A DNA stretch of 48,040 bases from a virus (taxonomy: Duplodnaviria; Caudoviricetes): positions 1 through 48,040 of the IMG/VR virus record IMGVR_UViG_3300025267_000020. The stretch is one strand, 5' to 3'. Numbering within the stretch: the stretch's first letter is position 1; each line of letters starts with the position of its first letter. Both the position numbers and the translations under genes were made by a program. The notes below the pieces were generated by a model. That model was not told where the DNA came from and did no database searches. It saw only the letters and a program-made list of their open reading frames with translations. This document shows, piece by piece, positions 1-48,040 of this stretch.

Positions 1-1
1 C

Positions 2-1306
2 CACTAGCGCGATCCCTTTCAGCGTCAGCCCGAATGCCACCACCGCCGTCGCCGCCATCCCTAGCTGCCCCACGATCACCAGCAGCACTGGAGCGAATGC
101 CGCCAATGCCCCAAATGCGATCGTGGCTTTTTTCGCCATTGGCCCCAGATCCTGGAACCATTGGATCAGCGCCCGCACTGCTGGCACCACATGCGCCTGC
201 ACGATATCCAGCAACTCATTGAACGATGGGGCTAGCTCATCCCCGATCTGCTGCCCCGTGACCACAAATCGCTGCTTGAGTTTTTCCCAGGCAAACCCCG
301 CCGCATTGACACCTTCCTGCTGCTCCTTCAGCGCCTCCCCGAGTGTCCCGGTGGCTCCTTCCATCGCCTCCAGATTGCCCTTGAATTTCTCCGCCTGCAC
401 GCCCGCGATCCCGGCAATGAAATCCCAGGACTCCGTGGAATCAAACAGCTTCGCCATCTCCAGGGTATTGCCACCCGTCTGCGTAGTCAGCGCCTCCAGC
501 GTCCCCTGGAATCCCAGCGTTTCAATCGCTGCCTCACCCGTCTTAAACCCCAACCGGTCCAGCGCCACAAACATCGCGTCTGACGGTTTCTTGAGTCCCA
601 CCAGCGCCCCACGGTACTGGGTAGACACTTCCGCTGCCCCACCAGTCACTCCCGTCATCGTGGCAAATACCGCGTTCAATTCCTCCTGCGTGATCTTCAA
701 TCCAGATGATGAAATGGCAACCTTTCCGATCGCCCCTGCCAACTCAGGGAAACTCGTCTGCCCCAGCTTGACCGTGGTGAACGCCAGATCCGCTGCCTGC
801 CTCACCCCCTCCGCTGTGGTGGTTCCGTACGCTTTCGTGACTGCGCTGGTGAGTGCAATGGCATCGGATGTGGTTGCCATCCCCGCCGCCGCCGCCTCCA
901 CACTGGTTTTCAGGATCCCCGCCGTGTCAGCTCCATCTCCAAATGCCGAAATAACCTGATACAGCCCCTCCGAAATATCCCCGGTTGATTTCCCCGTTTC
1001 CAGCGCCATATCCTGCACGGCTGTTTTTAGTTCTTTTACACGCTCCACGTTCCCAGGGATCAGCGTTGCCACGTTCGCCATTGACTCATTGAGATCCGTG
1101 GAGAATTTAAACGCTGCTGCTGCCGCCCCGACCATCGGCAACGTGACCCCGGCAGACAACTGGGTGCCCACCCGCCGCGCACTTTTGGAGATCCCTGCCA
1201 GCTTCGCCGTGGCCCCCTTTGCGCCCTCCATCGCCTTCCGCAGCTGTGGGGTAAACTCATCCCGCAGCCGGAACAACGCATCGATCGTGCCCACGTTTAC
1301 AGACAT
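2..1306 (-). CDS. tape measure protein, allele A (TP901-type; 5' part, runs off window start)
   Basis: Not in ORF track. ATG at 1306 reads MSVNVGTIDALFRLRDEF...MANVATLIPGNVERVKELKTAVQD...FTTVKLGQTSFPEL, collinear with 39404..43300. Confidence 0.9.
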   Translation of the reverse strand, partial: MSVNVGTIDALFRLRDEFTPQLRKAMEGAKGATAKLAGISKSARRVGTQLSAGVTLPMVGAAAAAFKFSTDLNESMANVATLIPGNVERVKELKTAVQDMALETGKSTGDISEGLYQVISAFGDGADTAGILKTSVEAAAAGMATTSDAIALTSAVTKAYGTTTAEGVRQAADLAFTTVKLGQTSFPELAGAIGKVAISSSGLKITQEELNAVFATMTGVTGGAAEVSTQYRGALVGLKKPSDAMFVALDRLGFKTGEAAIETLGFQGTLEALTTQTGGNTLEMAKLFDSTESWDFIAGIAGVQAEKFKGNLEAMEGATGTLGEALKEQQEGVNAAGFAWEKLKQRFVVTGQQIGDELAPSFNELLDIVQAHVVPAVRALIQWFQDLGPMAKKATIAFGALAAFAPVLLVIVGQLGMAATAVVAFGLTLKGIALV

Positions 1307-1596
1307 TACTCCCCCTTCACGATCTCCACTTCGTTCCGGATCACATCCTCGATCATTGGCACATCATCCAACTTTTCTCCCTTGGACATGTTGTCAAATC
1401 TCGACTTTGCTGCCGCGTATACACGCATCCGCATGATCTCGAAAATCAGCCGCCTATAATCTTGCTCCAGCTCCGCGATCGCCACGCTGGGAGTGCAGTG
1501 GAATTCCTCACAGATCCGCGAAATAATCCACGCCGATGGTGCCTCTGCTCCCGGCACGCCGTTCAGCGCACGATGCAAAGCCTTTAAACGTTTTTT
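1306..1596 (-). CDS. tail assembly chaperone, -1 frameshift extension (lambda gpT-like), allele A
   Basis: Lacks a good independent start. Entered by -1 slip at A-AAA-AAC (1590-1596), giving AKKRLKALHRALNGVPG; lies between chaperone and tape measure. Confidence 0.75.
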   Translation of the reverse strand, partial: KKRLKALHRALNGVPGAEAPSAWIISRICEEFHCTPSVAIAELEQDYRRLIFEIMRMRVYAAAKSRFDNMSKGEKLDDVPMIEDVIRNEVEIVKGE

Positions 1597-1982
1597 GCTG
1601 CCTCCTCATCCTCCAGTGGATTCCGATCGCAAATCTCCGTCACTAACCAGCGGGCTGTGCGACTGTCCAGATCCCGGATCGATGCTGGCGTCGGCTTTTT
1701 GTCGTAAGACCACCCCACCACCGCCTTCCCGATCAACGTCTCCCAGTCGTACGATTCCACCCGATCCCGTTCCTGCCCCTCCTCACCGTCCGTCTGTTTT
1801 TTAGACGATCGCATAATCGCCTCAAACACATCCCCGCCCATCTCCCGCACGTCCGCCACGCCCTTCCGCTGCCGGACTTTCCCCGCCTCCTCCAGCGCCG
1901 TAAATGACAGCTTCCGCAGCTCGACCCACTGCCCCGCTTCGTGTGGTATTTCCACCTTTTCGATAATCTCTGAAACTAGCAT
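1584..1982 (-). CDS. tail assembly chaperone (lambda gpG-like), allele A
   Basis: AGGAGG RBS, position upstream of tape measure, VVGWSYD motif, homologue at 43581..43976. Confidence 0.8.
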   Translation of the reverse strand: MLVSEIIEKVEIPHEAGQWVELRKLSFTALEEAGKVRQRKGVADVREMGGDVFEAIMRSSKKQTDGEEGQERDRVESYDWETLIGKAVVGWSYDKKPTPASIRDLDSRTARWLVTEICDRNPLEDEEAAKNV

Positions 1983-1991
1983 GATCCCTCC

Positions 1992-2447
1992 TTATAGTTG
2001 TCCCGCCTTGAATGTTTCCAGCACCGCCGCAATCCCCGCCGCAAACTCCTGCTCCATCGCCTTTGCCTCCTCCTCCACGACCGACGCCAGGAAACGCGCC
2101 TGCCCACGTTTTTCGTATTCCCGCCGGACCCCCTTTGATGGATAGTACACGCCCATACCCTCATGCGACAGTGACAGATCCTCATGGATCCTTAACGCAT
2201 ACAACGCCGCTGCGCCGCCCGCCGTCCACCGCACCTGTGGCCCGCGCTTGAGCATTTTGGCTGGCTCTGGCCGCACCGTGCCCCGCAAATCCCCAGACAT
2301 CACTGGGGTGCGCTGCTGCATCTGCTCCGCTCGTGGCTCCGCGATCGTATTCAGCACCCGCACCGAATGCTCCCCGACCGATCCTGCGAGTTTATGCAGC
2401 GCCCGGATCAACGCCTCCGCATCCACCGTCATGCCCGTGTCAGCCAT
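1992..2447 (-). CDS. HK97 gp10-like neck/tail-completion protein, allele A
   Basis: TPVMSGDLR...YALRIHE...GQARFL motifs typical of the family; start approximate. Confidence 0.65.
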   Translation of the reverse strand: MADTGMTVDAEALIRALHKLAGSVGEHSVRVLNTIAEPRAEQMQQRTPVMSGDLRGTVRPEPAKMLKRGPQVRWTAGGAAALYALRIHEDLSLSHEGMGVYYPSKGVRREYEKRGQARFLASVVEEEAKAMEQEFAAGIAAVLETFKAGQL

Positions 2448-2448
2448 C

Positions 2449-2496
2449 ACAAAAAACAAACGGCAGACCGACAGCCACCGCCATCGCTCTGCCGTT
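2449..2496 (-). terminator. hairpin/terminator downstream of pqqA-like gene, allele A
   Basis: AACGGCAGAGCGATGGC-GGTG-GCTGTCGGTCTGCCGTT stem followed by TGTTTTTTG; structure retained in allele B. Confidence 0.7.
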
Positions 2497-2517
2497 CGCC
2501 CCCCCCCAAAAAAACAC

Positions 2518-2589
2518 TCAATCCTGCGTTACATACAGAGATACTTCCATATTCAACGCGATCGGCTGTGCTGTTGGTTTAGTCCACAT
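2518..2589 (-). CDS. pqqA: PqqA-like pyrroloquinoline quinone precursor peptide (23 aa), allele A
   Basis: MWTKPTAQPIALNMEVSLYVTQD: N-terminal MWxKP, E15xxxY19, AGGAG RBS, conserved at 44534..44605. Confidence 0.8.
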   Translation of the reverse strand: MWTKPTAQPIALNMEVSLYVTQD

Positions 2590-2603
2590 ATACCTGCTCC
2601 TTT

Positions 2604-3020
2604 TTAGGCTTCTGTTGCTGCGCCAGATGGCCGGAACGTGGCCCGCACAACGTGCAGCGAATCCCGATCCAGCACCCGCTCATAATCGACGATCCACCCT
2701 TCCACCGTGGTCGTCTTCGATCCGCCGTAGGTCACCACCAGCGTCTTCTGCTGATCCGCTGGCCCGTTTGCCACATCGCCCAGCACGGCATCCGTGGTGT
2801 TGCTGGTGTCGTCGTACCACGCTTCGATCGAAATGTCATCCATCGATCGCACGCCCGTGCTCAGCGACTCCTTCCACGAATCCCCGAAGCCCGTGGAGTC
2901 CACCATGCCTGCGTTGATTTTAATCCCGCCAAAACTGGTAATGTACTGCGACAGATTCCGCGCTGTGCCGCCGCTGTCGTCCAGCGTAATCGCTACTGAG
3001 CTTGGACCGTATTTCGCCAC
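2604..3020 (-). CDS. major tail tube protein, allele A
   Basis: 138 aa beta-rich, DSTGFGDSWKESLSTGVRS motif; 136/138 identical to 44618..45034. Confidence 0.75.
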   Translation of the reverse strand: MAKYGPSSVAITLDDSGGTARNLSQYITSFGGIKINAGMVDSTGFGDSWKESLSTGVRSMDDISIEAWYDDTSNTTDAVLGDVANGPADQQKTLVVTYGGSKTTTVEGWIVDYERVLDRDSLHVVRATFRPSGAATEA

Positions 3021-3035
3021 AATTCCCTCCCTTAC

Positions 3036-3755
3036 CTACCCACGATAAAAGCCCAACATGAACGTGAATGATGGACTCGACCCGCCCACTGTGAAATTCG
3101 CACGGACGTACCGATTGACCGTGCCCGTCACCGTTTTCCGTTCCGCCCCCAGCGCGGTGGCTTGCGTCATCGAAATCAGATCCGCCCAGCTGGAATTATC
3201 CGCTGAATGCTGCACCTTCGCATCCAGGGTGGGGCTTGATCCACTAACTGCCGTAATCTGCAAATACGCAGATCCCCCATCAGAGGAGGAGGCAGTCTGA
3301 TCCTGAGACGCGGAATTCCCCGTGGCGGTTTCCGCCCCCAGCGCATGCAGGATCGTCCCATCCTCGACCGCGCCAGAAATCGTATATGTGCAATTCAGTT
3401 TGTGCAGCGCATCCTTCTCGATCAGCCGATCGACCTGCCCCCCAAACGCGCCTTCAAACCCCGTGAAATCCGTGCCGATCGTCCCGCCCGCTGGAGCCAC
3501 TGACACGATCTGCGATGTGGCCTCATTCCCCACCAGCGCCGTCACCACGGAATTCGTCGCATCATCAAACCAACCAGATTGCGTGAGCGTAGCAGACCGC
3601 ACCCCCACTGGCGTAGCTTCCGCCCACGCATCCCCCAGCGATCCCGTGGATTCTGTGGTCGTCTGCACCTTGTACGTCAGCGTTGAAATCACCCCAGCCA
3701 GCGACCGCCCACCGACCAATATAAACCCAACGCTACTCGCTCCGTATTTCGCCAT
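3036..3755 (-). CDS. tail-tube-like paralogue with C-terminal beta-sandwich domain, allele A
   Basis: Shares MAKYG start and ESTGSLGDAWAEATPVGVRS motif with the neighbouring tube gene; extra C-terminal domain (VQHSADNSSWADL...RYVRA). Confidence 0.65.
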   Translation of the reverse strand: MAKYGASSVGFILVGGRSLAGVISTLTYKVQTTTESTGSLGDAWAEATPVGVRSATLTQSGWFDDATNSVVTALVGNEATSQIVSVAPAGGTIGTDFTGFEGAFGGQVDRLIEKDALHKLNCTYTISGAVEDGTILHALGAETATGNSASQDQTASSSDGGSAYLQITAVSGSSPTLDAKVQHSADNSSWADLISMTQATALGAERKTVTGTVNRYVRANFTVGGSSPSFTFMLGFYRG

Positions 3756-3779
3756 CAGTCAATCCTCCCCCACCGATAG

Positions 3780-4013
3780 CTAGTCAGCATCCGCAGCAGC
3801 CCCGTCATCCGCTGTGATATAGCCATCTTTCTGCAGCCATTTTTGTGCGGATTTCGGTAGCCCCTCACAGACCGCACCAGCCTCCACGCGAATCTCGGAG
3901 ATCGAGGCACGATCGTCCGCCGTCAATTTCGACACACCGCCAGCCTTTTTAATCAGCGCCAGCCCATCCGCGTCAGGATAATTCAGCCCCACCACTGCCC
4001 GATACACCTTCAT
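3780..4013 (-). CDS. small virion-region protein, allele A
   Basis: Start MKVYRAVVGLNYP set by homologue 45793..46020 and ATGA overlap. Confidence 0.7.
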   Translation of the reverse strand: MKVYRAVVGLNYPDADGLALIKKAGGVSKLTADDRASISEIRVEAGAVCEGLPKSAQKWLQKDGYITADDGAAADAD

Positions 4014-4132
4014 GGCTTCTCCGTTCTTTCTGCGCCGCACACCTTACACAGCACGATCGACACGCCCCCGAATCCCGCATGCTCGTGCTGCTTGTCGCTG
4101 CCTGCTCCGCACTTCGTGCATGGCCTGATCAT
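4010..4132 (-). CDS. 40-aa zinc-ribbon microprotein, allele A
   Basis: MIRPCTKCGAGSDKQHEHAGFGGVSIVLCKVCGAERTEKP; ATGA overlaps at both ends; homologue 46017..46139. Confidence 0.75.
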   Translation of the reverse strand: MIRPCTKCGAGSDKQHEHAGFGGVSIVLCKVCGAERTEKP

Positions 4133-4527
4133 GATGGATCCTTGACGAGTCTGGCATTTAGCGCATAGACTGGCCGCTCACTCCGATCCACTTTTAGCAG
4201 GAATGGCGGCGTCGGTTCAATCTGCTCATAAAACACACCAGACAGGGATTCTGCATCAACTCGCCCCAGCGCATCCGATGCCGCCTGCGCATTCGCCCGC
4301 GCCGTGTCATAACTGGCCGCACGCGATAGCACCTGAATCCCTGGAAACTCCCGCCCGATCCCGGCTGCGCCAAACTCCTTCTCCCCCGCTGGCCCACCCG
4401 TCAAAATCACCGCGATCGCAGTGTCTGGCACCGTCTCCGGCAGCGCATCCTCAAACAGATCCGTGCCCACAGCCGTCGCCACACTCTGCGCCACTAGATA
4501 CGCCGTCACTTCCGCCATAGTAGCCAT
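4129..4527 (-). CDS. tail terminator / minor capsid-type neck protein, allele A
   Basis: FPGIQVLSRA..YDTARANA motif, neck position, homologue 46136..46534. Confidence 0.7.
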   Translation of the reverse strand: MATMAEVTAYLVAQSVATAVGTDLFEDALPETVPDTAIAVILTGGPAGEKEFGAAGIGREFPGIQVLSRAASYDTARANAQAASDALGRVDAESLSGVFYEQIEPTPPFLLKVDRSERPVYALNARLVKDPS

Positions 4528-4889
4528 TACGCAAAATACAACACTGACACATACGGCTGATCCGCCGAATCCACCATTGCATCACACCGGAGCAGTGGCC
4601 GGACCACCGATCCCGGCAGCGTAATTTTGTCCTGTGGATCGAATACGGTTTTCCCTAACACCACCAGCTGCGTGGTGGATGTCCGTTCATTCCCGCGATC
4701 GTCCAGTACACGCGCCACCACGTCATGCAGCAGCCCCGTCATGGTGACCGCTGACCCACGAGATGGCCTGCCATTTTTATCCAGGGTGGCGGATGTCGGC
4801 TCCCGCGTAAACGTCACCTGCATCCCGCCGGAATTGGTCACGCTGTGCGCCACAGATACGGCACTATGGATCGCATTCGCAATGCTCAC
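4527..4889 (-). CDS. head closure/stopper protein, allele A
   Basis: GTG start overlapping the previous stop, set by homologue 46534..46896; neck position. Confidence 0.65.
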   Translation of the reverse strand: MSIANAIHSAVSVAHSVTNSGGMQVTFTREPTSATLDKNGRPSRGSAVTMTGLLHDVVARVLDDRGNERTSTTQLVVLGKTVFDPQDKITLPGSVVRPLLRCDAMVDSADQPYVSVLYFA

Positions 4890-5413
4890 GTCCGCACCAG
4901 CCACGCAGTTAATTGCTGCCGCTTCCGCAGGGTATACACCCAACTCGGAGCCAGCAAAAAAAACACCGCATCAGGGACCACCTTTGGCCCGCCGCGCCCA
5001 GAAAACTGCAAATTAACTGGGCCAGCCTTTAGCCCCGTGATCCCCTTGGTGGATATCGCATCATCCGCCATGCGATCCTCAGCGATCACCTGCCTCGCAA
5101 ATTCCGCCGTGGCATCTCGGAGTCCCGCAGGCACCGCATCCGAATCCAGCCCGTACCCGTTCCGATCCCACATCCCAGTCCTGGGCCAGTTCAACCGCTG
5201 CACGGAATCCGCTGCCGCCCCCGTCCAGTCCACATGCTGATCCAGCAGCCGCGTGGACATCAGCAACGCCTGATCTTTTTCGTCTCCGGATGCACTCGAC
5301 CACGTTGTGCCGGATTGCGGATGATCGGCATCATACTGATCCGCATCCGCCCGCGTGCAGTAGGTGTTTGCGTTTGCCGCGCCCGCCGTCGCCACCAGCG
5401 TAGACACCGCCAT
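4886..5413 (-). CDS. head-tail adaptor (DnaT-like family of phage neck proteins), allele A
   Basis: ANANTYCT...ADADQY...QALL...QRLNWPR motifs. Confidence 0.75.
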   Translation of the reverse strand: MAVSTLVATAGAANANTYCTRADADQYDADHPQSGTTWSSASGDEKDQALLMSTRLLDQHVDWTGAAADSVQRLNWPRTGMWDRNGYGLDSDAVPAGLRDATAEFARQVIAEDRMADDAISTKGITGLKAGPVNLQFSGRGGPKVVPDAVFFLLAPSWVYTLRKRQQLTAWLVRT

Positions 5414-5571
5414 CAGTCACCGACCTGCCTGCGTACCGGTTTCCGTATCGTGGCCCGTCCCGCTTTCTTCTGTCCTGGCTTCGCATGCTGCTCTGGATCA
5501 AAATCCGCCGCATTGATCACCAGCGCATTCCCCGCCCGATCCACCACCGCGATCGTCTCAACTTCTGCCAC
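5413..5571 (-). CDS. 52-aa protein downstream of capsid gene, allele A
   Basis: GGAGG RBS and GTG start; LVINAADFDP motif, basic tail; homologue 47420..47569. Confidence 0.7.
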   Translation of the reverse strand: MAEVETIAVVDRAGNALVINAADFDPEQHAKPGQKKAGRATIRKPVRRQVGD

Positions 5572-5656
5572 GCTCACCTCCACCAGCATGGCGAATGCCG
5601 TGGCCAGCCTCTCCAGTACCAACCACGGCACTCCCCCTCGCTGTCCGCTGAGACAG

Positions 5657-6772
5657 TTAGCCCGCGATCCGTGCAGCCAGTTCCCGCCGGACCAGCTGTG
5701 CGCCATACAGAATGTCGAAACTGTACCGCGTTTGCTTGTGCTGGCGAGTGACCTCCAGCCGCAGCGTCAACCCGCTATCAGGATCAAACGTCGATTCGAC
5801 AATGGTGCCCAATCGTCGATCCTCATCCGTCGCCGCCAGTGGTCGTGTCGCAAACGCAAACGCATCCCGATGAAAAGCCAGATTAACAACATGGCTAGCC
5901 TTGAACGTGAGTGCTGCATTATCCGCCCAGGCAACTTTTGCCGTTGGGTACATCGTGATTACGGTTGCCGTGGAGCTTGCAACCGTATACGTTTGCGTGT
6001 CGCCTGCAACGGTGAACACATCACCAGCCGCTGGCGCGGTTCCGCCACCGTCCCATGTCAACGTAGTGTCACCGACAGACACAGACGCATCGTTGACAAG
6101 GATCGTCCCTGCACCCGTCGTGGTGTGTGTCGGAACGTTCTGACTCATCGCCCACAACGAACCGAGCTTGCGACCGATCTGACCGTTAGCGATGACACCA
6201 TCCCCGCCACCGTACGAGGCATCCTGAAACGCTCGCAAGTTGATCGCATTCGCCTCAGCATCAGGATCGATGACACAGAAACGCGGCTCCATTGGCGCAA
6301 GTTGATTCGCCAACGCTTTTCGCGCATTCGTGAACGCGGTTAAATCTGACGCAAATGGCGTGGTTCCAGCCGTTCCCGCATACCCATAAATCCCGGTGTA
6401 CTTGCCCCAAATATAGCTATCGACGTTGTTTGCCAACGCCTTGATCGCTTCTGACGCTTGCATCGGAATCGTGCCATCCATCACCTCAAGACGCTCTTTG
6501 TCTGTGAGGTAGAATGGAGCCTCGTACCACTGATCCAACGCAATCGAAACTTTGGTTGGTGCTGAATCTGAATTGGCTGGTGGCGTGATCGCCGGACTCA
6601 CAGCAGACGCTGTGATCGCTGACGGAATAGGGACATCAATTGTACTGCCTTGCTCACCGGCCATCTCGTCATATGACCGATTGACCACTCTTGGCATCAC
6701 GACTTGCTCACGAAGAGCCAGCAGCCCTTGAGCCAAGAGTTTGGGTATAACCTGCGTCCAAGTGTTAGCCAC
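5657..6772 (-). CDS. major capsid protein (P22 coat/gp5-like)
   Basis: 371 aa, GSTIDVPIP...LAFHRDAFAFATRPL...FDILYG motifs; downstream of scaffold gene. Confidence 0.9.
   Translation of the reverse strand: MANTWTQVIPKLLAQGLLALREQVVMPRVVNRSYDEMAGEQGSTIDVPIPSAITASAVSPAITPPANSDSAPTKVSIALDQWYEAPFYLTDKERLEVMDGTIPMQASEAIKALANNVDSYIWGKYTGIYGYAGTAGTTPFASDLTAFTNARKALANQLAPMEPRFCVIDPDAEANAINLRAFQDASYGGGDGVIANGQIGRKLGSLWAMSQNVPTHTTTGAGTILVNDASVSVGDTTLTWDGGGTAPAAGDVFTVAGDTQTYTVASSTATVITMYPTAKVAWADNAALTFKASHVVNLAFHRDAFAFATRPLAATDEDRRLGTIVESTFDPDSGLTLRLEVTRQHKQTRYSFDILYGAQLVRRELAARIAG
5913..6037. repeat. 125-bp exact direct repeat (internal copy of window end)
   Basis: Identical to 47916..48040 by eye; offset 42003. 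Confidence 0.95.
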
Positions 6773-6974
6773 TGTATTTCCCCTTTTTTAGATATCCATA
6801 ATACCTCCCACCGGGAGTACAAAACGGCTCCGCCGTTATGCGACAGAAACAACCACGACATTCAACCAAAAACCAATCGCAGCACAGCCACAATCAGTCA
6901 CTCGAAAACTTTTCCGTTACCATTAAAACATAAAAAAGACAACACGACAACACCAGAAAAAAAAACAACACCCA

Positions 6975-7008
6975 TAAAAAAAGAGCTGTCATTTTTTACA
7001 GCCCTTTT
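6975..7008 (-). terminator. intrinsic terminator closing the small-gene island
   Basis: AAAGGGCTGT-loop-ACAGCTCTTT followed by T run. Confidence 0.65.
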
Positions 7009-7030
7009 AAATATCGTCGAAACCAAATTT

Positions 7031-7126
7031 CTACAAAAATTCAAGATTTACTTCTACGTCTCGATCCCAACCTTTATTGGTAGACCCACAAAGCAGCCCG
7101 ACCGCGTTGTGCGTTTCGTTAATCAT
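7031..7126 (-). CDS. putative leaderless 31-aa peptide
   Basis: MINETHNAVGLLCGSTNKGWDRDVEVNLEFL; ATG 7 nt after the -10 box, as in other cassettes. Confidence 0.35.
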   Translation of the reverse strand: MINETHNAVGLLCGSTNKGWDRDVEVNLEFL

Positions 7127-7132
7127 GAATAA

Positions 7133-7201
7133 ATAATATACTGCAATTCACCGCACGTCAAGAAAAAAAATGCGCCATCTCAAAAAAAGAAACAGCGCAT
7201 T
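7133..7201 (-). promoter_or_regulatory. terminator-promoter cassette 1
   Basis: AATGCGCTGTTTC-Tn-GAGATGGCGCATT hairpin, T tract, TTGACG-17-TATTAT. Confidence 0.8.
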
Positions 7202-7253
7202 GCACCCAACGAAACACGACGCCCAGCACACACCTCCTGAACCGTACCAGCGA

Positions 7254-7472
7254 TCACCAACCAAGATCCTCATACATTTCAACAATGTCATTGATGCTTT
7301 TTGTAACTCGCTCAGACTCCCCATCAACCGCGTTATTAAATGCCGACAAATCGAAATCAGGATCACGCCTCTTCAACATTTCCCCTAAATCCTGAGTGAT
7401 TCGATCTTCACTTGTCCGCTCATTGTCCGACAACACCTGCACAATTCCATCAACGTATTCATCGATTGCCAT
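7254..7472 (-). CDS. small hypothetical phage protein
   Basis: GGAGG RBS; C-terminal RRDPDFDLSAF motif resembles small phage proteins. Confidence 0.6.
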   Translation of the reverse strand: MAIDEYVDGIVQVLSDNERTSEDRITQDLGEMLKRRDPDFDLSAFNNAVDGESERVTKSINDIVEMYEDLGW

Positions 7473-7486
7473 TTTTTTATTCCTCC

Positions 7487-7897
7487 CTAGACATAAACCG
7501 GTTCTGCGCCACAGTGATCACACTCTTCCCAAATCTGTGATCGTCGCGTTTCCGTTTGCCGACACGCCCTGCAACCTTGATTCACATACGATCTCGCCAC
7601 TGGACGATCTTGACCCTCGCTCGCAACCTCTTCCGCTTCATCCTGATTCACACGAGTCATCAAAATCAAATCGCTTTTACTGGATGCCGTTTCAACAATT
7701 TGCACGTCGTCATTCTGCCAAACGATCTTCGTAACAACAGCCTCCCACGTTTTCCCCGCTCGCGTCCGAACCACAACCCCATCACCAACAATCGCACACC
7801 GCCCCTCCGACACCGCAATTCTTGCGCCCCATTTCCCGCTACGAAGCTTGGTTGGCGTTGCTTCCAAATCGTCAAATTCGTTAATGTCATGAATCAT
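7487..7897 (-). CDS. hypothetical protein with SH3-like N-terminus and C-terminal CxxC/CxxC
   Basis: AAAGGA RBS behind cassette 2; TKLRSGKWGAR motif; CRAC/CDHC. Confidence 0.7.
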   Translation of the reverse strand: MIHDINEFDDLEATPTKLRSGKWGARIAVSEGRCAIVGDGVVVRTRAGKTWEAVVTKIVWQNDDVQIVETASSKSDLILMTRVNQDEAEEVASEGQDRPVARSYVNQGCRACRQTETRRSQIWEECDHCGAEPVYV

Positions 7898-7936
7898 GTT
7901 GTTTCCTTTGTTGTTCCTTTTCTTTATCGTGTGTAT

Positions 7937-8006
7937 ATACTATCAGTGAGGTTTACTGTTGTCAAGAAAAAAAATGCGCCATTCCAAAAAAAAGAAACAG
8001 CGCATT
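7937..8006 (-). promoter_or_regulatory. terminator-promoter cassette 2
   Basis: Same hairpin as cassette 1, T tract, TTGACA-17-(TGA)TAGTAT. Confidence 0.8.
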
Positions 8007-8028
8007 CCAGCCGAGAAAAAAAACAAGA

Positions 8029-8856
8029 TCACCCAAGCGGATTCGTGTTTGCCGTTCGCGTAACCTTCACTTTTCCTTTGGCGATATTTTCCAGATTTCG
8101 CGCAAACTGACGCCCAGACGGATCAACCAAATTGCCCGAATCCAAACGCGGTTCTGGACCGGCTGAATCCTGATGCCCAGTCGATATCGACGGCTTGAAC
8201 AAATGCTCACCACCTGACCGTTGCAACCCTTGCACCCATTCATCAATCGTGTAGGGTTGATCTGGACGAGAAGTTGAAAACTTGACTGCGCCATCACTCA
8301 ACACGGCAAGGCTTCCGTTATGCAATTCAAAACCAGCACTGACCGCACGGTTCAACACATCGTCAATCGCCTCGGTTCGCACACCAGCATCCAGCGCGGT
8401 TTTGCTCACCAACGTACGAAATGTTGCCTTGTCTAATTCTGCCTGTGCAGACGTTTCACGCTTTCTCGACTCATCAAGCTGTGCTTGTATCGGTTCAACG
8501 GACGCCTGTACAGCGGCTTGAATTTGCGACGTTAAATCCTCATTCGTGACCACTCTCGCATCCTTTTTCGTAAGCCTCTTTTTATCCTCAAGCATTTCAT
8601 TATACACATTCACATCAACGCCGTTATACCGCGAAGACACCTCGTGCAACTTATCTGACAGATCGGTTTTTTCTTTCATTAACGAAACGTTCGTGTCTCG
8701 AAACTCAGACACCTTCGCACCTAACTCAACCTCACGCTGTGTCTGACCCTCAATCGATAAATACCATTTCCCATCAGACTCCACATAATGGTCCTTTACG
8801 CCTTCAGGCAAACCAGACAACTCATCCACCGTCTCAACAATACTTTTCAGCGCCAT
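8029..8856 (-). CDS. capsid scaffolding protein
   Basis: KDHYVESDGKWYL, coiled coil, HLFKPS motif; between MuF and capsid genes. Confidence 0.75.
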   Translation of the reverse strand: MALKSIVETVDELSGLPEGVKDHYVESDGKWYLSIEGQTQREVELGAKVSEFRDTNVSLMKEKTDLSDKLHEVSSRYNGVDVNVYNEMLEDKKRLTKKDARVVTNEDLTSQIQAAVQASVEPIQAQLDESRKRETSAQAELDKATFRTLVSKTALDAGVRTEAIDDVLNRAVSAGFELHNGSLAVLSDGAVKFSTSRPDQPYTIDEWVQGLQRSGGEHLFKPSISTGHQDSAGPEPRLDSGNLVDPSGRQFARNLENIAKGKVKVTRTANTNPLG

Positions 8857-8869
8857 TGCAACCTACCTT

Positions 8870-9109
8870 TCAATCCTCACCAAACAATTTTCGCTCAGCC
8901 TCAAGAGCTTTCACCGTCAACGCTCCAATGATCTCACGTTTATTCCCGCCAGCTTTTATTTTCTTTTTCGCTTCATTGATTTGTGCTTGCGACGGCAACA
9001 CGCCCACCAGCATCGTTCCGTCGTACGGTTGCGTGAAATACTCAAGTGTTTCCTGAGCTGTCCTCTTTGACACCTGCTGTCCTTGATTTAATTCTTCATC
9101 ATCAGCCAT
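8870..9109 (-). CDS. small protein downstream of MuF-ART, candidate immunity protein
   Basis: 79 aa, 12 nt after the toxin-domain stop; role inferred from position only. Confidence 0.45.
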   Translation of the reverse strand: MADDEELNQGQQVSKRTAQETLEYFTQPYDGTMLVGVLPSQAQINEAKKKIKAGGNKREIIGALTVKALEAERKLFGED

Positions 9110-9121
9110 TCGCCTACCCCT

Positions 9122-12100
9122 TTATGGTTCTATTGGAGCTTTGCCAGTAGGAACCAACTGAATCACACGCCTTCTTTTCGCTTTTTGGACTAGTTTCCCA
9201 GCATCATCACGTACCCACATCATAAACAATCGCGTTGTTACATTTGCGACTCTGAATTCCTGACCATGAGGCATCAAAAATTCGTCCTCACCTCTGTTTT
9301 CAGAAATATCATTAACGTACGCACCATAAGAAGGATGAATCTCCATCAATGGAAATTCATGTGAAAAACCAGCCTCCTTAAATTCAGGAGAATCAGCACC
9401 CTTAGCAAAGGTATTGTAATCAAGCCCACTCGATTGGAAACCGTTCAATTGCAACACATCCCCAGGCAACACCTCATCATTACGCATTAAGTTATATTTC
9501 CGCATCAAAGAATCAGGAGCAGCACTCGCCAACCGTTCCTCCATATCTTTTCCACGGACCAACGTCCCAGCAAACTCAGAATTCCTCCACACAACCAAAT
9601 CATCTGGTGGCTTTGGTGCGTCCAATAAAAACCGTTGGACGTTCTTTGCATCCCTGTCCAACACGGTTGGATGTAATCGTAATTCCCTATTCCAATTTCC
9701 GAACGCCGCGCCTGTATATTCCTTCACTGAACCCATCACACGACTACCATCAGCCGAATTTTCAACTTTTTGAATATACGGGCTATACTTCGCCGTCATT
9801 TTTTCTTTATGAACGTCTGATTGCCTTCTAATCGTCTTGGAATCCCAAAACTGAAAATCTCCATCAACAGCATTAGTGATCGATGCTTCCTTGCTTGCCC
9901 ACTGGATCGAATAAAACTCTGGTGGCGGTTTATACTCTCGCCCCTGCAACAACGTTTCTTTCGCTACAAACCACCGTTGCTCTATTTTTTTGTTCGCAAG
10001 ATGCGCGTACTCATCGACACGATTGGTCGCAGCGTACCAACTATTTTTCGATCCAGTCCATTGTTGACTCAACGTGGTTTTACCAGTCCAAGGAACATCG
10101 TAAAAACCAGATTCATCAACATCCTTGATCAATCGCATATAACCATCATCCAGCCATCCCCAACTAACCGAACCAGGAACAGAACGATTGTGCATTTTTG
10201 CAATACGCAACAACACAGACTCTGGCAAAAACAGATTTTGATTGGAAGCCAATTTTCTCACAATACCCAACGAAGCCACTTCACCACTCGTCAATCCAGA
10301 TGACATCTTTTCCCAATTCAAACCGTTGTAATATTCCAGCGATGAATCAAAACCCTTTCCTATATTAGAAAATTTATGTGGTGCAAACTCATCACCCATA
10401 CCAAAGACAGCATCAAGCTCAACCTCTAACGCCGCCTTTGTGCCTTTATGCCCCCCCGGAGGAGAACCGTACGGATATTTCTCAATGATATTTTCCGATT
10501 CTGTTTTCCCTGGTATGTCTGATTTCAATTCAAGCTTTTTTGTTGGTAACGGTGAAGCCTTCTTTGGTTTAATCTCAGGACTCAAATTGTCCAGCGATTT
10601 TAACGATTTTGCCTTTAACAACTGAACCGCAGCATCGGAAAACTCAGGCACCTGATAATGTATAGACCATAAATTTTTAAATACATCATCAAGCAAAACG
10701 CCGTGGCCTTGTTGCGTTGCCATTAAATCAGAAAGTTTCTTTACACGAAGAGACGAAATGAAATCCGGCAACCCTTTATTTGGCATGTTTTTCCAAACGA
10801 AAGATTCAGCCTTTTTTACAAGCAACCCCCTTTTCACTTTTGAAATAACTTCAGCCGGTGTCATATCCATCAATTGAGATTTCGTAAATACCTTTTGCCA
10901 CTCTGATAAATATTCGGCATTACTCTCATCCCAAAACGCTTTCATTGATTTCTCAACGGCATCTCTAGTCTCTGGATCAAACAAGCCCATCAAGTTAGAT
11001 GAGATTTTATTACCAGCCTTATCAGTTGCACCGCTAAACGCCTTGGCATTCACAAAGGCATCTGATTCAATCTTGAATTTTTCAAATACTTTTGCATCGA
11101 TCTTAGAAAATGCGCCTCCAAGAACACCCTCACCACTGATTTCCGTTGCAACATCCTTGGCTTTTCTCTCAAACACGCTCAATGGTTTCTTGCTTTTTAT
11201 CTCTGCCTTGGCCGCAGATTTTTCAACCGATTGCACCGCCTTGGCTTTTTTCTTTTTGAAGGTATTTGATTTTTTTGCCGCAGCAAGATTGGCGGTATTT
11301 TTTTGCTCGCTCACCACTCCCGGATCAGTGACCGCCGCCTTGCTTGTTCTCCGCTCCAATCCCACCGCGCAACGACACAACGGATGCAATGGTGGAGAAG
11401 GCATTACCCCCTCACCAGACTCACCCTCAAAATTCCCTTGCACCTCAATCCGTTGCTGCCCCATCGAATTACACTTAGGACACAACCGATCATCAGGAGT
11501 CACGATCCATCGTTTTTGGAATTCTGACGGATTGAGTGTTTTGTTTTCTATCGCCTGATCCCACAATAATTGCTGACCGCGATTCGCCGCTCGCATGGAT
11601 TCCGTTACCGCGATCATGTCAGCACGACCAGCAAGGACTTGTTTGCGTTTTTTATTAAATAGCTTTTCAACTTTACCCGCAGACAAACCCTTTTCAAATA
11701 ACTTGCCTCTGTATTTTTCAAGCGAGGCTGATTGCAATGGTGTCAAACCAATAAACTGCTTGATCTCATTGACTGTTTCATTCGGTGACAATTTACCATT
11801 CGACGCCTTTTCAATAATCGAACGAACCGTTTTCAACTGGCTCTTGTTGATATTTTTTATCAGATTCCCAGTTGATGATCTCGCATACTTCACAGCCAGT
11901 GGATTGGAGGCAATGAGTTTTTCAGGACTATCACCGATAAGTTTTTTTAGTGTATCCGCTTGAGAATTTGCACCGGCAACAGTTGTGTTTAATGTCGCCT
12001 CAAATATCCCATCACTATGCTCAGACCATTGAGTATTGATGTGGTCGGACACTTCCCATTGCGCGGCTTGAAAGTTTTTCGATTTGATCTGTTGCTTGAT

Positions 12101-12271
12101 CTTATCGGCATCGATTTTTGAAATCGCACCAGACCCCTCAAGACCCCCAACAATGGACTTGATGAAAAACCTGCCATTCTTGTCGGCAACCTTGTGCGTT
12201 TCTTTCCAGTCACCGTAAATATATTGCCAATCAGACGGATCTGCTTTAGGAGCCATTACGATCAACCACAA
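9122..12271 (-). CDS. MuF/SPP1 gp7-type minor head protein fused to C-terminal ADP-ribosyltransferase
   Basis: MuF: RADMIAVTE, KRWIVTPDDRLCPKC, PPLHPLCRC. ART: YTG..F..WNRELR, LVVWR, GFQSS, EDEFLMPHGQEFRV. Confidence 0.85.
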   Translation of the reverse strand: MWLIVMAPKADPSDWQYIYGDWKETHKVADKNGRFFIKSIVGGLEGSGAISKIDADKIKQQIKSKNFQAAQWEVSDHINTQWSEHSDGIFEATLNTTVAGANSQADTLKKLIGDSPEKLIASNPLAVKYARSSTGNLIKNINKSQLKTVRSIIEKASNGKLSPNETVNEIKQFIGLTPLQSASLEKYRGKLFEKGLSAGKVEKLFNKKRKQVLAGRADMIAVTESMRAANRGQQLLWDQAIENKTLNPSEFQKRWIVTPDDRLCPKCNSMGQQRIEVQGNFEGESGEGVMPSPPLHPLCRCAVGLERRTSKAAVTDPGVVSEQKNTANLAAAKKSNTFKKKKAKAVQSVEKSAAKAEIKSKKPLSVFERKAKDVATEISGEGVLGGAFSKIDAKVFEKFKIESDAFVNAKAFSGATDKAGNKISSNLMGLFDPETRDAVEKSMKAFWDESNAEYLSEWQKVFTKSQLMDMTPAEVISKVKRGLLVKKAESFVWKNMPNKGLPDFISSLRVKKLSDLMATQQGHGVLLDDVFKNLWSIHYQVPEFSDAAVQLLKAKSLKSLDNLSPEIKPKKASPLPTKKLELKSDIPGKTESENIIEKYPYGSPPGGHKGTKAALEVELDAVFGMGDEFAPHKFSNIGKGFDSSLEYYNGLNWEKMSSGLTSGEVASLGIVRKLASNQNLFLPESVLLRIAKMHNRSVPGSVSWGWLDDGYMRLIKDVDESGFYDVPWTGKTTLSQQWTGSKNSWYAATNRVDEYAHLANKKIEQRWFVAKETLLQGREYKPPPEFYSIQWASKEASITNAVDGDFQFWDSKTIRRQSDVHKEKMTAKYSPYIQKVENSADGSRVMGSVKEYTGAAFGNWNRELRLHPTVLDRDAKNVQRFLLDAPKPPDDLVVWRNSEFAGTLVRGKDMEERLASAAPDSLMRKYNLMRNDEVLPGDVLQLNGFQSSGLDYNTFAKGADSPEFKEAGFSHEFPLMEIHPSYGAYVNDISENRGEDEFLMPHGQEFRVANVTTRLFMMWVRDDAGKLVQKAKRRRVIQLVPTGKAPIEP

Positions 12272-12275
12272 AAAT

Positions 12276-12572
12276 TCAACGCGACTTTAAGATCAATCGA
12301 GAATCAACCGTTAAACATCGACCACACAAAAAACCAACAACCTCACGAAATTCAGATCCATAAACATAAAGCGTGAGAATCCTGTTGCCGGTCAACAATC
12401 GCTCAGCATCAAAATCCACACGCCCCATGCAACGCAAACAATTGAAAAAATCTACAAACTCATCATCATGGAAAAAATCAGCAGTATCTTTCCAACTGTC
12501 GATATCATCAGCCCGATACGTGGTGACCCAATCAGACGGATCACCCGTTTGTGTTTCTCGTCTTGATGACAT
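12276..12572 (-). CDS. hypothetical protein (CxxC/CxxC)
   Basis: Fits operon packing; CLRC and CGRC. Confidence 0.45.
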   Translation of the reverse strand: MSSRRETQTGDPSDWVTTYRADDIDSWKDTADFFHDDEFVDFFNCLRCMGRVDFDAERLLTGNRILTLYVYGSEFREVVGFLCGRCLTVDSRLILKSR

Positions 12573-12816
12573 TCTGCAAACTCACAACCGCCTTAATGAC
12601 ATCCCGTGTCGCCTCATTCACTGCATCATCGCTCAATATATCCTTGTCTGCTCCAGCCTCAACGGTTTTCAAAATAGAATCAACCATCGTGACCGCTGCA
12701 TCCTCTTTCGCTGAACCCTTCCCCTTAACAAACCGCTCAACCGATTGCACAGACGTAAAAATATACGGCAACATTTTCATTCCGATTTCAAGAAACCCCA
12801 TCACTAACAGCCTCAC
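12541..12816 (-). CDS. hypothetical amphipathic helical protein
   Basis: Overlaps upstream stop; KGSAKEDAAVTMV motif of small phage proteins. Confidence 0.6.
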   Translation of the reverse strand: MRLLVMGFLEIGMKMLPYIFTSVQSVERFVKGKGSAKEDAAVTMVDSILKTVEAGADKDILSDDAVNEATRDVIKAVVSLQNVIKTRNTNG

Positions 12817-13975
12817 TTTCTTTGATTGTCTGACGCCGACTCTTCACCAACAAACTCACGCGGATAATACTTGTTTAGATACGCCTCAGCCAACTCATTG
12901 GCAGTAATCGGTTTTAAGAAAAAATTAATTGGCACACCAGCATCACCAGCAATCGCCTTTTCAACGTAATCCTCCATTGCCGTCATCAACGAATTCGTAT
13001 CAATGACCTTGTTGTTTTTATCATCGTACTCACCAAGAGAGGATTGCGTTGAATCTGTCTGTTCTCGTTTCAAGATATGAACAAGACCCACAAAGCTTGA
13101 ACCGTATGTTGCACCGCTCAACAGGTTCATCACGTTTGCGGTTTTCGATCCGTCTGACTTGATCGCCGCTTCCAGCGACTTCCGATCATCAACGACAATC
13201 GGATCATCTTTAAACATCGCATTCCACGAACGCACAGCCTTGTCCACATCCATCACGTACGGAGCAAACACTTGCGCTTGCTTGTGCGTGCAATTTGCCG
13301 TGATAACAATCGTACCCTCAACGTCATGATGCTTGTGCTGAGAAATTGAAACGTCTTTTGCTTGTCCTGCAACCTTAGTGCTTACAGACGGTGACAAGAA
13401 CCCGGAACACTGCGCGTTGACATAACTTGCAATAGAATTTGAGCTTGTCGAACTACCGTCTTGATTCACTTCCGATCTGAAGTACTGTGCATCCAACACC
13501 ATCGAGTCAGAAGACAACGGAAGCTTTTTGATCTCACTCGCGTTGTAATCAATCGGGCTTTCCACAGAATCACCGATTTGGCTTTGGCTGTCCTCGCCCT
13601 TCTCATCGACTCCGGTTGCCGCTTTTATCGCAGCCTGAGCAGTCACCGTCGCACTTGCCAGATCAGACGCCGCAACCACAACGCGATAATCACTAACACC
13701 TGCTCACGAGCCTCACCCATCTCAGCTTTTAATTTGTTGATCTCACCAGTCAACTCATCAAATTCTTTGCTGGTCGTATCAACGCCCATATTCATCAGCT
13801 CTTGCGTTGTCATGTCCAGACTGCGTTTCGCAAGAATCAACGCATTCAATTGCCGCTGTGCATTGTCAACAGGCTGCTGCGCCTTTGCCTCTTTTTTTAA
13901 TCTCTCTATTTTTTCAAGACTTACAATATTCCCTAGCACCAAAGTTGGATCAAACGGTATTGTTGTTGGCATCAC
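12813..13975 (-). pseudogene. gene split into ORFs 13643..13975 and 12813..13679 by a 38-nt insertion
   Basis: Removing 13672..13709 joins KAEMGEA to ASDLASATV in frame, giving one 374-aa ORF. Confidence 0.65.
13673..13717. repeat. two short segments (22 and 23 nt) identical to 17845..17866 and 17796..17818, in swapped order
   Basis: caaccacaacgcgataatcact and aacacctgctcacgagcctcacc occur at both loci. Confidence 0.9.
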
Positions 13976-13986
13976 ACCTTCCTTTT

Positions 13987-15417
13987 TTATTCATCGCCTA
14001 TAGTCGAGCCACCGACATCCTCAGAACCAGAATTTATCAACTCTCGTTCTTCACCCAACGTCCGCCCTGATTCAATCCACTCACCTTGCTGTAAATTCCA
14101 AAACAGTGTTTCATAACTAACCGCGCCAGATTGCCATGCACCAACCAACGCTTCTGCCTCTTCTGGTGGAATCCTCGTGTCGAAAAAATCCTTGTTTAAT
14201 GCAAACGACAGATCCGACACCTCACCATCCATCCCCGCCCACCATGCGTGCCACTTCATCAACTGCTCCATCCCCGCATCAAACGTCACTGATAACGCAG
14301 ACAGTACCGAATACTCAGCCGCTGATTTAATCCGCAACGCTTCAGCCGTCTCACCAACACGCTTCGGTTCATCGATAATCCTTGCACCCAACGCAGCCAT
14401 CCGCGCTTGCTTCGCAGTGATTAAACGCTCCAATGATCCAAGCCCGTCGCCGGTATACTCCAGCATCCCAGCTCTGGCAGTTGGCTCAGGTAACACCCAC
14501 GCCTTAGAACTTCCAATAGGCAATTCCCCATCTAACTCCACACCGGAAACCCACGGTGTTGGAAGCGATGTCAAATGTGCGCCATGTTCATGATCAGCAC
14601 TTGTCCGATAATGTGACAAATTGACATCAACAAGATCCAACAATGGCGGCTTTGAAACTTCCGAACCAAGCGAACTAGGACCGAAAAATTGGAACGGAAT
14701 AAACCGCAATGGCTCACCACGTCTCAACGGAATAAACGGATCGCCTACTTCCTCCCACCTGTCCGTATTTTTTAAACGCTTATCACCAACAGCCTGCTGG
14801 AATCTTCTAATCACGTATACAGCGGAATCCGTTTCCGGATCGAGCAATTGCAACACTCGCACTTGAGGCACAGCAACCCTCACCCACGGATCATCAGAAT
14901 TCGCAACCTCGACCGTTTCAGACAACACGACGCATGAAAGTTTTTCACGCCCACCAACGATCACACTATCCCAGCTCAAAATATCCTCAGCCCGTCTTGA
15001 AATCCAATACGGACGAGACACCCCCATGCCAGACGGTGCAGTATCAGTCATTTCAACCTGCACGCCCCACCGCCCAACAATCAACGTTTCCTGAAATCCA
15101 GACAACGCGAACGTTCGTATCGATTTCGCAGTCAACGTCACATCGTCCAAATCAGACAACAATTCTTTGGGAAATATCACGCTGGGCCGACTGCGAAAAA
15201 CACACCCGATCATCCCCATGACCGTCCGCGCCGTGGCATTGTAAAATTCAGCACGCGCCAAATACGAAGAATAATCACCGGACACTGAAGGCAAATACTT
15301 GATCCCCTGCTTTTTTACTGCATCAGAACCGTCATAACAATCACGGCAACGTTGCCACTTCGACAACGCTTCCTTGTATTCAGACCTTGGTGTATTAACT
15401 GGCATCGTTTCCCCCAA
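13987..15417 (-). CDS. portal protein (DUF4055-like)
   Basis: YLARAEFYNATART, KPPLLDLVDVNLSHYRTSAD; downstream of terminase. Confidence 0.9.
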   Translation of the reverse strand: MGETMPVNTPRSEYKEALSKWQRCRDCYDGSDAVKKQGIKYLPSVSGDYSSYLARAEFYNATARTVMGMIGCVFRSRPSVIFPKELLSDLDDVTLTAKSIRTFALSGFQETLIVGRWGVQVEMTDTAPSGMGVSRPYWISRRAEDILSWDSVIVGGREKLSCVVLSETVEVANSDDPWVRVAVPQVRVLQLLDPETDSAVYVIRRFQQAVGDKRLKNTDRWEEVGDPFIPLRRGEPLRFIPFQFFGPSSLGSEVSKPPLLDLVDVNLSHYRTSADHEHGAHLTSLPTPWVSGVELDGELPIGSSKAWVLPEPTARAGMLEYTGDGLGSLERLITAKQARMAALGARIIDEPKRVGETAEALRIKSAAEYSVLSALSVTFDAGMEQLMKWHAWWAGMDGEVSDLSFALNKDFFDTRIPPEEAEALVGAWQSGAVSYETLFWNLQQGEWIESGRTLGEERELINSGSEDVGGSTIGDE

Positions 15418-15507
15418 CGTGATATGCTTGTCAAGTTGTTCTGTTCATTCTCTCATCCATTGCGAAGAGGTAATTTCTTGCCGGTTACCTCTTCGCCCCT
15501 CCCCCCC

Positions 15508-15774
15508 TCACCCATCACGATCCACAACCAAATCCCCAACAGCAGCACGCTCAGCAGCAGCACGCCCCAACCCGCCATCGTACTCACGAATGGCCGCACG
15601 CTCTTCAACAAACTCCACATCATCTGCTGGCAAGGCACTTGTCATCGCCTTAAAACCAGGATTCAAAAAACCATTGATCTTGTCTTTTCGCCACTGTTCA
15701 CACGAGTCACACCAGCCCAAGCGGTTTTCAGGATTCCGCTCATTTTTCTCACAACGTTTGCAAACTTCCATCAC
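15508..15774 (-). CDS. small hypothetical phage protein
   Basis: EERAAIREYDGGL.R..AE motif; N-terminal Cys pairs. Confidence 0.7.
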   Translation of the reverse strand: MMEVCKRCEKNERNPENRLGWCDSCEQWRKDKINGFLNPGFKAMTSALPADDVEFVEERAAIREYDGGLGRAAAERAAVGDLVVDRDG

Positions 15775-17249
15775 TACACCTCCCGCGTTCTCGCGAGCCT
15801 TGCTTTCTTCCTACTGGCAAGTGATTCCTCAAACGCACCAGCTACCGAATCCGCCTGATCATCATGCTTGGATTCTGGCACCGCTGTGATCTCTTCTAAC
15901 CAATCTCGCGTCCAGCCTCCACGCAACAACGCGACGTTCCCCGCTTCAGCCTGAGACGCAAACGGACGCCACCGCGATACCTTTGATCCTGACGGAAGAC
16001 GCCCAGCATAATCGAAACCGGCCAACATTCTCACACGCGATGCGATGATGCTTTTTCCACTCGATCCAGGCTCTTGCTCTTCACGCACCTTTACGTCACG
16101 CCCGTCCAGTTGAGCAGTTTTCAAAATAACCGCATCAACCCCATGTGGTGACCATCGACCACGTACCACATCCTCAACATAAAAACGCCCATCATCAAAA
16201 CGCGACACCTTCGTGCCAACCGTCCAATCAGGATCGTTGTTTGCCTTTGCTTCCGTCGCTGCACAATCCCAAAACCGCGCAGTACTCACACGCCCTTTCA
16301 CCGGCAACACATCAACAACATTGAACCATTGCCGCTTGAATAACATGCCCTCTTCCGGCTGAGGATTCTGATTGTCCTGTGTTTCAAAATCCCGACCCTT
16401 TATCCGCTTGTCCTCATCAACCTCAACACGCCCACGCCTCTCAGGACACAACAGCTCACCAGCCTCAGATCGTGGATCTTGAAACCCTAAAACCGTGATT
16501 CGCGAACGCTTTGGATCGTACTCAGTCGGCAGCATCAAAACTTCGTACCCAAAATCCTCCATCATGTATGATGCGATGTCATCTTGGTGGCCTCGCTGCA
16601 TAATGCAAAACCGGCAACCCGTCTTCGGATCGTTTAATCGACTATGCCACACCTTACGATAAAACTCATGAACCTGATGCCGCTCTTTTTCTGAATGAAT
16701 GTTTTGCAAATTGTGTGGATCATCCAAACCCAAAAAATCAGCGCCATGACCAGTCACCGTGCCACCAACCGATGTGGAAATCCTAAAGCCTCGCTTTGTG
16801 TTCTCGTAAAACGTTTTGATGTTTTGGTCAGTGGTTAAATCGAACAACCCCCCCCAGCGATCTTGATACCAATCCGAATCAATCACGCGCCGACTCAACA
16901 CAGCATGTTCCACCGATAATGATCCCGAATAACTCGCATACATAAAACGCGATTCCGGCTGGCTAATCCACAACCACGGATTAAAGCACACTGATGCCGT
17001 TATGCTTTTTGTGTGCCTTGGCGGAATCAACACCAACAAATTGCGTATCTGACGTTTGGCTAGTCCCTCGAAATGATCGCACACCGCCTCAACATGCCAA
17101 CCCCCAACAAACGGTGTATTCGGCTCAATGACCGGCCAAACATTTTCAACGAATTTATGAAACCGCCTTGTTGCCAATTCCGTTTTCACCGCTTCCAGAT
17201 CGTGAAGAAGCGATTTCGTGAATGCGCTCAATCTTTTCCAACTCCTCAA
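15774..17249 (-). CDS. terL: terminase large subunit
   Basis: Walker A LIPPRHTKS, Walker B LGLDD, nuclease RFWDCA and HDDQADS; start uncertain. Confidence 0.95.
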   Translation of the reverse strand: MRSWKRLSAFTKSLLHDLEAVKTELATRRFHKFVENVWPVIEPNTPFVGGWHVEAVCDHFEGLAKRQIRNLLVLIPPRHTKSITASVCFNPWLWISQPESRFMYASYSGSLSVEHAVLSRRVIDSDWYQDRWGGLFDLTTDQNIKTFYENTKRGFRISTSVGGTVTGHGADFLGLDDPHNLQNIHSEKERHQVHEFYRKVWHSRLNDPKTGCRFCIMQRGHQDDIASYMMEDFGYEVLMLPTEYDPKRSRITVLGFQDPRSEAGELLCPERRGRVEVDEDKRIKGRDFETQDNQNPQPEEGMLFKRQWFNVVDVLPVKGRVSTARFWDCAATEAKANNDPDWTVGTKVSRFDDGRFYVEDVVRGRWSPHGVDAVILKTAQLDGRDVKVREEQEPGSSGKSIIASRVRMLAGFDYAGRLPSGSKVSRWRPFASQAEAGNVALLRGGWTRDWLEEITAVPESKHDDQADSVAGAFEESLASRKKARLARTREV

Positions 17250-17763
17250 CCGTCAAATGTGACAATCCGCCCTCTGATAATTCTTTGTCCTGCACAACCT
17301 CACCAGCCTCACCACGCGCTTGTCGCTCGACCTTCACCCCAACCTCAAGCAATCTAGACGCAGAAACCAGCGACATTTTTTCGATCTCCGAATCCTTCAC
17401 GCCGTTGATTTTCCGAAACGCTTTTTCGACCAGCGCAGCAGACATCAACGCATGAAACTTGTTCATACGTGAAACCGCTTCCACCTGATCAATTCGCGCC
17501 ATCCGATCTTGCTCATCAACCCACGCTTCGATACGCTCAACCCAATTCCATTTCACCGACCACCGCGCAAGAAGTTGCGCCGATTTACCCAACTCACGCG
17601 CCACTTTTTCTTGACTACGCTTCATGCCCAAATCACGATAAACACAAAACGCACCAAACGCTTTTTGGCTCTCTCCAAATTGGCGTTCCCACGGCAACCG
17701 CGTTGACGCCTCACGCGCCTCACGCGCTTTCGCCAAACGATCCACCTTTACCACATTCACCAC
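17155..17763 (-). CDS. terminase small subunit
   Basis: PWERQFGES.KAF.AF..YRDLG..RS...W.W.ER HTH-type motif directly upstream of TerL. Confidence 0.8.
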   Translation of the reverse strand: MVNVVKVDRLAKAREAREASTRLPWERQFGESQKAFGAFCVYRDLGMKRSQEKVARELGKSAQLLARWSVKWNWVERIEAWVDEQDRMARIDQVEAVSRMNKFHALMSAALVEKAFRKINGVKDSEIEKMSLVSASRLLEVGVKVERQARGEAGEVVQDKELSEGGLSHLTVEELEKIERIHEIASSRSGSGENGIGNKAVS

Positions 17764-17767
17764 ATCC

Positions 17768-18373
17768 TTACTCCTTCACACCCAACAACCGCAACAACAC
17801 CTGCTCACGAGCCTCACCAGCACCACACAAACCATCCAACGCTTCAACCACAACGCGATAATCACTGGAAGCAAATCGAAACACCAGCGAATCCATCACC
17901 TGACTCTCAGCGGCAGCATTGCCCACCTCGGAACCACTCGCCTCATCATCTAATTGCTCAACAGCCTTTGTTATTTTTTTCAACTCGCTAGCATAAAAAG
18001 CCCCATCGAAATCCAACCCAGCTTGCAAATCAGATTCCAGTTGAGCCAGATCCCAGCTTGCTAATTCTGACGCTCGATTGTCAAAAATTGCCAGCTTCCG
18101 TTTCTGATCTTCGGTCAAGCCCACACGCCGCACCGCGATCAATTCATGCCCATCAGCCTCAACCAATCGAACCTTTGTGATCCCAACTTCCGCAGCCGCA
18201 TCCACCGTCGCATTTCCCGCAATGATCGTGTTGTTTTCATCAACCACAATCGAACGGCCAGCCCCGCACGATGACAACGAATCCGCAATCACACCAACGT
18301 TCCTCGGATTATGACAACGCCGATTTTCACTATCGTGTACCAAGTCTTTTATATGCGTGATATTGAGAGTCAT
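17768..18373 (-). CDS. ParB/sulfiredoxin-N-like protein
   Basis: GAGRSIVVDENNTIIAGN...LAIFDNRASELASWD. Confidence 0.75.
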   Translation of the reverse strand: MTLNITHIKDLVHDSENRRCHNPRNVGVIADSLSSCGAGRSIVVDENNTIIAGNATVDAAAEVGITKVRLVEADGHELIAVRRVGLTEDQKRKLAIFDNRASELASWDLAQLESDLQAGLDFDGAFYASELKKITKAVEQLDDEASGSEVGNAAAESQVMDSLVFRFASSDYRVVVEALDGLCGAGEAREQVLLRLLGVKE

Positions 18374-18379
18374 AACAAA

Positions 18380-18805
18380 TCAATAATTGGCTTTTTCTGC
18401 TAGCCCCTCCCAAACCATCAGCTCATTCAGATTTACACCATCAGCAAACACCTCGATCAACCATCGACCATACTTGCCTTGTTTTTGTTTCTCTCTAGCC
18501 CTGGATGCTTTTTTCGTAGAGTCAAACGGAGCAATGGTCGAGATGATGATTTCAGTTGCCTCAGAAATTTCTTTGTCTAGCCAATCACGCGACACAATAC
18601 CCTTGGCTTTTTCCTTGCCTCTGACCTCCGGCGCATTGATCCCGTATAACCGGCCAGTGGTTGAAATTGTCAAACCAAAACCCAAATCCAACACAAGATC
18701 CATCAACGTATCACCATCATACACACGACACGACACCATCTGAAACAACCACAAACTTTCAGACTCATCTATGGATTTTATTCTTGCCATATCACCTTTT
18801 CTCAA
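18380..18805 (-). CDS. thermonuclease (SNase) family protein
   Basis: VYDGDT, RLYGINAPE, GKYGRWL, NELMVWEGLA. Confidence 0.9.
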   Translation of the reverse strand: MRKGDMARIKSIDESESLWLFQMVSCRVYDGDTLMDLVLDLGFGLTISTTGRLYGINAPEVRGKEKAKGIVSRDWLDKEISEATEIIISTIAPFDSTKKASRAREKQKQGKYGRWLIEVFADGVNLNELMVWEGLAEKANY

Positions 18806-19001
18806 ACTTTAAACGGCTCAAAAACTCATCACGTTTCAACTTGTAACTGTTGTCGTGATCTTGCGTTGCATTTCTCATCGCTCGTTGACACTGACGACAG
18901 AGATCATGGTATCTATCGGTCGCCATTTTCCCTGATGATTTTCGCAGGAATAACGGTTTCCTTTTTCCGCATTCACGACAAATCCTCTTGCTGGATTTCA
19001 T
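18792..19001 (-). CDS. small zinc-finger protein
   Basis: CREC...CRQC; overlaps both neighbours. Confidence 0.55.
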   Translation of the reverse strand: MKSSKRICRECGKRKPLFLRKSSGKMATDRYHDLCRQCQRAMRNATQDHDNSYKLKRDEFLSRLKFEKR

Positions 19002-19473
19002 CGCGTGACCAGAGCTTGAACCTCAGCTTACCATCCGCACCAAGATCACCATCTGAAATGTGAATTGATAATCGTTTGGCATGAACGTCTGAATGGCATT
19101 GGTCACACAAAAGAATACAATTCTTTGTGTTTACCCGCTCAGGCATTGGCTTACCTCGCGTCGTGCTACGATACACAATTTCGTGCATTTGCATACGCGG
19201 CAATCCTCCACGCCCTTCAGGACTCAACCCCATCTCACGACACGCACGGCAACCCTCATCACGCAACACAACTTGATGACGGACGCTCGTTACCCACGCA
19301 GCATTATACTTTCGCTCTTTTCGCTTCTCGCTCTTTCGTGACTCTGGCTTGGGAAAGCCAACCCAATTCACCTCCACGCCTCGCCCCTTGCACAGAGGAC
19401 ACACCCCAGCATCAGGCACAAATCCAGCACCGTTGCACAACTCACACTCACTCGACCTTTGGCGTATTGTCAT
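18973..19473 (-). CDS. HNH endonuclease with N-terminal zinc finger
   Basis: RDEGCRAC...MHEI...NCILLCDQCHSDVH; start chosen at MTIRQ, uncertain. Confidence 0.75.
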   Translation of the reverse strand: MTIRQRSSECELCNGAGFVPDAGVCPLCKGRGVEVNWVGFPKPESRKSEKRKERKYNAAWVTSVRHQVVLRDEGCRACREMGLSPEGRGGLPRMQMHEIVYRSTTRGKPMPERVNTKNCILLCDQCHSDVHAKRLSIHISDGDLGADGKLRFKLWSRDEIQQEDLS

Positions 19474-19834
19474 GTGGGCCTTTTTCCCGATCCTCTGAAA
19501 ATCCACCACCACCGGAGATCAGCCGAACCAGATTTGCCTTGATTTCCGTGCGTTGTTTTTTCACCCCTGACGCTTGATCTTCCCAACTCTTGGTCTGCAA
19601 CGATCCTTCGACGTACACCTTTGTTCCCTTTTTCAGATACTGAGCCAACGAGTCTGCCAGTTTTCCCCATAGAGCAACTCTGTGCCACTCTGTCCGCTCT
19701 TGTTTTTCACCATCTTTGTTTGTCCAACGCTCAGACGTTGCCATAGAAAAATTACAAACGGCCACACCAGCATTGGAAAAACGCAAGTCTGAATCCTGCC
19801 CCAAATTACCAACGAGAATAACCTTATTGACCAT
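19448..19834 (-). CDS. ssb: single-stranded DNA-binding protein
   Basis: VNKVILVGNLG...TEWHRV...KKGTKVYVEGSLQT. Confidence 0.95.
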   Translation of the reverse strand: MVNKVILVGNLGQDSDLRFSNAGVAVCNFSMATSERWTNKDGEKQERTEWHRVALWGKLADSLAQYLKKGTKVYVEGSLQTKSWEDQASGVKKQRTEIKANLVRLISGGGGFSEDREKGPHDNTPKVE

Positions 19835-19836
19835 CT

Positions 19837-20148
19837 TTAAATATCAGCCTTTATTTTCAAAATACGCAAACCAAAAATAACCTCAAGAGCTTCTTTCGGA
19901 GTATGCACAATCGTAACTTGCCCTTTCCAGGCTTCATGCCATTTAACCTGCTGACTGTTCAATTTTCTCTGGCTCGGGTATTTCTTCCCATCCTTATATT
20001 CAAGCAAAAAATTCTTGTCACCGAAACCAACAACCCGATCAGGAAATCCAGAACCCACGGCATCAGTTTTTGCCACTGATGCGCCTGCCGCAATTAGCAC
20101 AGAATCAATCGCAGAAGCGTTCGCGTCAGTCTTAGCCGCTCTTCGCAT
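19837..20148 (-). CDS. VRR-NUC/Holliday-junction resolvase-like nuclease
   Basis: MRRAAKTDAN...GFPDRVVG...LLEYKDG...Q..WH..WKG. Confidence 0.8.
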   Translation of the reverse strand: MRRAAKTDANASAIDSVLIAAGASVAKTDAVGSGFPDRVVGFGDKNFLLEYKDGKKYPSQRKLNSQQVKWHEAWKGQVTIVHTPKEALEVIFGLRILKIKADI

Positions 20149-20326
20149 CTAGCCCCCTACGCAAAAACAGCGCAACACGCCCCGGCTCAGTAGCCATTTC
20201 CCCGCATCGAATGCAACACACACCAGCGATATACCCCACCCACGAATGCTCACACCCTTCAACCCATGAAACAATCTCTGAAGACTGATCCCCGAAATCA
20301 CGAAAATTCTTTTTCATAAAAAACAC
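20132..20326 (-). CDS. hypothetical protein
   Basis: Tight packing; CEHSW/CIRC. Confidence 0.45.
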   Translation of the reverse strand: MFFMKKNFRDFGDQSSEIVSWVEGCEHSWVGYIAGVCCIRCGEMATEPGRVALFLRRGLDAKSG

Positions 20327-20631
20327 TAAAACAAAAACCCATCCTTGATCTCAGTCTTCAACCGATAACGAGTCAAGCCCGTGTCACGATCATGATCAAA
20401 GCATTCCACCACATGACCAGCGTTCCGCAACTCTGAAATACGACCAGTATAATTCAATGCAATATTATTTAATTCTCTGTTCGTTGCTGGGCCTTCCTGT
20501 AAGCGTTTCAATATCGCTCCACACTGACGAGATAACCGCTCAGATTCACCGCGATGGTATCCAATATCCTCATCAGCAAATGCTTGTTTCGGATCAAACA
20601 CTGGCATTCTCGACCACTTCACCAAGCCCAT
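20326..20631 (-). CDS. winged-HTH protein
   Basis: ILKRLQEGPATNREL...GRISELRNAGH. Confidence 0.75.
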   Translation of the reverse strand: MGLVKWSRMPVFDPKQAFADEDIGYHRGESERLSRQCGAILKRLQEGPATNRELNNIALNYTGRISELRNAGHVVECFDHDRDTGLTRYRLKTEIKDGFLF

Positions 20632-20839
20632 TCACATCATCCTTTCGCGGTATCACTTGCCTGATTTTATATTCTGCCAGTTCACCAGCTACAGCTTTCC
20701 CATGTGCGATCTTCCACAGCCCCGCCGAACTAATACCAATCCTTGACGCTAGCTCACGCCACGACAAACCATTTTCCAAACGAAAATCACGAACCTCAAC
20801 AAGCAACTTCGCCGGATCTGTTCTTTCAATAATTCGCAT
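20594..20839 (-). CDS. XRE/Cro-like HTH regulator
   Basis: GAGG RBS before MRIIERT; RLENGLSWRELASRIGISSAGLWKIAHG. Confidence 0.75.
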   Translation of the reverse strand: MRIIERTDPAKLLVEVRDFRLENGLSWRELASRIGISSAGLWKIAHGKAVAGELAEYKIRQVIPRKDDVNGLGEVVENASV

Positions 20840-20867
20840 TTTACACCTCTTCTCCAATGATAACAAA

Positions 20868-21719
20868 TTATGAGTAAACACGCATGTCTTGCCCACCCAT
20901 AAACACAACATCAGCATTTCCCGCAATCCTAGACGGCAACCGCTCATCACCCAGAAATTCCTCAAGATCACCCAGACTAAAATTGCTAGTAAATAGCGTT
21001 CTTTTTTTATGATCCAAACGCGCATCATACAATCCCTGTAAAACCCTCCTGCTAAAATCAGACCCTTTTTCAGCCCCTATATCATCAAGCCCTAACACAT
21101 CGACTTTTTTATACTGTTTTAAATAATCAGAATAACCACCAGCCGTTGTCAACAATTCCCTTGCACGTTCCACCAGATCCCCCACGCGCACAAACGACAC
21201 GAGAGAATTCCTTTTTGATTCATTGAGCAACGACGCCATCAACCGAGTTTTCCCAACGCCGACACCACCGCGAATGTAAAGATCGGACACCTCCCCAGAA
21301 AGCCATCTCTGTGCAGACTCAATCGATTTGTTTCTACCACCACCCTCATCAAAATTGATCATCATTGCATCTGTGTATGCCACAGGCAATCCCACAACGA
21401 CCCTGGATTCATTCGCACATCCACAACGCCTAACGCCTGACACCATCACGCCATTCTTTGATCGGTACTCCACCGACTCAAAACCCGTATCCCTGCACCG
21501 CTCACACGCAACCGTTTCCTCACATAATTCACAGACAACAGCCCCGCCATAAATCTCACCCTGATATGTTCCCAACCGCCGCATCACGTCCAGTACTGGA
21601 TTTTTCCATCGCTCAGCAGATACAGATCCACACACTGGACACACTTTGTATGGTGGCTTCGGACCAAGAAAACGAGAGCTTGTTTTTTTAGTTGCACCAC
21701 CCTCAACCACTTGTTTCAT
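20868..21719 (-). CDS. DnaC/IstB-like helicase loader ATPase
   Basis: GGVGVGKT, LGLDDIGAE, TLFTSN, RLPSRI; N-terminal Cys motifs. Confidence 0.9.
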   Translation of the reverse strand: MKQVVEGGATKKTSSRFLGPKPPYKVCPVCGSVSAERWKNPVLDVMRRLGTYQGEIYGGAVVCELCEETVACERCRDTGFESVEYRSKNGVMVSGVRRCGCANESRVVVGLPVAYTDAMMINFDEGGGRNKSIESAQRWLSGEVSDLYIRGGVGVGKTRLMASLLNESKRNSLVSFVRVGDLVERARELLTTAGGYSDYLKQYKKVDVLGLDDIGAEKGSDFSRRVLQGLYDARLDHKKRTLFTSNFSLGDLEEFLGDERLPSRIAGNADVVFMGGQDMRVYS

Positions 21720-22528
21720 GGCTCATCCTCATTCCGCTCGATCTTGTCGTATTTATCCGCCTCTGTAGACCTCACGTTTCCAACAACAGACACATCATAA
21801 TTCCCTTCCAGGATCTTCGTAATTGAATCATCCTTTAAAACCCAATCAATCGAAGCTTTCCACCCCTTATTATTACCACCTCTTAAAAACGCAGAATTGT
21901 CAACTTTTAGAAATGCAATTTGCAACGCTTCAATACCATGTCTCTCAAGGCTCTTAATCATCAAAGCTCGTCGCTTGGGCCTTAAAACCGTGCATCGCGG
22001 AATAGGCTTATGAGTTACCCTGTTCCATAAATCTTTTACTTCATCAGCTTTCCCATGATCGGCTTGTTCTTCCGCCACTAGTACAAGATCATTTTCTGTC
22101 TTCTGATCTCTTGTTATGTCTTGTACTGTGTGTTTCGATTCTTCGTTTTTCGACGGAGAAAAATTTTCGTTGTTCGCCCTGTTGCGTATTAACTTTTTCG
22201 TGTACTCAGACGCTCGACTTTTCATCCCAGGAAACAATAACTCCACACGCTCATTCCACGATTCGGCATCAACACACTTCGCATCGATACAGACCTTGAT
22301 CAATTTCGTAAACTTTTCCAGCTCTAACCCAGACGCATCAACCAAATCCTCAAGCGGTATCGGATCACCGTCAGAATCCACACACCGCCCAGGATCACCG
22401 CGTCCATATTGCGCTGCAAAACACCACAACCGAACCAACGCACCGAACCCCTCATTTCCACATTGCCTGATAACGCGCCTGATTGTTGGGTGCGTCGTAC
22501 AATCGGAATCCATCCGAAACCATTTCAC
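21716..22528 (-). CDS. phage replication initiator (replisome organiser)
   Basis: MKWFRMD N-terminus, GWKASIDWVLK..I.KILEGNYD C-terminus; upstream of DnaC-like gene. Confidence 0.75.
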   Translation of the reverse strand: MKWFRMDSDCTTHPTIRRVIRQCGNEGFGALVRLWCFAAQYGRGDPGRCVDSDGDPIPLEDLVDASGLELEKFTKLIKVCIDAKCVDAESWNERVELLFPGMKSRASEYTKKLIRNRANNENFSPSKNEESKHTVQDITRDQKTENDLVLVAEEQADHGKADEVKDLWNRVTHKPIPRCTVLRPKRRALMIKSLERHGIEALQIAFLKVDNSAFLRGGNNKGWKASIDWVLKDDSITKILEGNYDVSVVGNVRSTEADKYDKIERNEDEP

Positions 22529-22532
22529 CGTT

Positions 22533-23627
22533 TCACCTCATAATCCATCGCTTGAATCCTTGCCTTTTCTTTTCTTTACATAATACCATCAAACGATCTT
22601 TCAATCCATCATATTCCTTTGAAAATCTATCACTCAAATTCACCCATGCACGGAGATTCGTAGCAGACAATTCAACACCGCTGTTCTCAATCCCGTACTC
22701 GGCAAACACACGAAACACATCATCGGCTGAATAGCTTTTTCTGGTAAATGGACGATAGCCAAACCCGATCCCATGATGCTCCACATCCCCATGCACGCCA
22801 CACCATGCCTGCATTGCTTCACGTCTCGCCTTCACCGACTTCTCCAACACGATCAATTCATCGGCCATCGCTTTGGCTTGCTCGTCTGTTTTGATTCGCT
22901 GCACATCTAACGACGCATGATCTTTGATGCTGCAATCAAGTTTGCAAAAACCGCAATGCGTTCCAGGTACTTCCGGCCAGCGTCCAGACGCACGATGCTG
23001 CTTGATTATTTCAATCCGAGATTGCGCCACAACTGACAACGCCTCGGCTTCTTCAGCAGTCCACACCGCAGTTGCAGACGTTCCCAACCGAGGATATACA
23101 AAAGTAAATCTGTATTTCTCAAACCCTTTCCACCTCCTCGACGCCTGCCACACATACACCTGAGCCTGGAATTGACTTTTCACGTCTTTGTCATCAAGCC
23201 CGATCCAATATGTTTTCCAGTCAATTTGCTCCAATTCTCCATCTCTCGCATACACAAGATCCGGCGTCCACTCAACTTGCTCATCCTCCAATCGTTGAGT
23301 TTCTTCGGCCATTAAAAACGCATCGCGATCAAGCTCAAAAGTTAACGCCCACCGTTCAACCAAATCCATCACCTCGTTAATTAAATCTGGAGGCAAATCC
23401 AACGCCGGAATGGTTGCATTCACAGCCCGTAATAACTCCTCGTGATCTGCTGTTAATCGCAACTGATGCAAACGTTTTATGTACACCTCGGCAATCGCAT
23501 GAAACGCAATCCCGCGCAACGCGGCATCACTCGTCTCATCTGGAGGATGCTCCGATTCATACAACTCAAAATACCGCTTTGGACACTCAACCGCTTCCAG
23601 CGCAGACCTACGAAACGCCATCATCAC
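22533..23627 (-). CDS. PD-(D/E)XK exonuclease (RecB/Cas4-like)
   Basis: CPKRY, RGIAFH, PDLV...IDWKT, PGTHCGFC. Confidence 0.85.
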   Translation of the reverse strand: MMMAFRRSALEAVECPKRYFELYESEHPPDETSDAALRGIAFHAIAEVYIKRLHQLRLTADHEELLRAVNATIPALDLPPDLINEVMDLVERWALTFELDRDAFLMAEETQRLEDEQVEWTPDLVYARDGELEQIDWKTYWIGLDDKDVKSQFQAQVYVWQASRRWKGFEKYRFTFVYPRLGTSATAVWTAEEAEALSVVAQSRIEIIKQHRASGRWPEVPGTHCGFCKLDCSIKDHASLDVQRIKTDEQAKAMADELIVLEKSVKARREAMQAWCGVHGDVEHHGIGFGYRPFTRKSYSADDVFRVFAEYGIENSGVELSATNLRAWVNLSDRFSKEYDGLKDRLMVLCKEKKRQGFKRWIMR

Positions 23628-24066
23628 ACCTCACTAGTGTGTCTGTTCCCGGCTCAAGCAAAAACCCAACAGCCATCAACATTCGACCGTCAGCACAAGG
23701 CACCAATTCGACCGCACCGAATCGTTCCCCACTCTCAAACAAATCAACAAACATCCGATCTTGCTCTACAACCTCAACAAACTCACCTGCTCGATCTGTC
23801 CGCACTTCGTTTTTAGACAATCGCCTATTAACGAGAATGCAAGAAAGATCATCATCATGATCATTTATCTCCCTGACATGCCGATCAATCCTCTCAAGAT
23901 CGTTGGGTAGCAACATCCCAAAACACAAATGAGAGCCATGCACATTCCACGGTTTTTTCGGCAAACCATTCTCGAAATAAAATCCACCCTCACTCGCTCT
24001 CGCTTCTTTCATCTTTTTTTCTCTTGATGTTGTTCTTTGCTGCGAATTCATCGCGCAACCACTCAA
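23608..24066 (-). CDS. hypothetical protein
   Basis: Between recombinase and nuclease; start probably at MKEARA. Confidence 0.45.
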   Translation of the reverse strand: MSGCAMNSQQRTTSREKKMKEARASEGGFYFENGLPKKPWNVHGSHLCFGMLLPNDLERIDRHVREINDHDDDLSCILVNRRLSKNEVRTDRAGEFVEVVEQDRMFVDLFESGERFGAVELVPCADGRMLMAVGFLLEPGTDTLVRCDDGVS

Positions 24067-24763
24067 CCAAATCAGCCTCCCGCCCTCTATACTCCGCGAG
24101 CTTGACCGCTTGCTCAGCAGACGTCAGCCCCACCGATCCAAATCCCTCACTCACTTGATATGCGAGATCAGGATCTGTGTTTTGCAACGCGATCAGCCCA
24201 GAATCATCATCGGATTTCCTGGTTGTAATCGCATCAAGATCCCCGTCATCATCTCCCATTTCTTCAGATGTCATCAGCCCACGCAACACATCGCCAAACT
24301 CATCGCGCAACGCAAATCCCATCGCTCTTGCTGTATACATGCGCTGAGGATACGCAGTGTACATTTTTCTCGTTACGACACCAGCAGCCACGGCATCAGC
24401 CTCATCAAATGTATACGTTGCCTCATCGCGTCCAACACGCCGCACGGTCACAGTGGCTTTTTTGGCCTCCTTGTCATACTCAACGACGCACTTTTCCATC
24501 AACCCAGACGCATCCACAAGGCTTCGCATTGTGGATACATACATCGTCACCTTGCCTTGCAAAATAATCAGCCCTGTTAACGCCTGCATCGGACCAAGCC
24601 CTAGCTCAGCGCCATACATCACAGCCGCTAGCACTTCCGCTGGATTCCCGCGATAGTAATCAGGGACAAATGATGTCTTTGCAATCCGCTCCGAAAACGC
24701 AACCGCATCTTGATACGTTTCCGGCGCAAGTGACAACCGTGATTTCTGTTTTCTCATAACCAT
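23990..24763 (-). CDS. RecT/Redbeta-like single-strand annealing protein
   Basis: VPDYYRGNP..V.AAVMYGAELGLGPMQAL...YPQRM..ARA...ALRD.F.DVL.G. Confidence 0.85.
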   Translation of the reverse strand: MVMRKQKSRLSLAPETYQDAVAFSERIAKTSFVPDYYRGNPAEVLAAVMYGAELGLGPMQALTGLIILQGKVTMYVSTMRSLVDASGLMEKCVVEYDKEAKKATVTVRRVGRDEATYTFDEADAVAAGVVTRKMYTAYPQRMYTARAMGFALRDEFGDVLRGLMTSEEMGDDDGDLDAITTRKSDDDSGLIALQNTDPDLAYQVSEGFGSVGLTSAEQAVKLAEYRGREADLVEWLRDEFAAKNNIKRKKDERSESE

Positions 24764-24816
24764 TTCCCTTTCAACGAGCCTCTGTATGCCACAGAGACTC
24801 GCTCGATCTTTCCGGA

Positions 24817-25062
24817 CTAGTTACCAAGATAGTTATCCCAACGATATTGCGATTCAACCTCATCAGACACATTCCAATTTCGAGCAAGCTTCACAAGCTC
24901 TATAGCAGCCAAAACACTCTCATCCGAATACGATTCAATCGCACTTGCGATGAAATCTTTTTTTCGCTCATATCGCACATCCTCAACCGTGTCGCAGTAT
25001 CCAAAATAATCCTCAAAATAAGTGTTCACCGCGTCGTTGATGTTGTCTTGTTTCTTAATCAT
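24817..25062 (-). CDS. hypothetical protein (leaderless, MIK start)
   Basis: ATG 7 nt after TAGAAT of cassette 3. Confidence 0.65.
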   Translation of the reverse strand: MIKKQDNINDAVNTYFEDYFGYCDTVEDVRYERKKDFIASAIESYSDESVLAAIELVKLARNWNVSDEVESQYRWDNYLGN

Positions 25063-25068
25063 GTGAAG

Positions 25069-25110
25069 ATTCTATCAGTGGTATTCACCGGCGTCAAGCA
25101 AAAAAAACGC
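25069..25110 (-). promoter_or_regulatory. promoter cassette 3
   Basis: T tract, TTGACG-17-(TGA)TAGAAT. Confidence 0.8.
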
Positions 25111-25356
25111 CTATTCTAAATTATTTTTCCAATGTCCAGTTTCCGAGTATTCCCGCGACCAGACAGATTCAATCCTGACTCGCTCACGGTATCGATCAGC
25201 CGCACTCAAATGCCACCATCGCTCCAGACGCATCAACCAAAAAAATGCACCAGTTGATTCGTACCGATCCATGATCCACGAAACCAGTTTTTCAAAATTC
25301 ATCATTACTTGCCCACTCCCACACGATCCATCCCACCACAGCCACCACAGCCGCAC
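25111..25356 (-). CDS. hypothetical protein
   Basis: ORF in co-directional gene string; start uncertain. Confidence 0.4.
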   Translation of the reverse strand: MRLWWLWWDGSCGSGQVMMNFEKLVSWIMDRYESTGAFFWLMRLERWWHLSAADRYRERVRIESVWSREYSETGHWKNNLE

Positions 25357-25382
25357 ATCGCCACGCTAATCCAATCTCCAAA

Positions 25383-25754
25383 TCAGTCATCCAAATCCCC
25401 AGCCAAGGATCGCAACTCACTTCTCGTCATTTTCACAATCCGCTCATCGAATTCAACGCCAACCCATTGGCAAAACAACTTTAGAGATTTATATTTCTCC
25501 TCCACCTGTATAGCCAAACGAAAAACATCTTGCCGAAACATCGATCCATCATAATAAGAGGCACAACCGTTTGCTGTCGTATGTGCAATTTCTTCCTCCA
25601 ATGATATTTTTTCACGCCTCATCGCATCGATGTAAATCTCTCGCGTCACCTGCAAGTCGTACAGCCTCGCCCACACTTCAGCACGTACACGATAATCTGA
25701 CCCAGTTTGTACACACTCATCCAATTCACGCGGAAATCTAAGCATCCCAGACAT
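25383..25754 (-). CDS. hypothetical protein
   Basis: ORF in co-directional gene string. Confidence 0.55.
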   Translation of the reverse strand: MSGMLRFPRELDECVQTGSDYRVRAEVWARLYDLQVTREIYIDAMRREKISLEEEIAHTTANGCASYYDGSMFRQDVFRLAIQVEEKYKSLKLFCQWVGVEFDERIVKMTRSELRSLAGDLDD

Positions 25755-25763
25755 GAAATCAAC

Positions 25764-26021
25764 CTATCTCAAATAAAGTTGGTGAACGAACGAGAGCTTA
25801 CCACTTGCGACAAGCCCCAATGATTTTCGCTTTTGCTGCCACGCCATTTCCCGCTGATGGAAAATCCACGATTCCTTCTCACCGATTACCGCTACCGCTT
25901 CCGCTCGATCCATCCCATTTTGCACTTTTGTCCAGATCACTTCATGCCACTTTTGCGACATCTCTTCGTGACTCAATCTCTGATTTCCGATTCTTAAAAC
26001 TTGATCCATATCAGCCCCCAT
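25764..26021 (-). CDS. hypothetical protein
   Basis: ORF in co-directional gene string. Confidence 0.55.
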   Translation of the reverse strand: MGADMDQVLRIGNQRLSHEEMSQKWHEVIWTKVQNGMDRAEAVAVIGEKESWIFHQREMAWQQKRKSLGLVASGKLSFVHQLYLR

Positions 26022-26025
26022 GCAA

Positions 26026-26060
26026 GAGATACATACCGCGATTCTTGCGGTATGTATCTC
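26026..26060. other. perfect 14-bp inverted repeat (hairpin)
   Basis: gagatacataccgc-gattctt-gcggtatgtatctc, intergenic; no clear U tract on the coding strand. Confidence 0.7.
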
Positions 26061-26069
26061 GCGTAGTTT

Positions 26070-26321
26070 TTATCCGAACTGCACAACACGATGAGTTTGT
26101 GAATCCATCCAGCCATGCACACGCTGAACCTCACTGCCCAACACCAGCAGATCGAAATACCGCAGATCCGACGAATCCTGCATCATGGGTAAATGCAGCT
26201 TGACATGCTTGGATACATCTCCGCGCAAACACTGGCCTTGCACACCGCCGCAATCCTGGCAACGACCAACGGAACCAGAAACGAATTCGACCGCGCCGTT
26301 ACATGCTGTGCAAGTTTCCAT
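26070..26321 (-). CDS. small zinc-ribbon protein
   Basis: AAGGAG RBS; CTAC/CQDC; RYFDL...RVHGW. Confidence 0.7.
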   Translation of the reverse strand: METCTACNGAVEFVSGSVGRCQDCGGVQGQCLRGDVSKHVKLHLPMMQDSSDLRYFDLLVLGSEVQRVHGWMDSQTHRVVQFG

Positions 26322-26365
26322 TTGCTTACTCCTTTATTGAAGTTGACGAGCTTAACTATGTGTAA

Positions 26366-26432
26366 ATACTAACAGCAACATTCAGGGTAGTCAAGAAAAA
26401 AATGCGCCATCTTAAAAAAAAGACAGCGCATT
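26366..26432 (-). promoter_or_regulatory. terminator-promoter cassette 4
   Basis: AATGCGCTGTCTT/AAGATGGCGCATT hairpin, T tract, TTGACT-17-(TGT)TAGTAT. Confidence 0.8.
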
Positions 26433-26447
26433 GTTTCGGACTAATCA

Positions 26448-26813
26448 TCACTCGAAACGATGCAGACGTTCAGCCAGTGTTTCATTGTATACATCTGCAT
26501 CGTTTTGCACGAACACATAATGCGCCCCGTACCGCACACCGTTTGAGGCTGGACGAAATACCGTGCTATCAGTCATTCCATCAAAATCCACAGCCTGAAA
26601 AGTATCGGCAACCTCACGAACCGCAGCGGTATCAACAGACGCATCATCAAAACTCACGTTCACGCTCGATCCTCCAGCATACCGACTAGAACGCACCGAA
26701 AACCTGACACCTGGAAAATTCTGTCGCAGTGCGGTTCGCAGGAGTCTCGCAGTAGAAACCACATCCACATAATCCGCTGAAGGCTCATACGATTCAAAAG
26801 TTGTCGCGTTCAT
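26448..26813 (-). CDS. LPD29-like (large polyvalent protein-associated domain) protein
   Basis: TARLLRTALRQNFPGVRFSVRSSRYAGGSSVNVS...FDGMTD; AAAGGAG RBS before MNATT. Confidence 0.75.
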   Translation of the reverse strand: MNATTFESYEPSADYVDVVSTARLLRTALRQNFPGVRFSVRSSRYAGGSSVNVSFDDASVDTAAVREVADTFQAVDFDGMTDSTVFRPASNGVRYGAHYVFVQNDADVYNETLAERLHRFE

Positions 26814-26855
26814 TTCGTTGGCTCCTTTGTTGTTTCGTTCACTCACAATATGTTT

Positions 26856-26925
26856 ATAGTATCAACGCCGTTCAGCAGTGTCAAGAAAAAAAATGCGTCA
26901 TCCAAAAAAAACAACAACGCACATC
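26856..26925 (-). promoter_or_regulatory. promoter cassette 5 (degenerate hairpin)
   Basis: TTGACA-17-(TGA)TACTAT. Confidence 0.8.
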
Positions 26926-27114
26926 TTACCGCTCAGCCTCGATCACATCCCATACTGGATCGATCACTTGCACTTTCGCATAACCAGCATTGAGATGAGC
27001 CATCGCAAACGCACGCGGAACCAACCGCTCCAACATCGTTCTGCATTCCCACGTTCGCAAAATCACCATCTCGCTATCACTAATGATCGTCGCGTTTCCT
27101 TGTGTCTTAATCAT
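26926..27114 (-). CDS. hypothetical protein (leaderless, MIK start)
   Basis: ATG 7 nt after TAGAAT of cassette 6. Confidence 0.6.
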   Translation of the reverse strand: MIKTQGNATIISDSEMVILRTWECRTMLERLVPRAFAMAHLNAGYAKVQVIDPVWDVIEAER

Positions 27115-27120
27115 GGTTAC

Positions 27121-27160
27121 ATTCTACCAGCGAGATTCACCGCACGTCAAGAAAAAAATA
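27121..27160 (-). promoter_or_regulatory. promoter cassette 6
   Basis: TTGACG-18-(TGG)TAGAAT; shares attcaccgcacgtcaagaaaaaaa with cassette 1. Confidence 0.8.
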
Positions 27161-27174
27161 CACCGTCTTGAAAA

Positions 27175-27417
27175 TTATTCACAGTCGATATCACCAGAAC
27201 ACGAGATCCCATCCTCATCCGTTACATGCTCAAGATCGAAGCGATCATGTAAATCATCCAACACCTCATCAAGCTCTTCCTCTGGTGGATCTAGGCTCAT
27301 TGGATTGTAATGGACTGTTGGCAAATACGCATATAACGCATAATCGCAATTTGGACATTTCAACCGCGCCTTATGCCCACCATCCAACTCAATATATACA
27401 GGATTTCTTGTTGGCAT
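27175..27417 (-). CDS. hypothetical acidic protein
   Basis: Tight packing; CPNC. Confidence 0.55.
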   Translation of the reverse strand: MPTRNPVYIELDGGHKARLKCPNCDYALYAYLPTVHYNPMSLDPPEEELDEVLDDLHDRFDLEHVTDEDGISCSGDIDCE

Positions 27418-27418
27418 T

Positions 27419-27769
27419 TTACATCCGATCTTTCAGCGCATCGACAGACAAAACAGCACCGAACGCAGACGGATTCTGCTCATCCTCATCAATGCTCGTT
27501 TCATCCCAATGCTCAACACGCTCAGTCCCAACATCAGCCATAAAATCACGAAACGGTTTGTCCTCAAAATCCGCAAACGCCCAAGCCCCAACCACAACAT
27601 CAATCCACATCGCATCACGTCCTGCAAACGGTTTACCCTCAAGCCACGATGTCTCAAAAACAAACGATCCATTGTTTTTCTGTACTGGCTTCAACCGCTG
27701 CTCAATCAGTAACACAAACTTGCTTGCATTCGTTTCACGAATCTCCAAACGCTTTCTTGATGCTTTCAT
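27419..27769 (-). CDS. hypothetical protein
   Basis: AGGAG RBS; tight packing. Confidence 0.6.
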   Translation of the reverse strand: MKASRKRLEIRETNASKFVLLIEQRLKPVQKNNGSFVFETSWLEGKPFAGRDAMWIDVVVGAWAFADFEDKPFRDFMADVGTERVEHWDETSIDEDEQNPSAFGAVLSVDALKDRM

Positions 27770-27801
27770 TTTTTTTGCTCCTAATCTGAATTTCTGAGAT
27801 C

Positions 27802-28116
27802 CTAGCCAAGAACCTTGAAATCCTCCAGAAGTGGATCGAACGTTCCCGCTAAAATATCCAGACCCTGAAGATTTCGCGTCACCGCTGTCAACCGCTCACT
27901 CTGTGCAGACAATTCCTTGATCGCGTCAGCCTCTAGCATAGAATCCATAGCCTCAAAATCAAGAAACGGTTTCTCTGGGTTATCCGTTGTATTCTCAATC
28001 AACTCTTTAATCGCAAAATCCAAACACTCAATCTGGATCTTCAATGCGCTGATCGCGTAATTGCGCCGACGTTGAGCTATTCGCAAGTCTGAGTTTTTAT
28101 CTTGGTTCTTAATCAT
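27802..28116 (-). CDS. hypothetical helical protein (leaderless, MIK start)
   Basis: ATG 7 nt after TAGAAT of cassette 7. Confidence 0.65.
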   Translation of the reverse strand: MIKNQDKNSDLRIAQRRRNYAISALKIQIECLDFAIKELIENTTDNPEKPFLDFEAMDSMLEADAIKELSAQSERLTAVTRNLQGLDILAGTFDPLLEDFKVLG

Positions 28117-28122
28117 GATTAC

Positions 28123-28160
28123 ATTCTACCTGGAAAATTTACTCAACACAAGAAAAAAAT
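28123..28160 (-). promoter_or_regulatory. promoter cassette 7
   Basis: T tract, TTGTGT-17-TAGAAT. Confidence 0.65.
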
Positions 28161-28165
28161 ACGGA

Positions 28166-28360
28166 TTATTTTTTGCACGCCCTCACAAACGCTTGAGCGT
28201 CTGATCTGCTGTTGAAATAATCAAGAACCTCATAGGCAGGAGATCCCCAAACTTGATCCTCGTCATAGTAACGCCAAATCTTCACACGCCCAGCACCCCA
28301 AGATTCACGATCTGAGAAGCGCACAACCACGTAATATTTTTGCTTCATCGATTTTTCCAT
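28166..28360 (-). CDS. small hypothetical protein
   Basis: AAAGGAG RBS before MEKSMKQKYYVV. Confidence 0.65.
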   Translation of the reverse strand: MEKSMKQKYYVVVRFSDRESWGAGRVKIWRYYDEDQVWGSPAYEVLDYFNSRSDAQAFVRACKK

Positions 28361-28402
28361 TTTGCTTGCTCCTTTGTTGTTCCGTTCGCTCACAATGTAA
28401 GC

Positions 28403-28473
28403 ATTGTATCAACGCCATTCATTAGGTGTCAAGAAAAAAAACAGCCGCTACCAAAAAAAACTGATAGCGACTG
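28403..28473 (-). promoter_or_regulatory. terminator-promoter cassette 8
   Basis: CAGTCGCTATCAG-Tn-TGGTAGCGGCTG hairpin, T tract, TTGACA-18-(TGA)TACAAT. Confidence 0.8.
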
Positions 28474-28486
28474 CCAGAAGGAAAAA

Positions 28487-29374
28487 TCACGCTGCGTCAA
28501 ATGCTCTCGATGGACGGTCCACAACCATCGTATCAAGCTTCGTTTTTAGCTCACCAAACTTTGTTCGCACGGCATCACGCATGGCATCATCGGTTCTCAG
28601 CAATGACGGCTCCACACCAACCATCGCCTCTTGTGCATCAGACACCAGCCCTTGCAACTCCGCATCGTCAGCAATATTCCGATTCGCAAATGTTGTCAAA
28701 AAACCATCGAGCTTTTCAAACATCGAAACGTGAAAGCTTTTTTTCTTCCCGCTATCATCAGACATCAACCGCGCCTGAATGTGTGTGACCATTTCAAGCA
28801 TAGTCGCTCGCAACAGCTTCCTGCATTCTTCAAGCGCATTTGTCCAGACCTGATCAGCCTTCTCACGCTCACGCGCAAAAATATCAGCCTTGATACTTTT
28901 TAGATTTTCCGGCGTGCCAAATTCGATATAGTGACTTTCCAGACCGAACGATCCACGCACCTTTTCAATCGGCGGATAATCCGACTCGGAAAACAGCGAT
29001 CCAAGCTTCTGGCGAGCCTCTGTGCATCGCTGCTCATATACGCTCAAAAACTCGTCAACAAGCACAGCACGATCAGATCGGAATTTCTCAAACTCCGCAT
29101 CCACCTCTTCAATCAGCGTCACCGGCAAAAGCCACACACCAGCCTTGAAAAACGACGGCAGGCAACGCGATGTCAAAAACTTCCGCAGCTTATTATCAAG
29201 CGTTTGCACTCGCTTCAGCTCATCGCTTTCTAGGATCGCTTTCGAGACATACAGCATTGATTTGTCTGCATCCGTCCCAACGTCAGCAGTACTCACCTTG
29301 CGCCGCACACCGAGCCTCTTTGACTCAACCACAAACCCAACCGCCTTTTCAAAAACCGCCTTTGCTTCTGACAT
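28487..29374 (-). CDS. DUF3150-like helical protein
   Basis: AAGGAG RBS; SKAIL...RCLP....GVWLLP...F.ESDYP motifs recalled from mobile-element AAA-associated proteins. Confidence 0.55.
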   Translation of the reverse strand: MSEAKAVFEKAVGFVVESKRLGVRRKVSTADVGTDADKSMLYVSKAILESDELKRVQTLDNKLRKFLTSRCLPSFFKAGVWLLPVTLIEEVDAEFEKFRSDRAVLVDEFLSVYEQRCTEARQKLGSLFSESDYPPIEKVRGSFGLESHYIEFGTPENLKSIKADIFAREREKADQVWTNALEECRKLLRATMLEMVTHIQARLMSDDSGKKKSFHVSMFEKLDGFLTTFANRNIADDAELQGLVSDAQEAMVGVEPSLLRTDDAMRDAVRTKFGELKTKLDTMVVDRPSRAFDAA

Positions 29375-29446
29375 AATGATCTCCTTTGAAAGTTATAAAG
29401 TATTTTTTTATAATATCACGCCAAGACAAAAACACAACAATAAAAA

Positions 29447-29716
29447 TCAGATTTCAAATTTGTCATGCAGCCATACACGTTCAGCCGCCAGCGCATCCTT
29501 TCGCAATCGGTACGGACCTAAGATCGGTCCCTCGCTCAAATCCATATCAGCAATCCACTGCCCACGTACCGGTTCCACACTCGACGCACGCTCAGTATGC
29601 AGATCAGCAACCTCATCACCGATTAACTGCACATCCTCATCAAGCACAGATTCGGCATCCTCATACGCATACGCAATACCCTCACCGACAAACACAAACC
29701 TCACAAAATCCATCAA
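29447..29716 (-). CDS. conserved hypothetical protein of the AAA module
   Basis: RASSVEP..GQWIADM....GPILGPY..R.DALAAE..WL. Confidence 0.65.
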   Translation of the reverse strand: MMDFVRFVFVGEGIAYAYEDAESVLDEDVQLIGDEVADLHTERASSVEPVRGQWIADMDLSEGPILGPYRLRKDALAAERVWLHDKFEI

Positions 29717-29919
29717 TACATCCTTGTCTGTTTTTGCGATTCTCGCTGCTCGACCATTCCGTACTCACGTTTTTTTTCGCGCAACGCATCACCATCAAAC
29801 CCAAGCTCACACTCAAGATCCCGCGTCAGTGCAAGACATGATCTTCCGGACGCACCATGCACCTCCACAACAGGATCAGCCTCATCCGAAAACGTGACAG
29901 TGATCAATTTTTCGCCCAT
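29713..29919 (-). CDS. DUF2997-like protein
   Basis: VEVHGASGRSCLALTRDLECELG...KREY. Confidence 0.7.
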   Translation of the reverse strand: MGEKLITVTFSDEADPVVEVHGASGRSCLALTRDLECELGFDGDALREKKREYGMVEQRESQKQTRMY

Positions 29920-30368
29920 ACGCGCACCTCACGTTTTCCGCTCCTGGTTCGACCATCCTCTACGCGATACCCTTTTTTTCTATACGTTCTAATCGTAGCC
30001 TGAACACCGGTTTCCTCTTTCAGCTGCACCAACCCAACCCCAAACGCCTTTTCAAGCCTGCCGCCATGCACGCCATACGCATCATATACAGCCTCGTACC
30101 CACGACCATCATGATGCCGAACTAACCCGATTTCATAGTCTCTTTTTGTGGCATCATCCAACACAATCGCATGCTCGCATCGTCCAAACTTCAACGGATC
30201 GAATCCACGGGTGATCGCAGCACGATCACTTTCCCAATCATTTAGAAACTTTCCATACCAATTGTGAGTCTCTTGGTTTCTGACTAAACGCCCACCAAGC
30301 TTTTTCGCGGCAATCTCAACATCAGCCAAATTCATAATTCGCATTTTTCCAGTTGTTACATGGCTCAT
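29904..30368 (-). CDS. DUF1257/Ycf35-like protein
   Basis: MSHVTT start, YEIGLVR...YEAVYD, KKGYRV. Confidence 0.7.
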   Translation of the reverse strand: MSHVTTGKMRIMNLADVEIAAKKLGGRLVRNQETHNWYGKFLNDWESDRAAITRGFDPLKFGRCEHAIVLDDATKRDYEIGLVRHHDGRGYEAVYDAYGVHGGRLEKAFGVGLVQLKEETGVQATIRTYRKKGYRVEDGRTRSGKREVRVWAKN

Positions 30369-30380
30369 GATTTCTCCTCA

Positions 30381-30683
30381 TCAATGCAAAATTTGATCGT
30401 CATCATTTTCCGGATCGTCCCATCCCGCATCCATCGCAACACACATCACCTCACCAGGAAGCACCTGGAAAATTTCACACTCATCCTCAGTGCCTTGATC
30501 AATTACCGAAAAAATGATCGCCATTTTCGCCTTACCGCGAAACCCAAACACCACTTCGTGTTCTTCTCCCGACTCGAATCCCGGTGGCATATATCGCAAT
30601 GTTTTTTCCAGCACGCGATCCAGATACGACCGAGCAAACCCCAATCGCCTCAATGACACCTCAGTTTCAATTTCAACACTCAT
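30381..30683 (-). CDS. hypothetical acidic protein
   Basis: ORF inside the AAA operon. Confidence 0.5.
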   Translation of the reverse strand: MSVEIETEVSLRRLGFARSYLDRVLEKTLRYMPPGFESGEEHEVVFGFRGKAKMAIIFSVIDQGTEDECEIFQVLPGEVMCVAMDAGWDDPENDDDQILH

Positions 30684-30790
30684 TTAGATCACCCCAAGCA
30701 CAAAGCCATCAAAATCCAACACTTCAACAAATCCCATCAACGCGCCACGGGATAATTCGGCAACGTCAACACAAAACTCGACTAAAAAAT

Positions 30791-30901
30791 CTACTCATGC
30801 TCACTCCCTAGACGCTTATCGCAATCGCGGCAAATCCACGAATCAGCACTTTTCAAAACCGCTGTACACAACGTGCAACGACGGATCTTTTTCGCGTCCA
30901 T
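30791..30901 (-). CDS. 36-aa zinc-finger microprotein
   Basis: MDAKKIRRCTLCTAVLKSADSWICRDCDKRLGSEHE, starting 1 nt after the AAA stop. Confidence 0.5.
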   Translation of the reverse strand: MDAKKIRRCTLCTAVLKSADSWICRDCDKRLGSEHE

Positions 30902-30902
30902 A

Positions 30903-32468
30903 TCAGGCATCACCTAAATCCAAATACACACCAGAGGCTGATGCGTTTTTATGCGTGCCAGTCGCAATCGAACGACGCCTCGCAATGGATGCCGCATCAG
31001 ACATCTTGATCGGTACCACTTCCTTGACCGCCTCCAGTAATGAAATATTCAATCGATGCGCGATCCAGCACACATTTCTAATTTCCGCACCAGTTAAATC
31101 CTGACAACGATCCACAAATCTATCAAGCGTTGATGTGTCTTGGATCGTCGCCGTAATAGGTAATTGATTATATTTTTCTAGATACATCCTACACAAAGAA
31201 ACACGCTCAGCATCAGTCGGCAAATCATAAAACCACACACCATCAACAAAACGCCTTTTTAACTCTGGAGGTACACTCTGCAACTCATTGCACGTTGCCA
31301 TGACATAGACACGATCACCGCCAATAGCCTTAATCGTTTTCATGGCTCGACGAATTTTTTGTTCAGACTCACCAACGAATTTGCTCCGCGTTGCACCCAG
31401 ATCCAGCACGAGCGTTTGCACTCCAAAAGTTTTTCCGACCGCACGAGTTAAAAGCGTTTTGCTGCAACCCGGATGACCATACGCGATTTGACCAGACCAC
31501 CCATTATCCTCCATCTCAGTTAGCAAAACTTGCAACTCATCTTTTCCTGTTGCGCTGCCGTGATACCCGTCTTCATTCCCGCTTATTTTTTTCTCAAGCT
31601 CATCGATACGCACCACAACCGCTGGTTTTTCTGGACCTGTAAAAAGTTGTGTGAGAAATGTTTTTGCATGACTCAACCCACACACATCATGAAACGTGCA
31701 ATCGCTCTCATCTACAGACAACCCAGGAACCGCGTTGATATAGGCAGACCGACGCTCAGACAATGACGCGGAATCCAAAGCTAGATGCTCATCCAGCGTC
31801 ATCGCAACAGCCTGCTCAGCCTCAAAACCAGACAGACCACGCAGCGCGGACACGCCATCAGCAATCGATCCTTCATCTGGACTATCCATCTTGCGAGACG
31901 CTTGCACGCACAACACCATCTCATCAATAATCCCAGCCAACTCAAAATCATTCGGCAGCGGTTGATCCAGCACCATCACATCATGAGCTAACCCACTCGG
32001 AATTTCCAACGACGCATCAAGAAAAATCAACGTCTTCTGATCTGCCTTTAGGCGATCTCTACAATTCGCGATAGCTTGCACCGCTACCGGATCACGCAGA
32101 CACTCATCCGCTCCAAACACGAGCAACACAGATCGAGGATGTTTCAGCCCGAAATCCCATTTTCGAGCTTGACGATGCTGCTTTGCGCCAGAAAAATTCG
32201 CAAGAAAATCCACCAGCCCATGCACTCCAGCAAAATCATCAGATTCAACCTCTGACCATTGGGAAATAATCTCTCTAGCAGATTTCGTGGCTGGCCTCAG
32301 ACCATCAGCCAGATTCCACGTATACACCGGATCGTGTCGATCTGTGCTTGTTGTTAACCCTCCAATAATCTGCCTAACCGTTTCCGGCTGATCTGGTGTA
32401 GTCACACCGATGATCGGTGTTGAGACGCGACGTGCAGCATTTACAATTTCGCTAATCGATCTTTTCAT
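30903..32468 (-). CDS. Ycf46-like AAA+ ATPase with permuted Walker motifs
   Basis: Inactive-AAA-like N-half; FHDVCGL, VVVRIDELEK (284-293), GHPGCSKT (331-338), KFVGESE, VYVMATCN, PPELKRRF. Confidence 0.85.
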   Translation of the reverse strand: MKRSISEIVNAARRVSTPIIGVTTPDQPETVRQIIGGLTTSTDRHDPVYTWNLADGLRPATKSAREIISQWSEVESDDFAGVHGLVDFLANFSGAKQHRQARKWDFGLKHPRSVLLVFGADECLRDPVAVQAIANCRDRLKADQKTLIFLDASLEIPSGLAHDVMVLDQPLPNDFELAGIIDEMVLCVQASRKMDSPDEGSIADGVSALRGLSGFEAEQAVAMTLDEHLALDSASLSERRSAYINAVPGLSVDESDCTFHDVCGLSHAKTFLTQLFTGPEKPAVVVRIDELEKKISGNEDGYHGSATGKDELQVLLTEMEDNGWSGQIAYGHPGCSKTLLTRAVGKTFGVQTLVLDLGATRSKFVGESEQKIRRAMKTIKAIGGDRVYVMATCNELQSVPPELKRRFVDGVWFYDLPTDAERVSLCRMYLEKYNQLPITATIQDTSTLDRFVDRCQDLTGAEIRNVCWIAHRLNISLLEAVKEVVPIKMSDAASIARRRSIATGTHKNASASGVYLDLGDA

Positions 32469-32824
32469 CCTCTCGATCTCCTTTCATCTTCGCGCCATCC
32501 CCAACCATCCTCTTTCAACTTATACATTGTCACTCTCACGGTATGCGGAGAAATTCCAAGCACATCACCAATCGCTTTCGCTGTGCCTGCACCAAGGCAA
32601 AATCGCACAATTTCTTCTTGCCGCTGTGTGAGCTTTTTTTCTCTCCCCTGGATGTCAGTCCAGCCTTTTTCATTTTCCGCCAGAACCGCCTTCGCCCAAC
32701 GTTGACGCCGAATCAGCACCACTGACATTCCACGATCTTTTATGTACGTATCCTCAACTACAGATTTACGACTGTCAAGATCCACCGAAAGAGGCATGTC
32801 TGTGTTGTTGTTTGTCTTAATCAT
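32465..32824 (-). CDS. LuxR-type HTH protein (leaderless, MIK start)
   Basis: LTQRQEEIV....G...KAIGDVLGISPHTVRV. Confidence 0.8.
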   Translation of the reverse strand: MIKTNNNTDMPLSVDLDSRKSVVEDTYIKDRGMSVVLIRRQRWAKAVLAENEKGWTDIQGREKKLTQRQEEIVRFCLGAGTAKAIGDVLGISPHTVRVTMYKLKEDGWGWREDERRSRG

Positions 32825-32830
32825 GTATAG

Positions 32831-32859
32831 ATAGTATCAACGAGATTCACTAGTGTCAA
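32831..32859 (-). promoter_or_regulatory. promoter cassette 9
   Basis: TTGACA-17-(TGA)TACTAT; shares ttaatcatgtatagatagtatcaacgagattcac with cassette 10. Confidence 0.85.
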
Positions 32860-32879
32860 CCATTAAAAACGACCATCAC

Positions 32880-32909
32880 AAAAAAAAGGCTGGCAGTGAT
32901 GCCAGCCTT
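32880..32909 (-). terminator. intrinsic terminator
   Basis: AAGGCTGGCA-TCAC-TGCCAGCCTT followed by T run. Confidence 0.85.
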
Positions 32910-32929
32910 AACCCCAGCATATAAAAAAA

Positions 32930-33235
32930 TCAGTAAACGTAAACACCACTCTGGCAAGCTTCAATGGTAGGAAAACGACCAGCTGAATGGTCTGTGATTA
33001 TCGCCACTGGTGCAAATCTGCCTTGCTCAGTCACTGATACCATCCACGTTGCGATCCTCGCTCCATCCTCGCCCCACACTCCATTACCCTCAACGCGCAT
33101 CCCAGCCAATTCAGAAAATTTAACCAATGCCTTGATTGCGTTGTTTTGCGTTTTGTAGCCTTTGTGGCTGGGCGTCGTCTGGTGCGGGTTGCTCGCTGTC
33201 ATGTTGTTTTCTCCTTTGTCGTTTGCCTTAATCAT
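32930..33235 (-). CDS. hypothetical protein (MIK start, or internal SD-led start at 33202)
   Basis: KGYKTQNNAIKA...GRFAPV motif; two in-frame starts. Confidence 0.65.
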   Translation of the reverse strand: MIKANDKGENNMTASNPHQTTPSHKGYKTQNNAIKALVKFSELAGMRVEGNGVWGEDGARIATWMVSVTEQGRFAPVAIITDHSAGRFPTIEACQSGVYVY

Positions 33236-33241
33236 GTATAG

Positions 33242-33300
33242 ATAGTATCAACGAGATTCACCCGAGTCAAGAAAAAAAATGGCCGCCTCAGAAAAAAAAC
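33242..33300 (-). promoter_or_regulatory. promoter cassette 10 (first promoter of early region)
   Basis: T tracts, TTGACT-17-(TGA)TACTAT. Confidence 0.85.
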
Positions 33301-33355
33301 TTTTCTGCAACTTCGGCATTTTCACCCTCGCTATAGTCAACTATGCTTACACCTC

Positions 33356-33934
33356 TCACCGGACAAAACCCAATGTCCGACGCAACCACCCGATCAAAAA
33401 CACCATCTGATCTGGATGACTCTTCACAAATTCAGCCAATCGCAATGACCGCACCCTTGCCAGTGAATTGCTCGATTCTCTATATCCTGTCGCTTGTATC
33501 GCATCCAAGGTATTTGGACCGATCAACCCATCCACATCAGTATCAACCGCACGCTGCAAATCCTTCACCGCCAGAAACGGACCACTCATTACAGAATCGT
33601 CGATCACCTGAGCCTGTAGCTCTGGATCTGGTATTTTCTGTATCCCATTTGTCTCCACGTAACGCCGACGATAGATCGTGAGAGCCTCATTTTTCGTCAA
33701 GGCTTTTAGATCGTTTTTAGACGCTGGTCTACGCCTCCACGATGAGAGCGTTGCCAAGGTGATCCCGCCCTTCGTCGGACCACCGCGATCCTTTGGATGC
33801 TCGGTATATTCCGGCCAACCTTCACGCTGTAAAATATCAGCCAAGACCTTATCGATTGCACCCATACCAGAACCCTCACCTAAATCAACGGCAGTGACAA
33901 CCGCGTGCCAATCACGACCTCGGCTTTGCTCCAC
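33356..33934 (-). CDS. endolysin, glycoside hydrolase family 108 with C-terminal peptidoglycan-binding region
   Basis: REGW..Y..HPKDRGGPTKGGIT, LQRAV...VDGLIGPNT, FLIGWLRR; start may be 33865. Confidence 0.9.
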   Translation of the reverse strand: MEQSRGRDWHAVVTAVDLGEGSGMGAIDKVLADILQREGWPEYTEHPKDRGGPTKGGITLATLSSWRRRPASKNDLKALTKNEALTIYRRRYVETNGIQKIPDPELQAQVIDDSVMSGPFLAVKDLQRAVDTDVDGLIGPNTLDAIQATGYRESSNSLARVRSLRLAEFVKSHPDQMVFLIGWLRRTLGFVR

Positions 33935-35072
33935 CGGACATCTCCCACGCTACACCTTCCCTGATCAGCATCTCACCAAAACGCTTCGCCTGCTCAAACG
34001 TTCTTGGTCGAGACGTGAAACCCTTTCCCGGACCAATCGAGCATTCAAAAATCCCCACCGAATGACGCCCGATCCGACCATCTTTTTCGTACCGCTTCAT
34101 CCTCAAATCATGCACTCGATAAAACCCCAACACCCCATCGTACTCATGCCCACCCGCCTCATACCTACCGCGAATGTTCCAGTCAAACGGAGCCTGCAAC
34201 GCGGACACGGTAGCATCTAAACCGTCCACATCGCTCACCGGAATACCCTCACCGGCTCGCTCATGTACGGCAACCGCCGTTCGATCTGGATCTGTCTTGC
34301 GTCTAATGGCAGAGAAAATATCATGCCGTTCCTGCAAACTGTCAGATTGATAAATATCCCCAACCTCACGGAATGGCGTCATGTGCGAACACAGATCCCC
34401 AAACGTTTCAGCAGACTCTTCCAGAAACGGAATCAATCGCTTGTGAGAACCGCCAAGCTCTTGCAAGAAATATTCTTGCGAGCATAAATACGCCCACGGG
34501 CTTTTTCCAATTTCGATAATATGCTTTAACCGTTTCCGCACATGAGCAATTGTCTCTTTTGATCCCAGAGCATGAAACGGTTGCTCACCTAATGCTGGCC
34601 TTGTCCCTGTACTTAAATCAATCACCACATGTGTTGATTCACGCTGTTCCGGTGATCGCAAATATCGCTCAACCTGCTCATCACCAAGCTTCATCGCCTG
34701 ACAAGCAAACAACCAGAATGGACCGTACAAATACGCCCCCCGTGGCTTTTCCCATCCATACGGCAAGCCAACCGATGATTGTTCTGGTGCTGGTGCTGGA
34801 TCAACCTCTTGCTGTCCCTGCACGCTTCTGATCCATTGCTCCAGCTCACCATGCGTTGCACCATTATCCGCTCGTAAAATCACCTCTGCCAATAGCTGTA
34901 ATTCTTCGTGATTTCGCAGAAACCCAGCATCAAAACAACCATCTTTCGCTGATGGTCTTGGGCCAAGCCACTCATGGTGTGGACATAACCGCATCGACAA
35001 ATCAGCCGCCCAACGAATCCATTCCTTCAACCGCAAAATATCATCAGTCGAAATCGGCTTGTCATTGCTCAT
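33912..35072 (-). CDS. hypothetical 386-aa protein
   Basis: Long ORF, no recognised motif; Pro-rich linker suggests two domains. Confidence 0.7.
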   Translation of the reverse strand: MSNDKPISTDDILRLKEWIRWAADLSMRLCPHHEWLGPRPSAKDGCFDAGFLRNHEELQLLAEVILRADNGATHGELEQWIRSVQGQQEVDPAPAPEQSSVGLPYGWEKPRGAYLYGPFWLFACQAMKLGDEQVERYLRSPEQRESTHVVIDLSTGTRPALGEQPFHALGSKETIAHVRKRLKHIIEIGKSPWAYLCSQEYFLQELGGSHKRLIPFLEESAETFGDLCSHMTPFREVGDIYQSDSLQERHDIFSAIRRKTDPDRTAVAVHERAGEGIPVSDVDGLDATVSALQAPFDWNIRGRYEAGGHEYDGVLGFYRVHDLRMKRYEKDGRIGRHSVGIFECSIGPGKGFTSRPRTFEQAKRFGEMLIREGVAWEMSGGAKPRS

Positions 35073-35081
35073 CGACGATCC

Positions 35082-35534
35082 TTACCTATGCACGCACACG
35101 ATCATTGACGGAAATGGCGCACCCGCATTCGCACCAGCAAACCGCACACGACCACGGATAAATTCGATACTGATTCCACGCCGCGGTTTATTCACACACC
35201 ACAAATGATCGTGAAACCAACTTACATCTGTTCTGGATGGCAGCAAGAAAATACCGCCTCGTTCCCGCACACCCTTTTCAACCCAATGCTTAATTTCTCG
35301 CCCATAGGGAGGATTGCAAAACCACCACTCACCAGACCTTGACCACACTTGCGACAAGCCATCATCGGATTCATTAAAAAAATCCAAACACTTCGCATTC
35401 GATGCAGACGCGCAAACATCCAATGTAATTTTTTGTCCGTATCTGCGCCAAACATCTTTCGCGATTACATCAAATAAATGCTGTGGCGTTGCCCAATCGG
35501 AACGCTTAGACCGCGGAATATACCCACCCATCAT
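35082..35534 (-). CDS. phage N6-adenine DNA methyltransferase (Dam-like, phage type)
   Basis: DWATP, TLDVCAS, DDGL, FCNPPY, LLPSRTD, GRVRF, APFPS. Confidence 0.9.
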   Translation of the reverse strand: MMGGYIPRSKRSDWATPQHLFDVIAKDVWRRYGQKITLDVCASASNAKCLDFFNESDDGLSQVWSRSGEWWFCNPPYGREIKHWVEKGVRERGGIFLLPSRTDVSWFHDHLWCVNKPRRGISIEFIRGRVRFAGANAGAPFPSMIVCVHR

Positions 35535-35827
35535 CGCACTCTTGCCGTTTCAATCACTGCGCGTGAATCTTCAGAATACGTCTCAAACTCCTGAACGAAT
35601 TTCGCGAACGCTGGCGGTTTCTTTGCCCCCTTGCCGCATAACGCGCACCCACGACAATTGCCGTTTTTGGTATGCTCGATATTCCACCCGTACGTGAATG
35701 CTCTTGCCCTCACACCCTGATACGGATTCATCCACCACTCGATACCTTTTTTCGCCGCTCTTAATCCGTTCCGATAGGCTGATCGAAAATTCTCCGATCC
35801 ACTTGCATGGCCTTCATCCTTCATTCC
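35531..35827 (-). CDS. hypothetical protein
   Basis: AYRNG...MNPY...AFTYGW, similar to the neighbour 35814..36032; start approximate. Confidence 0.5.
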   Translation of the reverse strand, partial: GMKDEGHASGSENFRSAYRNGLRAAKKGIEWWMNPYQGVRARAFTYGWNIEHTKNGNCRGCALCGKGAKKPPAFAKFVQEFETYSEDSRAVIETARVR

Positions 35828-36032
35828 AACCAGCTTTCCACGACGCGCCACGCTTCCCAAAGTACGGATTCATCCATACCGGTTGCCCTTTGGCTTTCGC
35901 AATCTTGCCTTGCTCACGCGCCATCACAACGTTTTTCTGGTGCTGCACATTTCGATGCTTTTGATCCCCGCCCACGTTGATCAAATCATCATCGTACTGA
36001 CAATACGTATTCGCTGACGCCTTCACCCTCAT
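35814..36032 (-). CDS. hypothetical protein (RMF-like NPY...W.AGW motif)
   Basis: AREQG..A..KG....MNPY...SWKAGW. Confidence 0.55.
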   Translation of the reverse strand: MRVKASANTYCQYDDDLINVGGDQKHRNVQHQKNVVMAREQGKIAKAKGQPVWMNPYFGKRGASWKAGWNEG

Positions 36033-36283
36033 TCACTACCACCAGACCCAGGAAAACACCCAGCGCGATCCACCGGAGTATCAGCCGTATTCACACAAAG
36101 CTGCTGAATAATTTGCGTCAACGCTCGCATCTCTCTCGCGTGTTCTTCCTCGTGCAATTCTAGGCTCCCCATCATCCCAACAGACAGCACATACACCAAA
36201 TACATGGCAATCGCAGAAGGCACGCCCACCAGTGAAATAAACCTTGCCCACGGTGGCAAACTGCCATTCATCCCATTTGCCAT
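36029..36283 (-). CDS. holin-like single-pass membrane protein
   Basis: Hydrophobic FISLVGVPSAIAMYLVYVLSVG; at the end of the tail genes. Confidence 0.55.
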   Translation of the reverse strand: MANGMNGSLPPWARFISLVGVPSAIAMYLVYVLSVGMMGSLELHEEEHAREMRALTQIIQQLCVNTADTPVDRAGCFPGSGGSE

Positions 36284-36287
36284 AGCT

Positions 36288-36587
36288 CTACTCTACTACT
36301 GGCCCCGCCTGCATAGGTCTGTTTTCAGCTTCTTTGATATACGCTGCCCGCGCCTCATCATCCCACGCGGCATTTGCGATGCCTCTTATGTACTCGCCTT
36401 CATCCTCCAGCGGATTCGGAACCCACTCACCATCCCGCATCACACATGGCGTTTCAACTCGTCGATGGAATTTTTGGCTGATTACCTCGCCATCCTCCAA
36501 GACTTCAGTAAGCTCACGTATCTGCAAGGACCGTGCAGCTCCGATAAATTCAATCTTGTCCTCACTTATTCGCTTTTCAAGTGCCAT
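36288..36587 (-). CDS. tail-fibre-associated small protein
   Basis: MALEK....DKIE.....LQIR..T.VLEDGEVISQKFHR motif, typical downstream of LDDYEEG fibres. Confidence 0.7.
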   Translation of the reverse strand: MALEKRISEDKIEFIGAARSLQIRELTEVLEDGEVISQKFHRRVETPCVMRDGEWVPNPLEDEGEYIRGIANAAWDDEARAAYIKEAENRPMQAGPVVE

Positions 36588-36598
36588 ATGTGCCCTAC

Positions 36599-37498
36599 CT
36601 ATGAATTCGTATAATACGTAAAGCTCGCCCAAAGATATCGTCCATCCCCACTCGTGTCGGTGATGTTGTTTAACGACCATGCAACATCATCACCGATTGA
36701 ATAGACCCTGAAATGATCACTGTTGCAGTAGACAATCGAGTATGTGCAATTCGTTGAAATATTCATCAAGTTCATCATCGGTGCGCCGCCGACGTCCGCT
36801 AGATTGCATGTAAATGGCACCGTGATAGACAGATGCCCCGTCGCATTTGTCGGAACCGTGAAATCGTCGAATCGAAAATGCACAAAGACAAGACGGCCAA
36901 TTTTGCAGTAATTCCCCGTCGTTCCAGTGATCCGATAGGTGCTGTCTCCAGTGTTTCCTGTCGTGGCCCCATAGAGGTATGGGGTATAGGTGCCTTCTTC
37001 GTAGTCGTCGAGGTAATTCGAGCCAGCATCGAACGAGACACCCGATGTCCCGAGGCGTAGACGCTCAGATGTCCCGTCTGCATTAAATAGGCGAATGTTA
37101 TCAGGTGTCGAGGCGCGATAATCAGTCGCCCCGTTGTACCAGGTCCGCCTGATCCAGTCAGTTGTCGTGCCACCAGTTGGAGTCGGAATCTGAATCAATG
37201 ACTCGCTGCTGTCGTCAACAACCTGTATCTTCCACTCTTTGGTATTTGTCGTCTCTTTTAGTGACAGATATGGGTCCGCCCCTTCGATCCGCAGAGCCGC
37301 TGTTGAATCATACCCATACAGCCCACTACCAGGTGTCACTGCGGAGGTGCCGTTGCCCATGAGGATGGCATTATCCGTCAGATTCAGCCCACCCACAAAC
37401 GTATGGATCGCAGAAATATTTTCTTTAATTTCCTGATTCATATAGGAGGCAGTTACCAACTCACCAACAGCCCATGTCCTAGGTGTCTGATACGCCAC
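36599..37498 (-). CDS. tail fibre / receptor-binding protein
   Basis: MAYQTPRTWAVGELVTA anchor, YLDDYEEGTYTP, YCKIGRLVFV. Confidence 0.85.
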   Translation of the reverse strand: MAYQTPRTWAVGELVTASYMNQEIKENISAIHTFVGGLNLTDNAILMGNGTSAVTPGSGLYGYDSTAALRIEGADPYLSLKETTNTKEWKIQVVDDSSESLIQIPTPTGGTTTDWIRRTWYNGATDYRASTPDNIRLFNADGTSERLRLGTSGVSFDAGSNYLDDYEEGTYTPYLYGATTGNTGDSTYRITGTTGNYCKIGRLVFVHFRFDDFTVPTNATGHLSITVPFTCNLADVGGAPMMNLMNISTNCTYSIVYCNSDHFRVYSIGDDVAWSLNNITDTSGDGRYLWASFTYYTNS

Positions 37499-37637
37499 TT
37501 GCTTTCTCCTCCAGCTCTGTGACCTTTTCCAGCAAGGTCCGAATCAGTACGCCTTGACGGTGAATCGTGACTTGATTATCACCGATCATTTTCATCAAAT
37601 CGTCCACCGACACATCTGGCAATTGTGCTTGATCCAT
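37479..37637 (-). CDS. 52-aa coiled-coil protein
   Basis: Not in ORF track; AAGGAGG RBS; MDQAQLPDVSVDDLMKMIG...LLEKVTELEEK. Confidence 0.65.
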   Translation of the reverse strand: MDQAQLPDVSVDDLMKMIGDNQVTIHRQGVLIRTLLEKVTELEEKASGVSDT

Positions 37638-37655
37638 TCGTAATGCCTCCTTTGG

Positions 37656-39404
37656 TTACCATCCAAGAATAGTAGATTCTTCCAGCTCCGAAAACCCTTC
37701 AACCTCCAGTTTCCACATGTCCGCCGTAGTCCCTGGAGCCAAATAAAACCGGGCCTTGATCATCCCTCCATCGCTCAGGCTTAACCCGATCCGCTGGATC
37801 ACCATGTTCGATCCAGCCGCCCCAGTCGCCGTCTCCGTCACCGCGATCACGTCAGCCGGTTCCCGCTCTAGTGCCTGCGTAAGCAAATCCGCAGAATCAT
37901 TTCCGAGAAATTCCACCGACTCCAGCATAGCGACCGTGCGAGCGTTCCACCGCTCCTCGACCGTCAGCGCGTACGACTGCGCCACCGTCGCGGAATCCTG
38001 ATATTTCAAATTGATATCAAGCACACGATCCCCGTATGCCGTTGTGGACTGTGCTTCCATCGCCTGCTCAGAACGCTGATAGACGCCCTTTCCACGCACC
38101 TGCAACAATGGCGTAGCCCCAGCATTTAATCCCGCCACTTGAGCAAGATACAAATCCGTAGCTGATGAACTCACAAACGTAACTTTGGCCTGGGTTGCAT
38201 ACGCGACCGTAGTGGCTGCAATTGATCCCGTGCCTTCGGTCCCGGTCCCGTTCTTATTCGGAAACGCTCGGTAATCCGTGGTGGCTGCCACGCTCACCAC
38301 ATCTTTTCCACCAATCAACTCCAGCGTCTGATCGGCATTTCGGTACGTGAGCCACACCACGACCGTTTCACCGGCTGGAATTAATAGCGGATCGCCGTCC
38401 CACGCATAAATCACGACCGCACTAGCATCCACATGGCGAGGATTCAGCGTGACCCGAACGTGGTTCACCAGCTCTTCGATACTTGCATTCGTCGCCATTG
38501 CCAGCATCGAATTGTTAAACGTAAATACCGGATTTGCTGATGAGCGGTTCTGCCGATTTTTAAAAACAAACGTACTGTCACCACGGCAAAAGACAAACCC
38601 GAACGCCGCGGTTGCGGCATCCTTCACCATCGCTAACGCATTCCGCCCCCGCCCGATATCATCAAACGCATAGGGAAAAGTATCGATCCCGGCATCCATC
38701 ACGCGATACTCAGAACTGGTTTGCGTCGATGTGGGTAAATAATCCAGCACGGCAGAAATCAGTTCCGCCTCTGTCTTGTCCTCCTGCAACGCAATATCCC
38801 GCACGTTGACTTGCGACAGCGTGTACATGGCATCCATCGAGATCACATTAACGTACCGCGAGCCATACGCCCCCGGCTCAGGATCGGCTGAAAATAGCCA
38901 CCCGTTATGCCTACAGTACGCCTTGCGTACCAGGATCGTGCCTGTCGGCGTGGACCCTGGATCTGCGGATAACTTGTAGGTGATTTGTGTAGCTGTGATC
39001 GCCGTGATCCGGTGGTGCCCGTTATAGACCGCTTGCGCTGCGCCGGAAATCGTCACCCAGTCACCGACCGCATACGCATGACCTGAAATCGTGACCGTGA
39101 CATCCACGCCAGATCGACTGATCGCCGACGCTGACGCTGCGCTGTCTGTGGCCCGATGCAGGATCACCCGCACCCGCGCACCGAGATCCCACCCCGTGGC
39201 TACACTGGAATGATGGAAACTATACTCCCAGCCTCGCACCGTAAACGCACACTCACCAACCCCCGCGACGATATCCAGCGGCTGATCCCCGCTGATCCCA
39301 TACTCGATTTCGATCCCCTCACCTGACAGCACATCGCCGGAAATATCCGACCATGTATCAGTGGCAGATTCGTAAAGTACAGAAACCTCAGCCGCGACAC
39401 CCAT
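37656..39404 (-). CDS. minor tail / tail-tip hub protein
   Basis: 582 aa directly after tape measure; GFVFCRGDSTFVFKNR; inserted GHAYAVGDWVTISGA...YNG beta-domain. Confidence 0.75.
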   Translation of the reverse strand: MGVAAEVSVLYESATDTWSDISGDVLSGEGIEIEYGISGDQPLDIVAGVGECAFTVRGWEYSFHHSSVATGWDLGARVRVILHRATDSAASASAISRSGVDVTVTISGHAYAVGDWVTISGAAQAVYNGHHRITAITATQITYKLSADPGSTPTGTILVRKAYCRHNGWLFSADPEPGAYGSRYVNVISMDAMYTLSQVNVRDIALQEDKTEAELISAVLDYLPTSTQTSSEYRVMDAGIDTFPYAFDDIGRGRNALAMVKDAATAAFGFVFCRGDSTFVFKNRQNRSSANPVFTFNNSMLAMATNASIEELVNHVRVTLNPRHVDASAVVIYAWDGDPLLIPAGETVVVWLTYRNADQTLELIGGKDVVSVAATTDYRAFPNKNGTGTEGTGSIAATTVAYATQAKVTFVSSSATDLYLAQVAGLNAGATPLLQVRGKGVYQRSEQAMEAQSTTAYGDRVLDINLKYQDSATVAQSYALTVEERWNARTVAMLESVEFLGNDSADLLTQALEREPADVIAVTETATGAAGSNMVIQRIGLSLSDGGMIKARFYLAPGTTADMWKLEVEGFSELEESTILGW

Positions 39405-42400
39405 TAATTAAATGCGCCTTCCTCGCGGAATTTCTGCGTCAGTTGCTGTGCCATTTTTCTTGGGGCTTCACGACCTTGTGTGACTAACTGCCCGATCCGA
39501 TAACTGATCTCATCCAACTTTTTGGCCTCGGGAGACGCGCCACCCGCACCCGCCCCGCTCTGCCGGAACGATAGCCCCATTTGATGATCACTCCCAGGCC
39601 AATCTGGATCTCGTGTCGGATCATCCACGTTCCAATCAATCCGGATGGGCGGAACGGTCGGCACATCGACATTCACAGCGACATCCACAGAATCTGGAAT
39701 CTGATCGACCGCTGTGACCACATCCCCAATCGGCGTCAGGGTGTCAATAAAGGTCTGGATCAGATTCCGGATCTCACCCATCACATCAACCAATTGTTCC
39801 GACATCGGCTTGGCAAAATCGATCTCACTCAAATCCTCAATTTTCAATCCATTTTCATCCACTAACCTGCCCTGCTCAATCATGTGACCTATGATCGGTT
39901 TCATATCCGCAGGGATTTTTGTGCCAGCCCACCGCGCATCGCGCACCATCGCATGGATCGCTGGACCTTGAGCAAGGATCACATCCTCCATGCTCATCCC
40001 CGATGCGATGAGCAGATCGAAATCCGTTTTGATCTGGGCAGCGCGTTCAGAAATTCTCGCCTCCTGAAACGCTGGTCCCAAATCGCTCAACTGAATCCCG
40101 TACCGCTCCGCTGCCGCTTCCATCGCTTTGGTATCCAGCTTCGTCGCGCCAGCCATCAGCATAAATCGCGTCTTCTGCTCATCCGTAATCACGCCCAAAT
40201 GAATCAGCGTGTCGAGTAGTGGCCCAAGCCCCTCCACCGTGACATCATCAAGCCCCTCCTGGATCGTTGTCAGCACTCCCGGCAAATCCGTCCCCAGTGC
40301 CTGATTGACAAGATCCTCCCCAACCACCTCGATGATGCGATTCATGTTCAATCCGAATTCATCAGCCAACCGTATCAATTCAAAAAATGCCTCCTGACCC
40401 TCTAACCCCGCCTGATCAAATGTCAGCGCCAAATCCCCCAGGACTGGCAGCAATCCTCGCAACGCTTCATCCGCGTCCAGCTTGCCCTGCTCCATAGCAG
40501 CAAAGGTGTCCCGCGCCGCTCCTGCTACTTTTCCGAAGCCCACTGCCATGACACCACCAGCTTCATCAATCACAGTTTTCAACGACATCAGCAAGCCAGC
40601 GAAATCATCCCCAACTTTGATCGCCATTTCCTCAGCTGCTCGTGCGGCTGTATCTGTCAGCACGATCCCCCACATCCGCTCAGCCGTCAGCTTTAAATTT
40701 TGCCTCGTATCCCTCCCAAACAACCCAGCAACCAACTTTCCAACAGCAACCATCCCTTTGCCAACAATCTTCACACCCTCATTCACCAACGCCTGAATAC
40801 CGCCGGAAATAATATTTCCAATCCCTTCAACAATTCCAGTCCCAATGCCACTAAAAAATCCAGTCAAGCCTTGACCGCCAGTTAAACCCTCTACCAGACC
40901 CTTGGCAGCATTCTTCATCGAACCAAACACACCAACCGTTTCTTCGACCTCCAGCTTTGTCGCATTTGCTGCGATCTCAGCCTCTTCAAACGCATACGCC
41001 ACATTACGCAATTCCGGCGTTAACTGACCGCCTTTGCGTTTCAGCTCAGACGCTTTCCGCCCTAATTCCTGAAACTGGTATTCACTCAGCTCACCCTTTT
41101 CCGTAGCTAACTCAAACCCAGCCGCTAATGCTTCAACCTCAAACCGCAAATTCTCACCAGACAATTCCTTAGCCAAAGAGATTGCCTTTTGCTCCAAATC
41201 CGTTAACTCAACCTCGATTTTTTTGGTTTCCTTTTGTGCCTCTTGATGAGCCTCCACCAGCCCACGCAAATCATCATCCAGAGGCATGATCCCTTGCTCG
41301 GCAAGACTCACCGCAGCCCGTTCCGCACGTTCCATCACATGCCGATTTTCTCGCTGCTCAGGAGTCAAATCCTTCCACGCCGATTCAAGCAACTCCAGAT
41401 CACGCAACAAGCCATCACCAGCCAATTCAGCACGTAACGACTCAGTATCATCTTTAAGCTTCTTTGCTGCTTCTGCCTGGACTTCTATTTGTTCTGCCGC
41501 TATCCTTGCCGCTTCTGCCGCTTTCCTTGCCGCTTCTTCCTGCTTCAAAACCGCAGCTGCTGCCCCCGCCGCTTCTGACTCCTCACGCTCAAACCAACGG
41601 ACCACATTCTCAAGCTCAGGAGTTAACGTTTTATTTGCTTCTCTCAATTCAATTGCACGCTGAGCAATCGTAACCATCTCATCTCGGCTCAATCCTCCAA
41701 CAACCCCACCAAGGTTCGCCATTGCCACATGCAAATCCTTCACAGACCCTTGAACCCCAGCCCCCCCTAACGCCTCACGTAACGTTTCCGCTGTCGGTGT
41801 GATATCCCCAAGATTTTCTTTTAACGCCAACGCAGCCCGTTCAGCTTCCGCCTGCTCATCCGTCAAAAATCCCAACGTATTTTTGAGACTGATCCACGCT
41901 CGTTCCAACAACTGCGTTTCCTGAACCCACTTGAACAGCTTCACCCCAGCGATCACCAGCCCCAACGCGACGATCCCACCAGTAAGCACAGCAGCCGCCG
42001 TCGCCAACCCGCCCAACGTCACACCCAACGCAACAACCGCCGATCCCCATATTGCCAACTGACCCACAACCATCAACACCGCACCTGACATCGCTGCGAT
42101 TGCCGACACCACAAGAATCGTTTTCTTTGCTGCCGGACTCAACTCCTTAAACCACGACACAATAGCTGACACCGCCGGAACAACTTTTTCCTGCACAATC
42201 ACCAACAACGCACCAAACGCTGGAACCAACTCATCGCCTAATCGCTGAGCAGTCACCACAAATGATTGTCTGAGTTTTGCGAAATCCGCACCGGCTTTGT
42301 TTATGCCTTGCTCTTGCTCATTGAGAGCCTCAGTCAATGTCCCGGTTGCGCCTTCCATCTGACCAAGATTTGACGTGAATTTTTCAGCCTGCACACCAGC

Positions 42401-43300
42401 CAAACCAGCGATCAAATCCCAGGATTCCGTACTGCCAAACAACTTGGTCATCTCGCTTTCGGACCCACCAACCGCGCCAGTTAACGCCGTCAATGTCCCG
42501 TGAAAACCAAGAGTCTCAATCGCAGCCTCACCGCTGGCAAAACCGATCTTGTCCAATGCCACCCACATCTCTTCAGATGGTTTCTTTAATCCAGTCAAGG
42601 CACCTTTGAATTGCGTTGCCACTTCCGACGCACTACCAGTTACCCCCGTCATTGTGGCAAACACCGCATTTAATTCTTCTTGCGTAATCTGCAACCCTGA
42701 CGCGGAAATTGCCACCTTGCCAATAGCACTCGCTAATTCAGGAAACGACGTTTGCCCAAGCTTGACCGTCGTAAACGCAAGATCAGCAGCACGTTCAACG
42801 CCTTCTTTCGTTGTTTCTCCGTATGCCTTTGTGACCGCACTTGTCAACGCGATTGCATCTGCCGTTGTTGCCATACCAGCACCAGCAGCCTTGACATTCA
42901 ACTCAAGAATCTTTGCCGTATCCGCACTATCACCAAACGCCGACACGACCTGATACAAACCATCCGAAATATCACCAGTGCTTTTCCCCGTCGCTAACGC
43001 TAAATCCTGAACGCTCGTTTTTAATTCCTTGACACGCTCAACGTTTCCCGGAATCAATGTAGCAACGTTCGCCATTGCCTTATTGATATCCCCGGAAAAC
43101 TTCAACGCCGCAGTTGCCGCACCCAACAACGGCAAACCGATCCCAGCGGAAATTTTCATTCCCGTTGATCTGATCGAATTCCCGCTTAACGCAATTTTTT
43201 TCGTGGCCTTTTCCGCATTAGAGACAGCGGCTCGCATTTGCTTGCTGAAACTATCGCGCAAGGCAAACACCGCATAGATACTCCCAACATTCACAGCCAC
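39404..43300 (-). CDS. tape measure protein, allele B (TP901-type)
   Basis: 1298 aa, Ala-rich helical, central hydrophobic segment. Confidence 0.95.
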   Translation of the reverse strand: MAVNVGSIYAVFALRDSFSKQMRAAVSNAEKATKKIALSGNSIRSTGMKISAGIGLPLLGAATAALKFSGDINKAMANVATLIPGNVERVKELKTSVQDLALATGKSTGDISDGLYQVVSAFGDSADTAKILELNVKAAGAGMATTADAIALTSAVTKAYGETTKEGVERAADLAFTTVKLGQTSFPELASAIGKVAISASGLQITQEELNAVFATMTGVTGSASEVATQFKGALTGLKKPSEEMWVALDKIGFASGEAAIETLGFHGTLTALTGAVGGSESEMTKLFGSTESWDLIAGLAGVQAEKFTSNLGQMEGATGTLTEALNEQEQGINKAGADFAKLRQSFVVTAQRLGDELVPAFGALLVIVQEKVVPAVSAIVSWFKELSPAAKKTILVVSAIAAMSGAVLMVVGQLAIWGSAVVALGVTLGGLATAAAVLTGGIVALGLVIAGVKLFKWVQETQLLERAWISLKNTLGFLTDEQAEAERAALALKENLGDITPTAETLREALGGAGVQGSVKDLHVAMANLGGVVGGLSRDEMVTIAQRAIELREANKTLTPELENVVRWFEREESEAAGAAAAVLKQEEAARKAAEAARIAAEQIEVQAEAAKKLKDDTESLRAELAGDGLLRDLELLESAWKDLTPEQRENRHVMERAERAAVSLAEQGIMPLDDDLRGLVEAHQEAQKETKKIEVELTDLEQKAISLAKELSGENLRFEVEALAAGFELATEKGELSEYQFQELGRKASELKRKGGQLTPELRNVAYAFEEAEIAANATKLEVEETVGVFGSMKNAAKGLVEGLTGGQGLTGFFSGIGTGIVEGIGNIISGGIQALVNEGVKIVGKGMVAVGKLVAGLFGRDTRQNLKLTAERMWGIVLTDTAARAAEEMAIKVGDDFAGLLMSLKTVIDEAGGVMAVGFGKVAGAARDTFAAMEQGKLDADEALRGLLPVLGDLALTFDQAGLEGQEAFFELIRLADEFGLNMNRIIEVVGEDLVNQALGTDLPGVLTTIQEGLDDVTVEGLGPLLDTLIHLGVITDEQKTRFMLMAGATKLDTKAMEAAAERYGIQLSDLGPAFQEARISERAAQIKTDFDLLIASGMSMEDVILAQGPAIHAMVRDARWAGTKIPADMKPIIGHMIEQGRLVDENGLKIEDLSEIDFAKPMSEQLVDVMGEIRNLIQTFIDTLTPIGDVVTAVDQIPDSVDVAVNVDVPTVPPIRIDWNVDDPTRDPDWPGSDHQMGLSFRQSGAGAGGASPEAKKLDEISYRIGQLVTQGREAPRKMAQQLTQKFREEGAFN

Positions 43301-43302
43301 GA

Positions 43303-43593
43303 TTATTCCCCTTTGACTATCGCAACTTCGTTCCTGATCACATCCTCGATCATCGGAACATCGTCCAACTTCTCACCCTTGCTCATATTGTCAAATCGAT
43401 GCTTTGCCGCTGCATATACACGCATTCGCAAAATCTCAAAAATAATCCGCCTATAATCACGCTCTAACTCTGCAATTGCCACACTCGGCGTACAATGGAA
43501 TTCCTCGCACACGCGAGAAATAATCCACGCCGATGGAACCTTGGCCCCAGGTACACCGTTAAGCGTTTCATGCAGAGCCTTCAACCGTTTTTT
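43303..43593 (-). CDS. tail chaperone -1 frameshift extension, allele B
   Basis: A-AAA-AAC at 43587-43593; close homologue of 1306..1596. Confidence 0.75.
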   Translation of the reverse strand, partial: KKRLKALHETLNGVPGAKVPSAWIISRVCEEFHCTPSVAIAELERDYRRIIFEILRMRVYAAAKHRFDNMSKGEKLDDVPMIEDVIRNEVAIVKGE

Positions 43594-43976
43594 GCTGTTT
43601 CCTCATCCTCAACTGGGTTGCGTTTACAAATCTCAATCGCCATCCATCGCGCCGTTTTCATATCCAAATCACGAATTCTTTCAAGCGTAGGTTTCCCATC
43701 ATAACTCCATCCAACCAACGCCTTATTAATCAACGTTTCCCAATCATACGAATCAACCGGATCACGCTCTTGATCATCATCATCAACCTGTCTTTTCGAT
43801 GATCTCATGATAGCCTCAAACACATCGCCACCCATGTCACGCACATCCGCCACGCCTTTTCTTTGCTTGACCTTTCCAGCCTCCTCAATCGCAGTAAACG
43901 ACAATTGACGCAGATCAACCCACTGCCCCTCTTCATGCGGAATATCCACACGCTCAACGATCTTACTCACAAGCAT
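43581..43976 (-). CDS. tail assembly chaperone, allele B
   Basis: Homologue of 1584..1982. Confidence 0.8.
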   Translation of the reverse strand: MLVSKIVERVDIPHEEGQWVDLRQLSFTAIEEAGKVKQRKGVADVRDMGGDVFEAIMRSSKRQVDDDDQERDPVDSYDWETLINKALVGWSYDGKPTLERIRDLDMKTARWMAIEICKRNPVEDEETAKNG

Positions 43977-43993
43977 TCAATAAAACCTTTCCC

Positions 43994-44455
43994 TTAATTT
44001 GCAAAACCAGAAACAACCTTTTTAAACTTATACAACACGCCGGCAAATTTTCTCGCCGCTTCTTTTTTCATTTCATCAGAATCCTCATCCATAACAGACG
44101 TTATAAACTTAGCCTGACCACGCTTGTCGTAAACCACTTTTTTTCCACGTCGATAATATACACCCTTGCCCGTATGCGATAACGACATATCCTCATGAAT
44201 TCTCAACGCATACGCTTTCGCCGAACCACCAGCAACCCAACGCACCTCTGGACCCTTTGCACGCATCTTCGGTTCTTGTGCATGGACACTTGCACGCAAA
44301 CGATTACGCATGACCGGCGTGCGATCTTTCATTTTCGTTGCGCGTGGTTCTGCAATCTCACGCATAATCCGCACACCTTCACGATCAACGAGTAGGGATA
44401 TTTTTGTTAATGTTCTAAATAAATCATCACCATCAATATCAAACTCGTCATCCAT
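43994..44455 (-). CDS. HK97 gp10-like protein, allele B
   Basis: RTPVM...LR...YALRIHED...GQAKFI. Confidence 0.65.
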   Translation of the reverse strand: MDDEFDIDGDDLFRTLTKISLLVDREGVRIMREIAEPRATKMKDRTPVMRNRLRASVHAQEPKMRAKGPEVRWVAGGSAKAYALRIHEDMSLSHTGKGVYYRRGKKVVYDKRGQAKFITSVMDEDSDEMKKEAARKFAGVLYKFKKVVSGFAN

Positions 44456-44469
44456 AGATCACCCAATAG

Positions 44470-44510
44470 CACAAACGGCAGATCGACAGCAACGCCATCG
44501 ACCTGCCGCT
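44470..44510 (-). terminator. hairpin downstream of pqqA-like gene, allele B
   Basis: GCGGCAGGTCGATGGC-GTT-GCTGTCGATCTGCCGT, 16-bp stem. Confidence 0.7.
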
Positions 44511-44533
44511 TACACTTCCCCCCCTTGACAAAC

Positions 44534-44605
44534 TTATGCTTGCGTTACGTACAACGACACTTCCATATTCAACGCAACCGGCTTCGCTGTAGGTTTAGTC
44601 CACAT
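44534..44605 (-). CDS. pqqA: PqqA-like precursor peptide (23 aa), allele B
   Basis: MWTKPTAKPVALNMEVSLYVTQA; TAAGGAG RBS; 20/23 identical to allele A. Confidence 0.8.
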   Translation of the reverse strand: MWTKPTAKPVALNMEVSLYVTQA

Positions 44606-44617
44606 AAAACTCACTCC

Positions 44618-45034
44618 TTATGCTTCAGTTGCCGCGCCACTTGGACGGAATGTTGCCCGAACCAAATGCAAGGAATCCCGATCCAATACCCGCTCGTAAT
44701 CCACGATCCAGCCCTCAACCGTGGTCGTTTTCGATCCACCATACGTCACCACCAACGTTTTTTGTTGGTCTGCTGGACCGTTCGCCACATCACCCAATAC
44801 CGCGTCTGTCGTATTGCTCGTGTCGTCGTACCACGCTTCAATCGAAATGTCATCCATCGACCGAACGCCCGTACTCAATGACTCTTTCCACGAATCACCA
44901 AACCCAGTTGAATCCACCATGCCAGCATTGATCTTAATCCCGCCAAAACTGGTAATGTACTGCGACAAATTTCGAGCTGTTCCGCCGCTGTCATCCACCG
45001 TAATCGCTACTGAACTTGGACCGTATTTAGCCAA
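44618..45034 (-). CDS. major tail tube protein, allele B
   Basis: 136/138 identical to 2604..3020. Confidence 0.75.
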   Translation of the reverse strand: MAKYGPSSVAITVDDSGGTARNLSQYITSFGGIKINAGMVDSTGFGDSWKESLSTGVRSMDDISIEAWYDDTSNTTDAVLGDVANGPADQQKTLVVTYGGSKTTTVEGWIVDYERVLDRDSLHLVRATFRPSGAATEA

Positions 45035-45049
45035 TATAATTCTCCTTAC

Positions 45050-45769
45050 TTAACCACGATAAAAGCCCAGCATGAACGTGAATGATGGACTAGACCCACC
45101 TATAGTGAAACTTGCACGCACGTACCGATTCACCGTCCCTGTTGCCGTTTTTCTTTCTGCCCCTAACGCAGTCGCTTGCGTCATCGAAATCAAATCCGCC
45201 CAGCTTGAATTGTCCGCAGAATGCTGCACCTTGGCATCCAATGTCGGACTGGACCCACTTGCCGCCGTGATCTGCAAATACGCCGATCCCCCATCAGAAG
45301 AGGAAGCAGTTTGATCCTGGGATGCCGAATTTCCCGTGGCGGTTTCTGCCCCTAGCGCATGCAAAATAGTGCCATCCTCGACCGCGCCAGAAATCGTATA
45401 ACTGCAATTCAACTTGTGCAATCCGTCTTGCTGAATCAATCGATCAACCTGCCCACCAAACGCACCTTCAAATCCTGTGAAATCTGTACCAATCGTACCG
45501 CCAGCAGGAGCCACAGACACGATCTGTGATGTCGCTTCATTCCCCACCAACGCCGTAACTACAGAATTCGTCGCGTCATCAAACCAACCCGATTGCGTGA
45601 GCGTAGCAGACCGCACCCCCACTGGCGTGGCTTCCGCCCACGCATCCCCCAGCGATCCCGTGGATTCTGTGGTCGTCTGCACCTTGTACGTCAGCGTTGA
45701 GATCACCCCAGCCAGCGACCGCCCGCCGACCAATACAAACCCAACGCTACTCGCTCCATATTTCGCCAT
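45050..45769 (-). CDS. tail-tube-like paralogue, allele B
   Basis: Near-identical protein to 3036..3755. Confidence 0.65.
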   Translation of the reverse strand: MAKYGASSVGFVLVGGRSLAGVISTLTYKVQTTTESTGSLGDAWAEATPVGVRSATLTQSGWFDDATNSVVTALVGNEATSQIVSVAPAGGTIGTDFTGFEGAFGGQVDRLIQQDGLHKLNCSYTISGAVEDGTILHALGAETATGNSASQDQTASSSDGGSAYLQITAASGSSPTLDAKVQHSADNSSWADLISMTQATALGAERKTATGTVNRYVRASFTIGGSSPSFTFMLGFYRG

Positions 45770-45792
45770 CAGTCAATCCCCCTCACCGATAG

Positions 45793-46020
45793 CTAATCAG
45801 CATCCGCAACTGAAGACTCTGCGATATAGCCATCTTTCAAAAGCCATTTCTGTGCGGATTTCGGTAGACCCTCACATAGCCCACCAGCCTCAACCCGAAT
45901 TTCCTTCAGTGCCTCACGCTCTTCATCCGCCAGCTTCGACACGCCGCCAGCCTTCTTGATCGCCGCCAATCCATCGGCATCAGGAAAATTCAACCCCACC
46001 ACGGCTCGATATACCTTCAT
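45793..46020 (-). CDS. small virion-region protein, allele B
   Basis: Homologue of 3780..4013. Confidence 0.7.
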   Translation of the reverse strand: MKVYRAVVGLNFPDADGLAAIKKAGGVSKLADEEREALKEIRVEAGGLCEGLPKSAQKWLLKDGYIAESSVADAD

Positions 46021-46139
46021 GACTTCTCCGCCCTTTCAAAGCCACAAACTTTGCACATCAAAATAATCTTCCCACCAAAGCCCTCATGCGTGTGCTGTTT
46101 TTCATGGCTTGCGCCACACTGCGAACAATTGCCCTTCAT
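46017..46139 (-). CDS. 40-aa zinc-ribbon microprotein, allele B
   Basis: MKGNCSQCGASHEKQHTHEGFGGKIILMCKVCGFERAEKS. Confidence 0.75.
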   Translation of the reverse strand: MKGNCSQCGASHEKQHTHEGFGGKIILMCKVCGFERAEKS

Positions 46140-46534
46140 GATAGATCCTTGATGATGCTTGCGTTTAAAACGTAAACTGGACGCCTATTGTCATCGACCT
46201 TGAGCAAGAATGGTGGAGAAGGATTTACCGACTCATAAAACACACTTGATAACGACTCAGCATCAACCCGCCCCAACGCATCATGCGCGGCTTGAGCATT
46301 TGCCCTTGCCGTATCAAAGCTCACAGCCCGTGATAAAAATTGCATCTGCGGAAACTCACGACCGATCCCAGGAGAACCAAATTCTTTTTCTGATGATCGT
46401 CCACCAGTCATCACCACTGCCATTGCTGTATCCGGTGACGTTTCCGGCAACGCATCCTCAAACAGATCCGTGCCAATCGCAGTCGCGACACCAGCAGAAA
46501 CAAGATACGCAGTCACCTCAGCAATTGTCGCCAT
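46136..46534 (-). CDS. tail terminator-type neck protein, allele B
   Basis: Homologue of 4129..4527. Confidence 0.7.
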   Translation of the reverse strand: MATIAEVTAYLVSAGVATAIGTDLFEDALPETSPDTAMAVVMTGGRSSEKEFGSPGIGREFPQMQFLSRAVSFDTARANAQAAHDALGRVDAESLSSVFYESVNPSPPFLLKVDDNRRPVYVLNASIIKDLS

Positions 46535-46896
46535 TATGAAAAATACAATACCGATACATATGGCACATCGGCAGAATCAACCATCGAATCACACCGCACC
46601 AACGGACGCACCACCGATCCCGGTAACGTTATCTTATCCTGTGGATCAAACACAGTTTTCCCCAACACCACTAATTGTGTTGTGGATGTTCGCTCATTCC
46701 CGCTATCATCCAACACCCTCGCAGGAACATCGTGCAATAATCCAGTCATCGTTACCGCAGATCCATGCACTGAACGCCCATTTTTATCCAAGCTCGCCGA
46801 AGTTGGTTCGCGAGTAAACGTTACTTGCATCCCGCCATTATTCGTAACATCATGCGCGACCTTTACCCCCGCATGAATGGCGTTCGCAATGCTCAT
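46534..46896 (-). CDS. head closure protein, allele B
   Basis: Homologue of 4527..4889. Confidence 0.65.
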   Translation of the reverse strand: MSIANAIHAGVKVAHDVTNNGGMQVTFTREPTSASLDKNGRSVHGSAVTMTGLLHDVPARVLDDSGNERTSTTQLVVLGKTVFDPQDKITLPGSVVRPLVRCDSMVDSADVPYVSVLYFS

Positions 46897-47420
46897 GTTC
46901 TCACCAATTCCGCCGTGGTATTCATTCGACTCCGCACCGAATCAAACCAACTTGGTGCCAATAAAAAAAACACCGCATCAGGAATGACTTTCGGTTTACC
47001 ACGACCAGAAAACGAAAGATCAACCGGTCCAGCCTTCAACCCAACAATACCCTTTGTTGATACCGCATCATCCGCCATGCGATCCTCTGCGAGTACCTGT
47101 CGCGCAAACTCCGCCGTCGCATCACGCAATCCATCAGGAATTGCATCAGAATCTAACCCGTATCCGTTACGATCCCACATCCCCGTTCTAGGCCAAGTCA
47201 GCCGCTGGACCGAATCAGACGCCGCGCCAGTCCAATCCACATGCTCATCTAGTAATCGCGTAGCCATTAGCAACGCTTGATCTTTTTGATCATTCGATGC
47301 ACTAGACCACGTTGTACCAGACTGCGGATTGTCATCATCGTACTGGTTCGCATCAGACCGCGTACAATACGTATTCGCATTTGATGCACCAGCCGTAGAA
47401 ACCAACGTGGAAACCGCCAT
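46893..47420 (-). CDS. head-tail adaptor, allele B
   Basis: Homologue of 4886..5413. Confidence 0.75.
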   Translation of the reverse strand: MAVSTLVSTAGASNANTYCTRSDANQYDDDNPQSGTTWSSASNDQKDQALLMATRLLDEHVDWTGAASDSVQRLTWPRTGMWDRNGYGLDSDAIPDGLRDATAEFARQVLAEDRMADDAVSTKGIVGLKAGPVDLSFSGRGKPKVIPDAVFFLLAPSWFDSVRSRMNTTAELVRT

Positions 47421-47569
47421 TACCCGCCAGCCTTCACACGTACAGATTTCCGCACAGATGCCTTTTTCGATCCTGGTTTTTGATGCTGTGTTGCATCAAA
47501 ATCAGACACGTTGATCACTAGTTGATTCCCGGCTTTATCCACCACAACCATCGTTTCAAGTTGCGCCAT
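47420..47569 (-). CDS. 49-aa protein downstream of capsid gene, allele B
   Basis: MAQLETMVVVDKAGNQLVINVSDFD...; homologue of 5413..5571. Confidence 0.7.
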   Translation of the reverse strand: MAQLETMVVVDKAGNQLVINVSDFDATQHQKPGSKKASVRKSVRVKAGG

Positions 47570-47659
47570 GCTTGCCCCTTAGAGACACGAGCAAGACTGT
47601 GATCAACCCTCTCCCAAAAAGCCAATCACAGCCTCACTCACTTGCTACCGCTGAGACAA

Positions 47660-48040
47660 TTAGCCAGCAATCCGCGCAGCCAATTCACGCCTCACGAGTT
47701 GCGCCCCATACAAGATATCGAAACTGTATCGAGTTTGCTTGTGTTGGCGCGTCACTTCCAAACGCAGCGTCAACCCGCTATCAGGATCAAATGCAGATTC
47801 TACAATCGTCCCCAATCGCCGGTCCTCATCCGTTGCCGCTAGTGGTCGTGTGGCAAATGCAAACGCATCCCGGTGAAATGCAAGATTCACCACATGGGTG
47901 GCCTTGAACGTCACCGCTGCATTATCCGCCCAGGCAACTTTTGCCGTTGGGTACATCGTGATTACGGTTGCCGTGGAGCTTGCAACCGTATACGTTTGCG
48001 TGTCGCCTGCAACGGTGAACACATCACCAGCCGCTGGCGC
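47660..48040 (-). CDS. major capsid protein 3' part, allele B (truncated by window end)
   Basis: Matches the C-terminal third of 5657..6772 with 3 amino-acid changes. Confidence 0.9.
   Translation of the reverse strand, partial: APAAGDVFTVAGDTQTYTVASSTATVITMYPTAKVAWADNAAVTFKATHVVNLAFHRDAFAFATRPLAATDEDRRLGTIVESAFDPDSGLTLRLEVTRQHKQTRYSFDILYGAQLVRRELAARIAG
47916..48040. repeat. 125-bp exact repeat of 5913..6037
   Basis: Direct comparison; suggests a ~42,003-bp circular or unit length. Confidence 0.95.

Follow-up and report, generated by a model that had tools for sequence, protein, structure and literature searches.

A phage-borne homologue of acidobacterial PqqA in a siphovirus tail operon, probably a late-made substrate for extra PQQ

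The stretch of DNA analyzed here (the window, a 48,040-base virus record of a siphovirus) carries on its minus strand, at 2518-2589, a 23-codon open reading frame (ORF) that translates as MWTKPTAQPIALNMEVSLYVTQD followed by a stop codon. The encoded peptide is homologous to PqqA of Vicinamibacterales bacteria; judged from its sequence and setting, the gene was likely captured from a host and its product is probably made late in infection as substrate for extra PQQ. Bacterial PqqA is bound through its leader by PqqD, and a Glu and a Tyr of the peptide are cross-linked by PqqE, after which a protease, PqqB and PqqC complete PQQ (PMC10906245, excerpted text). The ORF has the layout of this functional class, a short peptide (about 22-30 aa) with a W-x-x-P leader and an E-x-x-x-Y core in register, and its ATG lies 14 nt past the stop codon of a 138-aa tail gene (Table 1). 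An earlier note on this DNA had described the ORF, its AGGAG site and its place after the tail tube gene without giving a strand; all of these hold on the minus strand, as do the ExxxY pair (E15 and Y19 in register) and the late tail operon location, with tail genes on both flanks. Across 18 viral and cellular peptides W2, P5, E15 and Y19 are the four invariant columns, a count in which W, E and Y were already fixed by the patterns that fetched the peptides. The gene also stands alone, as that note had it: tblastn at E ≤ 1e-6 gave no pqqB, C, D or E homologue in the window, and pqqB-E are likewise absent from the viral loci L001-L162 and L211-L216, so that the PQQ enzymes must come from the host. 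No quinoprotein gene was seen in the window phage.

Table 1. Features of the two pqqA loci in the window
Feature	Position	Strand	Remarks
pqqA homologue, acidobacterial (LNMEV[ST]LYVT) type, 23 aa	2518..2589	-	E15 = codon 15, Y19 = codon 19
AGGAG ribosome-binding site	2597..2601	-	7 nt before ATG of pqqA homologue; from sequence
Major tail (tube)-like protein, 138 aa	2604..3020	-	phrog_10528, E 3.3e-5 (PHROGs); directly upstream of pqqA
Second major tail-like protein, 239 aa	3036..3755	-	phrog_9522, E 4.6e-27
HK97-gp10-like tail component	1992..2459	-	PF04883 E 0.0018, below cut-off; downstream of hairpin
Long hairpin with U-rich tail right after pqqA stop	2450..2498	-	z -6.97; 0 of 200 shuffles as stable
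Second allele of pqqA homologue	44534..44605	-	in near-duplicated contig end; missed in the earlier note
Conserved hairpin after second allele	44456..44533	-	z -4.82; 0 of 200 shuffles
Second allele of 138-aa tail tube gene	44618..45034	-	versus 2604-3020: 62 synonymous, 2 non-synonymous codon changes

The two ends of the window are near-duplicates (196-6037 versus 42190-48040, ~6 kb at 70-78% identity), and the second end holds another allele of the ORF, MWTKPTAKPVALNMEVSLYVTQA followed by a stop codon, preceded by AAGGAG. The alleles differ by seven synonymous codon changes and a TGA/TAA stop swap versus three non-synonymous changes (pS 0.54, pN 0.07, pN/pS 0.13, Fisher p 3.5e-4, for the two window alleles), with synonymous changes falling at codons 16-19 of the core, a substitution pattern which implies that the ORF is a protein-coding gene under purifying selection. 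Both alleles are also present on separate contigs (L001/L002 and L003/L004) and, because run X13 in addition contains the two at similar depth, the record most likely represents a circular genome of ~42 kb, with sequences of two strains from the same sample community merged into it. An assembly artefact as the origin of the ORF itself was considered and rejected, given that several independent contigs carry it and that in runs X13, X16 and X17 it lies within a single contig.

Curated profiles detect the relationship below their thresholds. With Pfam PF08042 the two alleles reached 12.3 and 13.0 bits, short of the gathering cut-off of 21.1, and NCBIfam TIGR02107 (20-bit cut-off) gave no match to the window peptide at E ≤ 10; PqqA was nevertheless the sole Pfam family listed at E ≤ 10 among 24,736, with a match spanning positions 1-19 of 19. 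The profile check suggested in the earlier note was thus passed at neither curated cut-off, yet it singled out PqqA over its full length. Four canonical viral controls scored 36.6-49.1 bits with TIGR02107 and passed Pfam too. Whole-genome searches of the window with PF08042 and TIGR02107 returned nothing even at E ≤ 10, which reflects the sub-threshold score and not absence of the gene. The window peptide is the most diverged of the viral variants, its 12.3 Pfam bits comparing with 15.8-16.7 for the other viral variants of its type and 23.7-35.5 for the cellular ones, seven of seven of which lie above the cut-off among those tested.

Cellular relatives were sought by scanning 185,579 GTDB species genomes with the pattern W-x9-L-N-M-E-[VI]-[ST]-x-Y, which gave 48 loci, 34 of them small ORFs; the other 14 were dropped. 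At least three of pqqB-E lie within 8 kb in 31 of the 34 small-ORF loci, and all four in 30, whereas none of the 14 dropped loci has two of them, and those neighbors that were tested score above the NCBIfam equivalog cut-offs for PqqB, C, D and E. Closest are 23 loci titled Acidobacteriota (mostly Vicinamibacterales), with 14-15 of 22 residues identical and the same LYVT tail and stop position; the remaining 11 (Planctomycetota, Verrucomicrobiota, Nitrososphaera-like archaea and one proteobacterial bin) have 10-14 identities and a different tail. Loci L167 and L171, from bins titled Nitrososphaeraceae or Nitrososphaerales archaea, hold complete or near-complete pqqABCDE operons, the binning being taken as given. 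Since the GTDB pattern had come from the query itself, we built an independent profile from 14 cellular PqqA peptides found by Pfam alone in the order of UBA2990 (L163), which from the titles of its member loci we take to be Vicinamibacterales. With this profile the window alleles scored 32.0 and 33.4 bits (E 7e-9 and 3e-9), whereas among 1,512 small ORFs of the window no unrelated one exceeded 2.9 bits. A profile of 57 canonical viral peptides gave 26.8 bits for the window ORF, a score that received no weight because the peptides had been fetched with a pattern drawn from the ORF. Taken together, the operon-linked cellular kin and the independent profile score identify the ORF as a diverged homologue of acidobacterial PqqA below curated cut-offs. 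The homology to PqqA claimed in the earlier note is therefore sustained; the enterobacterial (Klebsiella) likeness that it had proposed gives way to the Vicinamibacterales LNMEV[ST]LYVT type as nearest kin.

From the Trp on, the UBA2990 peptide matches the window peptide at 15 of 22 positions and shares its LNMEV-LYVT core and stop position. The UBA2990-type host copy differs in being 24 aa long, with an EIKA/EIRE leader and 23.7-33.1 Pfam bits, and whereas the window pqqA is stand-alone, the host gene follows a MATE exporter gene and precedes pqqC and pqqB on the opposite strand and then pqqD-pqqE (L163 6548-11741 and related loci). The MATE protein of this locus may export PQQ. In the window alleles the leader reads TAQP/TAKP at residues 6-9, Pro9 being present in both, whereas host peptides of this type have EIKA/EIRE there; no cellular peptide with the TAQP/TAKP leader was seen among the host sequences found, so that recognition by PqqD is not assured. 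Either the host is unsampled or the leader has been retuned.

The siphovirus genes recognized in the window, all on the minus strand, are those for terminase, portal, scaffold, capsid and adaptors, two tail-tube-like genes, and those for chaperones, tape measure and endolysin. Within this viral record pqqA has capsid, adaptor, tail terminator and tail genes around it, the setting by which an auxiliary gene is recognized. The hairpin that follows it contains a terminator-like site at 2482-2459 and is likely an intrinsic terminator or an mRNA-stabilizing stem; with pqqA thus placed between the tube gene and a likely terminator, expression at the level of the tube protein would be expected. The HK97-gp10-like gene beyond probably has its true start near 2432. 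The tandem major-tail-like genes have similar N-termini, a layout common to Vicinamibacterales prophages and L139/L146. Further along, a minus-strand gene at 9122-12271 encodes a 1049-aa protein of the MuF head-morphogenesis kind that ends in an ADP-ribosyltransferase domain (PF04233 and PF03496, both above cut-offs), presumably a MuF polymorphic toxin aimed at bacteria, of which the prophage relatives match only about 184 aa. Nine intergenic repeats of ~90 bp (7115-7210, 7890-8010, 25040-25130, 26350-26435, 26800-26925, 27095-27185, 28350-28465, 32800-32890 and 33185-33300) align on the minus strand as a T-tract, TTGAC, 17 nt and a TA-TAT-like element, two being flagged sigma-70-like. They are probably copies of a strong early promoter, and one set immediately precedes the capsid gene. 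The genes at 28487-32468 (minus strand), which include DUF3150-like, 154-aa and AAA-ATPase ones, form a cluster typical of mobile elements; no integrase was found among the 60 window ORFs scanned.

Sixteen relatives of the tail tube gene were found in IMG/VR. The four at 98-99% identity carry the pqqA homologue, whereas among those at 83-90% it is absent after the tube gene in nine of nine testable cases (eight scored for the full gap plus L009, judged on 212 nt; L014 and L015, at contig ends, and L016, a distant phage with another gene order, were left out of the count). In the pqqA-less relatives the hairpin comes straight after the tube stop codon and the gap measures 88-140 nt, versus 175 in the window. 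The pqqA homologue is an accessory gene. Three other phage lineages, unrelated to this one, encode a peptide of the same type: in L139/L146, a siphovirus with another capsid family, pqqA immediately follows the second tube gene and is itself followed by a hairpin; in L138/L149, a DNA-polymerase-bearing phage, it follows a protease gene; and in L278 it follows a terminase gene and encodes a peptide identical to that of UBA2990. L139/L146 supplies the viral synteny that the earlier note had suggested looking for, its pqqA occupying the position next to the tube gene that it has in the window. In the stretches compared, L139/L146 and L138/L149 have zero or one of the 60 window proteins in common with the window, and repeated capture of pqqA explains the distribution more simply; for the two siphoviruses (the window and L139/L146), common descent followed by many losses is a less simple alternative. 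Metagenome loci (n = 19) divided into eight cellular pqq/MATE loci, ten viral loci (two from the window's own contig) and one unassigned locus. Across the scans, 19 of 27, 2 of 10, 14 of 48 and 4 of 12 pattern matches were dropped as not small ORFs.

We also weighed whether the ORF is a recently captured host gene that is merely drifting, or a small tail-associated peptide whose link to PqqA is only historical, as might be suspected from a leader that differs from every host sequence found and from a position inside a structural operon. The low pN relative to pS between the alleles, however, speaks for long retention under selection, close relatives build the same tail without the gene, and in two lineages the gene sits outside the tail module (L138, after the protease gene, and L278, after the terminase gene); we regard such an origin as very unlikely. 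A structural-protein role was likewise weakened as a candidate by the absence of the gene from close relatives.

Conservation of the cross-linked pair bears on whether the peptide is a substrate at all. When E15 and Y19 were left free in the pattern, eight of eight viral small ORFs of this type (12 matches, 4 dropped) and 120 of 120 canonical viral peptides (107 distinct DNA alleles) kept both residues, so that the conservation check named in the earlier note came out in favor of its claim in 128 of 128 peptides. The canonical pattern occurs in an estimated 1,600 or so IMG/VR stretches, and 119 of 119 examined were 23-aa ORFs. Because a pure decoy would need neither E15 nor Y19, their retention in all viral hits favors substrate supply. 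A decoy or tuner would use its W-x-x-P leader to hold PqqD/PqqE but would undergo little or no processing, and so lower PQQ and quinoprotein respiration late in infection; the remodeled leader of both alleles, in which the acidic residues are gone and Pro9 is kept beside a host-like core, and the lowest Pfam score of all the variants are what such a peptide might display. Yet the whole core is conserved and changes synonymously at codons 16-19, a viral copy without E or Y was never found with those positions free, and the L278 peptide, being identical to the host's, fits substrate supply. Moreover, PqqD binding is by the N-terminal leader in the excerpted text of PMC10906245, and a decoy should therefore keep its leader, not change it. 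These observations make a decoy less likely, and we give it only a small chance. A bolder proposal, which we consider unlikely, is that at least four captures of host pqqA took place among phages of marine Acidobacteriota, two of these into the high-expression slot between tail gene and hairpin, and that in the window lineage the leader was rebuilt from EIKA to TAQP in a way that would alter handling by the host maturase. If true, the peptide would be the first case of a phage mimicking a RiPP precursor so as to retune or jam host cofactor assembly for some 70 quinoproteins.

The host group was approached through the 239-aa tail protein, which has full-length matches (E < 1e-30) in six of 351 genomes of the order of UBA2990 and matches at E ≤ 1e-5 in eight. 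In control phyla, full-length matches numbered 0 of 221 genomes for the phylum of the planctomycete (seven weak or partial, best 2.4e-20) and 0 of 301 for that of Vibrio (two weak), and 0 of 201 genomes of the verrucomicrobium's phylum matched. Three prophage regions in genomes G281 and G186, both from the family of UBA2990, contain counterparts of 16-18 of the 60 window proteins, arranged in the same order; identities are 64% for the capsid, 53% for the portal and 45-67% for the terminase. Peptide kinship and prophage synteny point to Vicinamibacterales (Acidobacteriota) as the likely host group. In the 61 genomes of the UBA2990 family, a DNA search with window positions 1-20000 found the prophage at 63-76% and short pieces at 82-89%, with no spacer-like exact match and no CRISPR spacer or close DNA match to a PQQ producer. 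The sequencing runs that match the stretch are labeled marine metagenome, 15 of them strongly, of which 12 may be the window's own source.

The host prediction called for in the earlier note is partly supported, in that the likely host group has pqqBCDE, but the prophage-bearing genomes depart from it, since none of the five tested has PqqE above cut-off and the closest prophage hosts therefore may not make PQQ. The prophages of these genomes are without pqqA, and pqqA above cut-off is present in only 26 of the 351 genomes of the order, a pattern that would fit retention of pqqA solely in phages whose hosts make PQQ. Five pqqA-bearing candidate host genomes each have one pqqA above cut-off and 69, 74, at least 77, at least 77 and 14 quinoprotein-dehydrogenase-like matches (E ≤ 1e-30), seven of those in UBA2990 passing the TIGR03075 cut-off. 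The expansion is extreme in UBA2990 (G001, locus L163) and G002-G004, where 69 to at least 77 full-length quinoprotein-dehydrogenase-like genes stand against a single pqqA. The 6.1-Mb contig G186 has 43 quinoprotein-like matches at E ≤ 1e-90 with PqqE and PqqA above cut-off absent, and is likely a PQQ importer; its prophage contains a ~2.9-kb tandem duplication of the tail module.

We propose that pqqA was captured from a Vicinamibacterales-like host and would be co-transcribed with the major tail tube gene, at a high level and late in infection, while the hairpin would damp expression of the genes beyond it. The leader of the phage peptide would bind host PqqD, PqqE would cross-link Glu15 and Tyr19, and host PqqD, PqqE, PqqB and PqqC would turn the peptide into extra PQQ, which may keep the periplasmic quinoprotein dehydrogenases, and hence respiration, running during virion assembly. 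As one peptide is consumed per PQQ, pqqA (72 nt) is the cheapest single gene for lifting flux. Extra pqqAB in Acetobacter raised PQQ by 29%, whereas the whole pqqABCDE cluster raised it eightfold and growth fell (PMC7936290, excerpted text), a difference which suggests that the precursor alone may lift PQQ only modestly. Late expression also leaves little time for a respiratory gain, and a true substrate could serve another benefit, with PQQ freed at lysis feeding PQQ-importing relatives or acting as an antioxidant for phage assembly. The existence in the host family of high-demand non-producers such as G186 and the MATE exporter gene adjoining pqqA in the host locus fit this idea, but a gain to other cells would presumably be weakly selected and the MATE protein is only a candidate exporter, and to us the chance of such a benefit seems slim.

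Phage-encoded PqqA has a precedent, and the novelty suggested in the earlier note, which knew of no described stand-alone PqqA from a phage, is not upheld. Coutinho et al. 2020 (Microbiome 8:163, PMC7678222, excerpted text) proposed PqqA as an auxiliary gene of the Lake Baikal methylotroph phage VP_266, where, as here, the phage peptide would boost PQQ in the infected host. VP_266 is T4-like, has a predicted Methylophilaceae host and also encodes a methanol dehydrogenase, according to the same excerpts; the window phage, in contrast, is a ~42-kb siphovirus with a likely Vicinamibacterales host, a peptide below HMM cut-offs and its gene in the tail operon. Among other articles seen as excerpts, PMC13188868 lists virus-encoded pqqA, PMC11118758 reports host PqqA co-expressed with defense systems, and PMC9004378 mentions PQQ, in the part available, only in the medium. 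Like the window peptide, those of the cultured Methylophilales phages (Venkman, MEP301/401/402, P19250A and Melnitz) have 23 aa, an MWTKP start, E15/Y19 and a lone gene, and Venkman provides the best phage match (50%, E 4). The Methylophilales phage peptides differ in scoring 36-43 Pfam bits and in an R-[FLY]-G-F-E motif, where the window peptide reads A-L-N-M-E; it lacks R11 and G13, which all 57 of 57 canonical viral peptides share. Canonical pqqA is unannotated or called 'hypothetical protein' in MT375522, OP830906, OP830907, KX815270, MW452941 and MZ577095-8; P19250A carries it, though the excerpted text of PMC7678222 says that such genes are absent there. Amplification of the precursor gene apart from its enzymes also has a cellular parallel in the extra pqqA copies of methylotrophs, five dispersed ones in Hyphomicrobium denitrificans (PMC9851590, excerpted text), except that here the extra copy would come from a virus and the host has a single chromosomal one. 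Our search of the main texts of open-access papers turned up none on pqqA in Acidobacteriota phages. Viral pqqA itself is known; its acidobacterial type is what the papers searched do not contain.

The natural leader variants offer a probe of what PqqD binding requires. No characterized phage of Vicinamibacterales turned up in the searches made, and the 72-nt ORF, unseen by curated HMMs, is usable as a host marker for this order, with which the prophage synteny agrees. With this homologue, viral pqqA is no longer confined to phages of methylotrophs but reaches a second phylum, and its repeated capture speaks for PQQ supply being a limit on phage replication in any host that depends on quinoproteins.

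What the first reader, a model, noticed from the sequence alone, without database searches (positions are those of the whole stretch)
44534..44605. Second allele shows the PqqA-like micro-ORF is under purifying selection
Seen: allele B (MWTKPTAKPVALNMEVSLYVTQA) differs from allele A at 7 synonymous codons (P5, A7, V16, S17, L18, Y19, Q22) and in the stop codon (TGA/TAA). It differs at only 3 residues (Q8K, I10V, D23A), none in ALNMEVSLYVTQ. Length and RBS are retained while the flanking spacers diverge. Inference: this is a translated, functional peptide maintained long-term in this phage lineage, not a recent accidental capture.
Basis: seen in the sequence. Interest (0 to 1): 0.75.

Follow-up and report, generated by a model that had tools for sequence, protein, structure and literature searches.

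The report
Phage PQQ precursor from marine Acidobacteria
Two related marine phages carry an intact 23-codon gene, conserved at the protein level, whose peptide likely serves as extra raw material for the redox cofactor PQQ in their probable hosts, a family of Acidobacteria rich in PQQ-type enzymes; viral copies of this gene were already known, mainly from phages of methanol-eating bacteria.

Summary
Observation confirmed: 7 synonymous codons, a stop swap and 3 replacements; dN/dS about 0.08, with dS (0.94) in the range of the flanking tail genes. The two alleles belong to two co-occurring phages joined in one contig, not to one genome. The ORF is an orphan pqqA of a Vicinamibacterales (Acidobacteriota) subtype: its nearest bacterial relatives sit in complete pqqBCDE clusters, and syntenic prophage-like modules lie in 3 of 104 genomes of that family. 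It scores below the Pfam and NCBIfam cut-offs, as does one clustered host peptide. It lies between the tail-tube gene and a hairpin. Ten sister contigs lack it, so 'long-term' holds only for this two-phage clade. Two other phage lineages carry the same subtype, one also behind its tube gene. Most likely it feeds host PqqD/E/B/C late in infection; translation and conversion are untested. Phage pqqA is in print (2020, 2026), and this scan found it before on other DNA (methylotroph phages); the acidobacterial subtype and the repeated insertion site look new.

The parts
44534..44605 (-). Orphan pqqA-like ORF, allele B (23 codons, W-x-K-P leader, E-V-S-L-Y core)
44614..44620 (-). Ribosome-binding site (TAAGGAG) overlapping the tube gene's stop codon, 8 nt before the ATG
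44468..44516 (-). Long hairpin after the ORF (z -3.75). Ancestral: sisters without pqqA have a hairpin right after the tube stop. Not called a terminator by the scan.
44618..45034 (-). Major tail (tube) protein gene, phage B
   Evidence: phrog_10528, E 1.5e-5
45050..45769 (-). Second major-tail-like gene (239 aa), phage B
   Evidence: phrog_9522
43994..44455 (-). HK97-gp10-like tail gene, downstream neighbour
   Evidence: PF04883
2518..2589 (-). Orphan pqqA-like ORF, allele A (phage A)
2597..2602 (-). Ribosome-binding site AAGGAG of allele A, 7 nt before the ATG
2451..2504 (-). Hairpin after allele A (z -6.97)
2604..3020 (-). Major tail (tube) protein gene, phage A
1..6037 (.). Tail and late-head fragment of phage A (about 60% GC), joined to phage B inside the capsid gene
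5913..6400 (.). Capsid-gene segment identical between A-type and B-type contigs (end approximate, 100-bp bins); its first 125 bases recur at the window's end (47916-48040)
6038..48040 (.). Circular 42.0-kb genome of phage B, a siphovirus-type gene set; no integrase and no pqqB/C/D/E found

Best explanation
The ORF is an intact, selectively conserved, stand-alone pqqA that these phages likely took from a PQQ-making Vicinamibacterales host and that would be translated late in infection, from the tail-tube message, to give the host's PqqD/E/B/C enzymes extra precursor for PQQ. Shown: the intact frame, ribosome-binding site, dN/dS, kinship to clustered host pqqA genes, position between tube gene and hairpin, and the absence of other pqq genes from the phage.
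For: Selection. Identity: E15 and Y19 are spaced as in PqqA, and Pfam PqqA is the only hit at E up to 10, covering the whole model. A profile from 21 bacterial peptides picks only the two ORFs out of 1,680 six-frame segments (E 2e-12, 4e-11; the peptides were gathered with a pattern partly modelled on the query). 80 of 80 bacterial loci with full flanks have at least one of pqqB/C/D/E. The G350 peptide shares 16 of 22 residues with both alleles, including A-K-P (allele B) and E-V-S-L-Y-V-T, and sits beside pqqC, B, D, E; the G001 peptide shares 15 of 22 and passes both family cut-offs. Host: syntenic head-tail modules (terminase up to 67%, portal 53-55%, tube 51%) in 3 of 104 genomes of G001's family, 0 of 301 in the Gemmatimonadota control. 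Demand: one pqqA but 75 (G001) and 93 (G002) quinoprotein-like matches, 94 in G350; 7 (G001) and 10 (G350) are over the cut-off. Fit with host capacity: the 3 genomes whose prophage-like modules lack pqqA gave no pqqC, pqqE or pqqA match. Recurrence: the same subtype in two other phage lineages, one also between tube gene and hairpin; about 2,800 IMG/VR stretches match a canonical pqqA pattern, and 119 of 120 sampled are 23-codon ORFs. Hosts themselves keep orphan pqqA copies (PMC9851590, passages).
Against: Both alleles fall below the curated cut-offs (Pfam 13.0 and 12.3 bits against 21.1; no NCBIfam hit). Most relatives do without the gene (11 of 15 informative contigs; 0 hits in 83 tail-related loci), so it is optional. 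The host of A and B is not directly shown: no spacer match was found, the prophage-like relatives are only about 50% alike, and they sit in non-producers. Most quinoprotein matches are below the cut-off and some may not bind PQQ. Raising pqqAB alone lifted PQQ by only 29% in Acetobacter against eightfold for the full cluster (PMC7936290, passages), so precursor need not be the limit. In canonical viral copies the neighbourhood is varied: only 5 of 79 lie right behind one kind of major capsid gene.
Confidence: 0.65

Rival explanations
1. Decoy: the peptide binds host PqqD/PqqE but is poorly processed, so it blocks PQQ synthesis or spares SAM, iron-sulfur clusters and oxygen for the phage.
For: A and B differ from every host peptide seen in the leader (one residue shorter at the start; Thr for Glu after the proline). 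Ser for Thr in the core occurs in three phage lineages but in only 1 of 52 family genomes with a match.
Against: Glu and Tyr are kept in all alleles, and a decoy could drop them. The Ser core is natural in G350's complete cluster. Canonical viral copies keep typical PqqA cores (E-V-T-M-Y in 95 of 119).
Confidence: 0.1
2. The peptide becomes PQQ, but the point is receptor masking: late PQQ would close the PqqU importer, if that is the phage's receptor, against superinfection or re-binding of progeny to debris.
For: PQQ blocks infection by a PqqU-using coliphage (PMC12124388, passages). PqqU-like transporters occur in 91 of 104 family genomes; 25 of the best 30 keep the published three-residue signature, 7 of them in genomes that also have pqqC. 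The gene sits in the tail module.
Against: No PqqU match in G001 or G350, the genomes with the closest peptides (they may be incomplete). The paper found no PQQ synthesis in its 17 PqqU-bearing Acidobacteria (section 11). The receptor is unknown. Released PQQ would also shield the next hosts. The gene recurs in many unrelated phage families.
Confidence: 0.08
3. The conservation was earned in bacteria: A and B each picked up pqqA from different hosts recently, and it is neutral cargo in the phages.
For: Most relatives lack it. A and B have recombined recently in the capsid gene, so modules move.
Against: Same insertion site; shared phage-only leader residues; 19 of 22 residues shared between A and B against at most 16 with any host; dS in the range of the flanking genes; A and B are sisters, 98/100; further variants keep the frame.
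Confidence: 0.05
4. The peptide has been co-opted for another job (a virion or tail-assembly peptide, or substrate of a different host RRE/radical-SAM system), or it makes PQQ as an antioxidant or public good rather than for respiration.
For: It lies inside the tail operon in two lineages and scores below the family cut-offs.
Against: Sisters assemble tails without it. In the third lineage it lies outside a tail-tube operon. The conserved residues are those of PqqA.
Confidence: 0.12

Closest known systems
Bacterial PqqA (Pfam PF08042, NCBIfam TIGR02107), Vicinamibacterales subtype (G001/L022, G002/L046, G350/L420)
   Same: Length, W-x-K-P leader, nine-residue spacing to E-x-x-x-Y, C-terminal Y-V-T, strong RBS, hairpin downstream (L022); 15-16 of 22 residues identical with G001 and G350
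   Different: No pqqB/C/D/E nearby or in the genome; one residue shorter at the start; below the curated cut-offs; placed in a tail operon
Viral pqqA of methylotroph phages (Lake Baikal population VP_266, 10.1101/2020.04.02.019802; cultured phages Venkman, MEP301/401/402, P19250A, Melnitz)
   Same: Stand-alone precursor gene in a phage, usually unannotated (no feature at the match in five cultured genomes, 'hypothetical protein' in four Melnitz records)
   Different: Other subtype (about 50% identity to the Venkman copy); probable host is not a methylotroph; no methanol dehydrogenase or radical-SAM gene in this phage
Virus-encoded pqqA/pqqD/pqqE in reservoir sediments (PMC13188868)
   Same: pqqA listed as a viral auxiliary gene
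   Different: One 2.5-kb contig, with predicted hosts in Actinomycetota and Gammaproteobacteria (supplement rows); no selection or context analysis in the passages seen
Orphan extra pqqA copies in Hyphomicrobium denitrificans (PMC9851590)
   Same: Precursor gene separate from the enzymes, some copies highly expressed
   Different: Cellular, not viral

Membership tests
PqqA (PF08042 / TIGR02107) | Score above the curated cut-off | tested here: not met
   13.0 and 12.3 bits against 21.1; no NCBIfam hit. The clustered G350 peptide also fails (15.4 bits; no TIGR02107 match), so the models miss this subtype.
PqqA (PF08042 / TIGR02107) | Short ORF (about 22-30 codons) with RBS | tested here: met
   23 codons, AGGAG at 7-8 nt
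PqqA (PF08042 / TIGR02107) | Glu-x-x-x-Tyr core | tested here: met
   E15 and Y19 in both alleles; no listed variant changes them
PqqA (PF08042 / TIGR02107) | N-terminal W-x-[KT]-P leader at the family's spacing (its role in PqqD binding is recalled) | tested here: met
   Full-length alignment to the model, 1-19 of 19; same register as host peptides
PqqA (PF08042 / TIGR02107) | Homology to precursors of complete pqq clusters | tested here: met
pqq biosynthetic cluster | pqqB, C, D, E beside pqqA or in the same genome | tested here: not met
   No tblastn hit at E 1e-4 in the window or in 248 viral and metagenome loci, 40 of them under 700 bases
PqqA (function) | Bound by PqqD, cross-linked by PqqE, converted to PQQ | not testable with these tools
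   Needs biochemistry; the peptide is shorter than the 30 residues the complex tool asks for
Phage auxiliary metabolic gene | Inside a viral genome, flanked by viral genes | tested here: met
   Between tail genes, in several separate contigs
Phage auxiliary metabolic gene | Expressed during infection and changes host metabolism | not testable with these tools
   No infection or ribosome data could be had

The most novel reading that the evidence does not exclude
Phages of PQQ-making marine Acidobacteria have captured the precursor gene at least three times, twice into the slot behind the tail-tube gene, to set off a late burst of PQQ that closes the host's PqqU importer, their receptor: a cofactor used as a superinfection and progeny-release shield, which at lysis also feeds the roughly half of the family in which no PQQ synthesis was found.
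Probability: 0.08. Interest if true: 0.85.

Novelty: new variant of a known kind. Interest (0 to 1): 0.46.

Why it matters
If right, stand-alone viral pqqA is not a quirk of methylotroph phages but a repeated strategy across phyla: supply only the consumable peptide and borrow the host's enzymes. It gives codon-level evidence that such a gene is kept by selection inside a phage lineage, points to a host for phages of an uncultured marine acidobacterial family, and shows that a 23-codon gene missed by gene callers and by Pfam cut-offs can act as a host marker. It also makes a direct test possible of whether precursor supply limits PQQ synthesis in cells with dozens of quinoprotein genes and one pqqA.

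Tried and rejected
Duplication within one genome: rejected. Separate A-only (L005, L006, L295) and B-only (L003, L004) contigs exist, a reciprocal join exists (L296), and A-type and B-type contig depths are about 22 and 10 in run X1 but about 18 and 23 in X3 (both runs may be the source of the DNA). Real recombinants are not excluded. Chance ORF, or selection on another frame: rejected. Decayed remnants in sisters: none seen; the spacer is only the hairpin. Expression: no RNA holder listed. Promoter and terminator scan of 43900-45200: no promoter, and the hairpin was not called. SSB homologue search for the host: 7,999 hits, not informative. DNA search of 104 family genomes with window 28100-48040 gave no convincing spacer; short hits of 25-53 bases were not followed up, and window 1-28099 was not searched. 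The L271 tube protein found nothing in 104 family genomes, so that lineage's host rests on the peptide alone. The tube-only tree was unresolved; the four-gene tree holds 9 of 14 sources, since L009, L014, L018, L271 and L276 lacked a hit for at least one gene. The complex prediction was not run, because the peptide is under 30 residues. No cultured phage holds this subtype (two weak hits, E 5-6). Papers that added nothing: PMC11118758 (one passage), PMC9004378 (no 'pqqA' in the main text), PMC12801897.

Full report
Observation. The 23-codon ORF is at 44534-44605 on the minus strand and its counterpart at 2518-2589. NG86 gives dS 0.94, dN 0.073 and a ratio of 0.078 (Fisher p 3.5e-4, binomial p 0.002). 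Random placement of 12 changes left an open frame with at most 3 replacements in 0.05% of 200,000 trials, and the other five frames are less conserved. Neighbours: tube gene dS 1.15 (ratio 0.013), 239-aa tail gene dS 0.62 (0.031), tail terminator dS 2.0 (0.086). The estimate rests on 22 codons of one pair. Contigs from four runs of one further study add four variants inside the ORF, three synonymous and one T3I, while four indels fall just outside it; I at that position also occurs in one bacterial copy.

What the window is. It is an IMG/VR virus record with a siphovirus-type gene set and no integrase hit. Its first 6 kb repeat the last 6 kb at 70-78% identity and are about 60% GC against 41-55% elsewhere. 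The last 125 bases recur at 5913-6037 in the capsid gene. L004 runs from 13031 through that point into 48040-40256, so 6038-48040 is a circular 42.0-kb genome, phage B. L295 carries the A tail with a different upstream part of 58% GC, and L296 is the reciprocal join. A and B types are identical only over about 5913-6400. Their contig depths vary independently between two runs. The alleles are therefore orthologues of two co-occurring phages, most likely fused by the assembler in a recently exchanged segment; the exchange itself suggests a shared host (inference). The runs holding the stretch are marine metagenomes (15 of 20 may be its source).

What the peptide is. Pfam PqqA is the only hit and covers the whole model, but at 13 bits it is under the cut-off of 21.1; NCBIfam gives nothing. 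The 10 with the L-N-M-E-V core are titled Acidobacteria UBA2990 (1), Bryobacterales (1) or Vicinamibacteria/Vicinamibacterales (8). All 80 loci with full flanks have at least one of pqqB/C/D/E; L022 has pqqA, B, C, D and E over the curated cut-offs. In G001's family 52 of 104 genomes match a pqqA pattern and 54 have a pqqC match. G350's peptide shares 16 of 22 residues with both alleles, including the Ser-containing core, lies beside pqqC, B, D and E, and also falls below the Pfam cut-off. I therefore call the ORF an orphan pqqA homologue by descent, while formal membership by score is not met. No pqqB/C/D/E or PQQ dehydrogenase was found in the window or in 248 viral and metagenome loci.

Host. 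Fully syntenic head-tail modules lie in long contigs of G186, G409 and G281, 3 of 104 family genomes; I read them as prophages but did not map their ends. The tube protein found nothing in 301 genomes of the Gemmatimonadota control; other phyla were not searched. These three modules lack pqqA, and their genomes gave no pqqC, pqqE or pqqA match though they have PQQ-type dehydrogenases. That fits a gene useful only in producers, but the three are close kin and the genomes may be incomplete. G001 and G002 have one pqqA match each against 75 and 93 quinoprotein-like matches; G350 has 94 (only part of the candidates were scored, and 7 in G001 and 10 in G350 pass the family cut-off).

Distribution and position. 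Of 16 tube relatives in IMG/VR, 4 are A or B type with the ORF, 10 contigs (about 7 lineages, 85-90% tube identity) and one distant contig lack it, and one is cut off. A motif scan of 83 tail-related loci found no copy elsewhere. A and B are sisters (98/100) among non-carriers, so one gain on their stem is the simplest reading. In the four non-carriers folded, a hairpin follows the tube stop directly; in A and B the ORF lies between stop and hairpin, and in B its RBS overlaps the tube's stop codon. Two other lineages carry the same subtype: siphoviruses L271, L276 and L297, whose tail genes are only about 31-35% alike where they align at all, again right after the major tail gene and before a hairpin; and a 57.6-kb phage with a family-A DNA polymerase (L266, L280), whose peptide matches G001's at 22 of 24 residues. 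A second viral scan for the core found only these 8 contigs. The canonical subtype is far commoner: about 2,800 stretches estimated from 3 of 64 parts, with 119 of 120 parsed being 23-codon ORFs and 118 having an RBS-like word. It is also present, unannotated or hypothetical, in nine cultured Methylophilales/Methylophilaceae phage records. Its contexts vary: 5 of 79 follow one kind of major capsid gene (2 checked by PHROGs), others follow SSB or endolysin genes.

How it most likely works. PqqE cross-links Glu and Tyr of PqqA held by PqqD, and PqqB and PqqC finish the cofactor (PMC9851590 and PMC7936290, passages). The peptide is consumed and the enzymes are reused, so a 72-base gene is the cheapest lever. 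Placed behind the tube gene and ahead of the hairpin, it would be made in bulk late in infection (inferred; the scan did not call the hairpin a terminator). Extra PQQ would keep periplasmic dehydrogenases, and so respiration, running during assembly. I put this at 0.65; decoy 0.10; receptor masking through PqqU 0.08 (PqqU-like genes in 91 of 104 family genomes, signature in 25 of 30 checked, but none found in G001 or G350); other uses 0.12; neutral cargo 0.05. Translation, processing and benefit are all untested.

What is known. Viral pqqA was reported from Lake Baikal methylotroph viruses (10.1101/2020.04.02.019802, passages) and from reservoir sediments (PMC13188868, passages and supplement rows). 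This scan noted it before in at least five other phage genomes, described as methylotroph or T4-like phages; no note matched this genome, this sequence or the acidobacterial terms. Searches (open-licence PMC and bioRxiv only; listings) showed no report of an acidobacterial viral pqqA, of selection on one, or of the tube-gene site. I did not see the supplements of the Baikal paper or of ocean AMG catalogues such as PMC11360552 (listing only), which could hold such entries. PMC12124388 was read in passages and sections 10-11.

Verdict. Real, conserved and correctly described. It is a new variant of a known kind: an orphan viral pqqA of a non-methylotroph host family, gained repeatedly and twice at the same operon slot. 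The claim of long-term maintenance holds for the A+B pair only. Interest 0.46.

Noticed in passing
window 9122-12271 (-): 1,049-aa MuF head-morphogenesis protein with a C-terminal ADP-ribosyltransferase-like domain (PF04233, PF03496), the build of a MuF polymorphic toxin; the three prophage-like relatives match only its N-terminal part.
   Followed up: partly
window 7119-7202, 7894-8012, 25041-25125, 26352-26433, 26800-26921, 27099-27179, 28101-28162, 28358-28462, 32800-32888, 33188-33301 (-): About ten related 80-120-base cassettes: a T-run, often after a small hairpin, then a sigma-70-like promoter (TTGAC..., about 17 nt, TA...T), often with an AAGGAG RBS; two sit inside the head module. None lies near pqqA.
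   Followed up: partly
window 5913-6400 against L295, L004, L296: About 490 identical bases in the capsid gene between phages otherwise about 78% alike: a recent exchange, and the cause of two reciprocal joined contigs.
   Followed up: yes
INPHARED records MT375522, OP830906, OP830907, KX815270, MW452941: Five cultured methylotroph phage genomes have no annotated feature over an intact pqqA-like match; in Venkman it lies on the strand opposite to its neighbours.
   Followed up: partly
family of G001 (104 genomes): About half have pqqC, most have a PqqU-like importer with Glu at the K274 position, and 7 of the 25 signature-bearing loci come from genomes that also have pqqC, unlike the 17 Acidobacteria in PMC12124388.
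   Followed up: partly
L273 9948-10001 region (-): A PqqA-like ORF of another subtype (E-V-T-S-Y core, longer tail) in a 71-kb phage contig, just upstream of a 511-aa secreted-looking protein with a weak PQQ_2 hit.
   Followed up: no
L444 4845-7851 (G186): The tail genes from terminator to assembly chaperone are tandemly repeated in this module; real duplication or assembly error not tested.
   Followed up: no
window 12276-13975 and 7148-7897 (-): Inserts of unknown ORFs between portal and MuF and between scaffold and capsid; the prophage-like relatives have little room for the second.
   Followed up: no
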